Source of the DNA: Candidatus Nealsonbacteria bacterium
Lineage (GTDB): Bacteria > Patescibacteriota > Minisyncoccia > Minisyncoccales > RBG-13-42-11
NCBI GenBank assembly: GCA_026396115.1
Contig: JAPLXL010000005.1
Location: forward strand, 137,316 to 201,315
Length of the DNA stretch: 64,000 nucleotides
Reading direction: 5' to 3'
Of the stretch, positions 1-64,000 are shown in pieces. The notes below the pieces were generated by a model, which saw nothing but the letters and a program-made list of their open reading frames with translations, was not told the DNA's origin and searched no databases. Position 1 is the first letter of the stretch. Each line of letters begins with the position of its first letter. Both the position numbers and the translations under genes were made by a program.

Positions 1-282
1 ATGGGTCCAATAGGAATAGGTTCTTTGGTTGCTCAAGCTGTTCAGATTGGAGTAAGTTATTTCCTTAATTTTATTGCCATAATTTCCATTTATCTTGCCG
101 TTTTTAATTTATTGCCCATACCGGCTTCGGATGGAGGCAGGTTATTGTTTCTCGGAATTGAAAAGATTAAGGGCAGTCCGGTAAATCAAAAAATTGAAGA
201 GAATATTACTGTCGGATTTTCTGTTTTATTGATTACATTAATGATTTGGGTCACCATTAAAGATATAGTAAGATTATTTTAA
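1..282 (+). CDS. C-terminal fragment of an RseP-like site-2 protease (M50 family), 5' truncated by the window edge
   Basis: Motif NLLPIPASDGG matches the conserved NxxPxPxLDGG of RseP/M50 zinc metalloproteases; flanking hydrophobic helices. Confidence 0.5.
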   Translation: MGPIGIGSLVAQAVQIGVSYFLNFIAIISIYLAVFNLLPIPASDGGRLLFLGIEKIKGSPVNQKIEENITVGFSVLLITLMIWVTIKDIVRLF

Positions 283-284
283 TT

Positions 285-1538
285 ATGCGACAATCACAAC
301 TTTTTACAAAAACAATTAAAGAAACGCCCAGGGAAGAAATTTCTGTCAATGCTCAACTTCTAATTCGCGCCGGTTTTATTGATAAGTTAATGGCCGGAAT
401 TTATTCCTATCTGCCTTTGGGATTTAGAGTTTTTAAAAAGATTGAAAATATTATTAGGGAAGAAATGAACAGAATCGGTGGACAGGAGGTTTTAATGCCG
501 GCTTTGCATCCCAAAAATTTATGGGAAAAAACTGACAGATGGCAATATCCTGAAATGTTTAAATTAAAAAATAGGGAAGGTAAAGATTATTCTTTAGGCT
601 GGACGCATGAGGAAATTATCACTCCTTTGGTTCAAAAATTTGTTAAGTCATATAAAGATTTGCCAGTTTTTGTTTATCAGATTCAAGATAAGTTTCGAGA
701 CGAATTAAGAGCAAAATCGGGATTGTTGAGGGGGGTGGAATTTATAATGAAAGACCTCTATTCTTTTCATAAGGACGAAAATGATTTGGATGAATATTAT
801 GAGAAAGTAAAAAGAGCTTATTTTAAAATTTTTCAAAGATGCGGAATAAAAAAACAGACCTTTTTGACTTTGGCTTCCGGCGGCGCTTTTTCAGATTATT
901 CTCATGAATTTCAGACGATCACTCCGGCCGGTGAAGATATAATCTATCTTTGCCAAAAATGCAAGATAGCAATTAACAAAGAAATCATTGAAAAAACAAA
1001 ATATCAATGTCCAAACTGCAAAAATAAAGAATTAAAAATTCATAAAGCCATTGAGGTCGGCAATATTTTTCAGTTAGGCGACAGATTTACCCGAGTCTTT
1101 GATTTTCAATTCCGGGACAGAGACGATAAAGAAAAATATCCGGTAATGGGATGTTATGGTATCGGTCCTGGCAGACTAATAGGTGCTATTGTAGAGGTTT
1201 CTCATGATGAAAAAGGGATTATTTGGCCGAAAGAAGTAGCCCCTTTCCAAATTCATTTAATTAAAATTGAGAATAATAAAAAACTTGAAAAAACAGCAGA
1301 AAAAATATATAAAGATTTACAGCAAAACAACATAGAAGTATTATATGATGATAGAGATAAGAGTCCCGGTGAAGAATTTGCCGAAGCCGATTTGATTGGA
1401 ATACCATATAGAATTGTGATAAGCGAAAGAACATTAAAGAATAATTGCGTGGAAATAAAAGAAAGAAGTCGAAAAAAAGCGAGTTTAATAAAAATGAACC
1501 GCTTACTACAATTTTTAAATTCAAAAGTCAATGTTTAG
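285..1538 (+). CDS. proS: prolyl-tRNA synthetase, minimal bacterial type without the INS editing domain, with an inserted CxxC...CxxC zinc ribbon
   Basis: Class II aaRS motifs (FRDELRAKSGLLRGVEFIMKDLYSFH), C-terminal anticodon-binding domain; zinc ribbon CQKCK...CPNCK. Confidence 0.85.
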   Translation: MRQSQLFTKTIKETPREEISVNAQLLIRAGFIDKLMAGIYSYLPLGFRVFKKIENIIREEMNRIGGQEVLMPALHPKNLWEKTDRWQYPEMFKLKNREGKDYSLGWTHEEIITPLVQKFVKSYKDLPVFVYQIQDKFRDELRAKSGLLRGVEFIMKDLYSFHKDENDLDEYYEKVKRAYFKIFQRCGIKKQTFLTLASGGAFSDYSHEFQTITPAGEDIIYLCQKCKIAINKEIIEKTKYQCPNCKNKELKIHKAIEVGNIFQLGDRFTRVFDFQFRDRDDKEKYPVMGCYGIGPGRLIGAIVEVSHDEKGIIWPKEVAPFQIHLIKIENNKKLEKTAEKIYKDLQQNNIEVLYDDRDKSPGEEFAEADLIGIPYRIVISERTLKNNCVEIKERSRKKASLIKMNRLLQFLNSKVNV

Positions 1539-2583
1539 CAAGTTTTTAAAATTATTTGCTGAAGATATTGCCATTGATTTGGGAACAGCCAATTCTCGTG
1601 TTTATGTTAGAGGCAGGGGAATAGTTATTACCGAACCCTCGGTAGTGGCCGTTAACCAAAAAACCGGTCAGATTTTGGCTATTGGTGAAGAAGCAAAAAA
1701 AATGGTAGGAAGGACTCCGGCCTATATTGTGGCAACCCGACCCCTGGTTTCCGGGGTTATTTCTGATTTTGAGGTAACCGAACAAATGCTCAGATATTTT
1801 ATTGAAAAAGCTCACAAAAAAAGATTTCTTTTAAATCCAAGACCCCGGGTTATTGTTGGCATTCCTTGCGGAGTAACTGAAGTTGAAAGAAAAGCGGTTT
1901 GTGACGCCACTAAAAATGCAGGAGCCAAAGATGTTTTTATTATTGAAGAACCGATGGCCGCAGCCCTTGGCTCTCGTCTACCTATTCAGGAGGCAGGAGG
2001 TAATTTTATTGTTGATATTGGCGGCGGGACAACTGATATTGCCGTAATTTCTTTAGGAGGAATAGTAATATCTAAAACTTTAAGAGTGGCCGGAGATAGA
2101 CTTAATCAAGATGTTATTCAATTTGCCCAAGACAAATATAAATTATTAATTGGAATAAGAACGGCAGAAATGATTAAAATCGGAATAGGATCAGCTTATT
2201 CCTTAAAGGAAAAGAAACAACTTCCAATGCGGGGCAGAAATTTGGTAACCGGTCTTCCTGAAGAAATTTTGGTTTCCAATGAAGACATTAAAACAGCTTT
2301 AGAAAAATCAGTAAAACAAATTGTTAAAGAAATAAAAACGGTTGTAGAAGAAACTCCCCCGGAGTTGCTAGCTGATATTATGGTTTCAGGGATTCAGATG
2401 GTAGGCGGAGGTTCTCTTTTGAAAGGATTAGCTACTTTGATTCAAAAAGAAACAAAAATTCCTACCAAAGTTATTGAAGATCCCACCACAGCTGTTGTCA
2501 GGGGAGCAGGAATGGTGCTTGAAAATCTTGATCAATTACAAGAGGTATTAGTTGAAATCGAAGATTTAGAGCTGCCAAAATAG
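1531..2583 (+). CDS. mreB: rod-shape determining actin homolog MreB
   Basis: N-terminal DLGTANSRVYV... and actin-fold phosphate/adenosine motifs (GGGTTDIAV). Confidence 0.85.
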   Translation: MFSKFLKLFAEDIAIDLGTANSRVYVRGRGIVITEPSVVAVNQKTGQILAIGEEAKKMVGRTPAYIVATRPLVSGVISDFEVTEQMLRYFIEKAHKKRFLLNPRPRVIVGIPCGVTEVERKAVCDATKNAGAKDVFIIEEPMAAALGSRLPIQEAGGNFIVDIGGGTTDIAVISLGGIVISKTLRVAGDRLNQDVIQFAQDKYKLLIGIRTAEMIKIGIGSAYSLKEKKQLPMRGRNLVTGLPEEILVSNEDIKTALEKSVKQIVKEIKTVVEETPPELLADIMVSGIQMVGGGSLLKGLATLIQKETKIPTKVIEDPTTAVVRGAGMVLENLDQLQEVLVEIEDLELPK

Positions 2584-2638
2584 GCGAAGAGGACTTCGTC
2601 CTCTTCTTTACCTTCGCCCGCCAAGGGCGGGCTCGGTA
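2584..2638. repeat. palindromic mini-element copy (intergenic, mreB-gatC)
   Basis: ggcgaagaggacttcgtcctcttctttaccttcgcccgccaagggcgggctcggta. Confidence 0.7.
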
Positions 2639-2639
2639 T

Positions 2640-2930
2640 ATGATTACAAAAAAAGAGTTGCGACGTATCGCAAAATTAGCCAGACTCAGTATAACCAAAG
2701 ATGAGGAAGAGAGGTTTACAAAGGAGCTTTCTTCGATTTTGAATTATGTTGAAAAGTTAAAAGAAGCAGATGTTTCCGGGGTTGAGCCAACCAGTCATCC
2801 ATTTGGTGTTGAAAACGTGATGAGGAGTGATAAAAATAAAAAATTTGCGAAGTCAAAAAAATTATTAGAATTGGCGCCGGAAACCAAAGACGGTTATTTA
2901 AAAGTAAAGTCAATCTTTGAAATAAATTGA
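2640..2930 (+). CDS. gatC: Asp/Glu-tRNA(Asn/Gln) amidotransferase subunit C
   Basis: Start MITKKELRRIAKLARLSITKDEEERFTKEL typical of GatC; lies immediately upstream of gatA. Confidence 0.8.
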   Translation: MITKKELRRIAKLARLSITKDEEERFTKELSSILNYVEKLKEADVSGVEPTSHPFGVENVMRSDKNKKFAKSKKLLELAPETKDGYLKVKSIFEIN

Positions 2931-3020
2931 AAATTTATTGAAAAGTGAAATGAATTGAAAATTCATTGAACTCAAAGGAGAAATGAATCGAAGATTCATT
3001 GAACTTTTAGAAGTTGGTTA

Positions 3021-4508
3021 ATGGAACTTACAAATCTCACCATCGCTCAAATACATCAGGGTTTAATAAAAAAAGATTTTTCTGCTTCTGAACTTTGTAA
3101 AACTTTTTTAGATAAGATTAAAGAAAAAAATAAGGAAATTTTTGCCTTTCTGCAGGTTTGCGAAGATTTAGCCTTATCAAAAGCAAAAGAGATTGATGAT
3201 ATGATTTTGGCGGGATACGAGATTCCTTTATTGGCCGGTGTACCTTCGGCTATCAAAGATAATATTTTAGTTGAAAATATTCCTTGTACGGCAGGTTCAA
3301 AAATCCTTGAAGATTATATAGCTCCCTATGATGCCAGAGTGGTTAAGAAACTTAAAGATCAAGGAGTGGTAATTTTAGGAAAAACCAATTTGGATGAGTT
3401 TGCCATGGGTTCTTCTACGGAAAATTCGGCTTTTGGACCGACTCGCAATCCCCTTGATTTAACCAGGGTTCCCGGCGGGTCTTCCGGTGGTTCGGCTGCG
3501 GCCGTGGCAGCCAGATTATCTGTTTTTACATTAGGTTCAGATACCGGAGGTTCAATAAGACAGCCTTCTTCTTTTTGCGGAGTAGTTGGTTTAAAACCAA
3601 CCTATGGCGCAGTATCACGTTATGGGTTAATTGCTTTCGCTTCTTCTTTAGACCAAATAGGCCCTATTGCCAAGACCGTAGAGGACTGCCAGATTGTTTT
3701 TAATGCCATAAAAGGTAAAGATGAAATGGATTCAACCAGTGTGGAGGTTTCAAAAATTGAAAATTATAGGTCAAAGAGGCGTGCCTCTTCTTCACCTCCG
3801 CTGCGGCGTTCGGTAATTGAAAATTTATGCATTGGTGTTCCTAAAGAATATTTTGTCAAAGGTATTAATCCTGAAGTGGAGAGGGTAATTAAGCTAGCAA
3901 TTAAAAAATATGAGGAGATGGGCGCTTATATCAAGGAAATTAGCTTACCGCACACAGAATATGCTTTACCTTGCTATGCCGTAATTTCTTGCCCCGAGGC
4001 CTCGGCAAATCTGGCAAGGTATGACGCCATTAAATATGGTGAAATAAAAAATAAAAAATTAAAAATAAAAAGTTTATTTGATTATTATTTAATTGCCAGA
4101 GGAGAAGGTTTTGGAGCAGAGGTAAGAAGAAGGATAATGTTGGGAACTTATGCCTTGTCTGCGGGCTATTACGAAGCTTACTATTTAAGAGCTCAAAAGA
4201 TAAGAACTTTAATAAAAAATGATTTTGAAAGAGCTTTTAAAGAAGTTGATCTAATTTTTGCCCCGGTTTCTCCTTTCTTACCGTTTAAAATTGGAGAAAG
4301 AATTAATGATCCTCTTTCAATGTATTTGTCTGATATTTATACTGTCTCTGTTAATTTAGTCGGATTTCCCGCTCTTTCTCTGCCAATAGGCAAAGCAGCC
4401 CCCCTTCAAAATGGTGGTGATGGGTTGCCGGTTGGCCTCCAAATTATTGGAAAACCTTTTGAGGAAGATAAAATTTTAGAAATAGGAAAATTATATGCCA
4501 GCAATTGA
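3021..4508 (+). CDS. gatA: Glu-tRNA(Gln) amidotransferase subunit A (amidase), with an in-frame mini-element insertion
   Basis: Amidase signature [37 protein letters not shown]; inserted peptide [15 protein letters not shown] is encoded by a repeat copy. Confidence 0.9.
3773..3815. repeat. mini-element copy, in-frame in gatA
   Basis: aaagaggcgtgcctcttcttcacctccgctgcggcgttcggta. Confidence 0.7.
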
Positions 4509-5025
4509 AAACTTTCCTGAAAGTTTAATATCATTTTTTATTTCTCCGTCTTTTACCGATTGGCTGTTAATTATTAAAATTATTTTTATAGTTTTGTCTT
4601 TGCTGTTCATCTGTTTTATTATTTTTGCGCTTATGAAAACTTCTTGGTTAAAGTTTCGTTTTTCATATGATGTAGTTGAACTTTTAACTTATCGACCGTT
4701 TGGAGTTAGAATAATGGAAAAAAGTTGGAAAAAAATTGCAGCAAGAATAGATACGGGCTTAGAGTCAGAATATAAATTGGCAGTAATTGAGGCGGATAAT
4801 ATGATGAATGATACATTAAAAAGAATGGGATATGGGGGAGAAAGTTTAGGGGAGAGGTTAGAAAAGTTAACCGCAGCCACTCTTCCTGATATTGAAGGAA
4901 TTAGAGAGGTCCATCAAGTCCGCAATAATATTATTCATGATCCTAATTATAAATTATCTTTGAATGATACAAGAAGATTGTTAGACATTTTTGAGAAAGC
5001 ATTTAAAGATTTGGAAGCTTTTTAA
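4495..5025 (+). CDS. hypothetical membrane protein (N-terminal transmembrane helices)
   Basis: Open frame with a hydrophobic N-terminus; no recognised family. Confidence 0.35.
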
Positions 5026-5060
5026 TCTTGATTTTTTTTAAAAATAGAATATAATGATAT

Positions 5061-5131
5061 CGCGGCGTGGAGGAGTAGTACCTTGCGAGGCCCATAACCT
5101 CGAGACCCCTGTGCAATTCAGGGCGCCGCAA
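5061..5131 (+). tRNA. tRNA-fMet (initiator, anticodon CAT), CCA not encoded
   Basis: Cloverleaf by hand-fold: acceptor CGCGGCG/CGCCGCA with a C1:A72 mismatch, A11:U24, and close overall similarity to the E. coli initiator tRNA pattern. Anticodon loop CCCATAA has C at position 33, which is unusual. Confidence 0.55.
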
Positions 5132-5139
5132 CAAATTTC

Positions 5140-5215
5140 GCCGGCGTAGCTCAGCGGTAGTAGCAGGGTCTTCATAAGGCCAAGGTCACAGGTTCGAGTC
5201 CTGTCGCCGGCACCA
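5140..5215 (+). tRNA. tRNA-Met (elongator, anticodon CAT; tRNA-Ile2 not excluded), CCA encoded
   Basis: Hand-folded cloverleaf: acceptor GCCGGCG/CGCCGGC, anticodon loop TTCATAA, T-arm ACAGG-TTCGAGT-CCTGT, 3' ACCA. Confidence 0.7.
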
Positions 5216-5216
5216 T

Positions 5217-5295
5217 GCGGGTGTAGCTTAGTCCGGTTAAAAGCGCTGCCCTGTCACGGCAGAGATCGTGGGTTCAAATCCCATCGCCCGCGCCA
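5217..5295 (+). tRNA. tRNA-Asp (anticodon GTC), CCA encoded
   Basis: Acceptor GCGGGTG/CGCCCGC, anticodon stem-loop CTGCC-CTGTCAC-GGCAG, T-arm GTGGG-TTCAAAT-CCCAT, 3' GCCA. Confidence 0.8.
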
Positions 5296-5300
5296 AATTT

Positions 5301-5328
5301 CCCTCCCATTTTGATGGGCGGGTTTTTT
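5301..5328 (+). terminator. intrinsic terminator after the tRNA array
   Basis: Hairpin ccctcccat-tttg-atgggcggg (9 bp, one mismatch) followed by a T6 run. Confidence 0.4.
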
Positions 5329-5352
5329 GTCCGGTTATCCCCAGTTTTCAAC

Positions 5353-5381
5353 TTGAAATCAGGATAAAATTAAGTTATAAT
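5353..5381 (+). promoter_or_regulatory. sigma70-like promoter for pheS-pheT (TTGAAA-17-TATAAT)
   Basis: TTGAAA at 5353-5358, 17-nt spacer, TATAAT at 5376-5381; ATG at 5394 gives a very short leader without an SD. Confidence 0.4.
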
Positions 5382-5393
5382 TAATATATAACT

Positions 5394-6416
5394 ATGACCA
5401 AAATGAATCTAAAATTACTCAAAAATCGGGCGAAGGAAGAGATAGAAAAAGTTAAAGATTTAAAAGAATTAAACGAGATTTTTAATAAGTATCTGGGTAA
5501 AAAAGAAGAGCTTGCTTTAATTTTGCGCTCTTTAGAAAGACTTCCCAAAACCAAAAGAATGAAGATCGGAAAGAGCGCAAATGAACTTAAAAATTTTCTC
5601 AAGATTGAGTTTGAGAAAAAATCTCAAGAAATAAAAGAAAAAATTCAGAAAGAAGCTGAAGAAAAAGAGTGGATTGACATTACGGTTCCGGGGGAAAAGC
5701 CTGTTTTGGGCCATTTGCATCCTTTAACCATTGCTAAAAGAAAAGTTGAAGAAATTTTTCAAGTAATGGGTTTTTCTATAATTGAGGGACCGGATATAGA
5801 AACAGAGTGGTATAACTTTGATGCCCTAAATATACCAAAAGAGCATCCGGCCAGAGATATTTGGGACACTTTCTATCTTAAAAATGGATTATTGTTGCGA
5901 ACTCACACCAGTCCGGTGCAGATTCGTCATATGGAAAAAAACAATCCTCCTTTAAGAATAATTGTTCCTGGAAGCGTTTTCAGGCACGAAGCAACCGATC
6001 CTTCCCATGAGTTCCAACATTATCAGATTGAAGGACTAATGGTTGATAAGAGAATTTCAGTAGCTAATTTAAAAGCCATTATCGGAGAGTTTTTCCGCAG
6101 ATTTTTTGAAAAAGACGTTAAGTTTCGATTAAAACCGGATTATTTCCCATTTACCGAACCCTCTTTTGATATTGGTATAAGCTGTGTTATATGCAACGGT
6201 AAAGGATGCTCTGTTTGTAAAAAAAGCGGTTGGCTTGAAGTGGCCGGAGCCGGCATGGTTCACCCCAATGTTTTTAAAGCTTCGGGTTTAATTCCCAAAG
6301 ATTGGCAGGGGTGGGCATTCGGTTTTGGCTTAGAAAGATTAGCTATGCTTAAATACAAAATTAACGATATCAGGTTATTTCGTTCCGGCGATTTAAGATT
6401 CCTCACCCAATTTTAA
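5394..6416 (+). CDS. pheS: phenylalanyl-tRNA synthetase alpha subunit (contains a C4 zinc ribbon)
   Basis: Class II motifs, FPFTEPSFD; zinc ribbon CVICNGKGCSVCKK. Confidence 0.9.
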   Translation: MTKMNLKLLKNRAKEEIEKVKDLKELNEIFNKYLGKKEELALILRSLERLPKTKRMKIGKSANELKNFLKIEFEKKSQEIKEKIQKEAEEKEWIDITVPGEKPVLGHLHPLTIAKRKVEEIFQVMGFSIIEGPDIETEWYNFDALNIPKEHPARDIWDTFYLKNGLLLRTHTSPVQIRHMEKNNPPLRIIVPGSVFRHEATDPSHEFQHYQIEGLMVDKRISVANLKAIIGEFFRRFFEKDVKFRLKPDYFPFTEPSFDIGISCVICNGKGCSVCKKSGWLEVAGAGMVHPNVFKASGLIPKDWQGWAFGFGLERLAMLKYKINDIRLFRSGDLRFLTQF

Positions 6417-6422
6417 AATTGT

Positions 6423-8636
6423 ATGGTATTTTCCTACAATTGGTTACAATCATTTTTTCAAAAAAGACTACCTACTCCTCAAAGATTAGCTGAGCTCTTG
6501 ACTCTTCACTTTGCTGAAGTTGAAGAAATAAAGAAGGTTGGTAGCGACTTTGCTTTAAATATTGATGTCAGGCCCAACCGGGCTTCCGATTGTTTTTCCC
6601 ATATGGGAATTGCCAGAGAAATTTCAGCAATTTGCGGTTTAAAATATCAGAATTTACCCAGTAAATTTAGAGAATTAAAAAACAAAAAAGCTAAAGATTT
6701 TGTTTCAGTAAAATTCAATGAATTTCCAATTCATTTCACCGTGGAGGTAAAAAATAAGAGAGCCTGCCCTCGCTACAGTGCCAAAGTAATCACTGACGTT
6801 AAAGTAGGTCCCTCACCAAAATGGATACAAGATAAATTAAAAGTCTGTGGTTTGAGACCGATCAATAATATTGTTGATATTGCTAATTATGTAATGCTGG
6901 AGACCGGTCAACCCCTACATGCTTTTGATGGTCAAAAGCTTGAAGGTAGAAAAATTATTGTCAGATTCGCCAAGGAAAGGGAAAAGATTATTACTCTGGA
7001 TGAAGAAAAGTATGATTTAGATGAAAATATTTTGGTCATCGCCGATGTTAAAAAACCAGTAGCCATTGCCGGAATTAAAGGCGGAAAACTTCCAGAAATT
7101 GATAAGAAAACAAAAATAGTGGTTTTGGAGTCAGCCAACTTTAATCCTCAAGTTATAAGAAAAGGTTCTAAAAAATTAAATCTCAAAACCGATGCTTCTT
7201 TAAGGTTTGAGCACGGCATAGATCCTAATCTGACAGAATTTGCAATAAATAGGGCAGCTTTTTTAATTCAAAAAATTGCTGAAGGTAAGGTTAGTTACGG
7301 ACTTGTTGATGTTTATAATAAAAAGGTTTTGCCGCAGAGAATCAAATTAGATTTAAATTATGTTGAGAAACTGCTCGGAGTAAAAGTTCCAAAAAAAGAA
7401 ATTAAAAACATTCTAAAAAAGCTGGGATTTCAATGTAAATCTACCAGAGATTCTTATGACGAAGAGGATAAATCCTCTTCTTTACCCTTCGCTGCGGCTT
7501 GGGTTATTGAGGTGCTGGTTCCGACTCGGAGATTAGATATAAGCATTCAGGAAGATTTAATTGAGGAGATAGGCAGAATTTATGGTTATGATAAAATTCC
7601 TTGTACTTCTCCAATATCTTCTTTGTTTCTGCCCCAAAAGAATTTAAATATTTTCTGGGAAGATTTTACCAAAAATATTTTAAAAGAAGCCGGATTTACT
7701 GAAGTTTATAACTATTCATTTTTTGGGGAAGAAGAAGCTAAACTTTTCGGATACCGAGCTTCCGAAGGAAGCGAGGGGGAAGAAAAGGACGAAGTCCTCT
7801 TCGCCCATAAAGAAGAAGAATTAATAGAAGTAGAAAATCCTTTAAGTCAAGAATATAAATATCTAAGGGCTAGTTTAATTCCTAATTTGTTAAAAAATGT
7901 TGAAAAAAATCAAAGATACTTTCCCGAAATGAAAATTTTTGAATTAGGAAAAATTTTCCAACCTCCCGAGCAACAGCGAAGGGGGAAGAAGAAGATTTAT
8001 CTTCTTCGCCCTCCGAAATCTGAAAATAGAATACTTGTTGGAGTAATTACAGGCGACGCTTTTTATGAAGTAAAAGGCGTAGTCGATTTACTTTTAAATA
8101 AATTAGGAATAGCTAATATTTGTAGGTATGATGAATATCCGAATGAATTAAAAAAATCAAAAACCTTCTGGCTACATCCACAAAAATGTGCTGAAATTAA
8201 GGTTGATCACCAAAAAATTGGTCTTTTGGGAGAAGTTTCTCCAAAAATTCTGAGCAGATTGGATATAAAAGAGAGAACGGTTTTGTTCGATATTGATTTT
8301 GAAAAACTTTCTCAATTGGCTTCAGAAGAACATGAATACCGGCCGATTTCTAAATTCCCGTCAGCCGTCAGAGATATAGCGGTTTTAGTCTCGAGAAATG
8401 TAAAAATAGCAGAAGTTCTAAATAAAATTTATGATACTGGCGGAAAGATAATTCGGGATGTTGACCTCTTTGATATTTACGAGGGAGAGGAGATTCCTGC
8501 AGGGAAAAAGAATTTGGCTTTTCATATAATTTATCAGGCCCAGGATCGAACCTTATCTTCGGAAGAGATAGATGAATTACAAAATAAAATAATTAAAATT
8601 CTGGAAAAAAATCCAGAGTGGACTGTGAGAAAATAG
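6423..8636 (+). CDS. pheT: phenylalanyl-tRNA synthetase beta subunit (short form), with three in-frame mini-element insertions
   Basis: B1, B3/B4 and FDX-like C-terminal domain pattern. Inserted peptides DEEDKSSSLPFAAAW, YRASEGSEGEEKDEVLFA and RRGKKKIYLLRPP are each encoded by a repeat copy. Confidence 0.85.
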   Translation: MVFSYNWLQSFFQKRLPTPQRLAELLTLHFAEVEEIKKVGSDFALNIDVRPNRASDCFSHMGIAREISAICGLKYQNLPSKFRELKNKKAKDFVSVKFNEFPIHFTVEVKNKRACPRYSAKVITDVKVGPSPKWIQDKLKVCGLRPINNIVDIANYVMLETGQPLHAFDGQKLEGRKIIVRFAKEREKIITLDEEKYDLDENILVIADVKKPVAIAGIKGGKLPEIDKKTKIVVLESANFNPQVIRKGSKKLNLKTDASLRFEHGIDPNLTEFAINRAAFLIQKIAEGKVSYGLVDVYNKKVLPQRIKLDLNYVEKLLGVKVPKKEIKNILKKLGFQCKSTRDSYDEEDKSSSLPFAAAWVIEVLVPTRRLDISIQEDLIEEIGRIYGYDKIPCTSPISSLFLPQKNLNIFWEDFTKNILKEAGFTEVYNYSFFGEEEAKLFGYRASEGSEGEEKDEVLFAHKEEELIEVENPLSQEYKYLRASLIPNLLKNVEKNQRYFPEMKIFELGKIFQPPEQQRRGKKKIYLLRPPKSENRILVGVITGDAFYEVKGVVDLLLNKLGIANICRYDEYPNELKKSKTFWLHPQKCAEIKVDHQKIGLLGEVSPKILSRLDIKERTVLFDIDFEKLSQLASEEHEYRPISKFPSAVRDIAVLVSRNVKIAEVLNKIYDTGGKIIRDVDLFDIYEGEEIPAGKKNLAFHIIYQAQDRTLSSEEIDELQNKIIKILEKNPEWTVRK
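7458..7504. repeat. mini-element copy, in-frame in pheT
   Basis: gacgaagaggataaatcctcttctttacccttcgctgcggcttgggt. Confidence 0.75.
7752..7806. repeat. mini-element copy (opposite orientation), in-frame in pheT
   Basis: taccgagcttccgaaggaagcgagggggaagaaaaggacgaagtcctcttcgcc. Confidence 0.75.
7986..8025. repeat. short mini-element copy, in-frame in pheT
   Basis: gcgaagggggaagaagaagatttatcttcttcgccctccg. Confidence 0.6.
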
Positions 8637-8640
8637 AATT

Positions 8641-10578
8641 ATGGTGCATAAACCAAAAACAACAAAAAAAGAGTCAACTTACGAGGCAAAAGACATTTAT
8701 GTCTTAGAAGGCCTTGAACCGGTCAGAAAAAGACCGGGAATGTATATTGGTTCCACGGGACCGGAAGGTCTTCATCATTTAATTTGGGAGTGCGTTGATA
8801 ATAGTTTAGATGAGGCAATGGCTGGCTACGCTAAAAACATTGAACTAATTCTTTTGCCCGGGAATAAAGTTAAAACAACTGATGATGGTAGGGGAATTCC
8901 AGTTGAAAAGCATCCTCAAACGAAAAAATCTGCCCTGGAAACGGTAATGACTACCCTTCATGCCGGAGCAAAATTCGGCGGTAAGGCCTATCAAGTAGCC
9001 GGCGGACTTCATGGGGTTGGAGTTTCGGTGGTTTGTGCTCTTTCAAAATGGATGAGAGTCGAAGTTTGTCGCAACGGTATCCGTCATTGGCAGGAATATG
9101 TGAGAGGAAAAGCCATAACAAAAGTAAAGAAAGGTGAAAGATGCAGACAAATCGGCACCTCGGTTTATTTTGAGCCTGACCCCGAAATTTTCAGCGATAT
9201 TAAATTTGATTTAAAGAAAATTTTAAATCATCTTCGTCAGCAGGCCTATTTAAGCAAAAAAGTAAAAATTATCGTTGTTGACCAGAGAGAAAAACCGGAC
9301 AAATCCTACACTTTTTATTTTGAGGGAGGACTTGCATCTTATGTTAAACATTTAACCAGGGGAGCAGTAAAACGTCATCCGAATATTTATTATGGTTCGG
9401 GAGAGAAAAATGGAATGTTGATTGAGTCCGCTTTTCAATATACCGAAGAATACGAATATTTTGAGGAAAGTTTTGCCAACAATATTTATACTGGCGAAGG
9501 CGGGACGCATTTAACCGGCTTTAGAACCGCCCTGACGAGAACTTTTAATGATTATGCTAAGAAAAATAGTCTTTTAAAGAATAACGATGACAATTTATCG
9601 GGAGAAGATGTCAGAGAAGGGTTTAGCGGCGTAATTTCGGTAAAATTGAAAGATCCTCAATTTGAAGGTCAAACAAAGGCAAAATTAGGAAATCAGGAGG
9701 CAAAAACAGCGGTTGAGACAATAGTTTCTGAAACCCTGTCAGATTTTTTAGAAAGAAATCCTCAAGACGCCCGGGCAATTATTGAAAAATGCATTCTTTC
9801 TTCAAGAGCCAGGAAAGCAGCCAAGGTTGCCAGAGACACTGTTTTAAGAAAAGGTATCTTGGAAGGATTAGCTTTGCCCGGTAAATTGGCTGATTGTACT
9901 TCAAAAAAACCGGAAGAATCAGAACTTTATATTGTTGAAGGGGAGAGTGCCGGAGGTTCAAGCCGCCAAGCCAGAGATAGAAGGTTTCAGGCGATTCTGC
10001 CTTTGAGAGGAAAAATTTTAAATGTTGAGAGGGCACGATTGGATAAGATTTTGTCTTCAAAAGAAATAAGGTCTTTAATCATTGCTTTAGGAACAGCGAT
10101 CGCCGAAGATTTTAATATAAAAAAAGCCAGATATCATCGGATTATCATAATGACTGATGCCGACGTTGATGGTTCGCATATCAGGACTCTTCTTTTAACT
10201 CTTTTTTACCGTTATTTTAGACCTCTTATTGAAGCAGGTTTTTTATATATCGCCCAACCGCCTCTTTATCGTATTCAGGTCGGGAAAAAAATAGAATATG
10301 CTTATAGCGAGGAAGAAAAAAATAAAATTTTAGAAAAAATAAAAAAAGAAAGGACAATTGGTTTATCTCTTCAAAGATATAAAGGTTTGGGAGAAATGAA
10401 TTCCGACCAGTTGTGGGAAACTACCATGAATCCGGAAAAAAGAGTGTTTTTGAAAGTAAATATTGAAGAAGCGAAAGAAGCGGATAGAATTTTTGATATT
10501 TTAATGGGAGATGAAGTTCTGCCTCGAAAGAAATTTATCCAAGCACACGCTAAGAAAGTCAAGAATTTAGACGTGTAA
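8641..10578 (+). CDS. gyrB: DNA gyrase subunit B (ParE not excluded)
   Basis: GHKL ATPase motifs (YVLEGLEPVRKRPGMYIGST, IWECVDNSLDEAMAGY), Toprim EGESAGG, PLRGKILNVE, C-terminal tail. Confidence 0.75.
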   Translation: MVHKPKTTKKESTYEAKDIYVLEGLEPVRKRPGMYIGSTGPEGLHHLIWECVDNSLDEAMAGYAKNIELILLPGNKVKTTDDGRGIPVEKHPQTKKSALETVMTTLHAGAKFGGKAYQVAGGLHGVGVSVVCALSKWMRVEVCRNGIRHWQEYVRGKAITKVKKGERCRQIGTSVYFEPDPEIFSDIKFDLKKILNHLRQQAYLSKKVKIIVVDQREKPDKSYTFYFEGGLASYVKHLTRGAVKRHPNIYYGSGEKNGMLIESAFQYTEEYEYFEESFANNIYTGEGGTHLTGFRTALTRTFNDYAKKNSLLKNNDDNLSGEDVREGFSGVISVKLKDPQFEGQTKAKLGNQEAKTAVETIVSETLSDFLERNPQDARAIIEKCILSSRARKAAKVARDTVLRKGILEGLALPGKLADCTSKKPEESELYIVEGESAGGSSRQARDRRFQAILPLRGKILNVERARLDKILSSKEIRSLIIALGTAIAEDFNIKKARYHRIIIMTDADVDGSHIRTLLLTLFYRYFRPLIEAGFLYIAQPPLYRIQVGKKIEYAYSEEEKNKILEKIKKERTIGLSLQRYKGLGEMNSDQLWETTMNPEKRVFLKVNIEEAKEADRIFDILMGDEVLPRKKFIQAHAKKVKNLDV

Positions 10579-10633
10579 TATATAGTTCTTAGCGTGTCGA
10601 AAAGAGCTTTAGCTCGCAAAAAAGGTTAAAAAC

Positions 10634-10662
10634 CTTGACGTTTAGCCATCTTTCGGTTAACA
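10634..10662 (+). promoter_or_regulatory. candidate promoter for secE-nusG-rplK (TTGACG-17-TAACAT)
   Basis: cttgacgtttagccatctttcggttaacat upstream of secE. Confidence 0.3.
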
Positions 10663-10670
10663 TTTGAAAC

Positions 10671-10871
10671 ATGAACATAGCAAATATTCCAAACAAAGTC
10701 ATCACTTTCTTAAAAGAGGTTAGGATGGAAATGAGAAAAGTTAATTGGCCGACCAAAGAAGAAACCATAAAATATACTTTGATTGTTATTGGAATTTCGG
10801 TTGTTGTGGCTATATTTTTGGGTGGCTTTGATATTTTATTCACCACCTTACTGGAGAGGTTTGTAATCTAA
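10671..10871 (+). CDS. secE: preprotein translocase subunit SecE
   Basis: FLKEVRMEMRKVNWPTKEETIKYT plus a single C-terminal TM; classic secE-nusG-rplK order. Confidence 0.8.
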   Translation: MNIANIPNKVITFLKEVRMEMRKVNWPTKEETIKYTLIVIGISVVVAIFLGGFDILFTTLLERFVI

Positions 10872-10915
10872 AGAGCGAGCCCGTAAGGGCGAGCGATTAA
10901 TTTTGTATTACCACT

Positions 10916-11461
10916 ATGCCCAAACAGCAAATTTCTCAAGACAGAAATTGGTATGTTCTGCACACTTATTCCGGTTATGAGGATGCCGTGGCCAAAGCTT
11001 TAAAACAAAGAGTTGAGTCTTTGGATATGGAAGATAAAATTTTTAACGTTATTGTTCCTAAAGAAAAAAAGATTAAAATTAAAAATGGTAAAAGAAAAAC
11101 GGTCGAAGAAAAAGTTTATCCGGGTTATGTCTTGGTAGAAATGATTGTTACTGACGATAGTTGGTACGTGGTAAGAAACACCCCAAATGTTACGGGGTTT
11201 GTGGGAGCAGGGACAACGCCTGTTCCGGTTTCTAAAGAAGAAATTGAAAATTTAAAAAAACGAATGATGGGAGAAGAGCCCCAATATAAGATAGAAGCGA
11301 AAATAGGCGACTTGGTAAAAATTATTGATGGACCCTTTAAAGATTTTGATGGCAAGATTTCCGAGATTGACCAAGAGCGGGGAAAGATTAAAGTGTTGGT
11401 CAATATATTTGGCAGGGATACTCCCGTTGAGCTGGATTCATTACAAATAAAGAAGTTGTAA
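10916..11461 (+). CDS. nusG: transcription termination/antitermination factor NusG
   Basis: NGN domain (WYVLHTYSGYE) and C-terminal KOW (GDLVKIIDGPFKDFDGKI). Confidence 0.85.
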   Translation: MPKQQISQDRNWYVLHTYSGYEDAVAKALKQRVESLDMEDKIFNVIVPKEKKIKIKNGKRKTVEEKVYPGYVLVEMIVTDDSWYVVRNTPNVTGFVGAGTTPVPVSKEEIENLKKRMMGEEPQYKIEAKIGDLVKIIDGPFKDFDGKISEIDQERGKIKVLVNIFGRDTPVELDSLQIKKL

Positions 11462-11467
11462 AAAAAC

Positions 11468-11887
11468 ATGGCAAAAAGAGTAAAAGCAATCGTAAAACTT
11501 CAAATTAAAGCTGGTCAGGCAACGCCTGCTCCGCCGGTTGGCCCGGCTTTGGCTCAGTACGTGAATATATCCGAATTTTGCCAAAGATTTAATGACGCCA
11601 CAAAAAATAATCAGGGCTTTACAGTCCCGGTTGAAATTAAGGTCTATGAAGATAGAACTTATGATTTTGTATTAAAACAGCCGCCGGCTTCTGAATTATT
11701 GAAAAAAGCAGCCGGTATTGAAAAGGGTTCGGGAGAGCCGAATAAAACAAAGGTGGCCAAAATAACCAAAGCCCAACTCAGAGAAATAGCCAAGACCAAA
11801 ATGCCCGATTTAAATGCAACTGACCTTGAAAGTGCAATGAAAATTATTGAAGGCACCGCTCGCAATATGGGAATAACTATTGAGTAA
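11468..11887 (+). CDS. rplK: 50S ribosomal protein L11
   Basis: [30 protein letters not shown]... N-terminus typical of L11. Confidence 0.9.
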
Positions 11888-11889
11888 TT

Positions 11890-12435
11890 ATGCCAAGGAT
11901 ATCAAAAGAAGAATACTATTTAAATATTGCCAAAGAAGTTGCCGAGAGGTCAACCTGTTTTAGAAATAAAGGCGGAGCAATTATTGTTAGGGGAGATCAA
12001 ATTGTGGCTACAGGTTTTATCGGCGCACCCCGAAAAACAAAAGATTGTTTTGAAAGGGGAGAATGCTTAAGAGACAAATTAAAAATTCCCCACGGCAGGA
12101 ATTATGAAATCTGTCGCTCGGTGCACGCGGAGCAAAATTGCATAATCAACGCAGCAAGAGCAGGAGTTACTTTATTTGGTGGAGACATTTATATTTACTG
12201 TAAAAATCCAAAAGACAACATAAAAAGAGATAGTTTTCCTTGTTTTATTTGTAAAAAAATGATTATTAATTCTGGCTTAAATAGAGTAATTTGCTCAACT
12301 AAAACCGGTGAGATAAAAATATTTCAAGTAGAAGATTGGGTTAAAGAGTGGCAGGAAAAAGACATTTTGGATGATAAATTTCAATTCGGAAAAGATTTAA
12401 ATTTGAAAGAAAATTTTAAAGATGATTTGGGATAA
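11890..12435 (+). CDS. dCMP deaminase (ComEB/CDA family zinc deaminase)
   Basis: HAEQNCIINAA and PCFICKKMI zinc-ligand motifs; occupies the position where rplA is normally found. Confidence 0.75.
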   Translation: MPRISKEEYYLNIAKEVAERSTCFRNKGGAIIVRGDQIVATGFIGAPRKTKDCFERGECLRDKLKIPHGRNYEICRSVHAEQNCIINAARAGVTLFGGDIYIYCKNPKDNIKRDSFPCFICKKMIINSGLNRVICSTKTGEIKIFQVEDWVKEWQEKDILDDKFQFGKDLNLKENFKDDLG

Positions 12436-12488
12436 AAAATTCAAAAATAAAATAGTTCTTTAAATTTAAGAAGAAGGAGGGAAAAAAG

Positions 12489-13067
12489 ATGAAAAAAGTG
12501 AAAAAGCGAGGATGGATTGAAGTTGTTACTGGTCCGATGTTTTCGGGCAAGAGCGAGGAGCTGATCCGCCGCTTGGTACGGGCCCAGATAGCCCGTCAGA
12601 AGGTTCAGGTCTTCAAACATTCAGCCGATGATCGTTATTCGCCTGACGAATTAGTAGTCCACCCCGGGGTTATTCGTCATGAGGCAATAGCGGTCCCAAA
12701 TGCAAGAACCTTGTTAGAGTTGGCTGATCCTGACACCGATGTCGTGGCTATCGATGAGGCTCAGTTTTTTGGCGGTGATCTTCCTGAAGTCTGTAACGAA
12801 CTGGCCGATAGAGGTATCCGGGTGATCGCAGCCGGGCTAGACATGGACTTTCGCGGTGAGCCCTTTGGGCAAATGCCAATTATTTTAGCCATAGCCGAAA
12901 AGGCGGATAAACTTTCGGCTATTTGTGTAAAATGCGGAGAACCGGCTACCCGTAGTCAACGCCTGATTAATGATCATCCGGCTTCTTATGATGACCCGAT
13001 TATTGTTGTAGGAGCTAAAGAAATGTACGAAGCCCGTTGTCGTCATTGTTATAAAGTGAAAAAATAA
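12489..13067 (+). CDS. tdk: thymidine kinase; markedly GC-rich relative to its neighbours, with its own AAGGAGG RBS
   Basis: P-loop [14 protein letters not shown] and a C-terminal zinc ribbon (CVKCG...CRHC); the codon usage and GC differ visibly from the flanking genes. Confidence 0.85.
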
Positions 13068-13073
13068 AAAAAA

Positions 13074-13107
13074 TGGCCAACCTTGTATGGTTGGCCAATT
13101 TTTTTTT
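13074..13107 (+). terminator. intrinsic terminator after tdk
   Basis: tggccaacc-ttgtat-ggttggcca hairpin followed by a T9 run. Confidence 0.6.
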
Positions 13108-13125
13108 ATATGGTATTATATTTTA

Positions 13126-13842
13126 ATGAGAAAGAATCCTTATCCAGGAAAACTTATTGTTTTGGAAGGATTGGACGGTTCTGGTAAATCTACCCAAACG
13201 AATTTATTAATTTCTCATTTAAAAAAGGAGGGATATAAAACTGCGATAATAGATTTTCCCCAATATGGAACAAAATCGGCTGGTCTTATAGAAGAATATT
13301 TAAATGGAAAATATGGTTCGGCATTGGAGGTGGGACCTTATCGGGCTTCTATCTTTTATGCCTGCGATCGCTACGATGCTTCTTTTAAAATAAGAAAATG
13401 GTTAAAAGAAGGAAGAATAGTTATTTCTGATAGATATGTTGCTTCAAATATTGGCCATCAAGGGGGAAAAATTAAAAATAAAGAAGAAAGAAAAACATTT
13501 TTGAAATGGTTATATAATCTTGAATATAATATTTTTGGCATTCCAAAACCTGATATTACTTTTCTTTTAAAAACTTCTCCCAAATTAGCTCGAGAAATGG
13601 CGCCAAAAATAACAGACAAAAAGAAAAAGAAAAAAAGAATTGCCTATTTAGGAAGTAAAACAAGAGATATCCATGAAAGTGATTTAAATCATTTAACCAA
13701 AGCCCTTAATTCTTATTTAGAAACAGCCAAAGAATTTCCAAAAGAATTTAAAATGATAGAATGCATGAAAAATAACAAATTCATACCTCCGGAAATAATT
13801 CATCAAGAAATTATTAAAATTGTAAACAGTAAATTAAGATAA
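13126..13842 (+). CDS. tmk: thymidylate (dTMP) kinase
   Basis: LIVLEGLDGSGKSTQTNLL P-loop and DRY motif (ISDRY); the start was moved to the internal Met to clear the tdk terminator. Confidence 0.8.
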   Translation: MRKNPYPGKLIVLEGLDGSGKSTQTNLLISHLKKEGYKTAIIDFPQYGTKSAGLIEEYLNGKYGSALEVGPYRASIFYACDRYDASFKIRKWLKEGRIVISDRYVASNIGHQGGKIKNKEERKTFLKWLYNLEYNIFGIPKPDITFLLKTSPKLAREMAPKITDKKKKKKRIAYLGSKTRDIHESDLNHLTKALNSYLETAKEFPKEFKMIECMKNNKFIPPEIIHQEIIKIVNSKLR

Positions 13843-13847
13843 ATAAA

Positions 13848-14501
13848 ATGGCAGAGATTTTAAAAAACGCAGGCAGTCATCGGATTTTGGCGATAATGGC
13901 GGGAATTGATGGTAAAAATTCTTTGCAATTGATTGAAGTAGCCGGGCGGACGGCTTATCAGAGCAGAGATAAGATTACTGACGAGTCAGCAGTCAGATTT
14001 GTAAAAATGCTTAGAGATAGGGGTCATGAAAGCGTTCTTGAACACTCTTGTATGACAGTGGAGTTTAACGATGTTTGCCGGGGTTTTACTCACGAGCTGG
14101 TTCGCCACAGAATTGCGGCTTTTACCCAGGAATCAACCCGCTATGTTGATGAAAGTAATTTCAGGGTAGTTGTTCCGCCGGACAAAGACCCCGATGAAAA
14201 AATAGTAGAATTGGATTTTCCAGATGGTACGAAAATAAAAATTTCCTTTCGAGAATGGATGGAATTAAACGAACAGATGTATCAAGGATTAAGAAAAGCA
14301 AATTGGGTTGCTCAAGATGCTAGACAGGTTCTGCCCATTGGTATTAAATCGCAAATTGTAATGACAGCCAATTTTCGGGAGTGGCGGCACGTTTTTAAAC
14401 TAAGAACCACCCCCAATGCTCACTGGGAAATTCGTCGGGTGATGACAAATCTTTTGAACGATGTTAAACAGCGAATACCGGTGATATTTGATGATCTTTA
14501 A
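13848..14501 (+). CDS. thyX: flavin-dependent thymidylate synthase ThyX
   Basis: ThyX signature RHRIAAFTQESTRY (RHRxxxxxxxSxRY). Confidence 0.8.
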   Translation: MAEILKNAGSHRILAIMAGIDGKNSLQLIEVAGRTAYQSRDKITDESAVRFVKMLRDRGHESVLEHSCMTVEFNDVCRGFTHELVRHRIAAFTQESTRYVDESNFRVVVPPDKDPDEKIVELDFPDGTKIKISFREWMELNEQMYQGLRKANWVAQDARQVLPIGIKSQIVMTANFREWRHVFKLRTTPNAHWEIRRVMTNLLNDVKQRIPVIFDDL

Positions 14502-14516
14502 ACAGAAATCAAAAAA

Positions 14517-15842
14517 ATGAAACTTTCTAAAACCGATCTTAAAATTTACGTTTTAATCAAAAAAGAAATTCAGCGCCAAAAAGATGGCTTGGTTTTGATT
14601 CCTTCGGAAAATTACGCCAGCCCGGCCGTACTCTCTAGCATGGGTACGCCTTTAAGCAATAAGTATTCCGAAGGTTATCCAAAAAAGCGATATTACGGCG
14701 GCAATGAATTTATTGACCAAATTGAACAAATTGCTATTGACCGGGCAAAAAAATTATTTAAAGCAGAACATGCCAACGTTCAACCGCATTCCGGTTCTCA
14801 GGCAAATGCCGCAGTCTATCTGGGTTTATTAAATTACCGCGATAAAATTTTGGGAATTGATTTGTCAGCCGGCGGACATTTGACTCACGGCTCTCCGGTT
14901 AATTTTTCGGGTAAATTATATAAATTTGCTTATTATGGAGTTAATCCAAAAACAGAAAGGGTTGACTTGAAAGAAGTAGAAAAAATCGCCCTCAAGTTTA
15001 AGCCAAAGCTAATTATTATCAGCACTACTTCTTATTCAAGGACCCTTAATTTTAAGGCCTTCCGAAAAATTGCCGATAAAGTTGGAGCTTACTTGATGGC
15101 AGACATTGCCCATATTGCCGGTTTGGTGGTAACCGGTCTTCATCCTCACCCTTTTCCTTATTGCGATGTGGTTACCACCACCACTCACAAAACCTTAAGA
15201 GGCCCTCGTGGCGGATTAATATTGTCTAAAATCAAAGATAGATTGGATGCAAAAGGAAAACTCAATTTAGCTCAAAAAATTGATAAAGCTGTTTTTCCGG
15301 GGACGCAGGGAGGACCCTTAGATCATGTTATTGCTGCCAAAGCCGTTTGCTTTTTGGAAGCAATGAAACCTACTTTCAAAAAATATCAAAAGCAGATACT
15401 TATTAACGCCAAAGCTATGGCTGATGAATTCATAAAACAGGGGATAAGAGTGGTTAGCTGTGGCACAGACAACCATTTAATGGTCATCGACGTTTCTCCT
15501 TTTGGAGACAGTTCTAAAAGAATCCAGGACGAATTGGATAAAGTTGGAATTTATGTTAATCGCAACTCCATTCCGTTTGATAAAAGACCGCCCTATAATC
15601 CTTCGGGCATCAGATTGGGATCACCGGCCATTACCAGCCGGGGATTAAAAGAAAAAGAGTGCCGATATATTGTGCGACTGATTGTCAGATTAATAAAAAA
15701 TATTAACAACCAAGAAATTAAAAACCGAGCCCCACGTCAGTGGAGCGAAGGTGGAAAAGAGAACGAAGTTCTCTTTGACATAAAAAAAGAAGTTAGCAGA
15801 ATTACAAAAAAATTCCCCATCTATGCGGATTTTCAATGGTAA
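14517..15842 (+). CDS. glyA: serine hydroxymethyltransferase
   Basis: PLP-binding region TTTTHKTLRGPRGG and overall SHMT architecture. Confidence 0.9.
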   Translation: MKLSKTDLKIYVLIKKEIQRQKDGLVLIPSENYASPAVLSSMGTPLSNKYSEGYPKKRYYGGNEFIDQIEQIAIDRAKKLFKAEHANVQPHSGSQANAAVYLGLLNYRDKILGIDLSAGGHLTHGSPVNFSGKLYKFAYYGVNPKTERVDLKEVEKIALKFKPKLIIISTTSYSRTLNFKAFRKIADKVGAYLMADIAHIAGLVVTGLHPHPFPYCDVVTTTTHKTLRGPRGGLILSKIKDRLDAKGKLNLAQKIDKAVFPGTQGGPLDHVIAAKAVCFLEAMKPTFKKYQKQILINAKAMADEFIKQGIRVVSCGTDNHLMVIDVSPFGDSSKRIQDELDKVGIYVNRNSIPFDKRPPYNPSGIRLGSPAITSRGLKEKECRYIVRLIVRLIKNINNQEIKNRAPRQWSEGGKENEVLFDIKKEVSRITKKFPIYADFQW

Positions 15843-16746
15843 AAAAGAAGCTGAAAAAATCTTATTGGATTTAGGAAAAAGAATATCTAAAGAAAAACTT
15901 AAGCCTAAATTAGCCGTAATCCTGGTTGGCGAGGATAAAGCATCGAGGCTCTACATAAAATTAAAAAGAAAAGCGGCCAAAAAAATTAGTATAAAATTAG
16001 TTCTTTATAAGTTCAAAGAAGCCACAGTAGAAGAAAAAATTATTCAAAAAATAAAAACTTTAAACAATAATTCTTCAATTCATGGAATTATTGTTCAATT
16101 ACCTCTTCCTAAAAAATTCAACCAGAATAAAATTGTCGGGGCGGTAAATCCCAAAAAAGACGTTGACGGTTTTCAAAAAAACGGTTGGTTTCTGCCGGTA
16201 TTGCCTTCGGCAATTTTATTTACTATTAAAAAGGCAATGAAAACATCTTTCAAAAAAAAGAAGGTCGTGGCACTGGTAAATTCAAAGATTTTCGGGCAAA
16301 GGCTTAAATCTTTTTTTAAAAAAGAGGGAATAGAATTAGATTATATTTTAAGGAAAAAGCATTCTTTTACCGAGCTTCCGAGGGAAGCGAGCTCGAAGAA
16401 CATTCATTCTTCTCGACCCTTCGCTGCGACTCGGGTAGATGAAGAAGAAGATTTTATCTCTTCGACTTTTGAAAATAAAAATAAATTGAAAAGGGCAGAT
16501 ATTATTATTACAGTTTTGGGTTCCCCCAATGCAATTTGGGGTGATATGATAAAGAAGAAGGCAATTTTAATTGACGCCGGCATTAGTAAAATTGCAGCAA
16601 AAAAAGTGGTTGGCGACGTAAATAGAGAAAGCGTAAAAGAAAAAGCAGCTTTCTTAACTCCGGTACCAGGCGGCATCGGCCCCTTAACGGTCGCTTTATT
16701 ATTAAAAAACGTTTATTATGCGGCAAAATATAGCCAAGTTAATTGA
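15823..16746 (+). CDS. folD: bifunctional methylene-THF dehydrogenase/cyclohydrolase FolD, with an in-frame composite mini-element insertion
   Basis: N-terminal KLKPKLAVILVGEDKASRLYIKLKRKAAKK and C-terminal TPVPGGIGPLTVALLLKN; the inserted ~33-aa segment FTELPREASSKNIHSSRPFAATRVDEEEDFISS is a repeat copy. Confidence 0.8.
   Translation: MRIFNGKKEAEKILLDLGKRISKEKLKPKLAVILVGEDKASRLYIKLKRKAAKKISIKLVLYKFKEATVEEKIIQKIKTLNNNSSIHGIIVQLPLPKKFNQNKIVGAVNPKKDVDGFQKNGWFLPVLPSAILFTIKKAMKTSFKKKKVVALVNSKIFGQRLKSFFKKEGIELDYILRKKHSFTELPREASSKNIHSSRPFAATRVDEEEDFISSTFENKNKLKRADIIITVLGSPNAIWGDMIKKKAILIDAGISKIAAKKVVGDVNRESVKEKAAFLTPVPGGIGPLTVALLLKNVYYAAKYSQVN
16368..16466. repeat. composite mini-element (about 2 units), in-frame in folD
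   Basis: ttaccgagcttccgagggaagcgagctcgaagaacattcattcttctcgacccttcgctgcgactcgggtagatgaagaagaagattttatctcttcg. Confidence 0.7.
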
Positions 16747-17416
16747 CCAAACATTTCTTAAGAAAGGAGCAACTGAGGAAGAAATAAAAAAGGTTTGCCA
16801 GGAAACAAAGGAATACGATTTTCGGGGTTTTTGTATTTTCCCGGAATATACAAAATTAGCCAAAGAATTTCTTAAAGACACCGATATTAAGGTTACGACC
16901 TTGATAGATGAGCCAACCGGCGCCAGTTTGCACGAAGAAAGGATTAAAATGGTAAAGAAAGCTAAAGATGAGGGTTCCGACGAAGTTGATGTGGTAATGA
17001 AAATAGATGATTTTAAGAATGGAAAATACGACGAGGTTTTAAATGATTTAAAAGAAATCTGCAAGATTCTGCCGGTAAAAGTAATTATTGGTTCAGGTTA
17101 CCTGACTGACGAAGAAATTAAAAAGGCATCGGAAATTGTTAAGGTCTCGGGAGCAATTTGCGTAAAAACTGCCACTATAAACGATCCTTTGGACCGGTCG
17201 GAGTTGCCGGAAAAGGCAAAACATATCAGGATTATGAAAGAATCGGCCCCCGGTTTATTGGTTAAAGCGGCGGGCTCCATCAGAAATTTGCAGGACTTGG
17301 AAATGATGGTTGCCTCGGGAGCTGATATTATAGGCACCAGTTCCGGAGTTGAAATAGCAAATGAGGCAACAGAAAAAGAAACAAAAGCAACAAAAGACGG
17401 CAGATTAGTTGAATAA
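16718..17416 (+). CDS. deoC: deoxyribose-phosphate aldolase
   Basis: LIDQTFLKKGATEEEI..., catalytic Lys region CVKTATI, GADIIGTSSG. Confidence 0.75.
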   Translation: MRQNIAKLIDQTFLKKGATEEEIKKVCQETKEYDFRGFCIFPEYTKLAKEFLKDTDIKVTTLIDEPTGASLHEERIKMVKKAKDEGSDEVDVVMKIDDFKNGKYDEVLNDLKEICKILPVKVIIGSGYLTDEEIKKASEIVKVSGAICVKTATINDPLDRSELPEKAKHIRIMKESAPGLLVKAAGSIRNLQDLEMMVASGADIIGTSSGVEIANEATEKETKATKDGRLVE

Positions 17417-17431
17417 AATTAAAACATAGTC

Positions 17432-18037
17432 ATGAAACTCTTAATTGCCAGTCATAATCCTGCCAAAGTAGAAGAGTACAAACATTATTTATCCGATTTA
17501 CTATTAGAGTTTATCTCTCTATCCGATTTAAATATCAAAGAAGAAGCGCCAGAAGATGGCAAGACCTTCAAAGAAAACGCAGTAAAAAAAGCCAAATTTT
17601 ACCATAAATTAACCGGCTTGCCGGTGATTGCTGATGACGGTGGATTAATGATAGATGTTTTAAACGGTGCCCCGGGCGTAAAAAGCCGACACTGGTTAGG
17701 TTATAAAATGACTGATGAAGAGATGATTCAGTCTGTAATTGAGAAGATGAAAGATATTCCAGAAGGCAAAAGAACTTGTCATTTGGTTGGGGTATTAGCT
17801 TTAGTAATGCCCGATGGCAAAATTCATACCCAATGGGCACAAATTGACGGGGTAGTAGCTCAGATACCGACCGGAAAAAGATTGAATGGTTATCCTTATC
17901 GCTCATTTTTTTACCTGCCAGAATTTAAAAAATTCTATCTTGAATTAACTGATAAAGAACACGAGCAAATGAATCACCGGAAAATTGCTTTATTAAAATT
18001 GAAGCCATATTTATTAAAATTAGTTAACGGATATTAA
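17432..18037 (+). CDS. rdgB: non-canonical purine NTP pyrophosphatase (Ham1/RdgB, ITPase)
   Basis: MKLLIASHNPAKVEEY, ADDGGLMIDVLNGAPGVKSRHW. Confidence 0.8.
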   Translation: MKLLIASHNPAKVEEYKHYLSDLLLEFISLSDLNIKEEAPEDGKTFKENAVKKAKFYHKLTGLPVIADDGGLMIDVLNGAPGVKSRHWLGYKMTDEEMIQSVIEKMKDIPEGKRTCHLVGVLALVMPDGKIHTQWAQIDGVVAQIPTGKRLNGYPYRSFFYLPEFKKFYLELTDKEHEQMNHRKIALLKLKPYLLKLVNGY

Positions 18038-18040
18038 CAT

Positions 18041-19693
18041 ATGTATAAACCAATTATCGGCCTGGAAACCCACGTAGAATTAAATACAAAAACAAAGATG
18101 TTTTGTTCTTGTCCGAACGATCCTGATGAAAAAAGGCCTAATGTTAATATCTGTCCGACATGTACTGCGCAACCGGGGACGCTTCCTGTGATAAACGAAG
18201 AGGCAGTAAAAAAGGTAATAAAAACCGGTTTAGCTTTAAATTCTCAAATTCCCGAATACTCCAAATTTGACAGAAAGAATTATTTTTATCCCGATTTACC
18301 AAAAGGTTATCAGATTTCTCAATTGTATCAGCCTCTCTGCAAGGAGGGATTTTTGGAAATTGATGGAAGAAAAATTAGGATAAGAGAGGTTCATTTAGAA
18401 GAAGACACTGGCAGATTAGTTCACCCCGAAGGTGCAGACTATTCTTTGGTTGATTTTAATCGCGCCGGGATTCCTTTAATGGAATTGGTTACCGAGCCCG
18501 ACATTACTTCAGCCAAAGAAGCAAGAAAGTTCGCTGAAACCCTGCATTTAATTTTGCACTATCTTGATGTTTCCGATGCCGATATGGAAAAAGGCCAAAT
18601 GCGAGTGGAGGTTAATATTTCTCTTACCGAACTTTCGCGCAGCGAAAGCGAAGGTGAAGAAGAGGATTTATCCTCTTCGTCCACCGAGCTTCCGTTTACG
18701 GAAGCGAAGGTGAAGAAGAGTACGAAGAAAAGTTTTTCTTCTTTCGTCTCGTCTTCGACTCGACGAACGAAGTTCTCTTCGCCCAGCAAAAATGAAAAAT
18801 TGGGCACAAAAGTTGAAATTAAAAATTTAAATTCTTTTCGGACAGTAGAGCGAGGGATTGATTACGAAATTAAGCGGCAGACGGAATTGCTGGAATCCGG
18901 CAAAAAGATTGTTCAGGAAACGCGCGGCTGGGACGATGTTAAAGGAATAACCGTCAGTCAAAGAGAAAAAGAAGAAGCTCATGATTATAGATATTTTCCC
19001 GAGCCGGATTTGCCGCCGCTTCATTTTTCAAAAGAATTTGTTCAAAAAATTAAATCTGAAATTCCGGAGCTTCCCACCCAAAGAAGGGAGCGCCTTAAAA
19101 AAGAATATGGTTTATTGGACAAAGAGGCTGAAATTTTTGTTTATCATAAAAATTTAGGAGAATATTTTGAAAAAGTAGTATCCGAACTGCCGCCCAATCT
19201 GTCACAGGAAAAACTTTCAAAACTAATTAAACTCACCTCTAATTATTTAATTTCCGACTTGCAGGGATTATTAAAAGGACAATCGGTTACCGAGCGAAGC
19301 GAGGTGAAGAAGAGGGCAAAGCCCTCCTCGCCTGACGCCAAGAACTTTTTAATTACTCCGGAAAATTTCGCTGAATTCATCACCTTAATCTACGATGGAA
19401 AAATTTCCAGTAAGATTGCCAAAATGGTGCTCTTGGAAATGTTTAAAATCGGAGCCGACCCTTCAAATATTATTGAAGAAAAGGGATTAACTCAGATTAC
19501 CGACAAAACCGAGATTGAAAAAATTATTGAAGAGGTGATTAATAATAATCCAAAACCGGTAGAGGATTACAAATCAGGAAAAGAAACCGCTTTCCAATTT
19601 TTAGTTGGCCAAATAATGGCAAAATCAAAAGGAAAAGCCAATCCTCAAATCGTAAATAGACTCTTAAAGGAAATCTTGACAAAAACAAAATAA
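18041..19693 (+). CDS. gatB: Asp/Glu-tRNA amidotransferase subunit B, with two in-frame mini-element insertions (one ~55 aa composite)
   Basis: GLETHVELNTKTKMFCSC N-terminus and C-terminal YqeY-like domain; the inserted low-complexity segments ([32 protein letters not shown]...; TERSEVKKRAKPSSPDAK) are repeat copies. Confidence 0.9.
   Translation: MYKPIIGLETHVELNTKTKMFCSCPNDPDEKRPNVNICPTCTAQPGTLPVINEEAVKKVIKTGLALNSQIPEYSKFDRKNYFYPDLPKGYQISQLYQPLCKEGFLEIDGRKIRIREVHLEEDTGRLVHPEGADYSLVDFNRAGIPLMELVTEPDITSAKEARKFAETLHLILHYLDVSDADMEKGQMRVEVNISLTELSRSESEGEEEDLSSSSTELPFTEAKVKKSTKKSFSSFVSSSTRRTKFSSPSKNEKLGTKVEIKNLNSFRTVERGIDYEIKRQTELLESGKKIVQETRGWDDVKGITVSQREKEEAHDYRYFPEPDLPPLHFSKEFVQKIKSEIPELPTQRRERLKKEYGLLDKEAEIFVYHKNLGEYFEKVVSELPPNLSQEKLSKLIKLTSNYLISDLQGLLKGQSVTERSEVKKRAKPSSPDAKNFLITPENFAEFITLIYDGKISSKIAKMVLLEMFKIGADPSNIIEEKGLTQITDKTEIEKIIEEVINNNPKPVEDYKSGKETAFQFLVGQIMAKSKGKANPQIVNRLLKEILTKTK
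18625..18785. repeat. composite mini-element (about 3 units, ~160 bp), in-frame in gatB
   Basis: Contains accgaactttcgcgcagcgaaagcgaaggtgaagaagaggatttatcctcttcg, then accgagcttccgtttacggaagcgaaggtgaagaagag, then degenerate repeats. Confidence 0.7.
19287..19333. repeat. mini-element copy, in-frame in gatB (second site)
   Basis: taccgagcgaagcgaggtgaagaagagggcaaagccctcctcgcctg. Confidence 0.65.
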
Positions 19694-19774
19694 AATGATA
19701 TAGTTCTTTCTATAGTCAGTTCTTTTTATTTCTAAAATATTTTATATTAAGAAAAGAAAAAGGAGGAAGAAAAG

Positions 19775-20173
19775 ATGAAAAAAAGGGAGAGGAGAATAGA
19801 AATTCTGCCGCATCCAAACGATGCGTACGGATTTCTAGTTGTTTTTCCTTTTATCAAAAGGAAAAACGCCAAGGAAGAGGTAGAAGAAATTCGAAAAATG
19901 GTTATGGTGGATTTACTGGAGCGAAAGTATCTACCAAAACCGACCGAGGTTGAGAAACGAGATGGATTATATTGTTTTTTGGTCGCAGTTAAAGAATCGC
20001 GATCAGAGTTACTGGAAGATTTGAAACAGGCCTTGAATAGAGCTTTGGAAAGAAAAGTAAAAAAAGTTTACTGGGGCGAGATTTCCATCAAACAGGCTCA
20101 ACATCTGGCCCAAAAAGGGTTTGCCGTGTTATGCGATGGCGACAAAAAATTATCTATTCTTGAGAGAGAATAG
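19775..20173 (+). CDS. hypothetical protein with canonical AAGGAGG RBS and slightly elevated GC
   Basis: ORF only; no family recognised. Confidence 0.35.
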   Translation: MKKRERRIEILPHPNDAYGFLVVFPFIKRKNAKEEVEEIRKMVMVDLLERKYLPKPTEVEKRDGLYCFLVAVKESRSELLEDLKQALNRALERKVKKVYWGEISIKQAQHLAQKGFAVLCDGDKKLSILERE

Positions 20174-20185
20174 ATAATTAAAAAA

Positions 20186-20224
20186 GGAGGGAAGACTGAA
20201 TTCAGTTTCCCCTCCTTATTTTTT
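20186..20224. terminator. bidirectional intrinsic terminator between the convergent ORF 19775-20173 and miaB-miaA
   Basis: Long hairpin ggagggaagACTGAATTCAGTttcccctcc flanked by an A-run (5') and a T-run (3'). Confidence 0.5.
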
Positions 20225-22256
20225 CCAAAAACGCTTTTGTTAGTTTTTCAGCCTTCTTGTAATTTTTAAACCAATGAATGCGGTCATCTTTCTTAAACCA
20301 GGTTAATTGCCTTTTGGCGAAATGTTCAATTTCTTTTTGAAGGAGATTAATCATTTCGTCGTATTCCAATTTTTTTTGAAGATATTGCGCGATGAAACGA
20401 TATTCCAAGCCAAATTCTTCAAGTCGTTTCCAGAAAATTCCTGCTTTGCGGAGTTTTTTTACTTCCTCAATCATTCCTTCCCCTTTTAATCTTCTTAAAA
20501 GTCGTTTATTTATTAGTTTTTTCAATTCTTCTTTTTCTTTTTTAATTCCTAACATTAAAACAGGATAGGGAAGAGGATTTTTTTTGGAAACAGGCACCGG
20601 TTTTTTTGTTTTAATCACAATTTCCAAAGCCCTGATTAATCTTCTTCTGTTGTTCTTATCAATTGTTTTTGCCCTTTTTGGGTCAAGTTTTTTCAATCTA
20701 TTAAAAAGCTCATCCGTGCTTAGTTGTTCGAGATTCGATCTCAATCGCCAATCTGGTTTTACTTCGGGGATGACTATTCCGTCTAATACGGCTTGAATAT
20801 AAAATCCAGTTCCCCCGCACAAAATCGGAATTTTTCCTTTCTTAAAAATTTTATTTATTGTTTTAATTGCCAGCTTTTTGTATTGAACAACAGTAAATCT
20901 TCTTTTTGGACTGGCTACATCTAAAAGATAATGTGAGATATTCTGCATTTCTTTTTTGGTTATTTTGCCGGTACCGATATCCATTCCTTTATAAACTTGC
21001 CTTGAATCAGCTGAAATTACTTCTCCATTGAATTTTTTGGCTAATCTTACTGCTAATTCCGATTTTCCTGAGGCAGTGGGCCCTAGAATAACAATCAATT
21101 TTTTCAATGGACTAACTCCGGGTTTTATATCGTTGGGTTTTTCAGCATATTGTTGAATTATTTCTCTTAATATTTTTTCTCTTTTCTTTTTTTCTATTAA
21201 AGGGACACTGTCTTTCATTTTGAAAGCGGCGGTTCCCGAACGAGGGGAGTATTTGGAAATATAAGCCCAGTCAAATTTATTTTTTTTGAATAATTTTACC
21301 GTATTCCGGAACTGTTTTTTGGTTTCTCCGGGGAATCCGACAATTGCATCTGTTGAAAGTTTAACTGGCGTGATTTTGGCCCGTATTTTTTTGACCAGAT
21401 TTTTATATTCTTTTACAGAATAATTTCTGTTCATTTTTCTTAAAATTTTGTCATCCCCGGACTGGACAGGCAAATTTATATATTTTCCGAATTTTTTACA
21501 ATTAACTAAAGTATCAATCAGTTCATCGGAAAAATTACTGGGGTGAGGAGAGGTGAAAAGAATTTTAAAATCACCGGGAATATCATCAGTCATTTTTAAA
21601 AGTTTAGCAAAATTAATTTTGGGATTGGTAGGCGAAGAGGATATATCCTCTTCTTCACCCTTCGCTGCGGCTCGAGTAGGTGATTGATAATCATTAACAT
21701 TTTGGCCCAAAAGCCAAATCTCTTTGAAGCCATTTTTTACTGCGTTTTCTACTTCCTTTAAAATTTCTTTATGGTCGCGGCAAACTAGAGGTCCTCGCAC
21801 AAATGGAACAACACAATAAGAGCAGAAATTATTGCAGCCATTAGAAATAGGAACAAAAGCCATCGATTTTTCTCGGTATTTAGTCAAAGAGCTAAAATCC
21901 TTTTCTTTACCCTTCGTTGCGGCTCGGGTTGGTGAATACTTTAATAAATCTTTAAACTTTAAAATTTGATCAAATCCCTTAGCAAATTTTTGTCTATCTT
22001 TTTTTAAAATACAACCCGTGAGAATAGTTTTAAGTTTTGGTTTTTTGTTTTTAAGCGTTTTAAATTTGTGTAATAATCCATAAACCCTATCCACTGCCGA
22101 TTGTCTGACAGAACACATATTAACCAGAATCAAATCCGCCCCATCTTTTTTTGGGGCCTCTTTATAGCCCTTTCTTTCTAAAGCAACAGCAATCCGCTCA
22201 GAATCAGCTTTATTCATCTGGCAGCCGTATGTAATTATAAAATATTTACCCTGCAT
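20202..22256 (-). CDS. fusion protein: MiaB-like radical-SAM methylthiotransferase (N-terminal ~385 aa, TRAM domain absent) fused to tRNA dimethylallyltransferase MiaA (C-terminal ~300 aa); two mini-element insertions in the MiaB part
   Basis: N-terminus MQGKYFIITYGCQMNKADSE (UPF0004) and radical SAM CNNFCSYCVVP; C-terminus LIVILGPTASGKSELAVRLAKKFNGEVISADSRQVYKGMDIGTGK (MiaA P-loop). Inserts encode SPTRAATKGKEKDFSS and SPTRAAAKGEEEDISSSPT. Confidence 0.75.
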   Translation of the reverse strand: MQGKYFIITYGCQMNKADSERIAVALERKGYKEAPKKDGADLILVNMCSVRQSAVDRVYGLLHKFKTLKNKKPKLKTILTGCILKKDRQKFAKGFDQILKFKDLLKYSPTRAATKGKEKDFSSLTKYREKSMAFVPISNGCNNFCSYCVVPFVRGPLVCRDHKEILKEVENAVKNGFKEIWLLGQNVNDYQSPTRAAAKGEEEDISSSPTNPKINFAKLLKMTDDIPGDFKILFTSPHPSNFSDELIDTLVNCKKFGKYINLPVQSGDDKILRKMNRNYSVKEYKNLVKKIRAKITPVKLSTDAIVGFPGETKKQFRNTVKLFKKNKFDWAYISKYSPRSGTAAFKMKDSVPLIEKKKREKILREIIQQYAEKPNDIKPGVSPLKKLIVILGPTASGKSELAVRLAKKFNGEVISADSRQVYKGMDIGTGKITKKEMQNISHYLLDVASPKRRFTVVQYKKLAIKTINKIFKKGKIPILCGGTGFYIQAVLDGIVIPEVKPDWRLRSNLEQLSTDELFNRLKKLDPKRAKTIDKNNRRRLIRALEIVIKTKKPVPVSKKNPLPYPVLMLGIKKEKEELKKLINKRLLRRLKGEGMIEEVKKLRKAGIFWKRLEEFGLEYRFIAQYLQKKLEYDEMINLLQKEIEHFAKRQLTWFKKDDRIHWFKNYKKAEKLTKAFLEKIRRGN
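21631..21682. repeat. mini-element copy, in-frame in miaB-miaA
   Basis: ggcgaagaggatatatcctcttcttcacccttcgctgcggctcgagtaggtg. Confidence 0.75.
21903..21934. repeat. partial mini-element copy, in-frame in miaB-miaA
   Basis: ttctttacccttcgttgcggctcgggttggtg. Confidence 0.6.
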
Positions 22257-22400
22257 TTATTTACTCTTAAAGTTAAAAGTGCCTTAGGTTTTTTGAAGAA
22301 ATTTCAATTTATTTACCTAAAGCACTTTTTTGGTTCCCCTACTGAGGTTTTTTTCTTTTTTTGGTCTTTTAGATTTTTTCTTTCTCATTTTCTATCTCCT

Positions 22401-22742
22401 TTAATTAGTTTCTATTTTCCAGACATCTTCTGAATAGTTTTGTTTTATATCTTGAAGAAAAGACCTAAGGGCTCCCTCGTAGCACAATTCAATGTTTTTT
22501 AGATCAATCTCTTCTCTTTTTTTGGAATGTTTTTTGTCATTGCCATTGCCATATTTGTCTTCAAATATATCGAGCGGCGTCCTGAAACTGCTGAGCATTT
22601 TAATATACTTCTCTCGGATTTCTTTCCACCATTTAGAATACTCTTTGGGAGGAGAAGCCCGAGCGTTAAAGATCTCTGAATTAAATTTTTCTCCTTTGCA
22701 TGTCCATTTCGTCTTGAGCAGAATGTTCCATCTTATATCCAT
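22401..22742 (-). CDS. hypothetical protein
   Basis: ORF only. Confidence 0.3.
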   Translation of the reverse strand: MDIRWNILLKTKWTCKGEKFNSEIFNARASPPKEYSKWWKEIREKYIKMLSSFRTPLDIFEDKYGNGNDKKHSKKREEIDLKNIELCYEGALRSFLQDIKQNYSEDVWKIETN

Positions 22743-22816
22743 CTGATTTCACCTCCTTTTGTTCAGCAGACTTTTTTCCTCAGTAGAAGGTTTTTAAAAG
22801 AACTCAAATTTATTCA

Positions 22817-22869
22817 TTTACCGAGCTTCCGAAGGAAGCGAAGGTGAAGAAGAATAAATATTCTTCGCC
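22817..22869. repeat. mini-element copy (intergenic)
   Basis: ttaccgagcttccgaaggaagcgaaggtgaagaagaataaatattcttcgcct. Confidence 0.75.
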
Positions 22870-22897
22870 TGTTATATTATACTACCTTTAGTGTATT

Positions 22898-24526
22898 TTA
22901 ATGTATTTCCTCTTTTTTCTCCTTTAAGAAATATCTCCATTGTTCTAAAAATTCTATAAATATCTCAAAAGGCAAGTCCACCAAAGCGCTGAAAAAAACA
23001 GCTATGGCGTTATATTTTTTCCATTTATTTGACAGCCATTGGCCCAAACCAACAATCGGCAAAAATAAAATATCAAAAATAAAACTGAAAAATCCGGCTT
23101 TCTTTTCTTCAACCGTAAGCTCTTCTCCTCTGTTTCTGATTGCCAGTCCGGCAAAAGCAACTAAGGCCACAGATATAAGATTAATAACCATTGAGGTTGG
23201 TGGGAATTTGGCCCATTCAAAAATTGCCACTATAACTCCTATTGAAACTGAGGCTCCTATAAGATATAAAAGAGCGATAAAAAATTTAACCAAAGAACCT
23301 CTTTTTTTAGGAACTTTTATTTCGTAAATATCGGTTTTTTCTGTTTTATAGATAATTTTCATTGTTTCAAGCAATACTATTTCTAAATTACTTTTTGAGG
23401 GGGGCTTGATTGTTGCTACCAAAAGAAACATTAAAAAAGTTGATTCTAAAATATCTACAACTATGGTCAGGGGCGAAAAAGTCCTGCCAGTCATTTTAGC
23501 TAAGGGAATTTCTAAAACATAAAGAGCAGCAATATTGGTTAGAAAAATAGATAAAGTAGAGTAAACGGCTGCCCTGAAAAGGCGTTGTTTTAACGTAGAC
23601 GATCTTTTATTATAAGCTTTTTTAATTGATTCTTCTAAATCTTCCGGTTTGGAAATTTTCTCATAAATTTTTGCCGGGTTTTCTCCAGAGATTAAGATGT
23701 CTCCCAATAACAAATAAGGAGTATCATATCTTTCGCAGATTTTATAAAACTTGTCTTTTAAATGGTGGTTTAATTCTTTTTCTAAACTTTCCCAGATTGA
23801 AAAAATATTTTGAGCTATTTCGTGAAGTTTTGCGGTTGGGAGATCGGCCCACTGCCCTTCCCTCTTTTTCAAAAGATGATAAGTAATTATTGGTGAATCC
23901 AATTTAAAAAGAGCTCTTTGGACGGCAATATAAATTTGTCTGTTCTTTTCTTCTTCTGTCATTCCTCCAATTGAAATTACTCCTTGTTGTACTCTTATTT
24001 TATCTATCATTGATTCTGTCATGTAATCAATCAGATCTCTTTCTTTGTGAGAAGGAGAAAGAATTTCTTCGATTTCACAAGCAGTAATACTGAGCAGCCA
24101 ATTATAAAGTTGCATCTTCTGTTTTTCAGAACCCTTCGCTATCGCTCGGGAAGATGATGGGTTATTTTCTAAAATGTAAATATATTTGTTTAATATTTTT
24201 TCAACATCGCCAATTTTCGTTTCTTCTATGTTGTCGTTGGGAAAATGACCTCCTCTGATTAATTCCAAAATAAGGGGTTCTGAAATATTTTTTCCTTCTT
24301 TTGCCAAAAGAAATCTCCGTTTTAAAGTTCTGGCAATAGCCCCCCTTTTCATTAAATGTTCTTCTTGCCAATCAACAATTGCTCTTAATTTTTCGTAAAA
24401 TTCGGCAACTCTTGAAGCGACTTCATCAACGTGAATAAAGGACACATTTTCTTTCTTTTCAAGAGATTGGTACCAAGCTTGATATTTTTGAATTAATTTT
24501 TTAGTTGATTGAGAAATTTCCGGCAT
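22898..24526 (-). CDS. hypothetical protein with a soluble N-terminal half and a multi-TM C-terminal half; one mini-element copy inside
   Basis: Hydrophobic helices in the C-terminal ~230 aa; no recognised family. Confidence 0.4.
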   Translation of the reverse strand: MPEISQSTKKLIQKYQAWYQSLEKKENVSFIHVDEVASRVAEFYEKLRAIVDWQEEHLMKRGAIARTLKRRFLLAKEGKNISEPLILELIRGGHFPNDNIEETKIGDVEKILNKYIYILENNPSSSRAIAKGSEKQKMQLYNWLLSITACEIEEILSPSHKERDLIDYMTESMIDKIRVQQGVISIGGMTEEEKNRQIYIAVQRALFKLDSPIITYHLLKKREGQWADLPTAKLHEIAQNIFSIWESLEKELNHHLKDKFYKICERYDTPYLLLGDILISGENPAKIYEKISKPEDLEESIKKAYNKRSSTLKQRLFRAAVYSTLSIFLTNIAALYVLEIPLAKMTGRTFSPLTIVVDILESTFLMFLLVATIKPPSKSNLEIVLLETMKIIYKTEKTDIYEIKVPKKRGSLVKFFIALLYLIGASVSIGVIVAIFEWAKFPPTSMVINLISVALVAFAGLAIRNRGEELTVEEKKAGFFSFIFDILFLPIVGLGQWLSNKWKKYNAIAVFFSALVDLPFEIFIEFLEQWRYFLKEKKEEIH

Positions 24527-24529
24527 AGA

Positions 24530-26308
24530 TTATTTAATTTTAGCTAAAAATTTGTTTAATTTCATCAAACCAATATCTCCTTCTCCCCTTTTTCTTATTC
24601 TAACCGATTTTGTTTCTAATTCTTTATCTCCAACTACCAGTAAATAGGGGATTTTTTGAATTTCTCCTTCCCGGATTTTTCTTGAAACGGTTTCATTTTC
24701 ATCTTTTATAACATTGCGAATTTGCCCGAATTTACCACTAATTTCACTAATTTTTTTTGAAACCTCTCGAGCGTATTTTTCGTGTTTTGAACCCACCGGA
24801 ATAATCCAGATTTGTTCGGAAGAAAGCCAAAAGGGCAGAGCGCCGGAATAATATTCAAGTAAAACCCCAATAAATCTTTCCAGGGAGCCCAAAAGGGCGC
24901 GGTGAATCATGATTGATCTTTGTTTTTCTCCTTTTTTATTGATATAGTTGACATCAAATCTTTCTGGCAAATTAAAGTCAACTTGAATTGTGGTGCATTG
25001 CCATTCTCTTTCTAAAGCGTCTTTAATTTTTATATCAATTTTCGGACCGTAAAATGCGCCACCACCTCTATCAACTTCGTATTTCAAATTCAGTTTTTCT
25101 AAAGCGTATCTCAGAGAATTTTCGGCTTTTTTCCAAATTTTTGGATTCCCTACATATTTTTCAGGTTGAGTAGAAAGATAAACATTAAGTTCTTTGAAGC
25201 CAAATGTTTTCAATATTTTAAAAGTCAATTTAAGGGCTGAGACAAGTTCATCGGAAAGTTGTTCTGGAGTACAAAAGATATGAGCATCGTCTTGGCTTAT
25301 CTGTCTTACCCGGACCAAGCCGTGTAATGTTCCCGATTTTTCATAGCGATAGACCGTTCCCATTTCAGTATAACGCAGAGGCAGATTTTTATAACTTCTA
25401 ATTTTGGTTTTGTAAATAGCAATATGAAAAGGACAATTCATCGGCTTTATTTGATAATCATCTTTTTCTTCTTTGCCGATTTCTGCCATATGAATAGGAG
25501 GCATCATATTCTCTTTATAAAAATCAGTATGCCCCGAAACTTTCCAAAGATTTAATTTGGCTATATGAGGAGTATCTACCAATTGATAACCATTTTTCAA
25601 ATATTCATCTAAAGCGTAATCCATAATAATTTTCTTTAATAATGCTCCTTTGGGGTGCCACAAAATCAATCCCGGTCCGATATTTTCATCGATATGAAAT
25701 AAATCCAATTTTTGGCCTAAAATTCGGTGATCTCTTTTTTCGGCTTCAGCTTCTTTTGAAAAATGATTTTGCAATTCTTTTTTGGTTTGAAAAGCAATTC
25801 CGTAGATTCTGGTCAGCATCAAGTTTTTTTCGGAACCCCTCCAGTATGCTCCGGCAATTTTAGTTAATTTAAAAGCATCCGGATTAATTTCTTTTGTAGA
25901 TTTCAGATGAGGTCCCAAACATAAATCAATAAATTTTCCAGATTCATAAACAAATATGGGTTGCTTGGCTAAGCTAGGCGAAGAGAACTTCGTTCTCTTC
26001 TTCACCTTCGCTTCTTGCGGAAGCTCGGTGAGCAATTCTAATTTATAGGGTTGATTCTTGAATATCTTTTTAGCTTCGGATTTGGTAATAATTTTCTTTT
26101 TAAAGACAATATTCTGTCTTATGATTTCTTTCATTTTCTTTTCAATTTTTGGTAGATCTTCAGGCGCGACGCTTTTTGACAAATCAAAATCGTAGTAAAA
26201 CCCATTTTCAATTGCAGGCCCAATACCAAACTTGGTTCCGGGATATAATTCCTGGACCGCAGCAGCTAAAATATGGGCAAGGGAATGACGAATAGTTTCA
26301 ATTTTCAT
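24530..26308 (-). CDS. thrS: threonyl-tRNA synthetase (lacks the N-terminal TGS domain), with an in-frame mini-element insertion
   Basis: HSLAHILAAAV editing-domain zinc motif, class II catalytic core, C-terminal anticodon-binding domain; insert VKKRTKFSSPSLAKQ. Confidence 0.85.
   Translation of the reverse strand: MKIETIRHSLAHILAAAVQELYPGTKFGIGPAIENGFYYDFDLSKSVAPEDLPKIEKKMKEIIRQNIVFKKKIITKSEAKKIFKNQPYKLELLTELPQEAKVKKRTKFSSPSLAKQPIFVYESGKFIDLCLGPHLKSTKEINPDAFKLTKIAGAYWRGSEKNLMLTRIYGIAFQTKKELQNHFSKEAEAEKRDHRILGQKLDLFHIDENIGPGLILWHPKGALLKKIIMDYALDEYLKNGYQLVDTPHIAKLNLWKVSGHTDFYKENMMPPIHMAEIGKEEKDDYQIKPMNCPFHIAIYKTKIRSYKNLPLRYTEMGTVYRYEKSGTLHGLVRVRQISQDDAHIFCTPEQLSDELVSALKLTFKILKTFGFKELNVYLSTQPEKYVGNPKIWKKAENSLRYALEKLNLKYEVDRGGGAFYGPKIDIKIKDALEREWQCTTIQVDFNLPERFDVNYINKKGEKQRSIMIHRALLGSLERFIGVLLEYYSGALPFWLSSEQIWIIPVGSKHEKYAREVSKKISEISGKFGQIRNVIKDENETVSRKIREGEIQKIPYLLVVGDKELETKSVRIRKRGEGDIGLMKLNKFLAKIK
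25977..26031. repeat. mini-element copy, in-frame in thrS
   Basis: ggcgaagagaacttcgttctcttcttcaccttcgcttcttgcggaagctcggtga. Confidence 0.75.
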
Positions 26309-26353
26309 AAACCGAGTTTTTATTTATAAAAACGAAGGTGGAGAAGAGATACA

Positions 26354-29300
26354 TTAATTTTCTTTTATATCTAATATCTCTTCGATTTCCTCGCAGATTA
26401 TCTTTGGTACTCCATCTCTAGAATCCAACCTGCCGGAAACTATAACAATTTTATTTTCTTGAAAAACGGCAGGATTTTTTTCAATTACGCCTGGAAAAAC
26501 AACCACTTCAATTTTACTGTTTAAATCTTCCACATTAACAAAGAGCATTGGTTGGCCATTTCTGGTAATTATTTTCTTAATCTTAGAGATAATCCCACCG
26601 ATTTTAATTTTAATATTTTGTCTAAAGTTGTTATTTACAATTTCTGATATGGAAACAACTTTTTTTGCCAAAATTTTTTCAAAACCATTTAAAGGATGAG
26701 AACTGATAAACAGTCCCAACAATTCTTTTTCCCAGGTTAATCTCTCTTTTTCTGAGGCCGGAGTAGAAGCAGCAAAATGAATTTTATTGTTAAAATCCGT
26801 TTTATCAAACAATCCTCCTTGACCGTTAGTTTTTGTTTTTTGATTTTCTCTGGAATATTCTAAAAGTTTTTCTGAATTGGACAACAATTGATTTCTTTCT
26901 GCCATTTTATCAAAAACACCGGCTTTAATTAAACTTTCCAGGGATTTTTTATTAAGGTCTCTGGAATTAATTCTGGAAATAAAATTTTCAATTGAGGCAT
27001 ACGGCCCCTTTACCTTTTTTTCTTTAACTATTACTTCCACGATATTAGACCCAACATTTTTAATTGCTGACAAGCCAAAGCGAATTTGATTCTTTTTGGG
27101 AACTACGCTGAAAAAAGTAAAACTTTCGTTTATATCGGGCGGCAGAACGACAATACCCATTTTTTTGCATTCTTCGATCAAAACGGCAATTCTTTCCACA
27201 TCATTTCTCTCTGAAGTCAAGAGAGATGACATAAATTCTACCGGATAATGGGCTTTCAAGTAGGCTGTTTGATAAGCAATGGTGGCATAGGCACAACTAT
27301 GGCTTCGGTTAAAACCGTATTGGGCAAAAGGTAATACCCATTCCCAAATCTTTTGGGCCGTTTCTTTTTTAATACCATTTTTAATCATTCCGTTAATTAA
27401 TTTTTCTTTTTGTTCCAATAGTAAAGATTTTATTTTTTTGCCAATAGCTTTCCTTAAAACATCGGCTTCCGAAAGAGTAAATCCAGCCAATTCCTGGGCA
27501 ATTTTCATTACCTGCTCCTGGTAAATACAGATTCCGTAAGTATTTTCTAAAATTGGCTTTAGTTTTGGATGAAGATATTCAACTCTTTGCTTTTTGTGCT
27601 TTCTGGCAATGTAATCTGGAATTAATTGGATGGGACCGGGTCGGTAAAGAGCAACCATGGCAATAATGTCTTCAAATTCGGTTGGCCTTAATTGTTTTAA
27701 ATATCGCTGAACCCCTGCTGACTCCAATTGAAATACTCCTACCGTTTCCCCTTTTTGTAAAAGCTTATAAATCTTTTTATCGCCAGAAGGGATATCTTCA
27801 ATATTAATATTAATTCCGTGAATGACGTAAATTCGAGCCAACGTGTTTTCAATAATGGTTAAATTCTTTAATCCCAAAAAATCCATTTTTAAAAGGCCCA
27901 AGTCCTCAATTGAATGCATTTCATACTGGGTGACAATAGATTGGTCGTCTTGGGTTGGATGTTGGAGAGGAACAATCTCGTCCAAAGGAGTATTTGATAT
28001 GACAACACCGCAAGCATGAGTAGAGGCATGTCGGGCAACCCCTTCTAATTTTTTTGCCGCATCAATTAATTTTCTAGCTTGTTGATCGGACTCGTATAAA
28101 GAGCGAAATTCTGCCACTCTTTTCATGGTCTCATCCAGGGTCATGCCAAAAGGAATCATTTTAGCAAGCTGGTCGCAGTAAGAATATTTATAGTTCATGA
28201 CTCTCCCTACATCTCTGATTACGGCTCTGGCAGTCATGGTGCCGAAAGTAATAATTTGAGCTACCTTGTCTTTGCCGTATTTTTGGACAACATAATTTAT
28301 TACTTCATTTCTTCTTCTGTCGGCGAAATCCAAATCAATATCGGGGAGTCCGGCAACCCGACCGGGATTCAAAAATCTTTCAAATAAAAGATTATATTTT
28401 ATCGGGTCAATATTGGTTATATTCAAAACATAAGCTACCAAAGAACCTCCCACAGAACCGCGGCCGGGACCAGTGACAATTCGGTTTTCTTTTGCCCAGT
28501 TGACAAAATCCTGGACAATTAAAAAATAAGAGGCAAATCCGGTCTGTTTAATTACGGAGAGTTCGTAATTCAATCTTTCAACAACTTCTTTGTTTGGTTT
28601 TTCTCCAAATTTTTCTTTTAAACCCTTTTGACAAAGTTTTTCTAAATATTCTTCCGGTTCCTCTCCGCTTGGCACTGCAAATTGGGGAAGCTTAATCTTG
28701 CCTAATTCAAACTGGAAATTGCAAAGATCGGCGATTTTTTGGGTATTCTCAATTGCTTCTGGTAAGTCTTTAAAATCTTCAATCATTTTTTCCTTACTCT
28801 TCATTGAAAAGTCGTCGATTTTTAAAGTTAATCTTTCCGGATCATTGGGGGCAGATCCCGTATTAATCAGCATTAAAATATCTTGAGCTTCAGCGTCCTC
28901 AGATTTTAAATAATGAACATCATTGGTAGCGACCAAAGGAATTCCCAATTTTTTTGAAAACGAGACTAAAACATCGTTTACTTTTTTTTGTTCTTTGATA
29001 TTAGGATGGTGTTGTAGTTCTAAATAAAAATTATCTTTGCCAAAAATTTCTTGATATTTTAAAGCTAATTCTTCCGCCTCTTTGATTTTTTTTGCTAAAA
29101 TAAATTGGGGAATTTTTCCCTGAACACAAGCAGTCAGGGCGATTAGTCCTCGACTGTGTTGTTTTAGCAGTTCTTCGTCAATCCTCGGTCTATAATAAAA
29201 ACCCTCCAGATGGGCCCTTGTTATAAGTTTGACTAAATTTCTGTATCCCTCTTCGTTTTTAACGAGCAAAATCAGATGGTATCTTTTGTCGTCAATATTA

Positions 29301-29536
29301 GGTCTTTTATCAGACATTTTTTCAAGAGCCACATATACCTCGCAGCCGATAATCGGTTTTATTCCTTTTTCTACTGCTCTTTTATAAAACTTCACAGCCC
29401 CATAAATATTTCCGTGGTCGGTAATGGCTAAAGAATCCATGCCTAATTCCTTTACGTAATCTAAAAGTTCATCTATTTTTGGCAGACCGTCCAATAAGGA
29501 GTAGTGGGAGTGGACGTGAAGATGGGTAAATTTCAT
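26354..29536 (-). CDS. dnaE: DNA polymerase III alpha subunit
   Basis: PHP domain HLHVHSHYSLLDG, polymerase core and OB fold. Confidence 0.9.
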   Translation of the reverse strand: MKFTHLHVHSHYSLLDGLPKIDELLDYVKELGMDSLAITDHGNIYGAVKFYKRAVEKGIKPIIGCEVYVALEKMSDKRPNIDDKRYHLILLVKNEEGYRNLVKLITRAHLEGFYYRPRIDEELLKQHSRGLIALTACVQGKIPQFILAKKIKEAEELALKYQEIFGKDNFYLELQHHPNIKEQKKVNDVLVSFSKKLGIPLVATNDVHYLKSEDAEAQDILMLINTGSAPNDPERLTLKIDDFSMKSKEKMIEDFKDLPEAIENTQKIADLCNFQFELGKIKLPQFAVPSGEEPEEYLEKLCQKGLKEKFGEKPNKEVVERLNYELSVIKQTGFASYFLIVQDFVNWAKENRIVTGPGRGSVGGSLVAYVLNITNIDPIKYNLLFERFLNPGRVAGLPDIDLDFADRRRNEVINYVVQKYGKDKVAQIITFGTMTARAVIRDVGRVMNYKYSYCDQLAKMIPFGMTLDETMKRVAEFRSLYESDQQARKLIDAAKKLEGVARHASTHACGVVISNTPLDEIVPLQHPTQDDQSIVTQYEMHSIEDLGLLKMDFLGLKNLTIIENTLARIYVIHGININIEDIPSGDKKIYKLLQKGETVGVFQLESAGVQRYLKQLRPTEFEDIIAMVALYRPGPIQLIPDYIARKHKKQRVEYLHPKLKPILENTYGICIYQEQVMKIAQELAGFTLSEADVLRKAIGKKIKSLLLEQKEKLINGMIKNGIKKETAQKIWEWVLPFAQYGFNRSHSCAYATIAYQTAYLKAHYPVEFMSSLLTSERNDVERIAVLIEECKKMGIVVLPPDINESFTFFSVVPKKNQIRFGLSAIKNVGSNIVEVIVKEKKVKGPYASIENFISRINSRDLNKKSLESLIKAGVFDKMAERNQLLSNSEKLLEYSRENQKTKTNGQGGLFDKTDFNNKIHFAASTPASEKERLTWEKELLGLFISSHPLNGFEKILAKKVVSISEIVNNNFRQNIKIKIGGIISKIKKIITRNGQPMLFVNVEDLNSKIEVVVFPGVIEKNPAVFQENKIVIVSGRLDSRDGVPKIICEEIEEILDIKEN

Positions 29537-29558
29537 GGTATTGTATAAGTATATTACG

Positions 29559-30209
29559 ATGCAAAAAATTTTACAAGAAGAGAGAAAATTGTGGAAAAAA
29601 GGATTTAAAAGAGTAGTTTGTTTGGATGAAAGTGGGAGGGGACCTTTGGCGGGACCGGTTCTTGCCGCCGCCGTGAAATCGGATTTCTCGTTATTAAAAA
29701 ATTTTAGTAAATTCGATTTCGTTCATATCAAAGATTCAAAAAAATTAACGCCAAAAAAGCGAAAAGAATTTTACAAGATTTTAACGAAACATCCGAACAT
29801 AGAGTGGGGGATAGGCAGGGTTTCAGAAAAAGTAATTGATAAAATTAATATAAAAAATGCTGCTGAATTGGCGATGGAGAAAGCTTTAAGAAATCTGGAA
29901 AAGAAAATCAAAAAGAGAGCGGATTTTTTAATAATTGATGGTAATCAATTAAAAAACTATAAACTAAAAACTAAGAAATATAAACTGATAGTAAAAGCTG
30001 ATGAAAAAGTTTTTTCCTGCATGGCATCCGGAATCATTGCCAAAGTTACCCGTGACAGGATAATGCAGAACTACCATAAAAAATATCCTTGTTATGGTTT
30101 TAACCAACACAAAGGTTATCCAACTAAATATCATATTAAAATGCTTAAAAAACATGGCCCTTCAAAAATTCACAGAAAAACTTTTGGTCCATTGAAAAGA
30201 TTTTTTTAA
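29559..30209 (+). CDS. rnhB: ribonuclease HII
   Basis: VVCLDESGRGPLAGPVLAAAV catalytic motif. The start was taken at the internal Met to avoid overlapping the dnaE start; 29535 is also possible. Confidence 0.75.
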   Translation: MQKILQEERKLWKKGFKRVVCLDESGRGPLAGPVLAAAVKSDFSLLKNFSKFDFVHIKDSKKLTPKKRKEFYKILTKHPNIEWGIGRVSEKVIDKINIKNAAELAMEKALRNLEKKIKKRADFLIIDGNQLKNYKLKTKKYKLIVKADEKVFSCMASGIIAKVTRDRIMQNYHKKYPCYGFNQHKGYPTKYHIKMLKKHGPSKIHRKTFGPLKRFF

Positions 30210-30238
30210 TATGCTATTATTTTTCTATTACCACATTT

Positions 30239-30529
30239 ATGGGTGTTCCAAAACAAAAACATACTAAGTCAAGAAGAAATAAGCGCCGGATGCATATTTT
30301 CGCTAAAGCGCCGGCTTTGAATAAATGTCCAAAATGCGGAAGACCGGTTTTGTCCCACACGGTCTGTTCTAATTGCGGATATTATAAAGGAATGGAAGTG
30401 ATTGATGTTTTAAAAAAATTGACTAAAAAAGAGAAAAAACAAAGAGAGAAAGAAATTGCAGCAAAAGAAAAAGAAGAAAAGGGGGCAGAGAAAAAACCGT
30501 TAAGCTGGCAAGGACTGTCTAAAAAATAA
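30239..30529 (+). CDS. rpmF: 50S ribosomal protein L32 with a Lys/Glu-rich C-terminal extension
   Basis: MGVPKQKHTKSRRNKRR... and CPKCG...CSNCG zinc ribbon. Confidence 0.8.
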   Translation: MGVPKQKHTKSRRNKRRMHIFAKAPALNKCPKCGRPVLSHTVCSNCGYYKGMEVIDVLKKLTKKEKKQREKEIAAKEKEEKGAEKKPLSWQGLSKK

Positions 30530-30538
30530 TTCAAAACT

Positions 30539-30970
30539 ATGGCTAGTCGTCATCTATTAAGGTCCATTGCCATGCAGTCTCTTTATGAGTGGGATTTTTC
30601 AGGCAAAAAAGGGGACTTAGAAAAAATTATTAAAAAAAACACTGAAGAATTCGGGCCGGAATTAGAAGATACGAGTTTGGTCTGGCAGATAATTACCGGC
30701 GTCGTAAAACACCTGTTTAGCATTGATAAGATTATTGAAAAAGCAGCTCCCGAATGGCCGATTGACCAGATTACTATTGTTGATAGAAACATTTTAAGAA
30801 TCGGCCTTTATGAATTATTGTATGCAGATAAAGCCGAGGTCCCTCCGAAAGTGGCCATAAACGAAGCCATTGAATTGGCCAAATCATTTGGAGGAGAAAG
30901 TTCGGGAAAGTTTGTTAATGGTGTCTTGGGAACAGTCTATAAAGAATTAGAAAAAAATAAAACAAAATGA
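30539..30970 (+). CDS. nusB: transcription antitermination factor NusB
   Basis: [17 protein letters not shown] start typical of NusB. Confidence 0.8.
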
Positions 30971-31656
30971 TTGATTTTTCAGAACTTGAAAAGAAGTTAG
31001 GATTAAAATTTAAAAAAAAGGATTTGTTGGTCCAGGCATTTTGCCACCGTTCTTATTTGAACGAAAATCCAAATTCTAATTTAGAACAAAATGAAAGATT
31101 GGAATTCCTGGGCGATGCGGTTTTGGAGCTGATTGTTACGGAATATCTTTTTGAAAAATATCCAAAGAAACCGGAAGGGGAATTGACCAACTGGCGAGCC
31201 GCCTTGGTTAATGCTAAAATGCTTTTAGAAACTGCCAATGAATTAGGACTTAACGATTATTTGCTTCTTTCAAAAGGAGAAAAAAAAGAAACCGGCAAGG
31301 CAAGGCAATATATTTTAGCCGATACTTTTGAGGCTTTAATAGGTGCTGCTTATCTTGATTTGGGATACAAAAAATGTCGAGATTTCATTAAAAAGAATTT
31401 AATTATAAAATTACCGGAAATTATTGAAAAAGGTCTTTTTAAAGATACCAAATCCCGCTTTCAGGAAGAAGCCCAGGAAAGAAGTGGCGTTACTCCTACC
31501 TACAAAGTTATGAAAGAATGGGGCCCGGATCACTTCAAGCACTTTATTGTCGGAGTTTTTCTTAACAAAGAATTAGTGGCTGAGGGCGAAGGGTCTTCAA
31601 AACAGGAAGCTGAAGTTGAAGCATCTAAAAACGCTTTGGAAATTAAGGGGTGGTAA
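30967..31656 (+). CDS. rnc: ribonuclease III
   Basis: RNase III signature [13 protein letters not shown] plus a C-terminal dsRBD. Confidence 0.85.
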
Positions 31657-31662
31657 AATTAT

Positions 31663-32076
31663 ATGTTAGTAATCAGATTTTTAAGAACCGGCAAAAAAAA
31701 TCAACCATCATTTAAGCTCGTGGTTGTTGAAAAAACCAGATCGTCAACTTCCGGCCGCTTTGTGGAACAGGTTGGCTTTTATAATCCTTTGACAAAAGAA
31801 AAAGTTTTCAAGGGAGATAGAATTAAATATTGGCTTTCGGTCGGGGCTCAACCTTCAAATACGGTTTATAATTTATTGGTTTCAGAGAAAATTGTCTTGG
31901 GCAAAAAAATTCCAAAACACAAAAAATCAAAAAAGGAAGTCCCCGGAGGAGAACAAGTTCCCCACGAGGCAAACAATTCTCCTACGGGGCAGGCAAAAAA
32001 GGAAAAAGAGAAAACTACCCCGAAAATCCCAATCCAAGAAAAGCCGAAAGAAGAAAAGGTCAAAAATCCAGAATAA
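31663..32076 (+). CDS. rpsP: 30S ribosomal protein S16 with a Lys/Glu-rich C-terminal extension
   Basis: MLVIRFLRTGKKNQPSFKLVVVEKTRSSTSGRFVEQVGFYNP. Confidence 0.85.
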   Translation: MLVIRFLRTGKKNQPSFKLVVVEKTRSSTSGRFVEQVGFYNPLTKEKVFKGDRIKYWLSVGAQPSNTVYNLLVSEKIVLGKKIPKHKKSKKEVPGGEQVPHEANNSPTGQAKKEKEKTTPKIPIQEKPKEEKVKNPE

Positions 32077-32078
32077 AA

Positions 32079-32107
32079 TAATGGCAGCAGACTGCCATTA
32101 TTTTATT
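32079..32107 (+). terminator. intrinsic terminator after rpsP
   Basis: taatggcag-caga-ctgccatta hairpin followed by a T-rich run. Confidence 0.55.
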
Positions 32108-32156
32108 ATCTTTAGTTGAGTTTATCGAACTGTTGACTACTATTTCGATTCATTTC

Positions 32157-32215
32157 TTGTTATAATATTATAACAAACCAAAGGTTTGGCATATCAAAAT
32201 TTATTTTGCTATAAT
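32157..32215 (+). promoter_or_regulatory. 20-bp perfect palindrome TTGTTATAATATTATAACAA plus an extended -10 (TGcTATAAT) just upstream of the surface-protein gene cluster
   Basis: Palindrome at 32157-32176 (perfect match for all 20 bp); TGnTATAAT at 32207-32215; ATG at 32223. Confidence 0.4.
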
Positions 32216-32222
32216 ACATATA

Positions 32223-34805
32223 ATGCAAAAGAAACTCACAAAATTTATTGTTATCTTTTGTTTATTTTTGCTTTTTCTGTTTCTCTCTTTAACTACCCAA
32301 GTCGCAGTGCAGGGTGAAGAAGAGAATTTATTCTCTTCGCCCGCTTTGGCTCAAGAAAGTAAATTAGAGGTTGAATATCCGGAAATCAAAGGAATAAAAC
32401 CGGAAACGGTGACAACCGAACTGCCGGAATATGTAAGATATGTCTTTAATTTTAGCATAATAATTGCGGGTTTAGTTCTTTTTGGAGCTTTAATTTACGG
32501 AGGAGTAAAATATTTAACCTCAACCGGCAACCTGCCTGCTCTGATAGACGCCAGAGAGCAAATTTTGGCAGCTTTTTTGGGAATAATAATTTTACTTTCT
32601 TCTTATATAATTTTAACCACTATTAATCCCCAGTTAATAGTTTTTAATCTTCCCGAACTTGAAAAAGCAGAAATATTATGTAGAAATGATGATGACTGCC
32701 TCGGAGATCTTATATGTATAGAAGAAAAATGTGTTGAAGCACCCTGCGAGAAAGACGAAGATTGTCCGGGTTTTCCGGACTATGTTTGCAAATTACCAGA
32801 GGGAGTCTGCGTTTATGAAGGAAAGACTTTGATTGTTTATGAAATTCCTTTAGGCCGAATAATTGACGAAGGAGTCTGGGAGGAAGATAGGACTAAAGAA
32901 ACGGAAGATTTAATTAAAGATTTTGAAAAATTTCTTAAAGAGGAAATAAAAGTAAATCCAACTTTTAATCAGATTGCTGATTTGAATAAATATTTAAAGA
33001 CCTTGACAGAGGAATGCCAATGCGGTAATTTGGATGCTTTTTGTACCAAACCCTGGGAATGGAGTATGTCGATTGGTTGCAGCGGAGATCCTTGTAAAGA
33101 AAAACTAGAGGGGACAATCGGAGGCATTGTAGTCGGTGAAAAAACCACCAGAGAAAAAATGGAAGATGTTTTGAAAATCAATGAAGAAAAGATGAAAAAA
33201 CTTTTGGAGTTTTTAGAGAAAATCAAAGAAAAGAAAACGGTCTTCGAAAATCAACTGAATAAATTCTCCAAAGGGTTGGAAGATGCAATGGATTGTCTAA
33301 AACAAAGTAGGGAGTTATACACTTTCAAGGAGCATTTAGCTAGGGTTCAATATTATGAAGATCTTGGCTGGAACGTAAAGATCGTACAGGGTATTTTAGA
33401 AGCAAAAGCGGACCCCTTTACTTTTTACTGTTCGGTTGGAGGACCAATAATGGATTATCCCTATTTGTCGGAAATAGAATTTTCTCCGGAAGAATTCGAA
33501 TCTGTCGAAATTCCGGAGAAACTAGAAAAGCCGGAACCAATAAGCTGTCCGATTGGGATTCCAATAAGTGTAATTTTAGAACAAAGTGGCGGATTAGGAG
33601 TGGCACTGATTAACAAAATGGATGGATTAATTTATTGGATAGACGAGATGAATAAAGAAATCAGAAATATGGCTGATTTCGTTTCTCAATGCAACGAGCA
33701 AAATTGCAAAATTAATTGCGCCTGTATCCCGAATCCTTGCTTTGGTAGTCTATTACCCTGGTGTTTGTTTTTTTCTCCTGCATCTCGCTGTCTTCAGGCA
33801 ATTGGTCAATGCAGCGGTGATCCCTGTCCTTACCCGGAAATTGGAGAAACCTCAGAAAAAATTAAAAAAAATGAAGATGAGATTTTTTTACTTTTAGAAG
33901 AAATAAAAGAAATCTTCCCCAAAGTCAATGAAATTGTGAAAGTAGGCACGGAAGATGCTCTAGACCTGAAAGACATAACCTGGGCAGTTGAATTCTGTTC
34001 CGGTCCTGTGACTGAAACAGAACCACCGACCTGGTTTATGTCAGATTGTTCAATGGCTCTGGGAAGTTATGGGCCGGGCGGTCAAGTAATCGGCGATTGT
34101 CATCCCTGGGATTTCTTTTGTTGTACTCAGTCAAAAGAAGCTTTGAGGGAGGTACCTTCTTTGCCTCCGACGCTTCGAAAACTGGGACCTCGTGTTGGCC
34201 CGGAAGGTCCGGAAGAACCCACGCCTTCAGAATTAGCTAAAAGTTCAATTCCGGCAATGTCTTCGCCGCCTCTCAAGACAGGCGAAGTTAGCTGTCTAAA
34301 ACAGAGCGATCCTCGTTGGGGAAACAAATTATTTGGTCCTTGCCCGCCAGGCGGTACTTATACTGACGCAGGTTGCGGACCTTCTTCTTTAGCAATGGCA
34401 ATTAGTTATTTTCAAAACAAAGAAATTCTTGTTGATACAATCGGGGAAAAAATTGTTGAAAAAGGTTTAAGAAATTGCGACAGCGGCTCAAGCCCTAGCA
34501 TAATGACAGTTATTCCGTCACTATATGGATTATCTTCATATGAAATTAAACCGTTTGCCTTTGAAAACTGGAAAGAAGAAGTAAAGAAATGCTTTGATGA
34601 AGGAGGGTTAATTACTGCTCTAATGGCTGGCCCCAGTAAGTTTACTGCAGGCAGCGGACATTTTATAGCGCTAACTGACATAACCGATGATTATGCTTAT
34701 ATTACGGTAAATGATTCATCCAAAAGAATCTGCCCCAGACAGGAGTTATTAAAAGATGTTTTTAAGTTCAAAAAACAACCGGGTATTTGGTGTATAAAAA
34801 AATGA
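32223..34805 (+). CDS. large secreted/membrane-anchored Cys-rich protein: signal peptide, VirB2/TrbC-like two-helix pilin-like domain, Cys-rich modules, C-terminal C39-like cysteine peptidase domain
   Basis: N-terminal signal peptide; TTELPEYVRYVFNFSIIIAGLVLFGALIYGGVKYLTSTGNLPALIDAREQILAAFLGIIILLSSYIILTTINPQL has two TM helices; the C-terminus carries ...DAGCGPSSLAMAISYF... and ...GSGHFIALTDITDD... (C39-type Cys/His motifs). A mini-element copy is inserted near the N-terminus. Confidence 0.5.
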   Translation: MQKKLTKFIVIFCLFLLFLFLSLTTQVAVQGEEENLFSSPALAQESKLEVEYPEIKGIKPETVTTELPEYVRYVFNFSIIIAGLVLFGALIYGGVKYLTSTGNLPALIDAREQILAAFLGIIILLSSYIILTTINPQLIVFNLPELEKAEILCRNDDDCLGDLICIEEKCVEAPCEKDEDCPGFPDYVCKLPEGVCVYEGKTLIVYEIPLGRIIDEGVWEEDRTKETEDLIKDFEKFLKEEIKVNPTFNQIADLNKYLKTLTEECQCGNLDAFCTKPWEWSMSIGCSGDPCKEKLEGTIGGIVVGEKTTREKMEDVLKINEEKMKKLLEFLEKIKEKKTVFENQLNKFSKGLEDAMDCLKQSRELYTFKEHLARVQYYEDLGWNVKIVQGILEAKADPFTFYCSVGGPIMDYPYLSEIEFSPEEFESVEIPEKLEKPEPISCPIGIPISVILEQSGGLGVALINKMDGLIYWIDEMNKEIRNMADFVSQCNEQNCKINCACIPNPCFGSLLPWCLFFSPASRCLQAIGQCSGDPCPYPEIGETSEKIKKNEDEIFLLLEEIKEIFPKVNEIVKVGTEDALDLKDITWAVEFCSGPVTETEPPTWFMSDCSMALGSYGPGGQVIGDCHPWDFFCCTQSKEALREVPSLPPTLRKLGPRVGPEGPEEPTPSELAKSSIPAMSSPPLKTGEVSCLKQSDPRWGNKLFGPCPPGGTYTDAGCGPSSLAMAISYFQNKEILVDTIGEKIVEKGLRNCDSGSSPSIMTVIPSLYGLSSYEIKPFAFENWKEEVKKCFDEGGLITALMAGPSKFTAGSGHFIALTDITDDYAYITVNDSSKRICPRQELLKDVFKFKKQPGIWCIKK
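32302..32350. repeat. mini-element copy at the N-terminus of the 860-aa surface protein
   Basis: gggtgaagaagagaatttattctcttcgcccgctttggc. Confidence 0.6.
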
Positions 34806-37687
34806 AAAAATATTTTTTGAAAAAAAAGATTATAATTCTCTTTTCAATAATAATAACGGTAGTTTTAATCGCCGGCCTTTTCATTGTTTTTGATTTTAAT
34901 TTAGAAAATTTAACAGTTAAAAAAGGCATCCAAATGACTAAAAATAAAGCCCGAATTTTTGCCCAAGAAATCTCTCTTTCTTTTATGCCTCGTTTTCCTC
35001 AAAGATTGATGTATTTAGCCGGAGAAATGACAATCCTTACCCAGAACCTGGTTAATTTTAACGAAAAATTGAATGAACTTACAGAAGAATGTGGTTGTCA
35101 ATATGCCGAATCGCAATGTCAACAGAGTAAAATCTTGGGAGTCCAAGTAGGATGCAAACCCGGAAAGATTAAAACTTTTAGCGACCCTTGCCCCCATAGA
35201 GAAGAGATTGAAGACAGGCAATTAGATATCCAGATGAAAATAGAACAATTTTCTTATTTACAAAAATTACTCAAAAAAGAAATGGAGGTAGGATTGGAAA
35301 AAGAATTAAAAACTTTAAGGCCGGAAGTGGCTGAAGAATTAAAAGATAATTTAAATAAACTTCTTGAGTTAAATCAAGACGCTATTCTTTCGGCCTCATC
35401 TACCTACCCTTTACCTCTTCAATGTACGGCTGACAAATGCCAAGCCCAATGTCAACAGGGATCCAGTTTCAGCCTGAAGGCTTGTCTCAATCCCGGTGAG
35501 CAAAAACCAATGGAAGCGATATTTGAAGCCGGAGTGGGTTTGAATGATTTAGAACTCGGCGAAATAGGAATTAAAAATATCAATTTAGGATTACCGGAAG
35601 AAATTGAATTAAAAGACCTGGCTGAACTTTCTTCATTCACTATTTCTTTGCCAAGCGTTAATATCACTTTTCCTGAAATTACAATTGCTGAGTTTCAAGC
35701 AGGAGCATCTCTCGATCTTTCCGGCCGACCTATTATCTTCAATCCACCTTCACCAACAATTCCTCAGCCACCCTTATTGGAGTTATCCTGTCCAAAATTG
35801 CCGCCCTATGAACCATCCACTTTTTCCCAAACTTCCTTAGCCCAAACAATTGGTGATTTTCCGTTTAGGACGTTAGGCTGTGGCTGTTCTCCTAGTTGGT
35901 CAATTACTGTGGAAGAAGAGTCCGTAGATTATGTTGACGTTGAGTGGTATTTTCAAACTTTTTCCTGGTTATCGGAAAAATGTCAGGAGTTGCCGGGAAT
36001 GGAAGACCAGGGAATTCCAACTGAGAAAATTGAAAAATGTTTTGACCAGGAAAATGTCCATTTGACTATTATTCAAGAATGCGATGATTTTTGGGCAAAT
36101 TATAACCCTGAATCTCCGCCGCCTATTCCGCCAATTTGCAATGCTCTGGGACCGTCTTCTTCGGCAACTCAAATACAACAAGAATGTCAAAATTTATTTG
36201 AACAAGAAGGAGAATCCGCTCCTTCAAATTGCAACCTAAGCGTTTTAAAAGAAAAATGCGAGCAATTAAAAGATGAAGGAATAGAAGAAACTCCTGAGCC
36301 TTGTAAGTTTTTACCCCTCTTTACCGGTCAATTTCCTTCTCCGGACTCTTATGAATTTTCCGGTTCGCCCCAGTTTTCCCCAACCCAAACAATTGCCGAT
36401 TTTCCGCTTAGTATGTTGGGCTGTCCTGCATCTCCTCCCACTCTTCCCAAAATTATTTTTCCTAAAATAGTCATTCCTGATATTAAACTACCACATATTA
36501 AGTTTTGGCCCTTTTTTGATATTAAACTGCCTAATTTTATTTTTGAAGATTTGATTCTGCCTGATTTAGACCTCTGCGATTTAGATAACTGCGCCAATAT
36601 CTTTCCTGATTTAAAATTTCAATTGCCGTATCTTGATATACCGCAAATTATTGTTCCTTCCATTCAACTGCCGGACATCAGCGCTAATATTTCGGGCGTA
36701 GGAGTGATTAAAGTTCCTTTGCCGAGAGTTGAACTTAGCGAAATTGAATATCCGGTTATTTCTTTAAATTTTCTTCAATCATTTAATTTAGGCAATCTTA
36801 TTACTCCGGAATTAGAACTGCCAAGAATTGAATTGCCCCGGCCAAAAGTTCATTTTGCCTTCAAAAGTCTTAATATTGATTTCTTCAATATTCTTTTAGG
36901 ATTGATTGGTCAATTTCTTCCTATTCCATCGGGATGTATCGGCTTTGATTTCCATATAATTCCTCTCTCGATTATTTTTCCTGATTTTTATTTTACCTGG
37001 CCTGCTTTTCCGAGAATTCCAGAAATCCCTTTTTGCGAGAACATAAATGACTTTTGTCAAAAGGCGAAAACCAATTTGAAAGAAGTAACCGATAAAGTCA
37101 AAGAAATAGAAAACCTAGCCAATACAACTTTCCAAAATGAAATTCAGTCAAAACTTAATCTGGCGGCTCAAGAAATAAATCAAACATTAGCCAATGCTAT
37201 TGGAGAACAACTAAATCAGCGCAGCCAAACAATAATAGACGAGATAGAAAAACATATTCAGCTTAACGCAAAAATAGAAGCCGGGGTTTTGAAAATCCCA
37301 CCGCTTTCGATTGAAATGCCAGATATAGAAGTTCCGACTATTTCCTTGTCTGAGATAACCGGTTTGCCGGATAAAATCACTATTCCCTGGCCAGAGAGCT
37401 TGAAAAAAATTATTCTTGAAAAAGAAATAACCTATAAACTCCCGACTATATCTTTAGATAAGCTCAGTTATGAGAAAGAGATTTCAATTAAAATCCCCGG
37501 TTTTCAGATGCCTTCGCTAACAGTTACTTTAGGCTCGCTTCTTAATTATCCTTCTTGTGAAAGCCAGCCGCCTTCTGGCAGCAATCCTTGTCCTACCGGT
37601 CAAATTCAGCAGAAGCTTGAGGAGATTAAACAAGTTAAAGGTGAAATAGAAGAAACTTCCAAAAAGATAATTAATATATTAGAATGA
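34802..37687 (+). CDS. giant N-terminally anchored Cys-rich protein sharing a TEEC-x-C...GC-x-G...DPC module with the preceding protein; degenerate LP-rich repeats in the distal half
   Basis: One N-terminal TM helix; NEKLNELTEECGCQYAESQCQ...GCKPG...DPCP parallels LTEECQCGNLDAFC...GCSGDPC of the upstream gene; the start overlaps the upstream stop (ATGA). Confidence 0.45.
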   Translation: MKKYFLKKKIIILFSIIITVVLIAGLFIVFDFNLENLTVKKGIQMTKNKARIFAQEISLSFMPRFPQRLMYLAGEMTILTQNLVNFNEKLNELTEECGCQYAESQCQQSKILGVQVGCKPGKIKTFSDPCPHREEIEDRQLDIQMKIEQFSYLQKLLKKEMEVGLEKELKTLRPEVAEELKDNLNKLLELNQDAILSASSTYPLPLQCTADKCQAQCQQGSSFSLKACLNPGEQKPMEAIFEAGVGLNDLELGEIGIKNINLGLPEEIELKDLAELSSFTISLPSVNITFPEITIAEFQAGASLDLSGRPIIFNPPSPTIPQPPLLELSCPKLPPYEPSTFSQTSLAQTIGDFPFRTLGCGCSPSWSITVEEESVDYVDVEWYFQTFSWLSEKCQELPGMEDQGIPTEKIEKCFDQENVHLTIIQECDDFWANYNPESPPPIPPICNALGPSSSATQIQQECQNLFEQEGESAPSNCNLSVLKEKCEQLKDEGIEETPEPCKFLPLFTGQFPSPDSYEFSGSPQFSPTQTIADFPLSMLGCPASPPTLPKIIFPKIVIPDIKLPHIKFWPFFDIKLPNFIFEDLILPDLDLCDLDNCANIFPDLKFQLPYLDIPQIIVPSIQLPDISANISGVGVIKVPLPRVELSEIEYPVISLNFLQSFNLGNLITPELELPRIELPRPKVHFAFKSLNIDFFNILLGLIGQFLPIPSGCIGFDFHIIPLSIIFPDFYFTWPAFPRIPEIPFCENINDFCQKAKTNLKEVTDKVKEIENLANTTFQNEIQSKLNLAAQEINQTLANAIGEQLNQRSQTIIDEIEKHIQLNAKIEAGVLKIPPLSIEMPDIEVPTISLSEITGLPDKITIPWPESLKKIILEKEITYKLPTISLDKLSYEKEISIKIPGFQMPSLTVTLGSLLNYPSCESQPPSGSNPCPTGQIQQKLEEIKQVKGEIEETSKKIINILE

Positions 37688-37702
37688 AATAATAAAAAAC
37701 TT

Positions 37703-39049
37703 ATGCAGAGAAAGACAACTTTGAATAAATATTTTTTTCTCATCCTAATTTTATTTTTATTTTTTTTGTTAAGTGATTTTGCTTTGGCTAAGAAATGTAC
37801 AACCGATGCTGAGTGCGCGCCGGCAAGATGTGTAGATGAAAAATGTGTTAAGACCTTAGAGATTGTTTATCCTAAGGTTCCCGGAGCTACTGCCACTCCA
37901 GAAACCGTTGCCACCGGCTTGCCAGAATACGTCAATTATATTTTCCGATTTGCGGTTATTGTCATTGGCTTAATAATTTTTGGTGTTTTGGTTTACAACG
38001 GCGTTATTTATTTGACCTCAGTCGGGGATCCATCCAAAATGACTGATGCCAGAACCGGAATTTTTGCCGGTTTTTTAGGGGCAATTATTTTGCTTTCAGC
38101 TTATCTCATCTTTAATACTATTAATCCTCAATTAACTATTTTAAAAATGGAAGAAGTCCCTGCTCTCAAACCCATCGTCTTCCCAGGCATTTATATTTGC
38201 GCCAATAAGGTAGATGATATAGAAGGAGTTCTCAATAAATACCTTCAAGGTGATCGAGTTGAAGCTGTCGAAGAGCTCCGAAAAATAATAGAGGATAAAA
38301 TCTGCCTAAAAGCTAATTTCTCCGGCAATTTCGAGAATTTTGAAGTGAGTGCGAATAACAATACTTTTTTTGTCATTCCAGCTGAAGAGTCAAAATATGA
38401 TTCCGATAAAGCAACAACCACAACTAAATATGTGTCTAAATATGGATTAATTTTACACGAAAAAGATAATTTTAGCGGCAGATGTTTTCTCGCATTCCAA
38501 GAAAATGATAAAATATATGCATCATCATCTAAAGAAGAATTTAAGCCAATTTCCGGAAATTTTGATAAGTTACCCTCAGATTTCAAAGCCAGATCATTTA
38601 CTCTTTTTAAAGAACCTGACCCTGAACCGGCTCCTGCTGCCCAAGGAGTAATCTTATATAATTGTCTTAGTTATGACCAAACGGGGTGCGCAAAAGATGT
38701 TACGCTTAAAGAAGCTCCTTTCAATACAGGAGGCGCTGATATGAGACAGGTTACGAAAAGTGGACTGGGAGAATTAGCCCAAAATACCCGTTCAGTTAAA
38801 ATTGATCCCAAAGGTTCTTTCTTGGCTCTCCTTTATGAGAAGGACGATTTTGAAGGTAAATGTGAAGTAATTTCTAGCAATGTTGTTGACCTTACCCAAC
38901 ATCCTATTGGTCGTTGTCCGACTGACCTTGCGGGAGCTGGCTGCAATGTTATAGGAATTTGGATTTATAGTCTAGGAGGTCTGCTATCCAACCCTTATTG
39001 TCAGCCCTGTATTCAATCAATGACTGTAATTAAGGGACTAAGACTCTAA
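37703..39049 (+). CDS. secreted protein with a second copy of the VirB2/TrbC-like two-helix domain and a Cys-knot-like N-terminus
   Basis: Signal peptide; CTTDAECAPARCVDEKC; TVATGLPEYVNYIFRFAVIVIGLIIFGVLVYNGVIYLTSVGDPSKMTDARTGIFAGFLGAIILLSAYLIFNTINPQL is paralogous to the domain in the 32223 gene. Confidence 0.45.
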   Translation: MQRKTTLNKYFFLILILFLFFLLSDFALAKKCTTDAECAPARCVDEKCVKTLEIVYPKVPGATATPETVATGLPEYVNYIFRFAVIVIGLIIFGVLVYNGVIYLTSVGDPSKMTDARTGIFAGFLGAIILLSAYLIFNTINPQLTILKMEEVPALKPIVFPGIYICANKVDDIEGVLNKYLQGDRVEAVEELRKIIEDKICLKANFSGNFENFEVSANNNTFFVIPAEESKYDSDKATTTTKYVSKYGLILHEKDNFSGRCFLAFQENDKIYASSSKEEFKPISGNFDKLPSDFKARSFTLFKEPDPEPAPAAQGVILYNCLSYDQTGCAKDVTLKEAPFNTGGADMRQVTKSGLGELAQNTRSVKIDPKGSFLALLYEKDDFEGKCEVISSNVVDLTQHPIGRCPTDLAGAGCNVIGIWIYSLGGLLSNPYCQPCIQSMTVIKGLRL

Positions 39050-39054
39050 TTAAG

Positions 39055-40548
39055 ATGAAAAAAAATTATTTTTATCTCCTAATTTTAACTCTTCTTTTTC
39101 TTCTTTTTCCTTTGCCAACTTTTGCCCAATGGACATTCATCCGGGATGCTCTTTTGTTTCTTCCCACCTTGGCAATTGCTGCTATTTTGGCTTTTGTTAT
39201 TTTTCTTAGCGGAGGAATTACTTGGTTAGTGGGTGCAATTCTTAATTGGGTAATCAGCCCCGGGTTTGTCAGTTTAAGTTATACCAGAATTGATGGCCCA
39301 AATCCCAATCCAATAATTGGAATGGGATTAAACATTACCCAAAGTTTTGTTAATTTGGCTCTGGTGGTTATTTTGGTTGTTATTGCTCTTTCCATTGCCC
39401 TGCGATTGGGTGAATACGGCAGTAAAAAAATCTTTGCCAAGCTGCTTATTATTGCCTTATTGGTTAACTTTGCTCCGGTTCTTGTTGGCTTAATAGTTGA
39501 TGCTTCAAATATTGTCATGAACTATTTTTTAAATGCAATTACAGAAGGAGCAATGGATATTGGTTCTCAGGTTTCAGATTTTAGCGCTGGCATTGCGAAA
39601 GTTATTGGGGGGGCTGGCGGCAACATTATGAGCAGATTGGGATTAGTGATGCAGGGGATTACCCAGATTATAGTCAACCTGTCCATGGCTTTTGCTTTTT
39701 TACTTTTTGCCGCTCTTTTCTTGATGAGATATGTAGTCATCTGGACTTTAACTATTTTATCTCCCCTGGCTTTTGTTGCTTGGATTTTACCCGGCACTAA
39801 AAAGCTTTGGAATATGTGGTGGAATCAGCTTATTCAATGGTCAATTATTGGTATTCCCATTGCCTTTTTTCTCTATTTAGGTCTCAATAGTTTTTCCTAT
39901 CTTAGGTCTGCTTTCGTTAGCAATCTTGAAATGCCGGGCATGGAACCGGCAACTGTTGGTTTTTTAAACGAAATTTTCCCTTTTTTCGTTATCATTGTCT
40001 TCCTTATTTTAGGCTTTGCCATCGGTCTTCAAACCGGAGCAATGGGAACTAAGGCAGTGATTAAAGGATTTCAAGCCGCTAATAAAACAGCTCAAAAAAC
40101 AACATTAAAAGCCATCGGACGCGGAACAGCGGCAGTCGGAATGGCAGCCGGAGGAGCGGCAGCCGTAAGTGCTGTTGGAAAGATGCAGAGAACATATACA
40201 GCTGGAAGAGCAAAAGGCCTTTCACCGATAAAAGCGACGGGTGAAGCGGTAAAAAGACAGTGGCAAAGAAGAACGTGGCCGGCAATAAAACAGACGGGGC
40301 AAGTGATAAAAACAACATTAACAACAAAAGCAGGAGCAAAAGCAGGAGCAAAAGCAGGATGGTCTAAGGGGGTGGCTGCCGGAAAAGGAACTTGGTCTGC
40401 TGTTAAGGATATTGCCAAACAAACAGCAATCGCAGGAGCAGTCGCAGGGGGAATAATGAAGAAAAAATCACCAACTCATTGTCCATCTTGTGGAGGCGCT
40501 GCTCCGGCCGGAGCAAGTTTCTGCCCTCATTGCGGAGCTAATTTTTAA
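39055..40548 (+). CDS. polytopic membrane protein (VirB6/TrbL-like topology) with a Lys/Ala-rich tandem-repeat tail and a C-terminal CxxC...CxxC zinc ribbon
   Basis: Signal-like N-terminus plus at least six hydrophobic helices; tail KAGAKAGAKAG is encoded by a 3x9-bp tandem repeat at 40327-40358; ends HCPSCGG...FCPHCGANF. Confidence 0.4.
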   Translation: MKKNYFYLLILTLLFLLFPLPTFAQWTFIRDALLFLPTLAIAAILAFVIFLSGGITWLVGAILNWVISPGFVSLSYTRIDGPNPNPIIGMGLNITQSFVNLALVVILVVIALSIALRLGEYGSKKIFAKLLIIALLVNFAPVLVGLIVDASNIVMNYFLNAITEGAMDIGSQVSDFSAGIAKVIGGAGGNIMSRLGLVMQGITQIIVNLSMAFAFLLFAALFLMRYVVIWTLTILSPLAFVAWILPGTKKLWNMWWNQLIQWSIIGIPIAFFLYLGLNSFSYLRSAFVSNLEMPGMEPATVGFLNEIFPFFVIIVFLILGFAIGLQTGAMGTKAVIKGFQAANKTAQKTTLKAIGRGTAAVGMAAGGAAAVSAVGKMQRTYTAGRAKGLSPIKATGEAVKRQWQRRTWPAIKQTGQVIKTTLTTKAGAKAGAKAGWSKGVAAGKGTWSAVKDIAKQTAIAGAVAGGIMKKKSPTHCPSCGGAAPAGASFCPHCGANF

Positions 40549-40566
40549 AACTTCGTAAAATTATTT

Positions 40567-41043
40567 ATGTCAGAAGAATTTGAAATTCAAAAACTAAAAA
40601 GCGAATACCCGGAATTTTTTGAGCAGGTTTCTCCTGAATTTTTGGAGTTTATTTTTTCTGAAGAAACCTCTTCTAAAATTGCCGAGATTTGTTTGGAAAA
40701 CGGAATAGAAGACGAAGAAAAAATTGAAAAAATTGCTTACCGGGTTACCTTGGCTCTGTTAGAGCAAGTACCAAAAGAAAACTTAACTGAAGTCCTTGAA
40801 AAAGGAGTTGAAATAGATTTTGAAACCGCCGAAAAAATCTCTATTGAGATTAAACAGCTTATCTTTTCACAAATTCCAGAAACTCAACCAAAAGAAATTC
40901 AAAAAGAAGAGGATCAAATAGAAGAAGATGAGATAGAAGAAGATGAACTAACTCAACCGGAAAAACCGTCTCCTCCGGTGACGGAAAAAGAAGAACCTGA
41001 AAAGCCCTCAAAAAAAGATGTTTACCGAGAGCCTGTTGGATAA
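40567..41043 (+). CDS. acidic (Glu/Asp-rich) hypothetical protein
   Basis: ORF only; C-terminal EEDQIEEDEIEEDELTQPEKPSPP. Confidence 0.3.
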   Translation: MSEEFEIQKLKSEYPEFFEQVSPEFLEFIFSEETSSKIAEICLENGIEDEEKIEKIAYRVTLALLEQVPKENLTEVLEKGVEIDFETAEKISIEIKQLIFSQIPETQPKEIQKEEDQIEEDEIEEDELTQPEKPSPPVTEKEEPEKPSKKDVYREPVG

Positions 41044-41088
41044 ATAAAAAGGGAATGACTACTGTCATTCCCTCTAAAAAGCAAACAA

Positions 41089-42258
41089 CTACTTCTTTTT
41101 CTTTTTATGCCTCTTTCTCTGTTTTTTTAGTGTTTCTAGGGCTTCTCGAGCACTTTTCATTACTCTTTCTGTCTCTGGGCTTAATGGTTTTTCTGCATTT
41201 ACTTCTTCTTCTTTTGGTTCTTGTTCTGATTCACCACCCGGTATCCTCTTCCAAGCTCCGATTAGATTAAGAAAAGCTCCTTCCATTCCAGTTGCCCCAG
41301 GCGTTTCAATCCTAAGGTAAGATCTTTGTTCCATTGAAAGTTTTGTCATTGTATTGTCTACAATGGGTTGATGTTTTTGGTAGAAAACTTGGGGATCCGC
41401 CCTGAACTCTGCCTGGACCTCTTCCTCTTTTCTTCCTTCGGCTCTCGTCACCGCTAAAATCACAGTTCCCATTATTTCCTCAGCTCTACCAGCTGCCCTC
41501 ATCTCCTGTTCTTTTTTAGCAGCTCCTGCTTTCTGATATTCCGGTGATAATCCAATGCTTTTAATGTCTATTCCTTGTTTCGCAATTTGCAGCCCCCATT
41601 TAGGAAGAGTTTCTTGAATTAATTTTTCGTCTTTTAACCCAACGATTCCTTCCCCTCCTTCCCAGAGAGTTTCACTTTTACCTTTCAAAGCGATAAATTC
41701 ATCTACTGTCAACATGCTAACTCTCGCCCTCATAAGAGCGTCTATTCTGGCAAGGACATCTTCCAGAGGAGTCGGAGGAGCAATAAAGAGAAACAGAAAA
41801 GGATTCAATATCCGCATCGTTATCAATATCTCAATATCCAGCGGAATTCGTTCTGGAGGTAGGGTCTCTACCTTAAAAATTTTTGTCCAGTAAACCGCTG
41901 GTTTCAACATTACATGTCTAAGCTCTTCATCGTGAAACTGTGGTTTCTCAATTTTCTCTCCTACTTCCTCTACCCGGCGTAGATCGGTCCATCTTAAAGG
42001 ATATTTATAGATTTTATAAAAGGGCCATAAATAAACATACAAGCCACCAAAAATTTGACCATAAAGCTTACTTTCTTTTTTTTTCTTCTTCTCTTTTTTC
42101 CTCCAAATATTCCATTCAACATCCATCCAATGATTTTCCCATTGGAAGATAATTTTATAGAAAGCGCCCGCCTTCATCAGCGCCTGGGCTGTCCCTTCTT
42201 TTACAATAGTGAACCTGACAAACAAAAAAAATACTCCTAATAATATTAACCATTCCAT
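41089..42258 (-). CDS. SPFH/band-7-like membrane protein with a poly-Lys segment and basic C-terminus
   Basis: N-terminal TM then IVKEG...; later VETLPPERIPLDIEILITMRILNP and WGLQIAKQGIDIKSIGLSPEYQKAGAAKKEQE resemble SPFH core motifs. The family assignment is tentative. Confidence 0.35.
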   Translation of the reverse strand: MEWLILLGVFFLFVRFTIVKEGTAQALMKAGAFYKIIFQWENHWMDVEWNIWRKKEKKKKKESKLYGQIFGGLYVYLWPFYKIYKYPLRWTDLRRVEEVGEKIEKPQFHDEELRHVMLKPAVYWTKIFKVETLPPERIPLDIEILITMRILNPFLFLFIAPPTPLEDVLARIDALMRARVSMLTVDEFIALKGKSETLWEGGEGIVGLKDEKLIQETLPKWGLQIAKQGIDIKSIGLSPEYQKAGAAKKEQEMRAAGRAEEIMGTVILAVTRAEGRKEEEVQAEFRADPQVFYQKHQPIVDNTMTKLSMEQRSYLRIETPGATGMEGAFLNLIGAWKRIPGGESEQEPKEEEVNAEKPLSPETERVMKSAREALETLKKQRKRHKKKKK

Positions 42259-42438
42259 TTTCCTTTCACCTCCAATATAGTTTTTAAAGGGCTTTCCTCA
42301 AAGAAAACCCTCCTTTTCCTTGATAATTTACTTATATCACAATATAATATTTTTGTCAAATTTCTTGACATTGTGTTTTTCTTTGATTCTATTTGTGCTA
42401 AAATTAAAAAAGTAGTAAAATAATAAGTAGATAAAATT

Positions 42439-42747
42439 ATGCCCGTTGAAGCTGTTATCCCTAAGAAAAAAGGCGGTTGGTTTCAGAAAATTCCTACCGA
42501 AATTTTTTTATCGCCCGGCGGAATGATTTTGATTTTTTTTGCCCTTATAATTGAAATTATTGATTGGATTCCGCTTCCTTTTGTTGACCAAATATGGGAA
42601 CTACCATTGGAAATAGGTTTCATTGTTTTATTAGTTATAATAGTTAAAGATATCTCCTGGAAATCTTTAGTTATTCCTTTTATTATTGAACGCATTCCCA
42701 TAATAAGCGATATTGTTCCCACTTGGCTTATAAAAATGTTTGCCTGA
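42439..42747 (+). CDS. small two-TM membrane protein
   Basis: ORF with two hydrophobic helices. Confidence 0.3.
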   Translation: MPVEAVIPKKKGGWFQKIPTEIFLSPGGMILIFFALIIEIIDWIPLPFVDQIWELPLEIGFIVLLVIIVKDISWKSLVIPFIIERIPIISDIVPTWLIKMFA

Positions 42748-42768
42748 AGGATCGGACTTGACAAATTT

Positions 42769-42935
42769 TAAAAATAAATTACAATTTGACATAGTAGCAA
42801 TTAAGATGTGCCGCGTCTCCGAAAATCTGAAAAGGGAGATAGGCTGATCCGCCTCAGCTTTGAAGCTTCGGCGGGCAAGAAGGTCGGCGCTACTAGCAAA
42901 GATTAATTATCAGTAATTGTCTAAATCCAGAAAGA
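42769..42935 (+). promoter_or_regulatory. candidate promoter (TTGACA-16-TACAAT) and GC-rich structured leader upstream of khpA-trmD
   Basis: TTGACA at 42769-42774, TACAAT at 42791-42796; the leader contains the hairpin ccgcctcagctttgaagcttcggcgg, which is conspicuous in an AT-rich genome. Confidence 0.3.
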
Positions 42936-42938
42936 ACT

Positions 42939-43250
42939 ATGACTGAAACAAAAGGAAACGATAAAGAATTCCTTGAGTATTTAGTGAAGGCTTTAGTTGA
43001 TAACCCAGAAGATGTCAAAATCGACCGCAAGGTTGATGAAATGGGAGTTTTGCTTTCTTTGAAAGTGAACTCCGAAGATATGGGTCAGATTATCGGCAAA
43101 GCCGGTTCTACTGCCAGAGCAATTAGAGGTTTGGTTCGAATTGTCGGTCTTAAAAATCACGCCAGAGTGAATTTGAAGATCGAAGAACCGGAAGGTGGCA
43201 GAGAAACTCGAGAAATAAAAACAGAATCTATTGAAGATTTAAAGTTGTAA
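42939..43250 (+). CDS. khpA: KH-domain RNA-binding protein KhpA (UPF0109), copy 1, with a C-terminal extension
   Basis: LVKALVDNPEDVKIDRKVDEMGVLLSLKVNSEDMGQIIGKAGSTARAIRGLVRIVG; classic position between rpsP and trmD. Confidence 0.7.
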   Translation: MTETKGNDKEFLEYLVKALVDNPEDVKIDRKVDEMGVLLSLKVNSEDMGQIIGKAGSTARAIRGLVRIVGLKNHARVNLKIEEPEGGRETREIKTESIEDLKL

Positions 43251-43305
43251 ACTAAAAGTTTACAATTGCTCGAAGACCGTGCTATTATTGATAGTGCGGT
43301 TTTCG

Positions 43306-43379
43306 TTTACCGAGCTTTCACGGATGAAAGCGAAGGTGAAAATGAAGGCAAACTTCGCAGAAGGAAAACTTCATCGCCT
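43306..43379. repeat. mini-element copy immediately upstream of the trmD start codon
   Basis: tttaccgagctttcacggatgaaagcgaaggtgaaaatgaaggcaaacttcgcagaaggaaaacttcatcgcct. Confidence 0.6.
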
Positions 43380-44039
43380 ATGATAACATTTGACATTATT
43401 ACCATTTTTCCCAAGATTTTTGATTCTTATTTGAGAGAATCCTTTATAAAAAAAGCAATAGTCAAAGGCTTGCTTAAAATTAACATTCATAATTTAAGAG
43501 ATTGGGCAAAAGACCGCCACAAAACCGTTGATGATAGGCCATTTGGCGGCGGGTTGGGAATGGTCTTAAAGATTGAACCAATATATAAAGCCATAAAGGC
43601 TTTGAAAAAATCCAAAATTATTTTATTTACGCCGAGGGGAAAGAAATTTAATCAAAAAATGGCTTATCAGTTTTCCAAATTAAAGCAGATAATTATTATT
43701 TGCGGCCGTTATGAAGGAGTTGATGAAAGAGTGGCAAAAAAAATAGCCGATGTTGAGCTATCAATAGGCGATTATGATTTAATGGGCGGAGAGTTGCCGG
43801 CTATGGTGGTTATGGAGACAATAGCCAGATTAATCTCCGGAGTTCTTGGAAAGCCCGAATTATTAAAAGAAAGAATTACCAAAGAAAAGGGCTTTATTGA
43901 GTATCCTCAATATACCAGACCGGAGGTTTTTTCGCCCAAAAAAGGAGTAAAATGGCACGTGCCGAAAGTTTTGGTTTCCGGAAATCATAAAAAAATTGAA
44001 GAATGGCGGGAAAAACACCAAAAAATCATTGGGGAATAA
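43380..44039 (+). CDS. trmD: tRNA (guanine37-N1)-methyltransferase TrmD
   Basis: MITFDIITIFPKIFDSY start and SPOUT knot motifs. The longer frame starting at 43266 is open only because a mini-element copy lies immediately upstream. Confidence 0.85.
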   Translation: MITFDIITIFPKIFDSYLRESFIKKAIVKGLLKINIHNLRDWAKDRHKTVDDRPFGGGLGMVLKIEPIYKAIKALKKSKIILFTPRGKKFNQKMAYQFSKLKQIIIICGRYEGVDERVAKKIADVELSIGDYDLMGGELPAMVVMETIARLISGVLGKPELLKERITKEKGFIEYPQYTRPEVFSPKKGVKWHVPKVLVSGNHKKIEEWREKHQKIIGE

Positions 44040-44070
44040 GAAAATTTGTGATAAAATAATTAAATACCGA

Positions 44071-44115
44071 AATGAATCGCAGTTCATTGAAGGTTGAAAT
44101 AAATCAAAGATTCAT
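44071..44115. promoter_or_regulatory. two tandem 7-5-7 palindromes (AATGAAT-N5-ATTCATT family) immediately upstream of tRNA-Tyr
   Basis: gaaatgaatcgcagttcattgaa and a degenerate gaaataatcaaagattcattgaa; the same motif occurs at 2921-3000 and 54027-54045. Confidence 0.5.
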
Positions 44116-44120
44116 TGAAT

Positions 44121-44205
44121 CGGGTGCGTGGTGGAGTAGCTAACACACCACTCTGTAAAAGTGGCGCCTTCGGGCTTCGCAGGTGCAATTCCTGCCGCAC
44201 CCACC
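44121..44205 (+). tRNA. tRNA-Tyr (anticodon GTA), type II with long variable arm, CCA encoded
   Basis: Acceptor GGGTGCG/CGCACCC, anticodon stem-loop CCACT-CTGTAAA-AGTGG, 14-nt variable arm, T-arm GCAGG-TGCAATT-CCTGC, 3' ACCA. Confidence 0.75.
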
Positions 44206-44282
44206 ATAAAAATTTAAAATTAAAAATTAAAAAAGAAGAAAAGAAAAAGGAGGCAAAAGGGAAAAATATCGCCGAGGGACTT

Positions 44283-44311
44283 GACAAGGAAAAATGAATA
44301 TGCTATGATAT
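44283..44311 (+). promoter_or_regulatory. sigma70-like promoter (TTGACA-17-TATGAT) inside the tRNA-Tyr-adjacent island
   Basis: cttgacaaggaaaaatgaatatgctatgat. Confidence 0.35.
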
Positions 44312-44616
44312 AAATATTAATGAGAAATAGATAGTTCTTACAAATTAAATAAGATAAAAACAATTTCGAGGAGAGAGTCGCAATTGTTTTAAGTCAATTT
44401 TGTAAAAACCATTGGTTATTAAATTTAGTGACCAGAAATATTGTAAAAGGCGACTCTTCCAGAGCCGTCTTTTACTTTTTAAGCACCTTCAAATTAAATA
44501 TGGAGAAACCTCTTTTCTGCCACTGCATTTGGGAATATTGATATGTTCTCAGTTGCGGTGGCAGAAAAAAAGAAAGAAAAAAAATCCGCCCTCGGGCGGA
44601 AAAAGGAGGAAAAGAA

Positions 44617-45822
44617 ATGAAAAGGAAGATTGATATGCGATTTGGTGGAGGATACAATACAATTTTGTATTCTGCCAGGAGAAACTGTTTCTTTGCCTAT
44701 GAGCAGGAAGCAGTGGAAATTCATTCTAAATACGGGGGGAGGCAGTATTACTCCTCTCGAACTGGGTTGAGTGGTGCCGGTTTTCTCGAAGTTGATCCGA
44801 TCAACAATGATTTGATCCAGTTCGGGTATTACCGGACAGATGCGATGAGCGAACAGCGAATAGAGACAGTTCATACTGTCAATGGTTGTCCAGTATTTGG
44901 TTATGCCCCGATTATCTCGCATGGGGGAATTGACCAAAACGCACCGTTTGTACTCGCGGACGGTAGGAAAGTGGCGTTTGTCCATGCCTGCGATGTTCGT
45001 GATACCATTCTTAAATGGGAAGGGATTAAGGGCAAGGAAATCGAGTTGAACTATTATGATCACTACGGTCATAAAGAGAAACTCACTTTCCAGTTTTACA
45101 ATCCTGACCATTTCAGAGAAGTGAGGGCAAGCCGTTTCGTAGACTTACGAGGTCCTCGCCTAGAGGCAAAGGCAGTCCAACTCGAAGAGTTGGAAAGCGT
45201 CTTTGCTCGTCAGCTTTCCATTTCAAAAGAGATGGAAAGCGAGCGCTGGTTTCACATCAATGCCGATGGAATATTCGACATGATGTGGGAAGAGGACCCT
45301 CGTCAAATCGTCGGCGAAATCGTACCAGGATGGTACGGCGAAGGCAATGGTCTCTACTGGCGACGTGGTCGCAACGGCGTGAAAGTTTTCATGGAGATTA
45401 AAAGGTCTTCCTTGAATGGCGGGAAATATGTCGTTAATGGCAAAACTTCCGAGTTTATCGACTACGAGCAGAACTTTTCCATCTTGGAATGGTTCAGCAA
45501 GGACATTGATGCGTGGAAGAAACACTTCGTCGCGCAAGTGACGAAGAAAACACGCATGGACTACGTATATGCCTGCCAGTGTGTGGGCATAAATACTTAT
45601 GAGTTGATGAAACAACATCCGGATGTCCGAGTCTGTCTCCAAGATTCACTTGATGTTGGCAACTGTCGCCCGGCATCAGAGGAATTCGTCGAGCAATATA
45701 AAATCAAGCTCGATGAGGACGGATACACTGCCATAAAGACATTGCTAGAAAATCCGAACATCGACGAGATGTTGCGGAATTTCAACTTTCAGAAGACAAT
45801 CCACTACAAACTAGTGGATTAA
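44617..45822 (+). CDS. orphan hypothetical protein, compositionally foreign (clearly GC-richer than its surroundings), preceded by a GC hairpin and an AAGGAGG RBS
   Basis: 401-aa ORF with no motif I recognise; GC and codon usage differ from flanking housekeeping genes. Confidence 0.45.
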   Translation: MKRKIDMRFGGGYNTILYSARRNCFFAYEQEAVEIHSKYGGRQYYSSRTGLSGAGFLEVDPINNDLIQFGYYRTDAMSEQRIETVHTVNGCPVFGYAPIISHGGIDQNAPFVLADGRKVAFVHACDVRDTILKWEGIKGKEIELNYYDHYGHKEKLTFQFYNPDHFREVRASRFVDLRGPRLEAKAVQLEELESVFARQLSISKEMESERWFHINADGIFDMMWEEDPRQIVGEIVPGWYGEGNGLYWRRGRNGVKVFMEIKRSSLNGGKYVVNGKTSEFIDYEQNFSILEWFSKDIDAWKKHFVAQVTKKTRMDYVYACQCVGINTYELMKQHPDVRVCLQDSLDVGNCRPASEEFVEQYKIKLDEDGYTAIKTLLENPNIDEMLRNFNFQKTIHYKLVD

Positions 45823-46020
45823 TAATTAATCAAGGCGCTAACTGTCTTATTAGAGTTTTCGTAAGCCACCGAATGAAAATTTTAATGAAAAGTTAGTTGG
45901 TGAGATCTGTTATTAACAGATGGCCTTGACTCACCGTAAAACAAAAAGGATGCACTTATATGAAGGAGGTAAGAGTTTACTTATCAAAAGTTTACTCATT
46001 ATAATACTCTTCCTCCTTCA

Positions 46021-46062
46021 ATCTCCCAAGTTCAGAATTAAGATTCTGGATTTAGGAGATTG
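46021..46062 (+). repeat. 42-bp direct repeat, copy 1 (atcTcccaagttcagaattaagattctggatttaggagattg) with internal palindrome CAGAAT-TAAG-ATTCTG
   Basis: 41/42 identity with 46522-46563. Confidence 0.8.
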
Positions 46063-46108
46063 GAAAAAAGAAAGAAAAGAAATAAAAAGAAGAAAGGAGG
46101 TGTTTTAA

Positions 46109-46474
46109 GTGGAAAAGTTCGGTTTAAAAGCCGAAAAGTGGATAATATCTATTTTGAAAAGCAACGGGTTCTCAGTGATAAAATCGAGTGATATAGAGGA
46201 TCTAATTTTCAAAGTAGATTTCTGGATTCAGCACGATAATTACTGGATTCCAGTTCAGTTCTCGGTGGATAAGGAGGCGATTATTAGTTGGAAGGGGACT
46301 AATTCACTTCGACTGGGAATTGTTCCTATGTGGATAGATGGGAACAAGCTCAGGAGGGCTTTTGAAGATGAGGATGGGATAGAGTTAATTAAGGAGTTCT
46401 GGAATCGTGTAGAACAGATTATAGAAAATTGTTCTATAAAGCGATTTCAAACTCCAAACTGGAGTTGCGCTTAA
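46109..46474 (+). CDS. hypothetical protein carried on a cassette flanked by 42-bp direct repeats (GTG start, AAGGAGG RBS)
   Basis: ORF followed by the terminator-like hairpin ggggaactcaaattgcacacaatgagttcccc, then the second DR. Confidence 0.35.
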   Translation: MEKFGLKAEKWIISILKSNGFSVIKSSDIEDLIFKVDFWIQHDNYWIPVQFSVDKEAIISWKGTNSLRLGIVPMWIDGNKLRRAFEDEDGIELIKEFWNRVEQIIENCSIKRFQTPNWSCA

Positions 46475-46521
46475 CCAGATCACTAAAGGGGAACTCAAAT
46501 TGCACACAATGAGTTCCCCTA

Positions 46522-46563
46522 ATCCCCCAAGTTCAGAATTAAGATTCTGGATTTAGGAGATTG
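46522..46563 (+). repeat. 42-bp direct repeat, copy 2
   Basis: 41/42 identity with 46021-46062. Confidence 0.8.
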
Positions 46564-46938
46564 TTCCGAGTTTCAGAAAGATAAAATTTAACATAGAGGA
46601 AATAAAATGTTAGGATTTTAAATGGGTTTTTCTTCAGAGAGCTGTCAGTAAGTTCTAGCCCCTCCCCCCGGAGATGGCTACCAAGCTAGATCGGACATTA
46701 GTTCTGAAGACTGGCGAATTTCGCCAAAATCTCTCTCATTGTCTTCTAAAAATTGATGTTTGTATCATCCTAGCGCTTGCTGATAGCTTCTTGGAGAAAA
46801 ATATTGACATATTTAAAAAAAAGAGTAAAATAAAAGACAGCTTGGCAGAGCCAGGCAAAATAGTCGATTTTCTGGATTTCAGAAAGAGAGAATCGCAGAA
46901 TTAAAGGTCGGAAGAATTTTTAGTTTTATTAGTTTTAC

Positions 46939-47280
46939 TTGTTAAAATTAACACTTATGGCAAAAGCAACTATTGACAAAGAATTTCTTGAATACATTAT
47001 TAAAGGCCTAGTTGACTACCCCGATGATGTAAAAGTTGAAAGAAAAGTTGACGAGATGGGTGTTTTGCTCAGTTTGAAAGTCAACTCCGAAGATATGGGT
47101 CAGATTATCGGAAAGGAAGGTTCAACTGCTCGGGCAATAAGAAACCTTATTAGAATTGTAGGTCTCAAAAATCATGCCCGGGTTAACTTAAAGATTGAAG
47201 AACCAGAAGGCAGAGTAGCTGAAGTAAGAAAAGCTCCTGCCCGAAAGAAAGAAAGCGATTTGGATAGTTTAAATCTTTAA
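46939..47280 (+). CDS. khpA: KhpA paralog (copy 2) with a different C-terminal extension
   Basis: VDEMGVLLSLKVNSEDMGQIIGK is identical to copy 1, but the DNA carries many synonymous differences (an old duplicate or xenolog). Confidence 0.65.
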   Translation: MLKLTLMAKATIDKEFLEYIIKGLVDYPDDVKVERKVDEMGVLLSLKVNSEDMGQIIGKEGSTARAIRNLIRIVGLKNHARVNLKIEEPEGRVAEVRKAPARKKESDLDSLNL

Positions 47281-47354
47281 GTCTAAGGTTTACATCAAGA
47301 GAAAGCGGTGCTACTATGAAAAGGTGGTACCGTTTTTTCGTATCTCTATTATTA

Positions 47355-47427
47355 GCCTGGGTAGCTCAGTTGGCAGAGCACGTCTTTGGTAAAGACGAGG
47401 TCGCCGGTTCAATCCCGGCCTCAGGCT
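47355..47427 (+). tRNA. tRNA-Thr (anticodon GGT), CCA not encoded
   Basis: Acceptor GCCTGGG/CTCAGGC, anticodon stem-loop CGTCT-TTGGTAA-AGACG, T-arm GCCGG-TTCAATC-CCGGC. Confidence 0.75.
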
Positions 47428-47485
47428 CCCGAGCGATAGTAAAGAGGAGAGAAGAGAATTTATCCTCTACGAACTCATAAAAAAT

Positions 47486-47653
47486 ATGGCTACAAAAAAG
47501 AAACCATTTATTAAACTTCAGTGCAAAGAGTGCAAAAGAATTAATTATTTTACCCGAAAATCTAAGCAAAAAAAAGCTGAGAGAAAGTTGGAATTTAAAA
47601 AGTTTTGTAAATGGTGCAGAAAAAATACCATCCATAAGGAATCGAAAAGATAG
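47486..47653 (+). CDS. rpmG: 50S ribosomal protein L33 (missed by the ORF track because it is under 60 aa)
   Basis: MATKKKPFIKLQCKECKRINYFTRKSKQKKAERKLEFKKFCKWCRKNTIHKESKR: CxxC...CxxC zinc ribbon typical of L33. Confidence 0.8.
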   Translation: MATKKKPFIKLQCKECKRINYFTRKSKQKKAERKLEFKKFCKWCRKNTIHKESKR

Positions 47654-47662
47654 ATAAATAAA

Positions 47663-47734
47663 GGGGGCGTGGTGAAATGGCTATCATAGGAATCTCCAAA
47701 ATTTCTGTTTCAGGTTCGAATCCTGGCGCCCCCG
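47663..47734 (+). tRNA. tRNA-Trp (anticodon CCA), CCA not encoded
   Basis: Acceptor GGGGGCG/CGCCCCC, anticodon stem-loop GGAAT-CTCCAAA-ATTTC, T-arm TCAGG-TTCGAAT-CCTGG. Confidence 0.7.
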
Positions 47735-47750
47735 CTTCTTTATAAACAAT

Positions 47751-49298
47751 ATGAACAAAAAGATAATTTTAATAATCATTATCATTATTTTGGTAACCTT
47801 TGGCGTTTATCGAGTTTTTTTAAAAGAAAAAAAACCTGAGTTTAATTTGATTGAGGTGGTTCGGGGAGACATCGTCCAAGAAATTTTTGAAAGCGGCCAA
47901 GTTGGAAGGGGAGAAAAAATAAACCTTATCTTTGAAAACGCCGGAAAAATTGAAAAAATTTATGCCGGGGTGGGCGATGAGGTTAAGGCTGGCCAGGAAT
48001 TGGCAAAGCTGGACACCAGCAATCTTTATATTCAGCTTCAGGATGTTCAAACCGGCCTTGAATTAGCTCAACTAAACTTAAATAAGTTATTGGCCGGTGC
48101 CGGTCCGGAAGAAATTAAAATTACTGAAACCCAACTGGAAAACGCCGAAATTACCTTAGGGATTGCCAAAGAAAATTTAAAAAATAGCTATGAAACAGCC
48201 ATAACTGTTTCAGATGGTTCTTATCCTCAAATTTATAACGCTCTAGATTTTGTAAAAGAATTTGTCGGAGAATACATTAATATCTATGACGAAGACGGTA
48301 GAACAATAATGCGTGCCAGAGATGAAATAGAAAGAGCAGAAGCGGAAGCAAAACTTTATTTAGGGATTGCAAAAAATAATTTAAACAATGATAAAAATAT
48401 TGAAACTGCTCTTTTAATAATGAAAAACTCTCTTGAGACAGCTTTTGACAGCTTAGAAACAATCCGTGAAATTGCCGATAAATCAGCTATTTATCGAGAA
48501 AGAGTTTCGGCAGCTGACAAGGCTTCTTTGGATACCCTGAAAACAAATATTAATGGAGCCCTGACTAATGTTATTGGCGTCCAACAAACAATCTCTTCAA
48601 TGAAATCAAACGTTGAGACGGCGCAAACAAAACTTCAAGAGGCTGAGAGCCGTTTAGATTTAATCAAAGCCGAAGTCCGCCAAGTGGATATTGATTTGTC
48701 TGAAGCCCAGATAAGACAAGCTCAAACCCGGGTACAATTTTACGAAAATCAAATTCAGCAATCAAAACTTATCAGTCCGGCTGCCGGCAAAATCATTGAA
48801 ATTAAAAAGAGAATCGGGGAATTGGTTCAGCCGACCTCGCAGGACGTTGTCATCGTTGTTTTGCCCATCGCCCCTTATGAAATAAAAGTAGACATTTACG
48901 AGGAAGACGTGATTGAAATAAGCGTCGGCAATTCGGTTGAAATTACTTTGGTTGCCTTTCCGGATAAAAAAATTGAAGGGAGGGTTATCTCAATAAGTCC
49001 GGCAGAAAAAATAGTTGACGGCGTGGTTTATTATGAAACAACTATTGGTTTTGAAGAAATGCTCAAGGCGATAAAGCCCGGCATGACCGCAGACGTTATT
49101 ATTCAAGCTGATTTAAAAGAAAATGTTCTGATTATTTCCAGAGATGCAATTCAAGAAAAAGATGACAAAACAATAGTTGAAGTTTTTAAAAATGGGCAGA
49201 TTCAGGAAAGAGATATTGAAATTGGATTGAGGGGGAGCAACGATATGGTAGAAGTGCTTTCCGGTCTTGAAGAGGGAGAAAAAGTAATTCAAAGATAG
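47751..49298 (+). CDS. HlyD-family periplasmic adaptor / membrane-fusion protein (MacA-like)
   Basis: N-terminal TM, long coiled-coil hairpin region, lipoyl/beta-barrel motifs (ISPAAGKIIEIKKRIGELV; GMTADVIIQ). Confidence 0.7.
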   Translation: MNKKIILIIIIIILVTFGVYRVFLKEKKPEFNLIEVVRGDIVQEIFESGQVGRGEKINLIFENAGKIEKIYAGVGDEVKAGQELAKLDTSNLYIQLQDVQTGLELAQLNLNKLLAGAGPEEIKITETQLENAEITLGIAKENLKNSYETAITVSDGSYPQIYNALDFVKEFVGEYINIYDEDGRTIMRARDEIERAEAEAKLYLGIAKNNLNNDKNIETALLIMKNSLETAFDSLETIREIADKSAIYRERVSAADKASLDTLKTNINGALTNVIGVQQTISSMKSNVETAQTKLQEAESRLDLIKAEVRQVDIDLSEAQIRQAQTRVQFYENQIQQSKLISPAAGKIIEIKKRIGELVQPTSQDVVIVVLPIAPYEIKVDIYEEDVIEISVGNSVEITLVAFPDKKIEGRVISISPAEKIVDGVVYYETTIGFEEMLKAIKPGMTADVIIQADLKENVLIISRDAIQEKDDKTIVEVFKNGQIQERDIEIGLRGSNDMVEVLSGLEEGEKVIQR

Positions 49299-49342
49299 TC
49301 GAAGAACGTTTGTTCTTCTCCACCCTTCGCTGCGGCTCGGGT
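49299..49342. repeat. mini-element copy (intergenic, HlyD - ABC ATPase)
   Basis: tcgaagaacgtttgttcttctccacccttcgctgcggctcgggt. Confidence 0.75.
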
Positions 49343-49353
49343 GAGAAAAGTTA

Positions 49354-50058
49354 ATGTCAGGGCCAATTATTAAATTAGAAAATATCTGGAAGATTTATCA
49401 ATTGGGAAAAGTAGAACTTCCTGCCTTAAGAGGCGTAGACCTGGAGATTGCTCCAGGTGGTTTTGTTAGTATTATGGGTCCTTCGGGCTCTGGCAAGTCA
49501 ACCCTTCTGAATATGATTGGAGCTTTGGATTTTCCAACCAAAGGCAAGGTTTATTTAAAGGGTAAAGACATTTCTTTGTTTTCAGAAGACGAATTATCTC
49601 AATTAAGAGGAAGAACGATTGGTTTTGTCTTCCAGGAATTTAATATTTTGCCTAACCTTACCGCCTTAGAAAATGTTATGCTGCCAATGGTTTTTCAAGG
49701 TGTATTATCGGAAGAAAGAAAAAAAAGAGCCGAAGAACTGTTAATTTCGGTGGGTTTAAAAGATAGAATTTTTCATCAGCCGGCTGAATTATCCGCTGGC
49801 GAAAGGCAGAGAGTAGCCATAGCCAGAGCTTTTGCCAATGACCCGGAAATGGTCATTGCCGATGAACCCACCGGCAACTTAGATTCGATTACCGGTAAAA
49901 AAATAATGGAGATTTTAACGGATTTTCACCAAAAACAAGGAAAGACCATTGTGGTGGTAACTCATGATCCGAATATTGCAAACTACAGCGAAAAAATTGT
50001 AAATATTAAAGACGGTCAAATAATTATTAACGATAAACAATCAGCCGAAGTTTTATGA
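49354..50058 (+). CDS. ABC transporter ATP-binding protein (MacB/LolD/FtsE-like)
   Basis: Walker A GPSGSGKST, ABC signature LSAGERQRVAIARA, Walker B VIADEPTGNLD. Confidence 0.85.
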   Translation: MSGPIIKLENIWKIYQLGKVELPALRGVDLEIAPGGFVSIMGPSGSGKSTLLNMIGALDFPTKGKVYLKGKDISLFSEDELSQLRGRTIGFVFQEFNILPNLTALENVMLPMVFQGVLSEERKKRAEELLISVGLKDRIFHQPAELSAGERQRVAIARAFANDPEMVIADEPTGNLDSITGKKIMEILTDFHQKQGKTIVVVTHDPNIANYSEKIVNIKDGQIIINDKQSAEVL

Positions 50059-51281
50059 GTGAAATAAACGAATATTTCAAAATAGCTTTAAGAAATCTCA
50101 AGACCAGGTCTTTGAGGAGTTGGCTGACTATTTTAGGTATTGTCATTGGTATTTTTTTAGTTATTAGTTTACTTTCTTTAAGTGAGGGGATTAAAAAAGC
50201 TATTAATCAGCAGTTGGAGACCATGGGCGGAGATATGATTATGGTTATGCCCGGCAGCGAAGAAAACTTAATGGGGATGATGATGGGCGGGGAAGTGTTA
50301 GAGAGGGAAGATATTATGGCCATAGAGAAAACAAAAGGAGTTGAGAATGTTTTAATCATGTCTTATCGAGGAATTGTAGTCAGATATAAAGAAGAGGCGA
50401 AAATGGTATTTTTAACCGGACTGCCCTGGGATCAAGGATTGGAAATTCTGGAGAAATTTCAGGGTTGGAGTTTATCTGAAGGCAGATGGCCTGTTCCCGG
50501 GAAAAGGGAGGTTATAGTCGGCAAGCAATGGATTATTGATATATTTAAGGAAAAAGTCAGGGTAGATGAAGAAATAGTTATGAAAGGAAGAAAGTTTAAA
50601 GTAATAGGGATATTGAATTCTCTTGGCAATAAATCGGATGATAGTAATATTTATTTAGATATAGGTCTTTATCAGGATTTAACCGGAGAAAAAAGAGGTT
50701 CGGCCAGAGTGGCTATGGTAAAAATTGAAGAAGGATTGTCTGCCGATAAGGTAGCCCAAGACCTAAAAGAGAGTCTTCAAAAAACAAGAAAGAGAAGATT
50801 CGGAGAAGATACGGCTGATTTTGCTGTTGTCACTTCTGAAAAAATCATGGGCATAACAAACAATGTTTTAGGTATTATTCAATCTGCCATTATATTTTTT
50901 GCCAGTATTGCTATTCTTGTTGGTGGAATTGGTATAACAAATACAATGTTTACTTCTATTCGTGAAAGGACAAGAGAAATAGGCGTTATGAAGGCGATTG
51001 GTGCCAAAAATTCAACTGTTCTGACGATTTTCTTAATTGAAGCAGGAATCATTGGCTTGGTAGGAGGTGCCGGAGGCATAATATTGGGAATTATTTGTGC
51101 AAAGATTATTGAATTATATTCGCAGGCCAATCCTTTGTTTTACTTTTCTGTTTCTGTATCACCGGGTTTAATTTTATTCGGTTTAACATTTTCACTTTTT
51201 GTCGGCTGTTTCGCCGGATTTCTTCCGGCCAGGCAAGCGGCTAGATTGAAGCCGGTAGAAGCTTTAAGGAGATATGAATAA
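50055..51281 (+). CDS. ABC transporter permease, FtsX/MacB family with a large periplasmic domain
   Basis: One N-terminal TM, periplasmic domain, three C-terminal TM helices (FtsX fold). Confidence 0.75.
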   Translation: MSEINEYFKIALRNLKTRSLRSWLTILGIVIGIFLVISLLSLSEGIKKAINQQLETMGGDMIMVMPGSEENLMGMMMGGEVLEREDIMAIEKTKGVENVLIMSYRGIVVRYKEEAKMVFLTGLPWDQGLEILEKFQGWSLSEGRWPVPGKREVIVGKQWIIDIFKEKVRVDEEIVMKGRKFKVIGILNSLGNKSDDSNIYLDIGLYQDLTGEKRGSARVAMVKIEEGLSADKVAQDLKESLQKTRKRRFGEDTADFAVVTSEKIMGITNNVLGIIQSAIIFFASIAILVGGIGITNTMFTSIRERTREIGVMKAIGAKNSTVLTIFLIEAGIIGLVGGAGGIILGIICAKIIELYSQANPLFYFSVSVSPGLILFGLTFSLFVGCFAGFLPARQAARLKPVEALRRYE

Positions 51282-51774
51282 AGAAATTATAAAATACCCA
51301 AACCCGATATTGAGGAAGAAGTCCGAGGAGATGAAGGAGGTGACCGAAGATATAAAAAAATTTGGCCAAGATATGATTCAAACAATGATGGAAAAAGATG
51401 GCATAGGTTTGGCCGCTCCTCAGGTTGGAGAATTAAAAAGAATAATTGTGGTTTATCCTATTCGGGAAAGATCTCTTGAAGAAAAAGCAAAAAGAACACC
51501 TCAAGTTTTTATTAATCCTAAAATAATAAAAAAGAGTAAAGAGACTATAATTGATGAAGAAGGTTGTTTGAGCCTTCCCGAACTTTTTTTGAAAATAAAA
51601 AGAGCAAAAGAAGTTGAAATTGAAGCATTGAATGAAAGAGGAGAAAAAATTAAAATAAAAACCGAGGGTCTGCCGGCCAGAGTTTTCCAGCACGAAATTG
51701 ACCACTTAGACGGAATATTATTTATAGACAGAATTTCTTTTTTCCAAAAATTATGGCGCTTGTTGAAGAGTTAA
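51274..51774 (+). CDS. def: peptide deformylase
   Basis: GIGLAAPQVG, EGCLSLP and QHEIDHLDG motifs. Confidence 0.85.
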   Translation: MNKEIIKYPNPILRKKSEEMKEVTEDIKKFGQDMIQTMMEKDGIGLAAPQVGELKRIIVVYPIRERSLEEKAKRTPQVFINPKIIKKSKETIIDEEGCLSLPELFLKIKRAKEVEIEALNERGEKIKIKTEGLPARVFQHEIDHLDGILFIDRISFFQKLWRLLKS

Positions 51775-52367
51775 TTAAAGAAGGATGGTTGAAGACGCCA
51801 GAGGTAATTTCGGCCTTTAAAAAAATCAAAAGGGTTGATTTTTTGCCGGAAGACCTTAAAGATTTGGCCGAATTAAATGAAGCCCTGCCTATTAATTACG
51901 GCCAGACAATTTCCCAGCCCCTGGTTGTTGCTTTTATGCTGGAATTGTTGGAGCCAAAAAAAGGAGAGAAGATTTTGGATATTGGCTCGGGTTCCGGCTG
52001 GACTTCGGCTCTTTTAGGAGAAATTGTTGGACAAAAGGGAAGGGTTATAGCCATTGATATCGTTCCCGAGTTGAAGGAGTTTGGAAAAAAGAATGTTGGG
52101 AAATATAATTTTGTAGAGAAGGGGATTGTAGAATTTATTTGTGCCGACGGCTCCAAGGGTTATGAAAAAGAAGCGCCGTTTGATAAAATTTTAGTATCGG
52201 CGACCGCAATCAGAATCCCTGATTCTTGGAAAAAACAGTTAAAAGTTGGAGGAAGAATTGTCACGCCGATAAACTCCTCAATCTGGCTTTTTATAAGAAA
52301 GAGCGAAACAGAATTTGACCAAATCGAATACCCCGGCTTTATTTTCGTGCCGCTTATTGAGAAGTAA
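51753..52367 (+). CDS. pcm: protein-L-isoaspartate O-methyltransferase
   Basis: QTISQPLVVAFMLELL...ILDIGSGSGWTSALL SAM-binding motif. Confidence 0.8.
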   Translation: MALVEELIKEGWLKTPEVISAFKKIKRVDFLPEDLKDLAELNEALPINYGQTISQPLVVAFMLELLEPKKGEKILDIGSGSGWTSALLGEIVGQKGRVIAIDIVPELKEFGKKNVGKYNFVEKGIVEFICADGSKGYEKEAPFDKILVSATAIRIPDSWKKQLKVGGRIVTPINSSIWLFIRKSETEFDQIEYPGFIFVPLIEK

Positions 52368-52371
52368 AAAT

Positions 52372-53427
52372 ATGAGGAAGCGTTTATTTTTTATTATCTT
52401 AATAATTATGATTGCTGCGATTTCTTTCTGGTTGATTTTTTTGCCAACAGAATCTTTCTCCAAAAAAGAGGTAATTTTTAGCGTGGAAATAGGAGAAGGG
52501 TCAAAAGACATTGCCCTGAACTTGGCAAAAGAAAATTTGATAAGATGGGCGTCAATGTTCAGAGTTTATGTTATGGTAAGAGGAATTGCCGGAGACCTTA
52601 AAGCCGGCCAATACCTATTGTCTCCTTCAATGAATATTCCCCAGATAGCAGAGAAACTTTTTAAGGGCGATGTAATAAAAGAAAAAATTACCATAATTGA
52701 GGGGTGGAGTTTGAGAACCATCGGTTTTTATTTTGAAGACAGGGGAATGTTCCAGGCCGAAGAAGTTTTGGACATGGCTGCCAAAGATTTTTCTGACGAG
52801 TTTGACTTTTTGAAAGATAAGCCAAAGAATTTAGGGTTGGAAGGTTATCTTTTCCCCGACACCTATGAGATAAGAAAAAATGAGAGTTTGGAAAATATCG
52901 TCAAAAAAATGCTAAGCAATTTTGACAGGAAATTAACATCCGATTTAAAGGAAGAAATCAAAAGGCAGCAAAAATCAATTTTTGAAATAGTGACAATGGC
53001 CAGCATCTTGGAAAAAGAAGTCAGAACTGTTGAGGATAAAAAGATTGTCTCCGGAATTTTCTGGAAAAAAATCAATAATGGTGAGCCGTTATATAGTTGT
53101 GCGACAATAGCTTATATTTTAGGAAGAGAAAATTGGACGTTCGAAGAAGATGAATCTTCTTCTCTCTCCCGCGTTGGCGCTTGGACGTTCGAAGAAATGA
53201 GAAGAGAAATTGCTTCGGGAAAAGATATTGATTCGCCTTATAATACATATAAATATCAGGGTCTTCCTCTGGGTCCCATTTCCAACCCCGGGCTTGAAAG
53301 CATAATGGCTACAATCTATCCCGAAGAGAGCGATTACCGGTATTATTTATCCACTCCTGAAGGAGAAACTATTTTTAGTAAAACCTTGGAAGAGCATAAT
53401 ATAGCCAAGGCAAAATATTTTGAGTAG
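52372..53427 (+). CDS. mltG: endolytic murein transglycosylase MltG (YceG-like), carrying a mini-element insertion flanked by a 16-bp target duplication
   Basis: N-terminal TM and YceG domain; the insert peptide EDESSSLSRVGA lies between duplicated WTFEE segments. Confidence 0.75.
   Translation: MRKRLFFIILIIMIAAISFWLIFLPTESFSKKEVIFSVEIGEGSKDIALNLAKENLIRWASMFRVYVMVRGIAGDLKAGQYLLSPSMNIPQIAEKLFKGDVIKEKITIIEGWSLRTIGFYFEDRGMFQAEEVLDMAAKDFSDEFDFLKDKPKNLGLEGYLFPDTYEIRKNESLENIVKKMLSNFDRKLTSDLKEEIKRQQKSIFEIVTMASILEKEVRTVEDKKIVSGIFWKKINNGEPLYSCATIAYILGRENWTFEEDESSSLSRVGAWTFEEMRREIASGKDIDSPYNTYKYQGLPLGPISNPGLESIMATIYPEESDYRYYLSTPEGETIFSKTLEEHNIAKAKYFE
53133..53195. repeat. degenerate mini-element copy in mltG flanked by a perfect 16-bp direct repeat (TTGGACGTTCGAAGAA)
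   Basis: ttggacgttcgaagaa-gatgaatcttcttctctctcccgcgttggcgc-ttggacgttcgaagaa. Confidence 0.7.
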
Positions 53428-53490
53428 GCGAAGAGGATAAATCCTCTTCTTCACTTTCACTTTCACTTTCGCTACGCGAAAGCTCGGTAA
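53427..53490. repeat. mini-element copy ending at the DJ-1 start codon, containing a (CACTTT)3 micro-expansion
   Basis: ggcgaagaggataaatcctcttcttcactttcactttcactttcgctacgcgaaagctcggtaa. Confidence 0.75.
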
Positions 53491-54036
53491 ATGCCAAACT
53501 TACAAGAGAAAAAAATTGCGATAATCATTGCCTTTCGGGATTTTCGGGACGAAGAATATTTTACTCCAAGAGAAATTTTAGAGAAAGCCGGGACTGAAAT
53601 AAAAACCGTCTCAAACAAAATTGGAACTGCTATTGGCGCCGATGGGGGAGAAGTTGAGATTGACTTTTTAGTTTCTGAATTAAATTCGGCTGATTTTGAT
53701 GCAGTGATTTTTATTGGCGGGTCGGGATGCCTGAAAAATCTTGATAATGAAGATTCATACAAGATAGCGAGAGAAGCGGTCTCTCAAGATAAAGTTCTGG
53801 GAGCTATTTGTATTGCGCCAACAATTTTAGCCAAAGCCGGAGTCCTGTCCGGCAAAAAAGCGACGGTCTGGACAAGCCCGATGGATAAGTCAGCCGTTAA
53901 AATTTTAAAAGACAATGGAGCGGTTTTTGAGGATAATCCGGTGGTGGCAGACGGAAAAATTATTACGGGTTCTGGCCCTGAATCCGCCGAAGAATTTGCC
54001 ATGAAAATCATTGGACTCGAAGGTGAAATGAATTGA
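53491..54036 (+). CDS. DJ-1/PfpI family protein (class I glutamine amidotransferase-like)
   Basis: FDAVIFIGGSGC...AICIAPTILAKAGVLSGKKATVW nucleophile-elbow pattern. Confidence 0.75.
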   Translation: MPNLQEKKIAIIIAFRDFRDEEYFTPREILEKAGTEIKTVSNKIGTAIGADGGEVEIDFLVSELNSADFDAVIFIGGSGCLKNLDNEDSYKIAREAVSQDKVLGAICIAPTILAKAGVLSGKKATVWTSPMDKSAVKILKDNGAVFEDNPVVADGKIITGSGPESAEEFAMKIIGLEGEMN

Positions 54037-54080
54037 AAATTCATTGAGCTCTTGACAGGAATTTAAATTGATATAATATT
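54027..54080 (+). promoter_or_regulatory. 7-5-7 palindrome AATGAAT-TGAAA-ATTCATT abutting the -35 of the rplJ promoter (TTGACA ... TAATAT)
   Basis: Palindrome at 54027-54045 overlaps the stop of the upstream gene; TTGACA at 54053-54058; TAATAT at 54075-54080 (16-nt spacer). Confidence 0.45.
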
Positions 54081-54087
54081 AAAACAT

Positions 54088-54195
54088 ATCCGCAGACAAC
54101 AGGTAGCTTATTGAGCGTAAAACCTGTCTAGGAAAAATACACGGGTCCGACTCGTGCAAATTGGTTGTCTGCGGGAAACGCAGATTTTTTATTAC
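54088..54195 (+). ncRNA. putative ribosomal protein L10 (rplJ) autoregulatory leader
   Basis: About 110-nt 5' UTR with a long-range stem ccgcagacaacc...ggttgtctgcgg and an internal hairpin, directly upstream of rplJ. Confidence 0.4.
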
Positions 54196-54199
54196 CACC

Positions 54200-54712
54200 A
54201 TGGCATTGAATAAGGCGCAAAAACAAAAAATAATTGATGACTTAAAAGATAAAATTGCCAGACAAAAAGCAATGGTTTTAGTTGGCATTACCGGCTTGAA
54301 AGTAAAAGACATTTCCGATTTAAGAAAGAAATTAAAGGCAAATGATGGCAATCTGAAAGTGGCTAAAAAAACCTTAATAGAAAGAGCTTTCAAGGAGAGC
54401 AAATTAGAATTTGATAAAAACAAATACAAAGAGGAAGTAGCTCTAGCTTTTGGTTTTAAAGATGAAATTTCTCCGGCAAAAATCGTTTATCAATTCGGTC
54501 TCGCCAGCGGAAATCTGAAAATTTTGGCCGGATTTCTTGAAGGAAAATTCAAAGAGGCGGAAGAAATAATTGCTTTAGCCCAGCTTCCGGCAAAAGAAGA
54601 GCTTTTGGCAAAATTGGTGCGGAGCATAGCTTCGCCAATTTCGGGATTAGTCAATGTTTTACAAGGAAACATTAAAGGTCTGATAACTGTTTTGGCAAAA
54701 GCCAAAACGTAA
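54200..54712 (+). CDS. rplJ: 50S ribosomal protein L10
   Basis: MALNKAQKQKIIDDLKDKIARQKAMVLVGITGLKVKDISDLRKKLK; the start was chosen at the Met after the leader. Confidence 0.85.
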   Translation: MALNKAQKQKIIDDLKDKIARQKAMVLVGITGLKVKDISDLRKKLKANDGNLKVAKKTLIERAFKESKLEFDKNKYKEEVALAFGFKDEISPAKIVYQFGLASGNLKILAGFLEGKFKEAEEIIALAQLPAKEELLAKLVRSIASPISGLVNVLQGNIKGLITVLAKAKT

Positions 54713-54720
54713 ATTTTTAA

Positions 54721-54780
54721 TTACCGAGCTTTCGCGTAGCGAAAGCGAAGGTGAAGAAGAGGACGAAGTCCTCTTCGCCA
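54721..54780. repeat. mini-element copy (intergenic, rplJ-rplL), near-consensus
   Basis: ttaccgagctttcgcgtagcgaaagcgaaggtgaagaagaggacgaagtcctcttcgcca. Confidence 0.8.
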
Positions 54781-54796
54781 TCTAATTTTTAAACTT

Positions 54797-55252
54797 ATGA
54801 CAGAAGAAAAAAAAGAAGAAAAAAAAGAAGAAAAAAAGGAAGAAGTTAAAGAAGTGAAGATTCCGGAAAAGTTCAAAAAACTGGTTGATGAGATTGGAAA
54901 AATGTCAGTTTTAGATTTGGCTGAATTGGTTAAGGTTTTGGAAAAGAAATTCGGAGTATCGGCCGCAGCTCCGGTAGCTGCAGTTCCTACCGCTCCCGCT
55001 GCTGGCCCTGCTGCTTCGGCTGCTGAAGAAAAAAGCGTCTTCAATATTGAATTGACAGTTGTTGGTGATAAAAAGATTGAAGTGATTAAAGTAGTTAGAG
55101 ATATTGCTGGCAAAGGATTGAAAGAAGCCAAGGATTTAGTTGACGCTGCAGCTTCAAGCCCTCAAATGGTGAAAGAAAACGTCAAGAAAGAAGAAGCAGA
55201 GGATATGAAAAAGAAGTTTGAGGCAGCCGGCGCCAAAGTGGAATTGAAGTAA
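54797..55252 (+). CDS. rplL: 50S ribosomal protein L7/L12
   Basis: Ala/Pro-rich hinge ([19 protein letters not shown]) and C-terminal [20 protein letters not shown]...KVELK. Confidence 0.9.
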
Positions 55253-55329
55253 ATAAATATAATAAGAGAACGGGGTAGATTAAAACCCCGTTTTCTTTTA
55301 GTATTAACTTGGATTTTACGTTGAACTTG

Positions 55330-55358
55330 TTGACAACTTTAAATTTTAAATTTATTAT
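55330..55358 (+). promoter_or_regulatory. sigma70-like promoter (TTGACA-17-TATTAT) for the MazG-like gene
   Basis: tgttgacaactttaaattttaaatttattat; the predicted +1 coincides with the start of the 27-bp direct repeat. Confidence 0.4.
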
Positions 55359-55362
55359 AAAG

Positions 55363-55390
55363 TTGCAAATTTTGTCGGAAACATACGATA
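55363..55390 (+). repeat. 27-bp direct repeat, copy 1 (ttgcaaattttgtcggaaacatacgata) at the 5' end of the MazG-like transcript
   Basis: 21-bp identical core aaattttgtcggaaacatacg shared with 55759-55786. Confidence 0.75.
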
Positions 55391-55416
55391 CATAAATAGA
55401 CGAAGAAGTGAAAAAT

Positions 55417-55755
55417 ATGAAACTAAACGAATATCAAAAACTTTGTAAAAGAACTGCCAAGAAATTCAACAGTAAAGAAAAAGAGATATTCACTTTGGGT
55501 CTGGGAATTGCAGGAGAATCAGGGGATGTCGCTGGTTGTATTAAAAAGACGTTTTCACATGGCGATAATCAAAAGAATGGAATAAGAGAGAATTTAGGCG
55601 ATACCATGTGGTACGTGGCGATGATTTGCGATTTCTTCGGTTGGAAGTTAGAGGATATTATGAAGGAAAATATTGAAAAGCTTAAAAAAAGACACCCCAA
55701 AGGTTTTTCTGAAAAAACTGCCAAAAAGGACAAGAGAAAAGACTGGAATGAATAA
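55417..55755 (+). CDS. MazG-like NTP pyrophosphohydrolase (small all-alpha type); alternative GTG start at 55408
   Basis: EYQKLCKRTA...LGLGIAGESGDVAG...LGDTMWYVAMICDFFGW resembles the MazG/HisE-like EExxE/D and WY motifs. Confidence 0.55.
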   Translation: MKLNEYQKLCKRTAKKFNSKEKEIFTLGLGIAGESGDVAGCIKKTFSHGDNQKNGIRENLGDTMWYVAMICDFFGWKLEDIMKENIEKLKKRHPKGFSEKTAKKDKRKDWNE

Positions 55756-55758
55756 ATA

Positions 55759-55786
55759 TTGTAAATTTTGTCGGAAACATACGGTA
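55759..55786 (+). repeat. 27-bp direct repeat, copy 2, upstream of upp
   Basis: ttgtaaattttgtcggaaacatacggta. Confidence 0.75.
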
Positions 55787-55787
55787 G

Positions 55788-55835
55788 TCGAAGAGATAAA
55801 TCTCTTCTTCACCTTTCATTGCGATTCGGGTACAT
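55788..55835. repeat. mini-element copy (intergenic, upstream of upp)
   Basis: gtcgaagagataaatctcttcttcacctttcattgcgattcgggtaca. Confidence 0.65.
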
Positions 55836-55876
55836 AAAGAAAATTAGTTCTTTTAATTAAAAAGGAGGTGATAGAT

Positions 55877-56503
55877 ATGGGTGTCTATGTAATTAAACAT
55901 CCCTTAGTAGTGGACAAAGTTAATACGCTCAGACGTATTAAACTCAGCACAGAGGAATTCCGAGAAACTTCTAAAGAGTTAACGACTTTACTGATATATG
56001 AAGCTACCCGGGATTTATGCTTAAAAAAGAGAAGAATCAAGTATTGGTTGGGTTACGGAAGTTTTTCTTTTCTGCCCGGTAAGAAACTTGTCATAATTCC
56101 TATCTTGAGAGCTGGAATTGGAATGCTAGCAGGCGCATTTCAAATTACTCCTGGACTAAAGGCAGGATTTATCGGACTTTACCGAGACCATCAGACATTA
56201 AAGGCTATCCAGTATTATGTGAATCTGCCAAACAAAATGAATGAAAAAATAGCTTTTATTTTAGATCCAATGTTGGCTACGGGGAATAGCTTGGTGGCAG
56301 CCGTAAATATTGTTAAAGGTGCGGGCTGTAAAGATATCCGGGCGATCTGCTTTGTAGCTGCTCCTGAGGGATTAAAACAGCTGACAAAAAAACATCCAGA
56401 CCTAAAAATTTACGTAGCGGCAATAGATGAAAAGTTAAATGACATTGGTTATATTGTCCCCGGTCTAGGGGATGCCGGAGATAGGATGCTCGGAGTCAAA
56501 TGA
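55877..56503 (+). CDS. upp: uracil phosphoribosyltransferase (AAGGAGG RBS, moderately elevated GC)
   Basis: VIKHPLVVDKVNTLR...ILRAGIGM...ILDPMLATGNS PRPP-binding motif ...YIVPGLGDAGDRMLG. Confidence 0.85.
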   Translation: MGVYVIKHPLVVDKVNTLRRIKLSTEEFRETSKELTTLLIYEATRDLCLKKRRIKYWLGYGSFSFLPGKKLVIIPILRAGIGMLAGAFQITPGLKAGFIGLYRDHQTLKAIQYYVNLPNKMNEKIAFILDPMLATGNSLVAAVNIVKGAGCKDIRAICFVAAPEGLKQLTKKHPDLKIYVAAIDEKLNDIGYIVPGLGDAGDRMLGVK

Positions 56504-56560
56504 ATTAATTAATATAAAACAAAAAAGAGGGTTAAATTTATTTTCTAACCCTCTTTTTAT

Positions 56561-57049
56561 TTATTTTTCTTTTGGAATAAGATTCTCAAAAGGAAATTTC
56601 ACCCAGACCTTCCCTATTTTCTTTACAATGAAATCCGGTTTAAATTCAGAACCGGATTTCTCAAAAATCACAGCTGTTGAAAGTTTTTCTATTTTTTCTC
56701 CATATTTCTTTTTTAAGAAACGAACTGATTCCTTAAGTGTTCTTCCGGAATCTACTAAATCATCTGTTAAAAGACACCGTTTGCCGATGCTTTTAGTCGT
56801 CATTACTAAATTCCTTGAAAAGATTATAGTTTCTTCCTTAGAACGCCTATTGTAACTCTGAGCAGCCATAACAGCTAAGGGAATATCTCCTAATCCGAAA
56901 CTGAAAAATAAACCAGGTACAGTTCCTCCTCTTGATATTCCAATTACCATGTCAAATTCTTCTCCAGAACGACGAACTTTTTCTAACAGTTTTCGCAATA
57001 GTTCTATGTATTTTTTCCAGGAAATCTTTATCTCCTTTTTTGTTTTCAA
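56561..57049 (-). CDS. type I phosphoribosyltransferase (purine PRTase-like)
   Basis: PRPP motif CLLTDDLVDSGRTL; about 160 aa. Confidence 0.55.
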   Translation of the reverse strand: MKTKKEIKISWKKYIELLRKLLEKVRRSGEEFDMVIGISRGGTVPGLFFSFGLGDIPLAVMAAQSYNRRSKEETIIFSRNLVMTTKSIGKRCLLTDDLVDSGRTLKESVRFLKKKYGEKIEKLSTAVIFEKSGSEFKPDFIVKKIGKVWVKFPFENLIPKEK

Positions 57050-57075
57050 AGTTCACACCTCCTTTTTTGAAAATA

Positions 57076-58005
57076 TTAACCAAATAATTTTCCTTGATTG
57101 TTTAATTTGATTTTCTTCCTCTGCCGGCTTTCTCGCTCCTGAACAACTGGCCTTATTTTTTTAAAAGCATCTTCCATGGCCCGATAAATTCTGTCTTTTC
57201 TCCCTTCCTCTAAATACTTTGACAATTTAGCTAAACGCTGAATTTCCCGGGACTTTACTCTTTTTAGATAAGGCATAACTTTTATGGATAAAAGTCCGGC
57301 CAAAAGATTGTTTTTGCCTCCGGAAATTTCACTGACGATTCGCTTTAATCTTTCGTTTTTTACTCCTTCTTGCAGTTCCTTTAAAAATTTAGCTAGTCTT
57401 TGATAAACCAAGACAAAAATCCTCTCTATTCTAAGCTTTTCCTCAATCAATTTCCGGGTTCTTAATATTATCCCCCAATTTATTTCTTCAATTTCATTTA
57501 ATCTTTCGAATAAATCAACCGTAGCTTTACTAGTTTCAATTGGCACTTTTCCAGATTTTCCCCCCTTTTTATTCTTAAGCGGTGGTATCTGCTTCAATCT
57601 TGTTTGGGCTTTTGCTTTAAATTTATTGGTCACCCGACCAATTTCTGCCTGACATTTTTGAAAAGATAAGCGAATAGAGTATTGTTCTGCTTGGCTTAGT
57701 TCCTGGGGCTCTAAAAATTTAGCAGTAACTTCTTGAAGGATTTTGATTACTTTACTTAATTCCTGAATCTCTCCTGGCAGGAGCAGCTTTTCTTTTCCAA
57801 TTTGAACACTCAATCCCTGATATTGATCAATTATGTGTGTTCCTTGCCTTATGGCATCATTAATATCCTGGAGAACATTTTCAATTGAATTTGGTTTTTC
57901 GCCCCAAAAAATTCGTAGCTTCCCTTCTTTATCAACTAAGATTTTCCGGCTGATTCTCTGAACTATTTCAAAATCAACTTTCAAGTTCTTCATTTTAATC
58001 ATCAC
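57076..58005 (-). CDS. hypothetical protein, co-directional with and upstream of the PRTase
   Basis: ORF only. Confidence 0.3.
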   Translation of the reverse strand: MMIKMKNLKVDFEIVQRISRKILVDKEGKLRIFWGEKPNSIENVLQDINDAIRQGTHIIDQYQGLSVQIGKEKLLLPGEIQELSKVIKILQEVTAKFLEPQELSQAEQYSIRLSFQKCQAEIGRVTNKFKAKAQTRLKQIPPLKNKKGGKSGKVPIETSKATVDLFERLNEIEEINWGIILRTRKLIEEKLRIERIFVLVYQRLAKFLKELQEGVKNERLKRIVSEISGGKNNLLAGLLSIKVMPYLKRVKSREIQRLAKLSKYLEEGRKDRIYRAMEDAFKKIRPVVQERESRQRKKIKLNNQGKLFG

Positions 58006-58055
58006 CTTCCTTAAATAATATTTTTTAAAAAACTGATATTAACTATAAAAGATAT

Positions 58056-58718
58056 TTGGCTAATTGTCAATTTTTTGATAGAATAAAATATATGACAACC
58101 TATACGTTTATTGATGCTTCAAATCTTTTTTATGGCGGAGAGAAAAGCTTGGGATGGAAAATAGATTATCAAAAACTTCTCAACTATTTGAAAGAGAAGT
58201 ATTTGATATCCAAAGCTTTGTATTTCGGTGGGGTTGAAATACGTAATTTTGAATTTAACTACCTTGAAAATGAAACAGTTCCTATTTATGAACTTGAAAA
58301 ATATTTAGTCGACGTAATTAAAAATAAAGCAAATAAATTAAACGAAGCAGAATTATTACTTATCGGGCGCCATTTGCAAAGAGTGCGTTTTTACTTGAAG
58401 TTAAAAGAATTTGGTTATGAATTACATCTTAAGCCGGTAAAATTATATGAACAAGAAGATGGAACAACAAGAAGGAAAGCCAATTGTGATGTTGAGATGA
58501 CTTTCTATCTAATGAAAGAGAAAGATAATTTTGACCGCGCTATTATTTTATCTGGCGATGGGGACTTCTTGCCAGTTTTAAAGCATTTAAGAAATCAAGG
58601 GAGAGAAATTATTATATTAGCCCGTGGTCCACGAACCGCAAAAGAGATACGCCAATTCGCTGCTGCTAAGTTCAGAGATTTTGAATATTTGAAATATAGA
58701 TTAAAGTACGAAGAATAA
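58056..58718 (+). CDS. NYN-domain (LabA-like, PIN-related) protein
   Basis: FIDASNLFYGG...CDVEMTFYLM...ILSGDGDFLPVL pattern of acidic residues typical of NYN/LabA nucleases. Confidence 0.6.
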   Translation: MANCQFFDRIKYMTTYTFIDASNLFYGGEKSLGWKIDYQKLLNYLKEKYLISKALYFGGVEIRNFEFNYLENETVPIYELEKYLVDVIKNKANKLNEAELLLIGRHLQRVRFYLKLKEFGYELHLKPVKLYEQEDGTTRRKANCDVEMTFYLMKEKDNFDRAIILSGDGDFLPVLKHLRNQGREIIILARGPRTAKEIRQFAAAKFRDFEYLKYRLKYEE

Positions 58719-58904
58719 AATTCTTCGCCATCTACGCTAACGCTTGATAATGGAAGAAAAGTAAAAGGAGCGGACTCATATAGAATCCACTCCACGTTTA
58801 GTGGCTTTATATTAGCAGTTTAATAAAAGCTTGTCAAGAGATTATAGCATCTGGACATCTAATATAAATTCTTTGTTGAAAGAAGCTTTAACTTAAAAAT
58901 CAAA

Positions 58905-58946
58905 AACAAGTTTGAAGCGGCCGGCGCAAAAGTGGAATTGAAGTAG
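58905..58946 (+). pseudogene. relic of the rplL 3' end (~88% identical over 42 bp to 55211-55252)
   Basis: aacaagtttgaagcggccggcgcaaaagtggaattgaagtag versus aagaagtttgaggcagccggcgccaaagtggaattgaagtaa. Confidence 0.4.
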
Positions 58947-59021
58947 AAATTCTGTTAAACTAAAATAGTTTCTGATTAAAAGGTTGAAATTTTGTTAAGG
59001 GTATAAAAATAATTTTAAAAA

Positions 59022-59573
59022 ATGAAAAAAATTTTTAGTATTATTCTTGGTTTAGCGGTTTTATTTAGTATTTTATCCTTGCCAGTTGCGACCCGAGCGG
59101 TTTCCAGCACCTCATCGGCGCAGGAATTCATTACTTCTCTTCAGGAGCAAATTACCAGATTAAGGGCCCAAGTTACAGATTTAAATGTTCAATTAGAATC
59201 ATTAAGACAAGCAAAGGGCGAAGTAAAAGAAACGGCAAAAGATGTAAAAGGAACGCTTCAACTTATAAAACAGTTGAGAGTAGGCATGACCGGAGATGAT
59301 GTTAAAATATTACAGGAATTCCTGGCTACCGACCCCGAAGTTTATTCTGAAGGTCTTATCACCGGTTATTTTGGTCCTATGACAGAAAGGGCGGTTCAAA
59401 AACTTCAAAAAAGAATGTGTCTTGACCAAGTGGGGAATGTGGGGCCAAAAACAATGTGGAGAATAAATGAGTTGCTTACAGAAGGAGCGGGTTCTTCAGG
59501 CAAAGTTCCACCGGGACTTTTAAGGGCGCCCGGTATCCAGAAAAAACTTTGCGCAACCTCAACCCCGCAGTAA
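59022..59573 (+). CDS. secreted protein with a coiled-coil N-terminal region and a peptidoglycan-binding (PGBD1-like) domain
   Basis: Signal peptide; MTGDDVKILQEFLATDPEVYSEGLITGYFGPMTERAVQKLQK matches PG_binding_1 repeats. Confidence 0.55.
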   Translation: MKKIFSIILGLAVLFSILSLPVATRAVSSTSSAQEFITSLQEQITRLRAQVTDLNVQLESLRQAKGEVKETAKDVKGTLQLIKQLRVGMTGDDVKILQEFLATDPEVYSEGLITGYFGPMTERAVQKLQKRMCLDQVGNVGPKTMWRINELLTEGAGSSGKVPPGLLRAPGIQKKLCATSTPQ

Positions 59574-59746
59574 GCTCCTCTGATTAGGTCAGTAAACTTA
59601 AAATAGGTAGGACATATAGACATACAGAGGGTAGGACATTTATCAATTGACTTGACCTATCTTATTAATAAGCGTACAATAGAAAATCAATTCAGTGCTA
59701 AAAATTACTGAAATAAAAAACAAAGTTAAGATTAAATATTTTTTTT

Positions 59747-60979
59747 ATGGAAACCAATCCTAATGATTACTATAAAAACATTGAGAATCAATTGGCTCAG
59801 CAATTGGAGCCTTCCGTTATTAAATTTCTTGATTACGTCGTTGAGCATGCCTACAGCCTGAGAGCTTCTGATATTCATCTTGATCCCGTAGAGGAGGGAT
59901 TAAAAATTAGATTTCGGGTTGACGGAGTCTTACAGGATATTTACACTTTTCACCAAAACATTCATTCTGAAGTGGTTTCCAGAATAAAAATCCTTTGCGG
60001 TTTACGGACCGACGAACATCAGGCGACCCAGGATGGTCGATTTACCGATTATATTGGAACAACAAAGCCAATAGATATTAGAGTTTCCATTGTTCCAACA
60101 TATCACGGCGAAAATGCAGTTCTTCGTTTACTTGCCGATAAAGTTGAGCAATTTACTTTAGAAACTTTGGGATTTGGTGAAGATAATGTTTTGAAAATTG
60201 ATAAAGCCATACGCAAGCCCTGGGGTATGATTTTAGCTACCGGTCCTACGGGTTCGGGAAAAACCACAACACTCTATACTCTTATAAAATTACTCAACAA
60301 CAAAGACGTATCGATTATTACTATCGAAGACCCAATAGAATATGATATTAAAGATGTTAGTCAAATTCAGGTGAATCCCCGAACCAATCTGACTTTTGCT
60401 AAAGGCCTTCGCTCCATTATACGTCAAGACCCCAATATTATTATGGTGGGTGAAATTCGGGATTTTGAAACAGCAAGTTTAGCTGTAAATACCGCCCTAA
60501 CCGGTCATCTTTTGCTTTCCACCATTCATACTACTGATGCAGTTACTACCATTGTTCGCCTGCTTGATATGAAAATAGAATCATTTTTGATCGCTTCAAC
60601 CGTGAATTTAGCCATTGCCCAGCGATTAGTTCGGAAAATTTGCAATCATTGTAAGGTTTCCCACAAGATAACCAAAGCTGAATATCAAAGCTTATCTGGC
60701 ATAATACCCGCGAAACTTTTAGAAAAAGCGGAGAATTTCTATCGGGGGAAGGGCTGTCCTGAGTGCAACCAAACTGGCTACCAGGGGCGGATCAGTATCA
60801 ATGAAGTTTTGGTAACTAACGATGCCATTAGAGAAGCTATCTTGCGGCGCGAGTCATCAAATAAACTAAAGCAAGTTGCTATTGACAATGGGATGACTAC
60901 AATGCTTGAAGACGGTTTTCAAAAAGCTCTAAAGGGAATAACTACCATTGAGGAGGTTTTAAGAGTAATCAATGAATAA
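59747..60979 (+). CDS. pilB: type IV pilus assembly ATPase (PilB/GspE family, short form)
   Basis: Walker A GPTGSGKTTTLY, Asp box, His box, CxxC...CxxC tetracysteine (CNHC...CPEC). Confidence 0.85.
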   Translation: METNPNDYYKNIENQLAQQLEPSVIKFLDYVVEHAYSLRASDIHLDPVEEGLKIRFRVDGVLQDIYTFHQNIHSEVVSRIKILCGLRTDEHQATQDGRFTDYIGTTKPIDIRVSIVPTYHGENAVLRLLADKVEQFTLETLGFGEDNVLKIDKAIRKPWGMILATGPTGSGKTTTLYTLIKLLNNKDVSIITIEDPIEYDIKDVSQIQVNPRTNLTFAKGLRSIIRQDPNIIMVGEIRDFETASLAVNTALTGHLLLSTIHTTDAVTTIVRLLDMKIESFLIASTVNLAIAQRLVRKICNHCKVSHKITKAEYQSLSGIIPAKLLEKAENFYRGKGCPECNQTGYQGRISINEVLVTNDAIREAILRRESSNKLKQVAIDNGMTTMLEDGFQKALKGITTIEEVLRVINE

Positions 60980-62051
60980 GAAAAAATTTTCATTTTCATT
61001 TTCAAATCGCTTCTCATCTCATGAGAAAGAACTTTTTGTTAAGCGCCTTTCTTTTTTATTGAAAGCCGGCATTCCGATTTTACAGGGCTTAACAATGATT
61101 AAAGAGCAGACGCGTTCGAATAAACAGAAAAAAGTTATTGAAAGTTTAATGAATAGTGTTGCCAACGGTCGATCGCTTCATGCCAGCCTTAAACGCTTTA
61201 GAAATATTTTTGGCGATTTTATAATTAATATCATTCGTATTGGGGAAAATACCGGGCTTTTACATCAAAACTTAAATTATTTAGCTGAAGAGTTAAAAAA
61301 AAGAAGATTGCTTAAACGTAAGATAATTGGAGCGCTTGTCTATCCTATTTTTATTGCCGTGACCACGATTGGCATCACCACCATGCTCATTGTTTTTGTT
61401 TTCCCCAAGATTTTGCCTATTCTCAAAAGCTTGAATGTTCCTTTGCCCATTACTACAAGATTTCTTATTAGCTTGAGCGGTTTTTTAACAAACTATGGTT
61501 TTTATGTGTTGGGTGGCCTGATAGTTTTTAGTGCAGGAATATTTTTTATATCAAAATTGCCTAAGGTACGTCTTTTTATTGATATTCTTATACCTTCAAT
61601 TCCAATCATCGGGCAAATTTTGCAAAATTATCACCTTGTTAATATTTGTCGTACCTTAGGTTTGCTTTTGAAAAGCGAGGTGACTCTGAATGAAGGAATA
61701 AAAATAACAGCTGAGACGACATCCGATATGGTTTATAAAAAAATGCTTGGAAAGATGAGAGAAAATATTTTAAAAGGAAAAAAAGTTGCCGATCAGTTTG
61801 AAAATTATCCTCGCTTTTTTCCTATATTAATTACGCAAATGTTGGCAGTTGGGGAAACAACCGGTGATTTAAGCGGTTCACTCCTTTATCTGGCGGAATT
61901 TTACGAAACAGAAGTTGATGAAATGACTAAAAATCTGTCTAATATCCTGGAGCCGCTTTTGATGATATTTATGGGAACCATAGTGGGTTTTGTGGTTATT
62001 TCAATTATTACGCCGATATATGGGGTTACCCAACATCTCAATGTTAGATAA
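60972..62051 (+). CDS. pilC: type IV pilus platform protein (PilC/GspF family)
   Basis: Two GspF repeats and three TM helices. Confidence 0.8.
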   Translation: MNKKKFSFSFSNRFSSHEKELFVKRLSFLLKAGIPILQGLTMIKEQTRSNKQKKVIESLMNSVANGRSLHASLKRFRNIFGDFIINIIRIGENTGLLHQNLNYLAEELKKRRLLKRKIIGALVYPIFIAVTTIGITTMLIVFVFPKILPILKSLNVPLPITTRFLISLSGFLTNYGFYVLGGLIVFSAGIFFISKLPKVRLFIDILIPSIPIIGQILQNYHLVNICRTLGLLLKSEVTLNEGIKITAETTSDMVYKKMLGKMRENILKGKKVADQFENYPRFFPILITQMLAVGETTGDLSGSLLYLAEFYETEVDEMTKNLSNILEPLLMIFMGTIVGFVVISIITPIYGVTQHLNVR

Positions 62052-62559
62052 ATCTCGCACCAATTTTCAAGAAAAAGATGCTGGGTTTACATTGATTGAA
62101 ATTATCGTTGTGATGTCGCTGCTGGCGGCTATCGGCGCTTTGACGGCTTTTGCTAATTTTGATGTCTGGCGCGGCTATACTTTCCGCGGGGAATGCGATT
62201 TGTTGATTTCGGTTTTACAAAAAGCGCGCAGCCAGAGCGTCAACAATATTTGCTTGGGGAGCAGTTGCACTGATGGCCGACCGCACGGCGTATATATTCA
62301 AAGCGATAAATACACCATTTTCCAGGGAAGTGACTGGGACCATCGCGACGTTGCAATAGACGAAGATTTTGAAGCCAACAGTAAGGTTAGTAGCGCCAGC
62401 AGCACAATCAGCGAAGTTGTTTTCAGCCAGCTTTCAGGCGATGCCAGCTTCCCGCAAAGCCCCGGTCTGATAGAAGGCAAAATTATTTTAAACGAAATTG
62501 ACGGTTTCCATTCCGAAACTATTTCCATCAACAATGAAGGAAGAATTGATTATCAATAA
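62041..62559 (+). CDS. type IV prepilin / pseudopilin (class III signal peptide)
   Basis: MLDKSRTNFQEKDAG|FTLIEIIVVMSLLAAIGA prepilin peptidase cleavage motif. Confidence 0.7.
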   Translation: MLDKSRTNFQEKDAGFTLIEIIVVMSLLAAIGALTAFANFDVWRGYTFRGECDLLISVLQKARSQSVNNICLGSSCTDGRPHGVYIQSDKYTIFQGSDWDHRDVAIDEDFEANSKVSSASSTISEVVFSQLSGDASFPQSPGLIEGKIILNEIDGFHSETISINNEGRIDYQ

Positions 62560-64000
62560 ATCTTGTTCGGGATTTTCTACCTTGGAAATGCTGATAGCTA
62601 TGGCTATTTTAATTATGGTTATCTCAGCCGTGATTTTGGTTTCATTCGGCAGTCAGTCAATGCTCATTGACAGTCAAACCAACAGCGAAGCTTTAAATAA
62701 AGCCCAGGAACTTTTAGAAGAGGTGCAAGCTTTGGCAAGAAAGGATTATAAATTGGTAAATCCAGTAGCTACAATCACCGACGGCATATATCAAAAAAAA
62801 ATTGACGTTGAAACGCAGCCGGATTTTTTTACCAAAAAAGTGACCGCCACGGTTTCCTGGCTTGGTGAACACAATCGGAATTTAAATGTTCAGCTTTCGG
62901 CACTGGTCACCAACTTCAACAACGCCGTTGGCGGCGACACTTGCGATTCGGTGTTACGAGACAACACTGGCGCTACTAACGCCGATGTTTGGAAAACCCC
63001 GCAAGTCAAAAATTCTATCACTGATTTTGCTCAACTGGCTGGTGTTTCGGGCATTTATCCGATTACAGACATAGACGCGTATAAAGGCAAGCTTTATATA
63101 ACCACAAACAATAGTAGCGAAAATCAAAGCACTTTTTTTGTTTTCGACATTACTGATCCTACAAATCCAGTTTTGGATCACGGCGGCACTGATAAAATAG
63201 ATAATGATAGCGATAATAATAGCGGATTGAATGCGGTGGCAGTGGCAGAAAATGCCAGTGGTAATGGAAAAATCTATGCTTTTGTGGCGAATGCCAGTGG
63301 CGTTTCCGTAGGACAATTACAAATTATAGAGGTAAGCGTAAGCCCTCCTCAAGTTGTAGCCACTTATCCAATGCCAGGCGTGACCAGTACTAGTAGTAGT
63401 CAAGGAGTGGGCAACAGTATTTTTTATAAAGACGGTTTTGTTTATTTAGGCCTGAAGGCAACAGGTCCTGGGAACGGTCCAGAATTTCACATTATTGACA
63501 TGCATGATTTTCTAGCTAATCCAACCAACCCTAACCTTATTCACTACGCTGATTCATATTCAATTGGCGACGATATCAACGCTATTTACGTAAAAGGAAA
63601 TTATGCTTATTTAGCAACGTCTGACAGCCAGGAGTTGATTGTTTTGAATGTCAGTAACCCTACCGATATCTCGACTGGCAGCCCCGTTTGGGGCTACGAT
63701 GCCGCTGGTGGCGGCAACGGAAAAAGTTTATATTTGGTGGGCGATACTTTATCTTTGGGCAGAACATTTCCTTCATCTGGACCGGAATTTTATATTTTAA
63801 ACAATACTGACCCGACTAATATTCCCGTCAATAATCCTGATCCGCCATCACCATATCCCTACACCCAAAGTATCGGTAGCAGCGTAGATGGATTGGTAGT
63901 GCGAGCCGGGTTGGATACCGTTGTCCCGTCAACCTTGCATAATTTAGCTTTTTTTCTGACCTCAAGTAATTTTCAACTTTGGGATATTACCAATTTATCC
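62534..64000 (+). CDS. large prepilin-like protein (3' truncated by the window edge) with an extended C-terminal, possibly beta-propeller-like domain
   Basis: MKEELIINKSCSG|FSTLEMLIAMAILIMVISAV prepilin motif followed by more than 450 aa of repeat-like sequence; not in the ORF track because it lacks a stop. Confidence 0.5.
   Translation, partial: MKEELIINKSCSGFSTLEMLIAMAILIMVISAVILVSFGSQSMLIDSQTNSEALNKAQELLEEVQALARKDYKLVNPVATITDGIYQKKIDVETQPDFFTKKVTATVSWLGEHNRNLNVQLSALVTNFNNAVGGDTCDSVLRDNTGATNADVWKTPQVKNSITDFAQLAGVSGIYPITDIDAYKGKLYITTNNSSENQSTFFVFDITDPTNPVLDHGGTDKIDNDSDNNSGLNAVAVAENASGNGKIYAFVANASGVSVGQLQIIEVSVSPPQVVATYPMPGVTSTSSSQGVGNSIFYKDGFVYLGLKATGPGNGPEFHIIDMHDFLANPTNPNLIHYADSYSIGDDINAIYVKGNYAYLATSDSQELIVLNVSNPTDISTGSPVWGYDAAGGGNGKSLYLVGDTLSLGRTFPSSGPEFYILNNTDPTNIPVNNPDPPSPYPYTQSIGSSVDGLVVRAGLDTVVPSTLHNLAFFLTSSNFQLWDITNLS

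What the first reader, a model, noticed from the sequence alone, without database searches (positions are those of the whole stretch)
44206..46938. tRNA-Tyr-adjacent mosaic of foreign DNA with an orphan GC-rich gene, canonical SD sites and a diverged khpA duplicate
Immediately 3' of tRNA-Tyr (a classic integration target) lies about 2.7 kb unlike the rest of the window. It contains its own TTGACA-17-TATGAT promoter. A GC hairpin plus AAGGAGG RBS precede a 401-aa ORF (44617-45822) that is clearly GC-richer than the native genes and has no recognisable family. Then come palindrome-rich spacers, a cassette bounded by 42-bp direct repeats, and a second copy of khpA (46939-47280) whose core peptide is identical to copy 1 (42939) but whose DNA carries many synonymous changes.

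Native genes here mostly lack Shine-Dalgarno sequences, whereas the island ORFs (and tdk) use AAGGAGG. Composition, translation signals and position all argue for horizontal acquisition. The 401-aa protein (motifs include GCPVFGYAPIISHGGIDQNAPFVLADGRKVAFVHACDVRD) is a candidate novel cargo gene.
Basis: partly seen in the sequence, partly recalled or inferred. Interest (0 to 1): 0.7.

Follow-up and report, generated by a model that had tools for sequence, protein, structure and literature searches.

The report
Foreign hairpin-punctuated gene-cassette array between two tRNAs
The 3.1 kb wedged between tRNA-Tyr and tRNA-Thr of this tiny candidate-phyla-radiation bacterium is foreign DNA: a copy of a gene-cassette array punctuated by conserved hairpin repeats, carried in with a second khpA gene from a related lineage, and it shows an integron-like way of shuffling genes of unknown function without any recognisable recombinase.

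Summary
The interpretation (horizontal acquisition next to tRNA-Tyr) is supported, with changed boundaries and a different picture of what was acquired.

**Insert.** It spans 44207-47353 (3,147 nt) and fills the tRNA-Tyr|tRNA-Thr spacer. That spacer has a median of 15 nt in 57 related Paceibacteria and is 3 nt in the closest relative.

**Origin.** There is no integrase and no att repeat, so this is not a classic tRNA island. It is a copy of a cassette array that in a sister clade lies between rpsP and khpA. It arrived together with the donor's khpA promoter, khpA (khpA2) and the khpA-trmD spacer. khpA1 groups with the syntenic relatives; khpA2 groups with the array-bearing clade.

**Architecture.**
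- A left module with a promoter and a structured leader.
- Cassettes with a conserved two-hairpin 5' UTR and a strong SD. ORF401 is preceded by this UTR module; ORF121 follows DR1 directly with only its SD.
- A nearly invariant 43-nt imperfect hairpin repeat after each cassette.
- A right-end structured RNA of about 190 nt, supported by covariation.

Cassette content differs between 85-94% identical genomes. The one difference mapped precisely (L004 versus L106) breaks at the hairpins.

**Cassette proteins.** ORF401 is the GC3 outlier of the window. It belongs to an unannotated family of at least 388 clusters with no matching fold in the PDB or BFVD. ORF121 belongs to a family of 17 clusters with only a faint Hjc-like resemblance. 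The function of both is unknown.

The parts
42939..43250 (+). khpA1, the native KhpA gene
   Evidence: It matches PF13083 at E = 1e-20. It groups with L059 and L090 in the KhpA NJ tree. Nucleotide identity to L090 is 86% including the flanks, and the ORF102-khpA-trmD synteny is shared with L090.
43381..44039 (+). trmD (native). The mechanical ORF call starts at TTG 43266; ATG 43381 fits the family start.
   Evidence: It matches PF01746 at E = 1e-50. Nucleotide identity to L090 is 75%.
44122..44206 (+). tRNA-Tyr(GTA), the left boundary of the insert
   Evidence: Found by ARAGORN and Rfam.
44207..47353 (+). The whole inserted segment (3,147 nt) that fills the tRNA-Tyr|tRNA-Thr spacer
   Evidence: The same spacer is 3 nt in L090 and has a median of 15 nt in 57 relatives. 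The segment is collinear with L004 5230-8307.
44233..44280 (+). A/G-rich stretch, possibly the 3' end of the donor's rpsP plus the spacer just upstream of the array promoter (tentative)
   Evidence: It aligns with the end of rpsP and the following bases in L004 and L116. The sequence is low-complexity, so the homology is weak.
44281..44309 (+). Inward promoter of the array: TTGACA-17-TATGAT with TG
   Evidence: Found. The same promoter is conserved in L004 and L116 and after tRNA-Lys in L104, where the left module is 90% identical.
44310..44487 (+). Left-end leader with a terminator-like hairpin (44443-44475) followed by a T run
   Evidence: Conserved in L004, L116, L106, L114, L008 and L104. 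Folding z-score is -8.0 for 44315-44616.
44488..44616 (+). Cassette 5' UTR module ('H5'): a 25-bp hairpin at 44513-44568, a GC hairpin at 44585-44600 and the SD AAGGAGG at 44603-44609
   Evidence: The module recurs directly after the hairpin repeats in L101, L102 and L110, and also occurs in L104, L108, L112 and L008, at 76-91% identity. The alignment has 29 pairs, 7 of them with compensatory changes.
44617..45822 (+). ORF401 cassette: member of a large unannotated protein family, richer in GC than its host
45896..46019 (+). Pre-repeat intercassette module (palindrome plus a 13-bp stem enclosing TTTACT-18-TATAAT). 'ORF62' (45920-46108) is not a gene.
   Evidence: The module recurs before hairpin repeats in L004, L102, L103, L104, L112 and L117. 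Folding z-score is -4.8.
46020..46062 (+). DR1: a 19-bp imperfect hairpin repeat (AATCTCCCAAGTTCAGAAT-TAAG-ATTCTGGATTTAGGAGATT)
   Evidence: Found. Among 29 distinct copies from 19 sources (the window and 18 loci) the arms are nearly invariant, always with one C.A mismatch and two G.T wobbles, and loops of 3-30 nt.
46109..46474 (+). ORF121 cassette (GTG start, SD at 46094-46100): a small family restricted to these arrays
   Evidence: 17 clusters in 5.8 billion proteins. Homologues precede a hairpin repeat in nine further loci, including L004, L008, L106 and L116. The best PDB sequence match is the Hjc resolvase 1gef at E = 0.06, which is not significant.
46521..46563 (+). DR2: second copy of the hairpin repeat (1 mismatch)
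46612..46814 (+). Right-end module: a conserved structured RNA of about 190 nt. 'ORF76' (46674-46904) overlies it and is not a gene.
   Evidence: The alignment of 9 sequences gives 60 pairs, with 96.8% of cells paired against at most 51% when the partners are slid. Nine pairs have compensatory changes, and no shuffle of 500 reaches the observed percentage paired, number of cells changed on both sides or covariation score. The covariance model scores 212 bits on the + strand and 30 bits on the - strand, with one copy per array.
46804..46831 (+). Outward promoter TTGACA-16-TAAAAT. The homology of the right-end module ends at its -35 box.
   Evidence: Found. Arrays at other loci diverge right after TTGACA. 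The same khpA promoter follows rpsP directly in the array-less relative L015.
46832..46956 (+). Donor-type khpA 5' UTR
   Evidence: 78% identical to L004 and also present in array-less L015. It is absent upstream of khpA1.
46957..47280 (+). khpA2: an intact xenologous KhpA gene carried in with the array
   Evidence: It matches PF13083 at E = 3e-21. It is 81% identical in amino acids to L004 KhpA, with shared N- and C-terminal tails, against 75% to khpA1. It groups with L004, L116, L106, L105 and L015.
47281..47353 (+). Donor khpA-trmD spacer with a terminator-like hairpin. It ends where trmD would start.
   Evidence: It aligns with L004 8265-8331.
47354..47430 (+). tRNA-Thr(GGT), the right boundary of the insert
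   Evidence: Found. The junction khpA2-tRNA-Thr-L33-tRNA-Trp-MFP is also present in the independent assembly L095.

Best explanation
The 3,147 bp between tRNA-Tyr and tRNA-Thr (44207-47353) is a horizontally acquired piece of another Paceibacteria chromosome. It consists of a hairpin-punctuated gene-cassette array plus the DNA that flanked it in the donor: the khpA promoter and 5' UTR, khpA itself (now khpA2) and the khpA-trmD spacer.

In a sister clade (L004, L105, L106, L114, L116) such arrays sit between rpsP and khpA. Related arrays lie next to tRNA-Lys or tRNA-Val elsewhere.

The array has these parts:
- A left module with a sigma-70-type promoter and a structured leader ending in a terminator-like hairpin.
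- Co-oriented cassettes, each with a strong Shine-Dalgarno site. ORF401 and several cassettes in other loci also carry a conserved two-hairpin 5' UTR.
- A nearly invariant 43-nt imperfect hairpin after each cassette.
- A right-end structured RNA of about 190 nt that ends at the -35 box of a promoter reading into the next gene.

ORF401 and ORF121 are two cassettes.

**Shown:** absence from relatives, collinearity with the donor-type locus, the xenologous position of khpA2, and conservation and covariation of the RNA modules. Cassette content also differs between near-identical genomes; the one difference mapped in detail (L004 versus L106) is bounded by the hairpins.

**Inferred:**
- The cassettes are transcribed from the left promoter and translated through their SD sites.
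- The hairpins act as folded single strands that both punctuate the transcript and serve as the crossover points for cassette gain, loss and reshuffling.
- The segment entered the Tyr|Thr spacer by illegitimate or homology-assisted recombination of a larger donor fragment, followed by loss of the redundant trmD-tRNA-Tyr.

The biochemical roles of ORF401 and ORF121 are not known. My best guess is that they are accessory genes of the conflict type (defence or anti-defence, linked to mobile elements).
For: **Empty site**
- 80 related khpA loci show khpA-trmD-tRNA-Tyr-tRNA-Thr-L33-tRNA-Trp.
- The Tyr|Thr gap has a median of 15 nt in 57 loci.
- In L090 the junction reads CCA-AAT-GCCTGGG.

**Host backbone resembles L090/L059 on both sides**
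- ORF102-khpA1-trmD on the left and tRNA-Thr to MFP on the right.

**Collinearity with L004**
- The insert is collinear with L004 5230-8307, with 78% identity over 46621-47323.

**khpA2**
- It groups with the L004 clade, and khpA1 groups with L059/L090.

**Array-less sister**
- L015 has rpsP followed directly by the khpA promoter.

**Arrays elsewhere**
- 17 metagenome loci carry the hairpin repeat.
- The left module is 90% identical after tRNA-Lys in L104, and the right-end module occurs at loci without khpA.

**Cassette turnover**
- L015, L004, L106, L114/L105 and L116 have flanks 85-94% identical but different cassettes. In the L004-versus-L106 comparison the segment unique to L004 (ORF429) is bounded by the two hairpin repeats.
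- ORF401 is 90% identical to its L008 homologue, whereas ORF121 is 48% identical to its L008 homologue.

**Hairpin repeat**
- 29 distinct copies have near-invariant arms, a fixed mismatch and wobbles, and loops of 3-30 nt.

**RNA modules**
- Right-end module. H5 module. Folding z-scores from -4.8 to -8.0.

**Composition and SD**
-.

**Independent assembly**
- L095 (94% identity) carries the same arrangement from 44303 to 48853.
Against: - No recombinase or other mobility gene was found in the window or the array loci, so how cassettes or the whole segment move is not shown.
- Deletions between 43-nt repeats could arise by ordinary homologous recombination.
- The actual donor is unsampled: khpA2 is only 78% identical in nucleotides to the L004 clade.
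- The KhpA tree rests on about 100 residues with an almost invariant core.
- The left junction (tRNA-Tyr|insert) has no independent assembly support. L095 starts about 100 nt inside the insert, and khpA1 is not on record elsewhere.
- Outside ORF401 the insert has host-like GC.
- Transcription, RNA folding and any function of the cassettes are untested.
Confidence: 0.75

Rival explanations
1. In-genome segmental duplication. An ancestor had rpsP-array-khpA-trmD-tRNA-Tyr-tRNA-Thr. The array plus khpA was duplicated into the Tyr|Thr spacer, the two khpA copies then diverged, and the original array was lost.
For: The insert is collinear with a homologous operon of relatives. Arrays also occur in the rpsP|khpA gap of L113 and L115, whose khpA resembles khpA1. 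The GC of khpA2 is host-like.
Against: khpA2 is closer to L004-clade KhpA (81%) than to khpA1 (75%) and shares its tails and indels. The two copies fall in different clades. The khpA2 5' UTR and 3' spacer match only the L004 clade, whereas the khpA1 flanks match L090 and L059. The window's own rpsP|khpA1 gap shows no trace of the array.
Confidence: 0.12
2. A classic integrative genomic island that targets the 3' end of tRNA-Tyr through a tyrosine integrase, now degraded.
For: It lies immediately 3' of a tRNA. ORF401 is compositionally deviant. The Tyr|Thr gap is a recurrent insertion site in relatives. In L014 an ORF401 homologue sits beside repeated fragments that look like a tRNA 3' end.
Against: No integrase or transposase was found in the insert, in the 64-kb window or in the array loci. 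No repeat of a tRNA end occurs at the far side. The insert carries donor chromosomal genes and spacers at its right end. The same array sits between rpsP and khpA in the sister clade.
Confidence: 0.06
3. The hairpin repeats and structured spacers are purely RNA-level signals (terminators, processing or stability elements of an ordinary variable operon). Cassette differences between strains arise from ordinary homologous recombination and deletion, and no dedicated cassette mobility exists.
For: The G.U wobbles make the hairpins specific to the + strand, which is the transcript strand. The covariance model for the right-end module scores 212 bits on + and 30 bits on -. Compensatory changes occur in the H5 and right-end modules. 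No recombinase was found.
Against: The arms are conserved in sequence across genomes whose neighbouring non-coding DNA is only about 70% identical, including a fixed mismatch. The same modules and cassettes occur at unrelated loci: rpsP|khpA, tRNA-Lys, tRNA-Val and Tyr|Thr. There is no U tract right after the hairpin.
Confidence: 0.3
4. Metagenome assembly chimera that joins two related populations.
For: The window is probably from a MAG. L095 breaks about 100 nt inside the left end of the insert. The left junction has no independent support.
Against: Two junctions without shared sequence would be needed. The right junction (khpA2-tRNA-Thr-L33-tRNA-Trp-MFP) is reproduced in an independent sample at 94% identity. 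khpA1 and khpA2 are only 76% identical over 236 nt, which is too low to mislead an assembler.
Confidence: 0.04

Closest known systems
Integron cassette arrays, especially CALINs (clusters of attC sites lacking an integrase)
   Same: Co-oriented cassettes, mostly of one ORF of unknown function, each followed by an imperfect palindromic repeat. The arms of the repeat are conserved and its central part varies in length. An upstream promoter serves the array. Cassette content and order differ between close strains.
   Different: No IntI integrase is present. The repeat has no RYYYAAC/GTTRRRY core sites. Each cassette carries its own structured 5' UTR and strong SD. The array has defined, conserved left and right structured modules. 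It occurs in Patescibacteria, where I do not know of integrons (from memory; the literature search found nothing relevant).
tRNA-adjacent genomic islands
   Same: It lies directly 3' of a tRNA gene, is absent from relatives, and contains one gene of deviant composition.
   Different: It has no integrase and no att duplication. It fills the spacer between two tRNAs and carries a housekeeping-gene xenologue plus donor intergenic DNA.
Neisseria intergenic mosaic and minimal mobile elements bounded by dRS3 or Correia repeats (from my own knowledge, not tested here)
   Same: Variable cassettes sit between conserved genes and are delimited by short conserved inverted-repeat elements that carry promoters and fold in RNA. 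Exchange is thought to use recombination on conserved flanks.
   Different: The repeat families are unrelated and the phylum is different. Copy number here is low (2 copies in 64 kb). The end modules are conserved.
IS200/IS605 elements (TnpA of about 130-150 aa plus TnpB of about 400 aa, with subterminal hairpins)
   Same: A gene of about 120 aa and a gene of about 400 aa occur alone or together in either order, next to imperfect hairpins that appear to act as folded single strands.
KhpA (PF13083) paralogue pairs
   Same: khpA2 is a full-length, intact KhpA with its own promoter.
   Different: The second copy is a xenologue brought in with a mobile array, not a local duplicate.

Membership tests
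Integron / CALIN | IntI-type tyrosine recombinase next to the array (required for an integron, absent by definition in a CALIN) | tested here: not met
   The insert ORFs have no Pfam hit. tblastn with a Xer-like integrase and an rve transposase finds nothing in the window or the 17 repeat-bearing loci. This was a limited test with a single query of each type.
Integron / CALIN | attC sites: imperfect palindromes with R''/R' core sites (RYYYAAC ... GTTRRRY), extrahelical bases and a variable central part | tested here: not met
   The repeat is an imperfect palindrome with a variable loop of 3-30 nt and a fixed mismatch. Its arms (AATCTCCCAAGTTCAGAAT / ATTCTGGATTTAGGAGATT) lack the attC core consensus. 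No attC covariance model was run.
Integron / CALIN | Co-oriented cassettes, each ending in the repeat, with content that varies between strains | tested here: met
tRNA-targeting integrative island | Integrase gene, plus a direct repeat of the tRNA 3' end at the distal boundary | tested here: not met
tRNA-targeting integrative island | Adjacent to a tRNA and absent from the same site in relatives | tested here: met
IS200/IS605 | Y1 HUH transposase (TnpA) and/or RuvC-type TnpB | tested here: not met
   Neither protein hits PF01797, PF01385 or PF07282. The ORF401 model has no RuvC-like match.
KhpA (PF13083) - khpA2 | KH_KhpA-B domain above the Pfam gathering score | tested here: met
   75.7 bits against a cut-off of 32.1.
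PD-(D/E)xK / Hjc-like nuclease - ORF121 | E ... D ... (E/Q)xK catalytic motif on an alpha-beta-beta-beta core | tested here: inconclusive
   The profile against PDB sequences gives 1gef (Hjc) as best hit at E = 0.06, aligning E9, D37 and Q50. The catalytic Lys position is an invariant Ser, and the Asp is absent in 2 of 9 members. No member has a Pfam hit. The single-sequence AF2 model has pLDDT 45.
REP/BIME-type repeats | Many dispersed intergenic copies per genome | tested here: not met
   Only 2 copies occur in 64 kb, both inside the array. Other loci hold 1-3 copies each.
Any Rfam family (spacers, repeat, right-end module) | Match at or near the gathering score | tested here: not met
   Only tRNAs were found. 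All other hits are chance-level miRNA models.

The most novel reading that the evidence does not exclude
These arrays are a previously undescribed kind of mobile gene-cassette platform in Patescibacteria, a functional analogue of integrons without an integron integrase. On this reading, cassettes are captured, excised and reshuffled at a conserved 43-nt folded hairpin. The array is bounded by dedicated structured-RNA end modules that carry an inward and an outward promoter. The array-restricted ORF121 family (faintly Hjc-like) or an unlinked host enzyme would be the structure-specific factor that acts on the hairpin. ORF401 would represent a large cargo family of new fold that is shared with phages.
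Probability: 0.22. Interest if true: 0.85.

Novelty: new variant of a known kind. Interest (0 to 1): 0.62.

Why it matters
Patescibacteria have tiny genomes, are mostly uncultured, and are thought to have few classical mobile elements. How they acquire and exchange accessory genes is poorly understood.

This locus gives a concrete, sequence-defined system to study that question:
- A conserved hairpin repeat, two conserved UTR/end RNA modules with covariation support, and a set of shuffled cassettes of unknown function.
- It recurs at several chromosomal sites, including the inside of a ribosomal-protein operon and tRNA spacers.
- In this window it was transferred between lineages together with a housekeeping gene.

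It also yields the following:
- A family of about 400 aa with at least 388 clusters, a confident predicted structure and no known fold.
- A structured RNA motif of about 190 nt that is not in Rfam.
- An example where strong Shine-Dalgarno sites mark accessory genes in a genome that otherwise hardly uses them.

Tried and rejected
**Protein family and fold searches**
- Pfam, NCBIfam, PHROGs and PADLOC on ORF401, ORF121, ORF76 and ORF62 gave nothing significant.
- The only repeated signal was a weak PHROG 'tail assembly chaperone' match in 10 of 22 ORF401 relatives (best E = 0.005).
- Ten longer ORF401 relatives have no fused Pfam domain.
- The PDB sequence profile for ORF401 gave 0 hits.
- The afdb50 library was unavailable.

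**Collection scans**
- Scans of genome contigs and viral contigs with the ORF401 alignment found no relatives.
- The hairpin repeat has no match in viral contigs.

**ORF121 structure**
- The single-sequence model (pLDDT 45) was not used for fold search.

**RNA families and literature**
- Rfam found only tRNAs.
- Three literature searches found nothing relevant.

**Left junction**
- An exact-sequence look-up of khpA1, meant to confirm the left junction, found nothing on record.

**Readings considered and rejected**
- IS200/IS605 (TnpA plus TnpB)
- A classic integron
- A REP/BIME repeat
- ORF62 and ORF76 as genes
- A local khpA duplication
- An assembly chimera


Full report
**1. Observation**

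- tRNA-Tyr is at 44122-44206, tRNA-Thr at 47354-47430 and tRNA-Trp at 47663-47735.
- The 401-aa ORF (44617-45822) is preceded by a GC hairpin (44585-44600) and by AAGGAGG.
- A TTGACA-17-TATGAT promoter-like site with an extended TG lies at 44281-44309.
- ORF401 has GC 0.458 and GC3 0.52. This is the highest GC3 of 62 ORFs in the window (mean 0.331, sd 0.055, z = 3.4).
- Two 43-nt direct repeats (46020-46062 and 46521-46563, one mismatch, none expected by chance) flank a 121-aa ORF.
- Both khpA copies match PF13083. Over 79 core codons, 34 are identical, 35 differ only synonymously and 10 change the residue.
- Only 8 of 62 ORFs have a GGAGG-type SD. They include ORF401, ORF121 and tdk.

**2. 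The site in relatives**

The khpA alignment retrieved 80 loci from Paceibacteria, labelled Nealsonbacteria, Staskawiczbacteria, Minisyncoccales and similar.
- Almost all show khpA-trmD-tRNA-Tyr-tRNA-Thr-L33-tRNA-Trp.
- In the 57 loci with adjacent Tyr and Thr genes, the gap has a median of 15 nt.
- Eight loci have inserts of 0.6-1.5 kb whose ORFs look like GIY-YIG, LAGLIDADG or HTH proteins.
- None has an ORF401 or ORF121 homologue or a second khpA within 6 kb.
- L090 is the closest relative by flanking DNA, with 72-86% identity across ORF102-khpA-trmD and tRNA-Thr-L33-tRNA-Trp-MFP. There tRNA-Tyr and tRNA-Thr are 3 nt apart.

The window therefore carries a 3,147-nt insertion (44207-47353) in a spacer that is a recurrent insertion spot in this group.

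**3. Where the insert comes from**

L004, a 15-kb metagenome contig, carries an ORF401 homologue (P0014, 43% identity). Its gene order is:

rpsP - [promoter/leader - ORF125 - repeat - ORF429 - repeat - 200-nt conserved block] - khpA - trmD - tRNA-Tyr - tRNA-Thr - L33 - tRNA-Trp.

The window insert is collinear with L004 5230-8307.
- 44233-44505 matches the end of rpsP and the leader.
- 45896-46065 matches the pre-repeat block.
- 46621-47323 matches the conserved block, the khpA promoter/5' UTR, khpA and the start of the khpA-trmD spacer at 78% identity.
- The spacer homology in fact runs up to where trmD would start.

L015 is a member of the same clade (81-89% identical flanks). It has rpsP followed after 4 nt by the khpA promoter, so it lacks the whole array. 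The insert therefore contains the array plus donor chromosome on its right side, and perhaps a few tens of bases on its left.

**4. khpA1 versus khpA2**

- khpA2 is 81% identical to L004 KhpA and shares its N- and C-terminal tails. khpA1 is 76% identical to L004 KhpA and 75% to khpA2.
- In an NJ tree of 87 KhpA sequences, khpA1 joins L059 and L090, and khpA2 joins L004, L116, L106, L105 and L015.
- Together with the flank homologies, this makes khpA1 the native gene and khpA2 a xenologue.
- The tree rests on a short, highly conserved protein, so the flanks carry most of the weight.
- An in-genome duplication is therefore unlikely but not excluded.

**5. The array as a recurring, modular element**

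A pattern for the repeat found 17 metagenome loci and none in viral contigs.
- The repeats bound co-oriented cassettes in the rpsP|khpA gap in L105, L106, L113, L114, L115 and L116.
- They also occur next to tRNA clusters (L101, L109, L111) and after tRNA-Lys in a 212-kb contig (L104).

Other modules recur with them.
- The left promoter/leader is 90% identical in L104.
- A 5' UTR module (44488-44622) follows the repeats directly in L101, L102 and L110 and also occurs in L104, L108, L112 and L008.
- A pre-repeat module corresponds to 45896-46019.
- A right-end module (46583-46804) is found also at loci without khpA. Homology stops exactly at a TTGACA -35 box that reads into whatever gene follows.

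Cassette content differs between genomes whose flanks are 85-94% identical.
- L015 has none.
- L004 has ORF125 and ORF429.
- L106, L114/L105 and L116 have other sets.
- In the L004-versus-L106 comparison, the segment unique to L004 (ORF429) is bounded by the two hairpin repeats.

Between the window and L008, ORF401 is 90% identical but the neighbouring ORF121 only 48%. L008 also has two extra cassettes.

Cassettes are mostly of unknown function. One is a PRK/uridine-kinase protein, one has a KH domain and one has a weak BRCT match.

**6. The repeat and the RNA modules**

Among 29 distinct repeat copies, the two 19-nt arms are almost invariant. They always keep one C.A mismatch and two G.T wobbles, so the hairpin forms only on the strand of the cassettes. 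The loop varies from 3 to 30 nt, and the long loops are hairpins themselves. A variable loop with invariant arms argues for action as a folded single strand (RNA or ssDNA) recognised by sequence. It argues against a double-stranded site with fixed spacing.

The spacers fold far better than shuffles, with z-scores of -4.8, -7.0 and -8.0.

The right-end module has a consensus structure of 60 pairs.
- 96.8% of cells are paired, against at most 51% when the partners are slid.
- Nine pairs have compensatory changes.
- No shuffle of 500 reaches the observed percentage paired, number of cells changed on both sides or covariation score.
- A covariance model finds one copy per array, at about 180-230 bits on the + strand and at most 39 bits on the - strand.

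The 5' UTR hairpin has 7 pairs with compensatory changes. Rfam has no matching family. ORF62 and ORF76 overlie these modules and are not conserved as ORFs.

**7. The two proteins**

*ORF401*
- It has 22 close relatives and 388 clusters (at 50% identity) at E <= 0.001. None is annotated and none has a Pfam domain, including the longer members.
- The AF2 model is confident (pLDDT 91.9, pTM 0.80).
- Its genes are richer in GC than their surroundings in all 14 loci examined, by 4-16 points.
- Other contexts:
  - A phage-like string of 25 small co-oriented ORFs, two with PHROG matches (L097).
  - Tandem paralogues among long intergenic repeats (L009).
  - In seven loci, a divergently oriented TrmB-family gene upstream.
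- Residues about 178-215 are mosaic between otherwise close and distant relatives.

*ORF121*
- It belongs to a family of 17 clusters that is confined to these arrays.
- Its best PDB sequence match is the Hjc Holliday-junction resolvase at E = 0.06, aligning E9, D37 and Q50. The catalytic Lys position is an invariant Ser, and the Asp is missing in two members.
- I treat this as a lead only.

**8. Mechanism**

Shown:
- Foreign origin of the segment.
- Array architecture.
- Conservation and covariation of the RNA modules.
- Cassette content that differs between near-identical genomes, with the L004-specific ORF429 segment bounded by the hairpins.

Inferred:
- Transcription starts from the left promoter.
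- Translation uses strong SD sites, in a genome where these are rare.
- The hairpins serve both as transcript punctuation and as crossover points.
- The segment entered by recombination of a larger donor fragment, with later loss of the redundant trmD-tRNA-Tyr.

No integrase, transposase or att duplication was found. It remains open whether cassette exchange is site-specific or merely homologous.

**9. Comparison and novelty**

In layout, the closest known thing is an integron cassette array without an integrase (a CALIN). However, the repeat is not an attC by sequence, the cassettes carry their own UTR and SD, and the array has conserved structured ends. It also recalls the repeat-bounded minimal mobile elements of Neisseria (from my own knowledge). 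It is not an IS200/IS605 element, not a REP family and not a classic tRNA island.

I file it as a new variant of a known kind. There is a minority chance (about 0.2) that it is a distinct cassette-mobility system.

**10. Caveats**

- The left junction lacks independent assembly support.
- The donor lineage is unsampled.
- All function is inferred.

Noticed in passing
window 32223-42747: The canonical rpsP-khpA linkage is also interrupted on the native side. 10.8 kb lie between rpsP (31663-32076) and khpA1. They encode an 860-aa protein with a C39-like peptidase domain, a 966-aa protein, a 448-aa protein resembling a T4SS pilin, 497-aa and 158-aa proteins, a Band7 protein (- strand, with SD) and the membrane protein ORF102.
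   Followed up: partly
window 12489-13067, 19775-20173, 22401-22742(-), 41089-42258(-), 56561-57049(-), 60972-62051: These are the only other ORFs with a GGAGG-type SD. They include thymidine kinase (GC 0.48) and a phosphoribosyltransferase. In this genome a strong SD may mark acquired accessory genes.
   Followed up: partly
window 46879-46916 and 42800-42938: The donor-type khpA 5' UTR holds a 38-nt block (GATTTCAGAAAGAGAGAATCGCAGAATTAAAGGTCGGA). The block is identical in L004 and nearly identical in the array-less L015. The native khpA1 leader is GC-rich and hairpin-rich and shares AAGGTCGG. This may be a cis-regulatory leader of khpA.
   Followed up: no
window 43251-43380 and 47281-47353: Both khpA copies are followed by a TTTACA-17/18-TAYTAT site and a terminator-like hairpin before trmD or tRNA-Thr. 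Rfam gives a sub-threshold ylbH-leader hit at 43235-43360 (E = 0.11).
   Followed up: no
L015, L016, L021, L022, L032, L041, L045, L062 (Tyr|Thr gaps): Eight of 57 relatives carry inserts of 0.6-1.5 kb in the same tRNA spacer. Several encode ORFs that look like GIY-YIG, LAGLIDADG or HTH homing-endonuclease-type proteins (by motif inspection, not tested against a profile library). One encodes a 346-aa protein that looks like an aminoacyl-tRNA synthetase.
   Followed up: partly
L021, L030, L045, L049, L056, L062, L070, L091: The L33|tRNA-Trp interval is a second expandable spot. It holds up to 3 kb of extra DNA and two or three copies of the L33 gene in some relatives.
   Followed up: no
L014 3193-3251 and 5592-5650: Two copies of a fragment resembling a tRNA 3' end (GTCGGGTTCRRRTCCCGACCAGTGGCGCA) lie 2.4 kb apart. 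They sit inside 250-nt direct repeats beside an ORF401 homologue of 55% GC, which looks like att-type repeats of an integrative element.
   Followed up: no
L009 2694-5631 and its intergenic repeats: Two tandem ORF401 paralogues sit among three families of hairpin-containing intergenic repeats of 92-228 nt. A phage-type helicase lies downstream. Similar repeat-punctuated layouts may therefore exist in other lineages with unrelated repeats.
   Followed up: partly
window 45150-45260 (ORF401 residues about 178-215): This is a mosaic segment. The window shares it with P0002 (72% overall identity), whereas the 90% identical P0001 carries the version of P0003 (64% overall). This points to recombination within the gene.
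   Followed up: no
L008 108-559 and L104 (reverse strand) 3334-3731: An insertion of about 400-450 nt, carrying a 57-aa ORF that is 95% identical between the two loci, sits between the left leader and the 5' UTR module of the first cassette. The window lacks it.
   Followed up: no
L001, L003, L007, L011, L012, L099, L100: A TrmB-family regulator gene lies divergently 0.5-1.5 kb upstream of ORF401 homologues in seven loci from at least five genomes, usually beside a 590-890-aa protein.
   Followed up: no
L062 4409-4570: The right-end covariance model gives a weak hit (31.8 bits, E about 5e-5) just upstream of khpA in an unrelated Paceibacteria genome.
   Followed up: no
window 54072-54199: Rfam finds an L10 leader here (46.2 bits, just above the gathering score of 44).
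   Followed up: no

Follow-up and report, generated by a model that had tools for sequence, protein, structure and literature searches.

The insert in mltG, a cell-wall gene, on this Candidatus Nealsonbacteria (CPR) contig is a decayed copy of a dispersed double-hairpin repeat together with a true duplication of host codons, and the unusual length of that duplication is a one-off rather than the transposition signature of the repeat family. The fuller explanation, to which we give about an even chance, is that the decayed repeat came with a 12-nt host duplication and that the family spreads by transposase-independent, microhomology-guided copying. Within the window, by which we mean the whole 64-kb stretch of DNA analyzed, the site comprises:

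52372-53427, forward strand: mltG ORF, a 351-aa YceG-family endolytic transglycosylase and host of the insertion (identical to P0001, named MltG, Candidatus Nealsonbacteria; PF02618).
53133-53148, forward strand: upstream direct-repeat copy TTGGACGTTCGAAGAA, codons W T F E E.
53143-53162, forward strand: hairpin A of the mltG copy, GAAGAAGA-TGAA-TCTTCTTC, with an 8-bp perfect stem (HMM match and fold).
53149-53180, forward strand: insert-unique 32 nt, made up of the 3' portion of hairpin A plus a degenerate module B.
53181-53196, forward strand: downstream direct-repeat copy, where comparison of relatives gives the original host sequence as TTGGACGTTCGATGAA.

The insert adds 48 nt (16 codons) in frame, and the protein reads ...GRENWTFEE[DESSSLSRVGAWTFEE]MRREI... 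across it; the peptide predicted from the insert is DESSSLSRVGAW. An earlier note on this DNA had described a perfect 16-bp duplication around a 31-bp element; the duplication is there, although its right end lies one base beyond the reported 53195, and the intervening sequence is 32 nt long. The 16-mer TTGGACGTTCGAAGAA occurs exactly twice in the window, and exact 16-mers repeated less than 100 nt apart are found in just one other case, a pair of tandem element copies in gatB, with no such repeats within 100 nt in 100 Markov-shuffled windows. Repeat and element overlap, since the last 7 nt of the upstream repeat, CGAAGAA, serve at the same time as hairpin A's 5' end and stem, placing its 5' arm partly within the repeat, and a mini-hairpin, GCG-TTGG-CGC, lies at 53171-53180 within module B. 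MltG was also matched to PDB entries 4IIW, 8YQ7, and 2R1F, and the insert falls at a break in its alignment to the solved YceG structure 4IIW, where 4IIW has 8 residues, insert-less relatives have 14, and the window MltG has 30. This is consistent with an insertion in a variable surface linker, which forms part of the fuller explanation. An AlphaFold2 model of MltG was also considered for placing the insert, and with a mean pLDDT of 49 it was unusable; the 4IIW sequence alignment was used instead.

Comparison with relatives establishes that this is a true insertion, as the earlier note had supposed. A single WTFDE is present in close relatives at 92-95% nucleotide identity (L001/L002, L003/L004, and L009), and a single WTF(D/E)E in about 10 more distant MltG homologues (P0008-P0020), as in every homologue lacking the insert, which marks the insert as derived rather than ancestral. 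These data leave an almost negligible probability that WTFEE...WTFEE is an ancestral internal duplication or native protein feature. That idea can point to a parallel in gatA, where a native heptamer tandem repeat occurs in element-free homologues, but the ancestral double WTFEE was looked for and not found, and the mltG repeats enclose sequence that matches a dispersed repeat family. The insert recurs in three further assemblies, L005 (NCBI GCA_030692425.1), L006, and L007 (both ENA), which come from other samples and are independent, and it is thus not an assembly artefact.

The filled sites also reveal how the duplication began. In L005, L006, and L007 the flanking repeats are TTCGAAGAA...TTCGATGAA, with TTGGACGTTCGA-AGAA upstream and TTGGACGTTCGA-TGAA downstream, and all empty sites read GATGAA, from which it follows that the original duplication was 12 nt and that the perfect 16 arose later, when a T>A change at base 53193 in the window genome turned the repeat into a perfect 16-mer. 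Part of the host sequence was indeed doubled with the insertion, then, although the perfect 16 bp is secondary; in ancestral form the insert-unique part is 36 nt and begins at the A of AGAA. The duplicated bases also overlap the ends of the element consensus, CGA on the left and TTGG on the right, leaving ACGTT as the sole unambiguously host-only part of the duplication.

The mltG insert is common to a sub-lineage, and alleles that are otherwise almost the same either have it or lack it: the empty allele of L001 matches the filled one of L006 with 99.3% identity on one side of the site and 99.6% on the other. L007, at 80% amino acid identity, carries the insert and a further insertion nested at mltG while closer relatives are empty, a distribution that requires loss, recombination, or recurrent insertion. 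In L008 the mltG copy is a near-consensus element, the GRENWT codons are absent, and the flanks agree at 8 of 12 positions; it may be either orthologous to the window insert or independent of it.

The family to which the insert belongs is a double-hairpin repeat of 45-62 nt with about 22-27 copies in the 64 kb, or about one copy per 2.5-3 kb (~0.35-0.4 copies per kb), and a consensus of GGCGAAGAGGA-loop-TCCTCTTC-TTCACC-TTCGC-[second hairpin]-GCTCGGT. When an HMM was built leaving out every mltG copy, it still matched hairpin A of the insert (53142-53164; 16.7 bits, E=2.7e-4), and the same stem variant is found in other family copies. The 3' half of the insert is degenerate and found in mltG copies alone. 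Hairpin A pairing is maintained through compensatory changes across the family: the hairpin is 97.5% paired, both sides have changed in 3 of 8 pairs, none of 500 shuffles reached as high a value, and stem variants with perfect complementarity are numerous. It is this family covariation, not the mltG copy alone, that supports the structure; the fold energy of the 64-nt mltG region is ordinary against shuffles (z=-0.7). No terminal inverted repeats were found; the two ends, GGCGAAG... and ...GCTCGGT, lack complementarity, and the inverted repeats of the family are its internal hairpins. The other copies in the window are:

2583-2637, forward strand: mreB-gatC spacer; ends and TA|AAATG-type target as in the 53427 copy, no duplication.
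3770-3814, forward strand: gatA, in frame, flanked by the 11-nt repeat AATTGAAAATT (3755-3765 and 3815-3825).
7458-7504, forward strand: pheT, in frame, peptide EEDKSSSLPFAAAW; missing in L167, with a second element nested inside in L090.
7753-7805, reverse strand: pheT, in frame; missing in L090 and L091, duplication 0 nt.
7965-8010, reverse strand: pheT, in frame; missing in L091, 5-nt flanking repeat CCTCC; hairpin A the same as in the L005 mltG copy.
15724-15779, reverse strand: glyA (SHMT), in frame.
16393-16466, opposite orientations: folD, two adjacent copies or partial copies, in frame.
18626-18791, reverse strand: gatB, tandem and partial copies clustered together, in frame; GatB has 550 aa here vs ~478 aa in relatives.
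21631-21677, forward strand: miaB-like part of ORF 20202-22256, in frame, antisense to host.
21883-21929, forward strand: second copy in ORF 20202-22256, antisense to host.
22820-22869, reverse strand: intergenic.
25977-26028, forward strand: thrS, in frame, antisense.
32295-32341, reverse strand: in frame close to the start of ORF 32223-34805.
49298-49342, forward strand: intergenic, missing in L003, 3-nt junction repeat GAA.
53427-53488, forward strand: full-length 62-nt copy GGCGAAGAGGATAAATCCTCTTC...GCTCGGT, exactly between the stop codon of mltG and the gene that follows.
54723-54779, reverse strand: rplJ-rplL spacer, missing in L005; junction repeat 1 nt exact or 7 nt imperfect.
55787-55831, forward strand: intergenic, GGTA on both flanks.

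Among the 22 best copies, 14 lie within real protein-coding ORFs (a fifteenth scored as inside belongs to a spurious ORF adjoining a tRNA gene), mostly in housekeeping genes, in both orientations and several reading frames, with in-frame copies in gatA, pheT, glyA, folD, gatB, the miaB-like gene, thrS, trmD, and mltG. Inserts within coding sequences are always a multiple of 3 nt (48, 48, 51, 54, and 66), whereas intergenic inserts are not. Eleven copies are on the plus strand and 11 on the minus strand in a window transcribed mainly in one direction, and partial, merged, and nested copies are seen, including nested insertions in L007 and L090 and the gatB and folD clusters. That the family is or was mobile, as the earlier note proposed, is borne out by relatives at 90-97% identity, which differ at many sites in whether a copy is there. 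A contig scan with GatB reached only relatives at 50-69% amino acid identity; at that distance junctions could not be compared, and these relatives served for family distribution only. A scan of viral contigs with the hairpin A pattern gave one match, a chance hit in an unrelated G+C-rich contig. Rfam holds no family matching these elements, whether searched permissively or at its gathering thresholds.

The junctions speak against reading the mltG duplication as a target-site duplication of the family, which the earlier note had offered as a candidate. In 21 filled/empty events the junction repeat was 0 nt in eight, 1 nt in four, 2 nt in one, 3 nt in three, 4 nt in three, and 5 nt in one, and the single 12-nt event is mltG. 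Junction repeats of at least 3 nt exceed the 8.2% expectation (P=1.5e-4) with variable length, although many events have no polarity as insertion or deletion, and part of this enrichment therefore reflects deletions. Clean recent insertions have a junction repeat of 0 (53427-53488, 2583, L167 14145, and L109 5397) and share the exact ends GGCGAAG...GCTCGGT in AT-rich targets, with TA preceding the element in about half and no conserved target tetranucleotide found. The cleanest, at 53427-53488, lies only 230 nt downstream of the mltG insert, changed the stop codon from TAA to TAG, is missing in five relatives, and has no flanking duplication; an apparent GTA duplication at 53427 was dropped when the exact count came to 0 nt. 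The only other long flanking repeat, the 11 nt at gatA, was considered as a second long target-site duplication and rejected, as element-free homologues already have a 7-8-nt tandem repeat there; this slippage-prone, pre-existing host heptamer repeat is a hot spot that received insertions independently in each orientation. Family insertions thus make no fixed-length target duplication, and a search for flanking duplications at other copies turned up none comparable to mltG.

These results bear directly on classical transposition, in which a trans-acting DDE-type transposase would make a staggered cut of 12 (or 16) nt and move a non-autonomous element, leaving a true target-site duplication. 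The long exact repeat around the mltG element, the single copy at the empty site, and the presence/absence differences between relatives are what it would predict. Duplications of 12-16 nt, though, fall outside the usual range of bacterial insertion sequences, terminal inverted repeats are missing from the family, and at mltG the model would need a truncated element whose missing ends were supplied by the host by chance. Given its 12-nt origin, its overlap with the element ends, and the 0-5 nt at other copies, the mltG duplication is not the signature of a staggered-cut transposase, and we consider classical transposition very unlikely. Consistent with the earlier note, a Pfam search of ~50 ORFs in the window found no transposase, and neither integrase, reverse transcriptase, nor HUH domain, nor any RAYT (Y1/HUH) gene, was detected there; as the 64 kb inspected belong to a longer contig (at least 225 kb), the gene for a trans-acting enzyme could lie outside them. 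That note had left mobilization either in trans or by a non-transposase route, and the latter is favored here.

Junction anatomy points to such a route. The mltG junctions fall on the element ends, where host CGA(T)GAA faces element CGAAGAA and host TTGG faces element GCTTGG, and other junctions have microhomology too (TAC at 7755 and L127; CC at both ends of 7962). Small target deletions are seen at L008 and 2585. The partial, merged, and nested copies and the gatA hot spot likewise fit a copying process, and the lack of terminal inverted repeats, the 11:11 orientation, and the absence of a mobility enzyme from the window count against an enzyme that works on defined ends. We infer from these features that the family may spread by transposase-independent, microhomology-guided copying. 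At mltG, a nascent DNA strand would have left the host template at TTCGA, matching the element 5' CGAAGA, copied an element located elsewhere in the genome, and re-annealed through the element 3' TTGG to host TTGG, 12 nt upstream of the departure point, such that the stretch between departure and return would have been copied twice. Depending on whether the strand rejoined the template exactly where it had left, before that point, or beyond it, the outcome would be no duplication, a 1-12-nt duplication, or a small host deletion, and selection would retain just those copies that are in frame, free of stop codons, and in loops that tolerate them. The flanking repeat and hairpin would also make the mltG insert prone to precise loss by slippage, which could account for near-identical alleles differing only by the 48 nt; a slippage deletion was directly seen at L122, with L108 as the footprint allele and L118 as the clean empty allele. 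Against this model, microhomology of 3-4 nt is not long, the word GAAGAA is frequent in coding sequence here, and the shared exact ends and AT-rich TA|A targets are also expected from an end-recognizing enzyme.

One such enzyme could be a single-stranded DNA, hairpin-recognizing protein acting in trans (an IS200/IS605-type TnpA, RAYT, or similar) that inserts without duplication, leaving the mltG duplication as a repair accident. Two subterminal hairpins kept paired by compensatory changes, the lack of terminal inverted repeats, and clean insertions with identical ends and no duplication, often after TA, all fit, and the hairpin loops on one strand read C-GNA-G, a motif that forms very stable DNA mini-hairpins. 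We nevertheless regard this as unlikely, given the absence of any HUH or Y1 domain in the window, the 11:11 orientation, the variable element boundaries (terminal bases added or missing at 7755 and 54716), the many partial or merged copies, and the lack of a conserved target tetranucleotide. A quite unlikely alternative is RNA-mediated spread through a resident reverse transcriptase (of group II intron, DGR, or retron type) with target-primed integration. Reverse transcriptases are frequent in CPR genomes. Variable 0-12-nt duplications, small target deletions (L008, 2585), and junction microhomology are typical of that process, and copies do lie within transcribed genes. The idea has already been raised for yeast mitochondrial GC clusters (PMC4478555). 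The window has no reverse transcriptase gene, however, copies run both with and against their host genes, retro-element hallmarks such as a 3' tail are missing, and no feature separates this process from DNA-level template switching.

The elements can be set beside selfish repeats described elsewhere. Rickettsia palindromic elements (RPEs) are non-coding palindromic repeats of ~100-150 bp without their own transposase (Ogata et al. 2000, 2002, as summarized in PMC10969869), and they resemble the present elements in lying in frame in unrelated housekeeping genes of a small genome, adding a short peptide in tolerated regions, and occurring between genes as well. Ours differ in length (45-62 nt against about 100-150 bp), in a Patescibacteria/CPR host rather than Rickettsia, in a much higher density (~0.35-0.4 copies per kb), and in occupying several frames and both orientations, and sequence similarity to RPEs is not apparent, with no match in Rfam. 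Fungal mitochondrial double-hairpin elements (Paquin et al. 2000; PMC10085805) likewise consist of two adjacent G+C-rich hairpins in an A+T-rich genome, are both intergenic and intragenic, differ in presence among close relatives, and move in an unexplained way, much as our family has two adjacent G+C-rich hairpins in an A+T-rich genome and is sporadic among close relatives, with nesting and merging; unlike ours, they are organellar and unrelated in sequence, and in-frame insertion in many protein genes is not chiefly what marks them. Yeast mitochondrial GC clusters, for which non-transposase or RNA-mediated spread is suspected (Weiller 1989; Wu and Hao 2015, PMC4478555), are similarly short and palindromic, with merging, nesting, shuffling, very short flanking repeats, and presence/absence in near-identical genomes that misfits simple cut-and-paste, whereas they are organellar and their flanking repeat is consistently 2-3 nt (AG or ACT) where ours is 0-12 nt. 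As our family lies on a bacterial CPR chromosome, the likeness to both mitochondrial groups is one of analogy only.

Bacterial mobile repeats fit less closely. REP/REPIN-RAYT and IS200/IS605-derived elements share a hairpin base, no terminal inverted repeats, and typically no target duplication, but they lie outside genes, show strand bias, and come with a Y1/HUH gene, in contrast to our mostly intragenic, 11:11 distribution in a window that has no such gene; the subterminal hairpins and clean insertions without target-site duplication of IS200/IS605 derivatives are seen here, whereas their conserved tetra- or pentanucleotide 5' of the insertion and lagging-template strand bias are not. Classical MITEs (Correia, ERIC, RUP) are also small, non-autonomous, dispersed, and able to fuse in frame with host ORFs, although their defining terminal inverted repeats and fixed target duplication were tested for here and both are absent. 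The family is best read as an RPE-like or mitochondrial double-hairpin-like selfish repeat, a new family of an already known kind; in the searchable literature we found no description of a MITE-like or hairpin repeat family in CPR/Patescibacteria.

Taken together, a small, streamlined CPR genome tolerates a selfish mini-repeat mostly in essential genes (aminoacyl-tRNA synthetases, GatCAB, folate enzymes, MltG). The mltG site offers a clean, polarized case of peptide-adding insertions gained and lost between near-identical genomes, with junction data that argue against ordinary transposition, and the family is a natural data set on transposase-independent spread of hairpin DNA. For annotation, unexplained inserts of 15-25 residues in CPR proteins may be repeat-derived. 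More tentatively, and as a possibility we hold to be somewhat improbable, CPR/Patescibacteria may at large carry self-propagating double-hairpin DNA that lacks a dedicated transposase, moves by template switching, host repair, or reverse transcriptase, and survives preferentially as in-frame loops in essential genes; if so, double-hairpin DNA would be a general source of lineage-specific peptide insertions in CPR, reversible via flanking microhomologies.

The mltG gene of the window carries a perfect 16-bp direct duplication, as the earlier note had claimed, and the site reads aaa-TTGGACGTTCGAAGAA-gatgaatcttcttctctctcccgcgttggcgc-TTGGACGTTCGAAGAA-atg:

53133-53148, upstream copy of the 16-mer TTGGACGTTCGAAGAA
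53181-53196, downstream copy of the same 16-mer

The note's end coordinate (53195) and spacer length (31 nt) needed correction, as the second copy ends at 53196 and the spacer is 32 nt, with one repeat plus spacer making 48 nt, or 16 codons. The insert lies in frame in the ORF at 52372-53427, whose product has an identical database entry, Candidatus Nealsonbacteria MltG (PF02618), and the protein across the site reads GRENWTFEE[DESSSLSRVGAWTFEE]MRREI. The 16-mer occurs twice in the window, both times at this site, and no exact 16-mers repeated less than 100 nt apart appeared in 100 Markov shuffles of the window; the repeat is thus real, and chance is ruled out.

Comparison with relatives, as the note had proposed, refutes an ancestral internal duplication. 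We aligned the best MltG hits from a protein database search and compared the DNA of nine related loci at the site. The closest relatives without the extra 16 residues, database proteins P0004 (95% identity over the aligned part) and P0005 (90%), and about ten more distant homologues that also lack them, all carry one ENWTF(D/E)EMR. Among the related loci from other assemblies, L001/L002, L003/L004, and L009 are empty (without the insertion) and read AAT TGG AC(G/T) TT(C/T) GAT GAA ATG, with a single WTFDE, whereas L005, L006, and L007, from three independent assemblies, are filled and read TTGGACGTTCGA-AGAAGAT(A/G)AATCTTCTTCTCTC...GGCAC-TTGGACGTTCGA-TGAA. Since single-copy empty sites stand beside filled sites with the repeat, the insert is derived and came with a duplication of host sequence. 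At first the exact repeat spanned 12 nt (16 allowing one mismatch); a T>A substitution (Asp to Glu) in the downstream copy later made it a perfect 16 in the window. The alignment to the solved YceG structure 4IIW breaks exactly at the insert, and the number of residues between ALGEH and LEVDSPYNTY differs (8 in 4IIW, 14 in relatives without the insert, 30 in the window protein); the site is a variable linker.

Filled and empty alleles can be close: the flanks of L006, which is filled, match those of the empty L001 at 99.3% on one side and 99.6% on the other, yet L007, at ~80% identity, has the insert as well. Recombination has made the gene a mosaic among relatives: L009 shares 82% identity with the window in its 5' part, 93% beside the site, and 87% in its 3' part, and between L008 and L009 the values for those three segments are 90%, 76%, and 95%. 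These discordant values indicate frequent homologous recombination among these populations. Locus L122 has two "empty" counterparts, a clean empty site in L118 and a deletion allele in L108, where 48 nt were lost between two GAAG words, leaving AGGC of the element and removing host TAATT; this footprint demonstrates that slippage deletion between short repeats occurs in these populations. The simplest account of mltG is an old insertion followed by precise loss via the 12-16-nt repeats flanking the hairpin, or by allele exchange through recombination, with recurrent insertion a possible alternative.

The insert represents a dispersed double-hairpin mini-repeat (the element) that densely populates the window, with 22 copies at E ≤ 0.01 (nhmmer) and ~27 including weaker partial matches. 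Its consensus is GGCGAAGAGGA-(TAAA or C-TTC-G)-TCCTCTTC-TTCACC(C)-TTCGC-(second hairpin, variable length)-GCTCGG(G)T, with a length of 45-62 nt. An HMM built without the mltG copies matches 53142-53164 (E = 2.7e-4); the mltG copy's 3' half has degenerated and is seen nowhere else. Perfect pairing in hairpin A, the first (5') hairpin, is kept across many compensatory variants (GAAGAGGA/TCCTCTTC, GAAGAAGA/TCTTCTTC, GAAGAGAAC/GTTCTCTTC, GATGAAGA/TCTTCATC, and others), with 97.5% of cells paired, three of eight pairs altered on both sides, and none of 500 shuffles as good. An Rfam search with the elements returned no matching family, and a narrow model detected the family, patchily, in 34 of 169 related loci. 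Fourteen copies lie within real housekeeping ORFs, and a 15th, also scored as inside, lies within a spurious ORF beside tRNA-Thr. The host ORFs are:

gatA
pheT, three copies
glyA
folD
gatB, a cluster
a miaB-like gene, two copies
thrS
the ORF at 32223-34805
mltG

A weaker partial copy is found in trmD. Orientations are 11:11, and several reading frames are used. Inserts measure 48, 48, 51, 54, and 66 nt within coding sequences and 32, 44, 55, 62, and 65 nt between genes; the former look like the outcome of selection for reading-frame integrity rather than of a mechanistic rule.

At 18620-18800, four or more copies, tandem or partial, are clustered in gatB, and GatB is 550 aa in the window versus ~478 aa in 80 related genomes. 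The copy at 47428-47468 lies directly 3' of tRNA-Thr (47354-47430), overlapping its last bases. The minus-strand ORF at 20202-22256 (684 aa), with two copies, has MiaB-like domains (UPF0004, radical SAM) and a MiaA IPP-transferase domain, with no TRAM domain detected, and may be a gene fusion. A subfamily particular to relatives has another stem, GGCGATGAGCC-TTC-GGCTCATC (L003 8158-8205 and 940-1059; L005 526-591), and one of its copies is a 48-nt in-frame insert in a PCMT methyltransferase gene whose site in the window (52313) is empty.

The earlier note took the long duplication as a trace of transposition or replicative insertion; the rest of the family does not bear out transposition. Filled/empty pairs were drawn from relatives at 85-97% nucleotide identity (L003, L005, L090, L091, L167, and others), with the exact flanking repeat scored as the distance over which the alignment gap can slide. 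Across 21 independent events, the repeat was 0 nt (eight events), 1 (four), 2 (one), 3 (three), 4 (three), 5 (one), or, in mltG, 12. Its length is not fixed, and repeats of at least 3 nt (8 of 21) are enriched over random positions (P = 1.5e-4), where 53% give 0 nt and 8.2% at least 3 nt. The cleanest insertion is a full-length copy of 62 nt (53427-53488), lying 230 nt downstream of the mltG site. Five relatives lack it, among them L005 and L006, which both carry the mltG insert; it falls exactly between GAGTA and AAATG with 0 nt duplicated and turns the stop from TAA into TAG. The copy at 2583 shares its ends and target type. Long flanking repeats among window copies are confined to mltG (16 nt) and gatA (11 nt). 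Other copies thus essentially lack flanking duplications, the outcome that the note had named as refuting its reading, and the long duplication in mltG is a single case, not a transposition signature.

The gatA repeat was rejected as a second duplication, being a native 7-8-nt tandem repeat present in homologues without the element; in L163 it was independently hit in the opposite orientation. Insertions recur at this slippage-prone hot spot: in many relatives a 7-8-nt tandem repeat (e.g. AAATTTC x5 = KISNFKFQISNL) encodes the linker that precedes IGVPKEYF in GatA (3750-3830), and the element has entered it repeatedly, in both orientations independently (L113, L131, L135, L163).

At mltG, the duplicated stretch coincides in part with the two ends of the element consensus. 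With 6 of 7 positions shared, host TTCGA(T)GAA resembles the element's 5' CGAAGAA and supplies part of the 5' arm of hairpin A, while host TTGG matches the 3' end GCT(T/C)GG (copies 7458 and 32295 have GCTTGGGT or ACTTGGGT), leaving ACGTT as the only unambiguously host bases. Similar sharing involves TAC at 7755 and in L127, CC at both ends of the 5-nt repeat (7962), and CCC where an element is nested in L090. Elsewhere we see small host deletions (2 nt at 2585), extra bases (54716 and 7755), and an element nested inside another at the same internal position (L007 and L090); partial, merged, and nested copies all occur. In the L008 mltG allele, the GRENWT codons are missing and a near-consensus element is present.

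We infer a microhomology-guided copy-choice event at mltG, in which the nascent strand would leave the host at TTCGA, copy an element elsewhere, and return via TTGG, 12 nt upstream of its departure point, so that this stretch would be copied twice. Two explanations compete with this: an ssDNA enzyme that recognises hairpins and is encoded outside the window, which would make the mltG duplication an accident, or target-primed insertion mediated by an RT. In line with the note's statement that the window encodes no transposase, neither transposase nor integrase, RT, or HUH domains were detectable by Pfam in ~50 of its ORFs. A staggered-cut transposase is unlikely; junction repeats vary in length, and neither terminal inverted repeats nor strand bias was found in the family.

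A second, unrelated hairpin family (GAAATGAATTGAAAATTCATTGA; 2914-3006, 6710-6751, 44063-44120, 54012-54048) follows gatC as a tandem array of three 33-nt units and is present elsewhere in single copies. It too is polymorphic between relatives: L003 lacks 54014-54045, both L003 and L005 lack 44063-44117, and L090 lacks one tandem unit. In the DJ-1/PfpI gene, the C-terminus and stop are rewritten by the copy at 54014. A third, G+C-rich family of 39-45-nt inserts (CTACGACCCTCCCACCACCCTCCCGTAAGCTCGCCCCTC-like) lies in frame in pheT and nearby in relatives, the window lacking it there:

L090, 10559-10597
L103, 11725
L126, 3594
L127, 3369
L128, 12186

Two KhpA-like KH-domain genes (42939-43250 and 46939-47280) share a 236-nt repeat at 76% identity, and two relatives lack a 67-nt segment at the gyrB 3' end (10545-10611) that contains a long inverted repeat (ACACGCTAAGAA...TTCTTAGCGTGT). 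A MazG-like gene is bracketed by repeated 37-47-nt segments (55363-55409 and 55749-55840; L005 7470-7574), and a GGTA-flanked element lies upstream of it in L005 and downstream in the window, suggesting that this element moved, or was duplicated, together with its flanks.

The family matches Rickettsia palindromic elements in behaviour, as in-frame selfish palindromes in housekeeping genes (PMC10969869), and mitochondrial double-hairpin elements (PMC10085805) and yeast GC clusters (PMC4478555) in architecture and population behaviour; GC clusters, too, carry short repeats at their flanks, undergo merging and shuffling, and are not explained by cut-and-paste (PMC4478555). Size, sequence, and host differ from all three, and the family is a member of none. 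It lacks the terminal inverted repeats and fixed duplication that define MITEs, as well as the extragenic location and strand bias of REP/IS200-type repeats. The literature searched, of limited coverage, yielded no description of such repeats in CPR/Patescibacteria, and the family is a new one among the known selfish hairpin repeats invading coding sequence, in a phylum where the kind seems undescribed. The note's interpretation is borne out in part: the transposition signature falls away, but the mltG site offers good evidence of insertion into genes by this family, with host sequence duplicated in that event.
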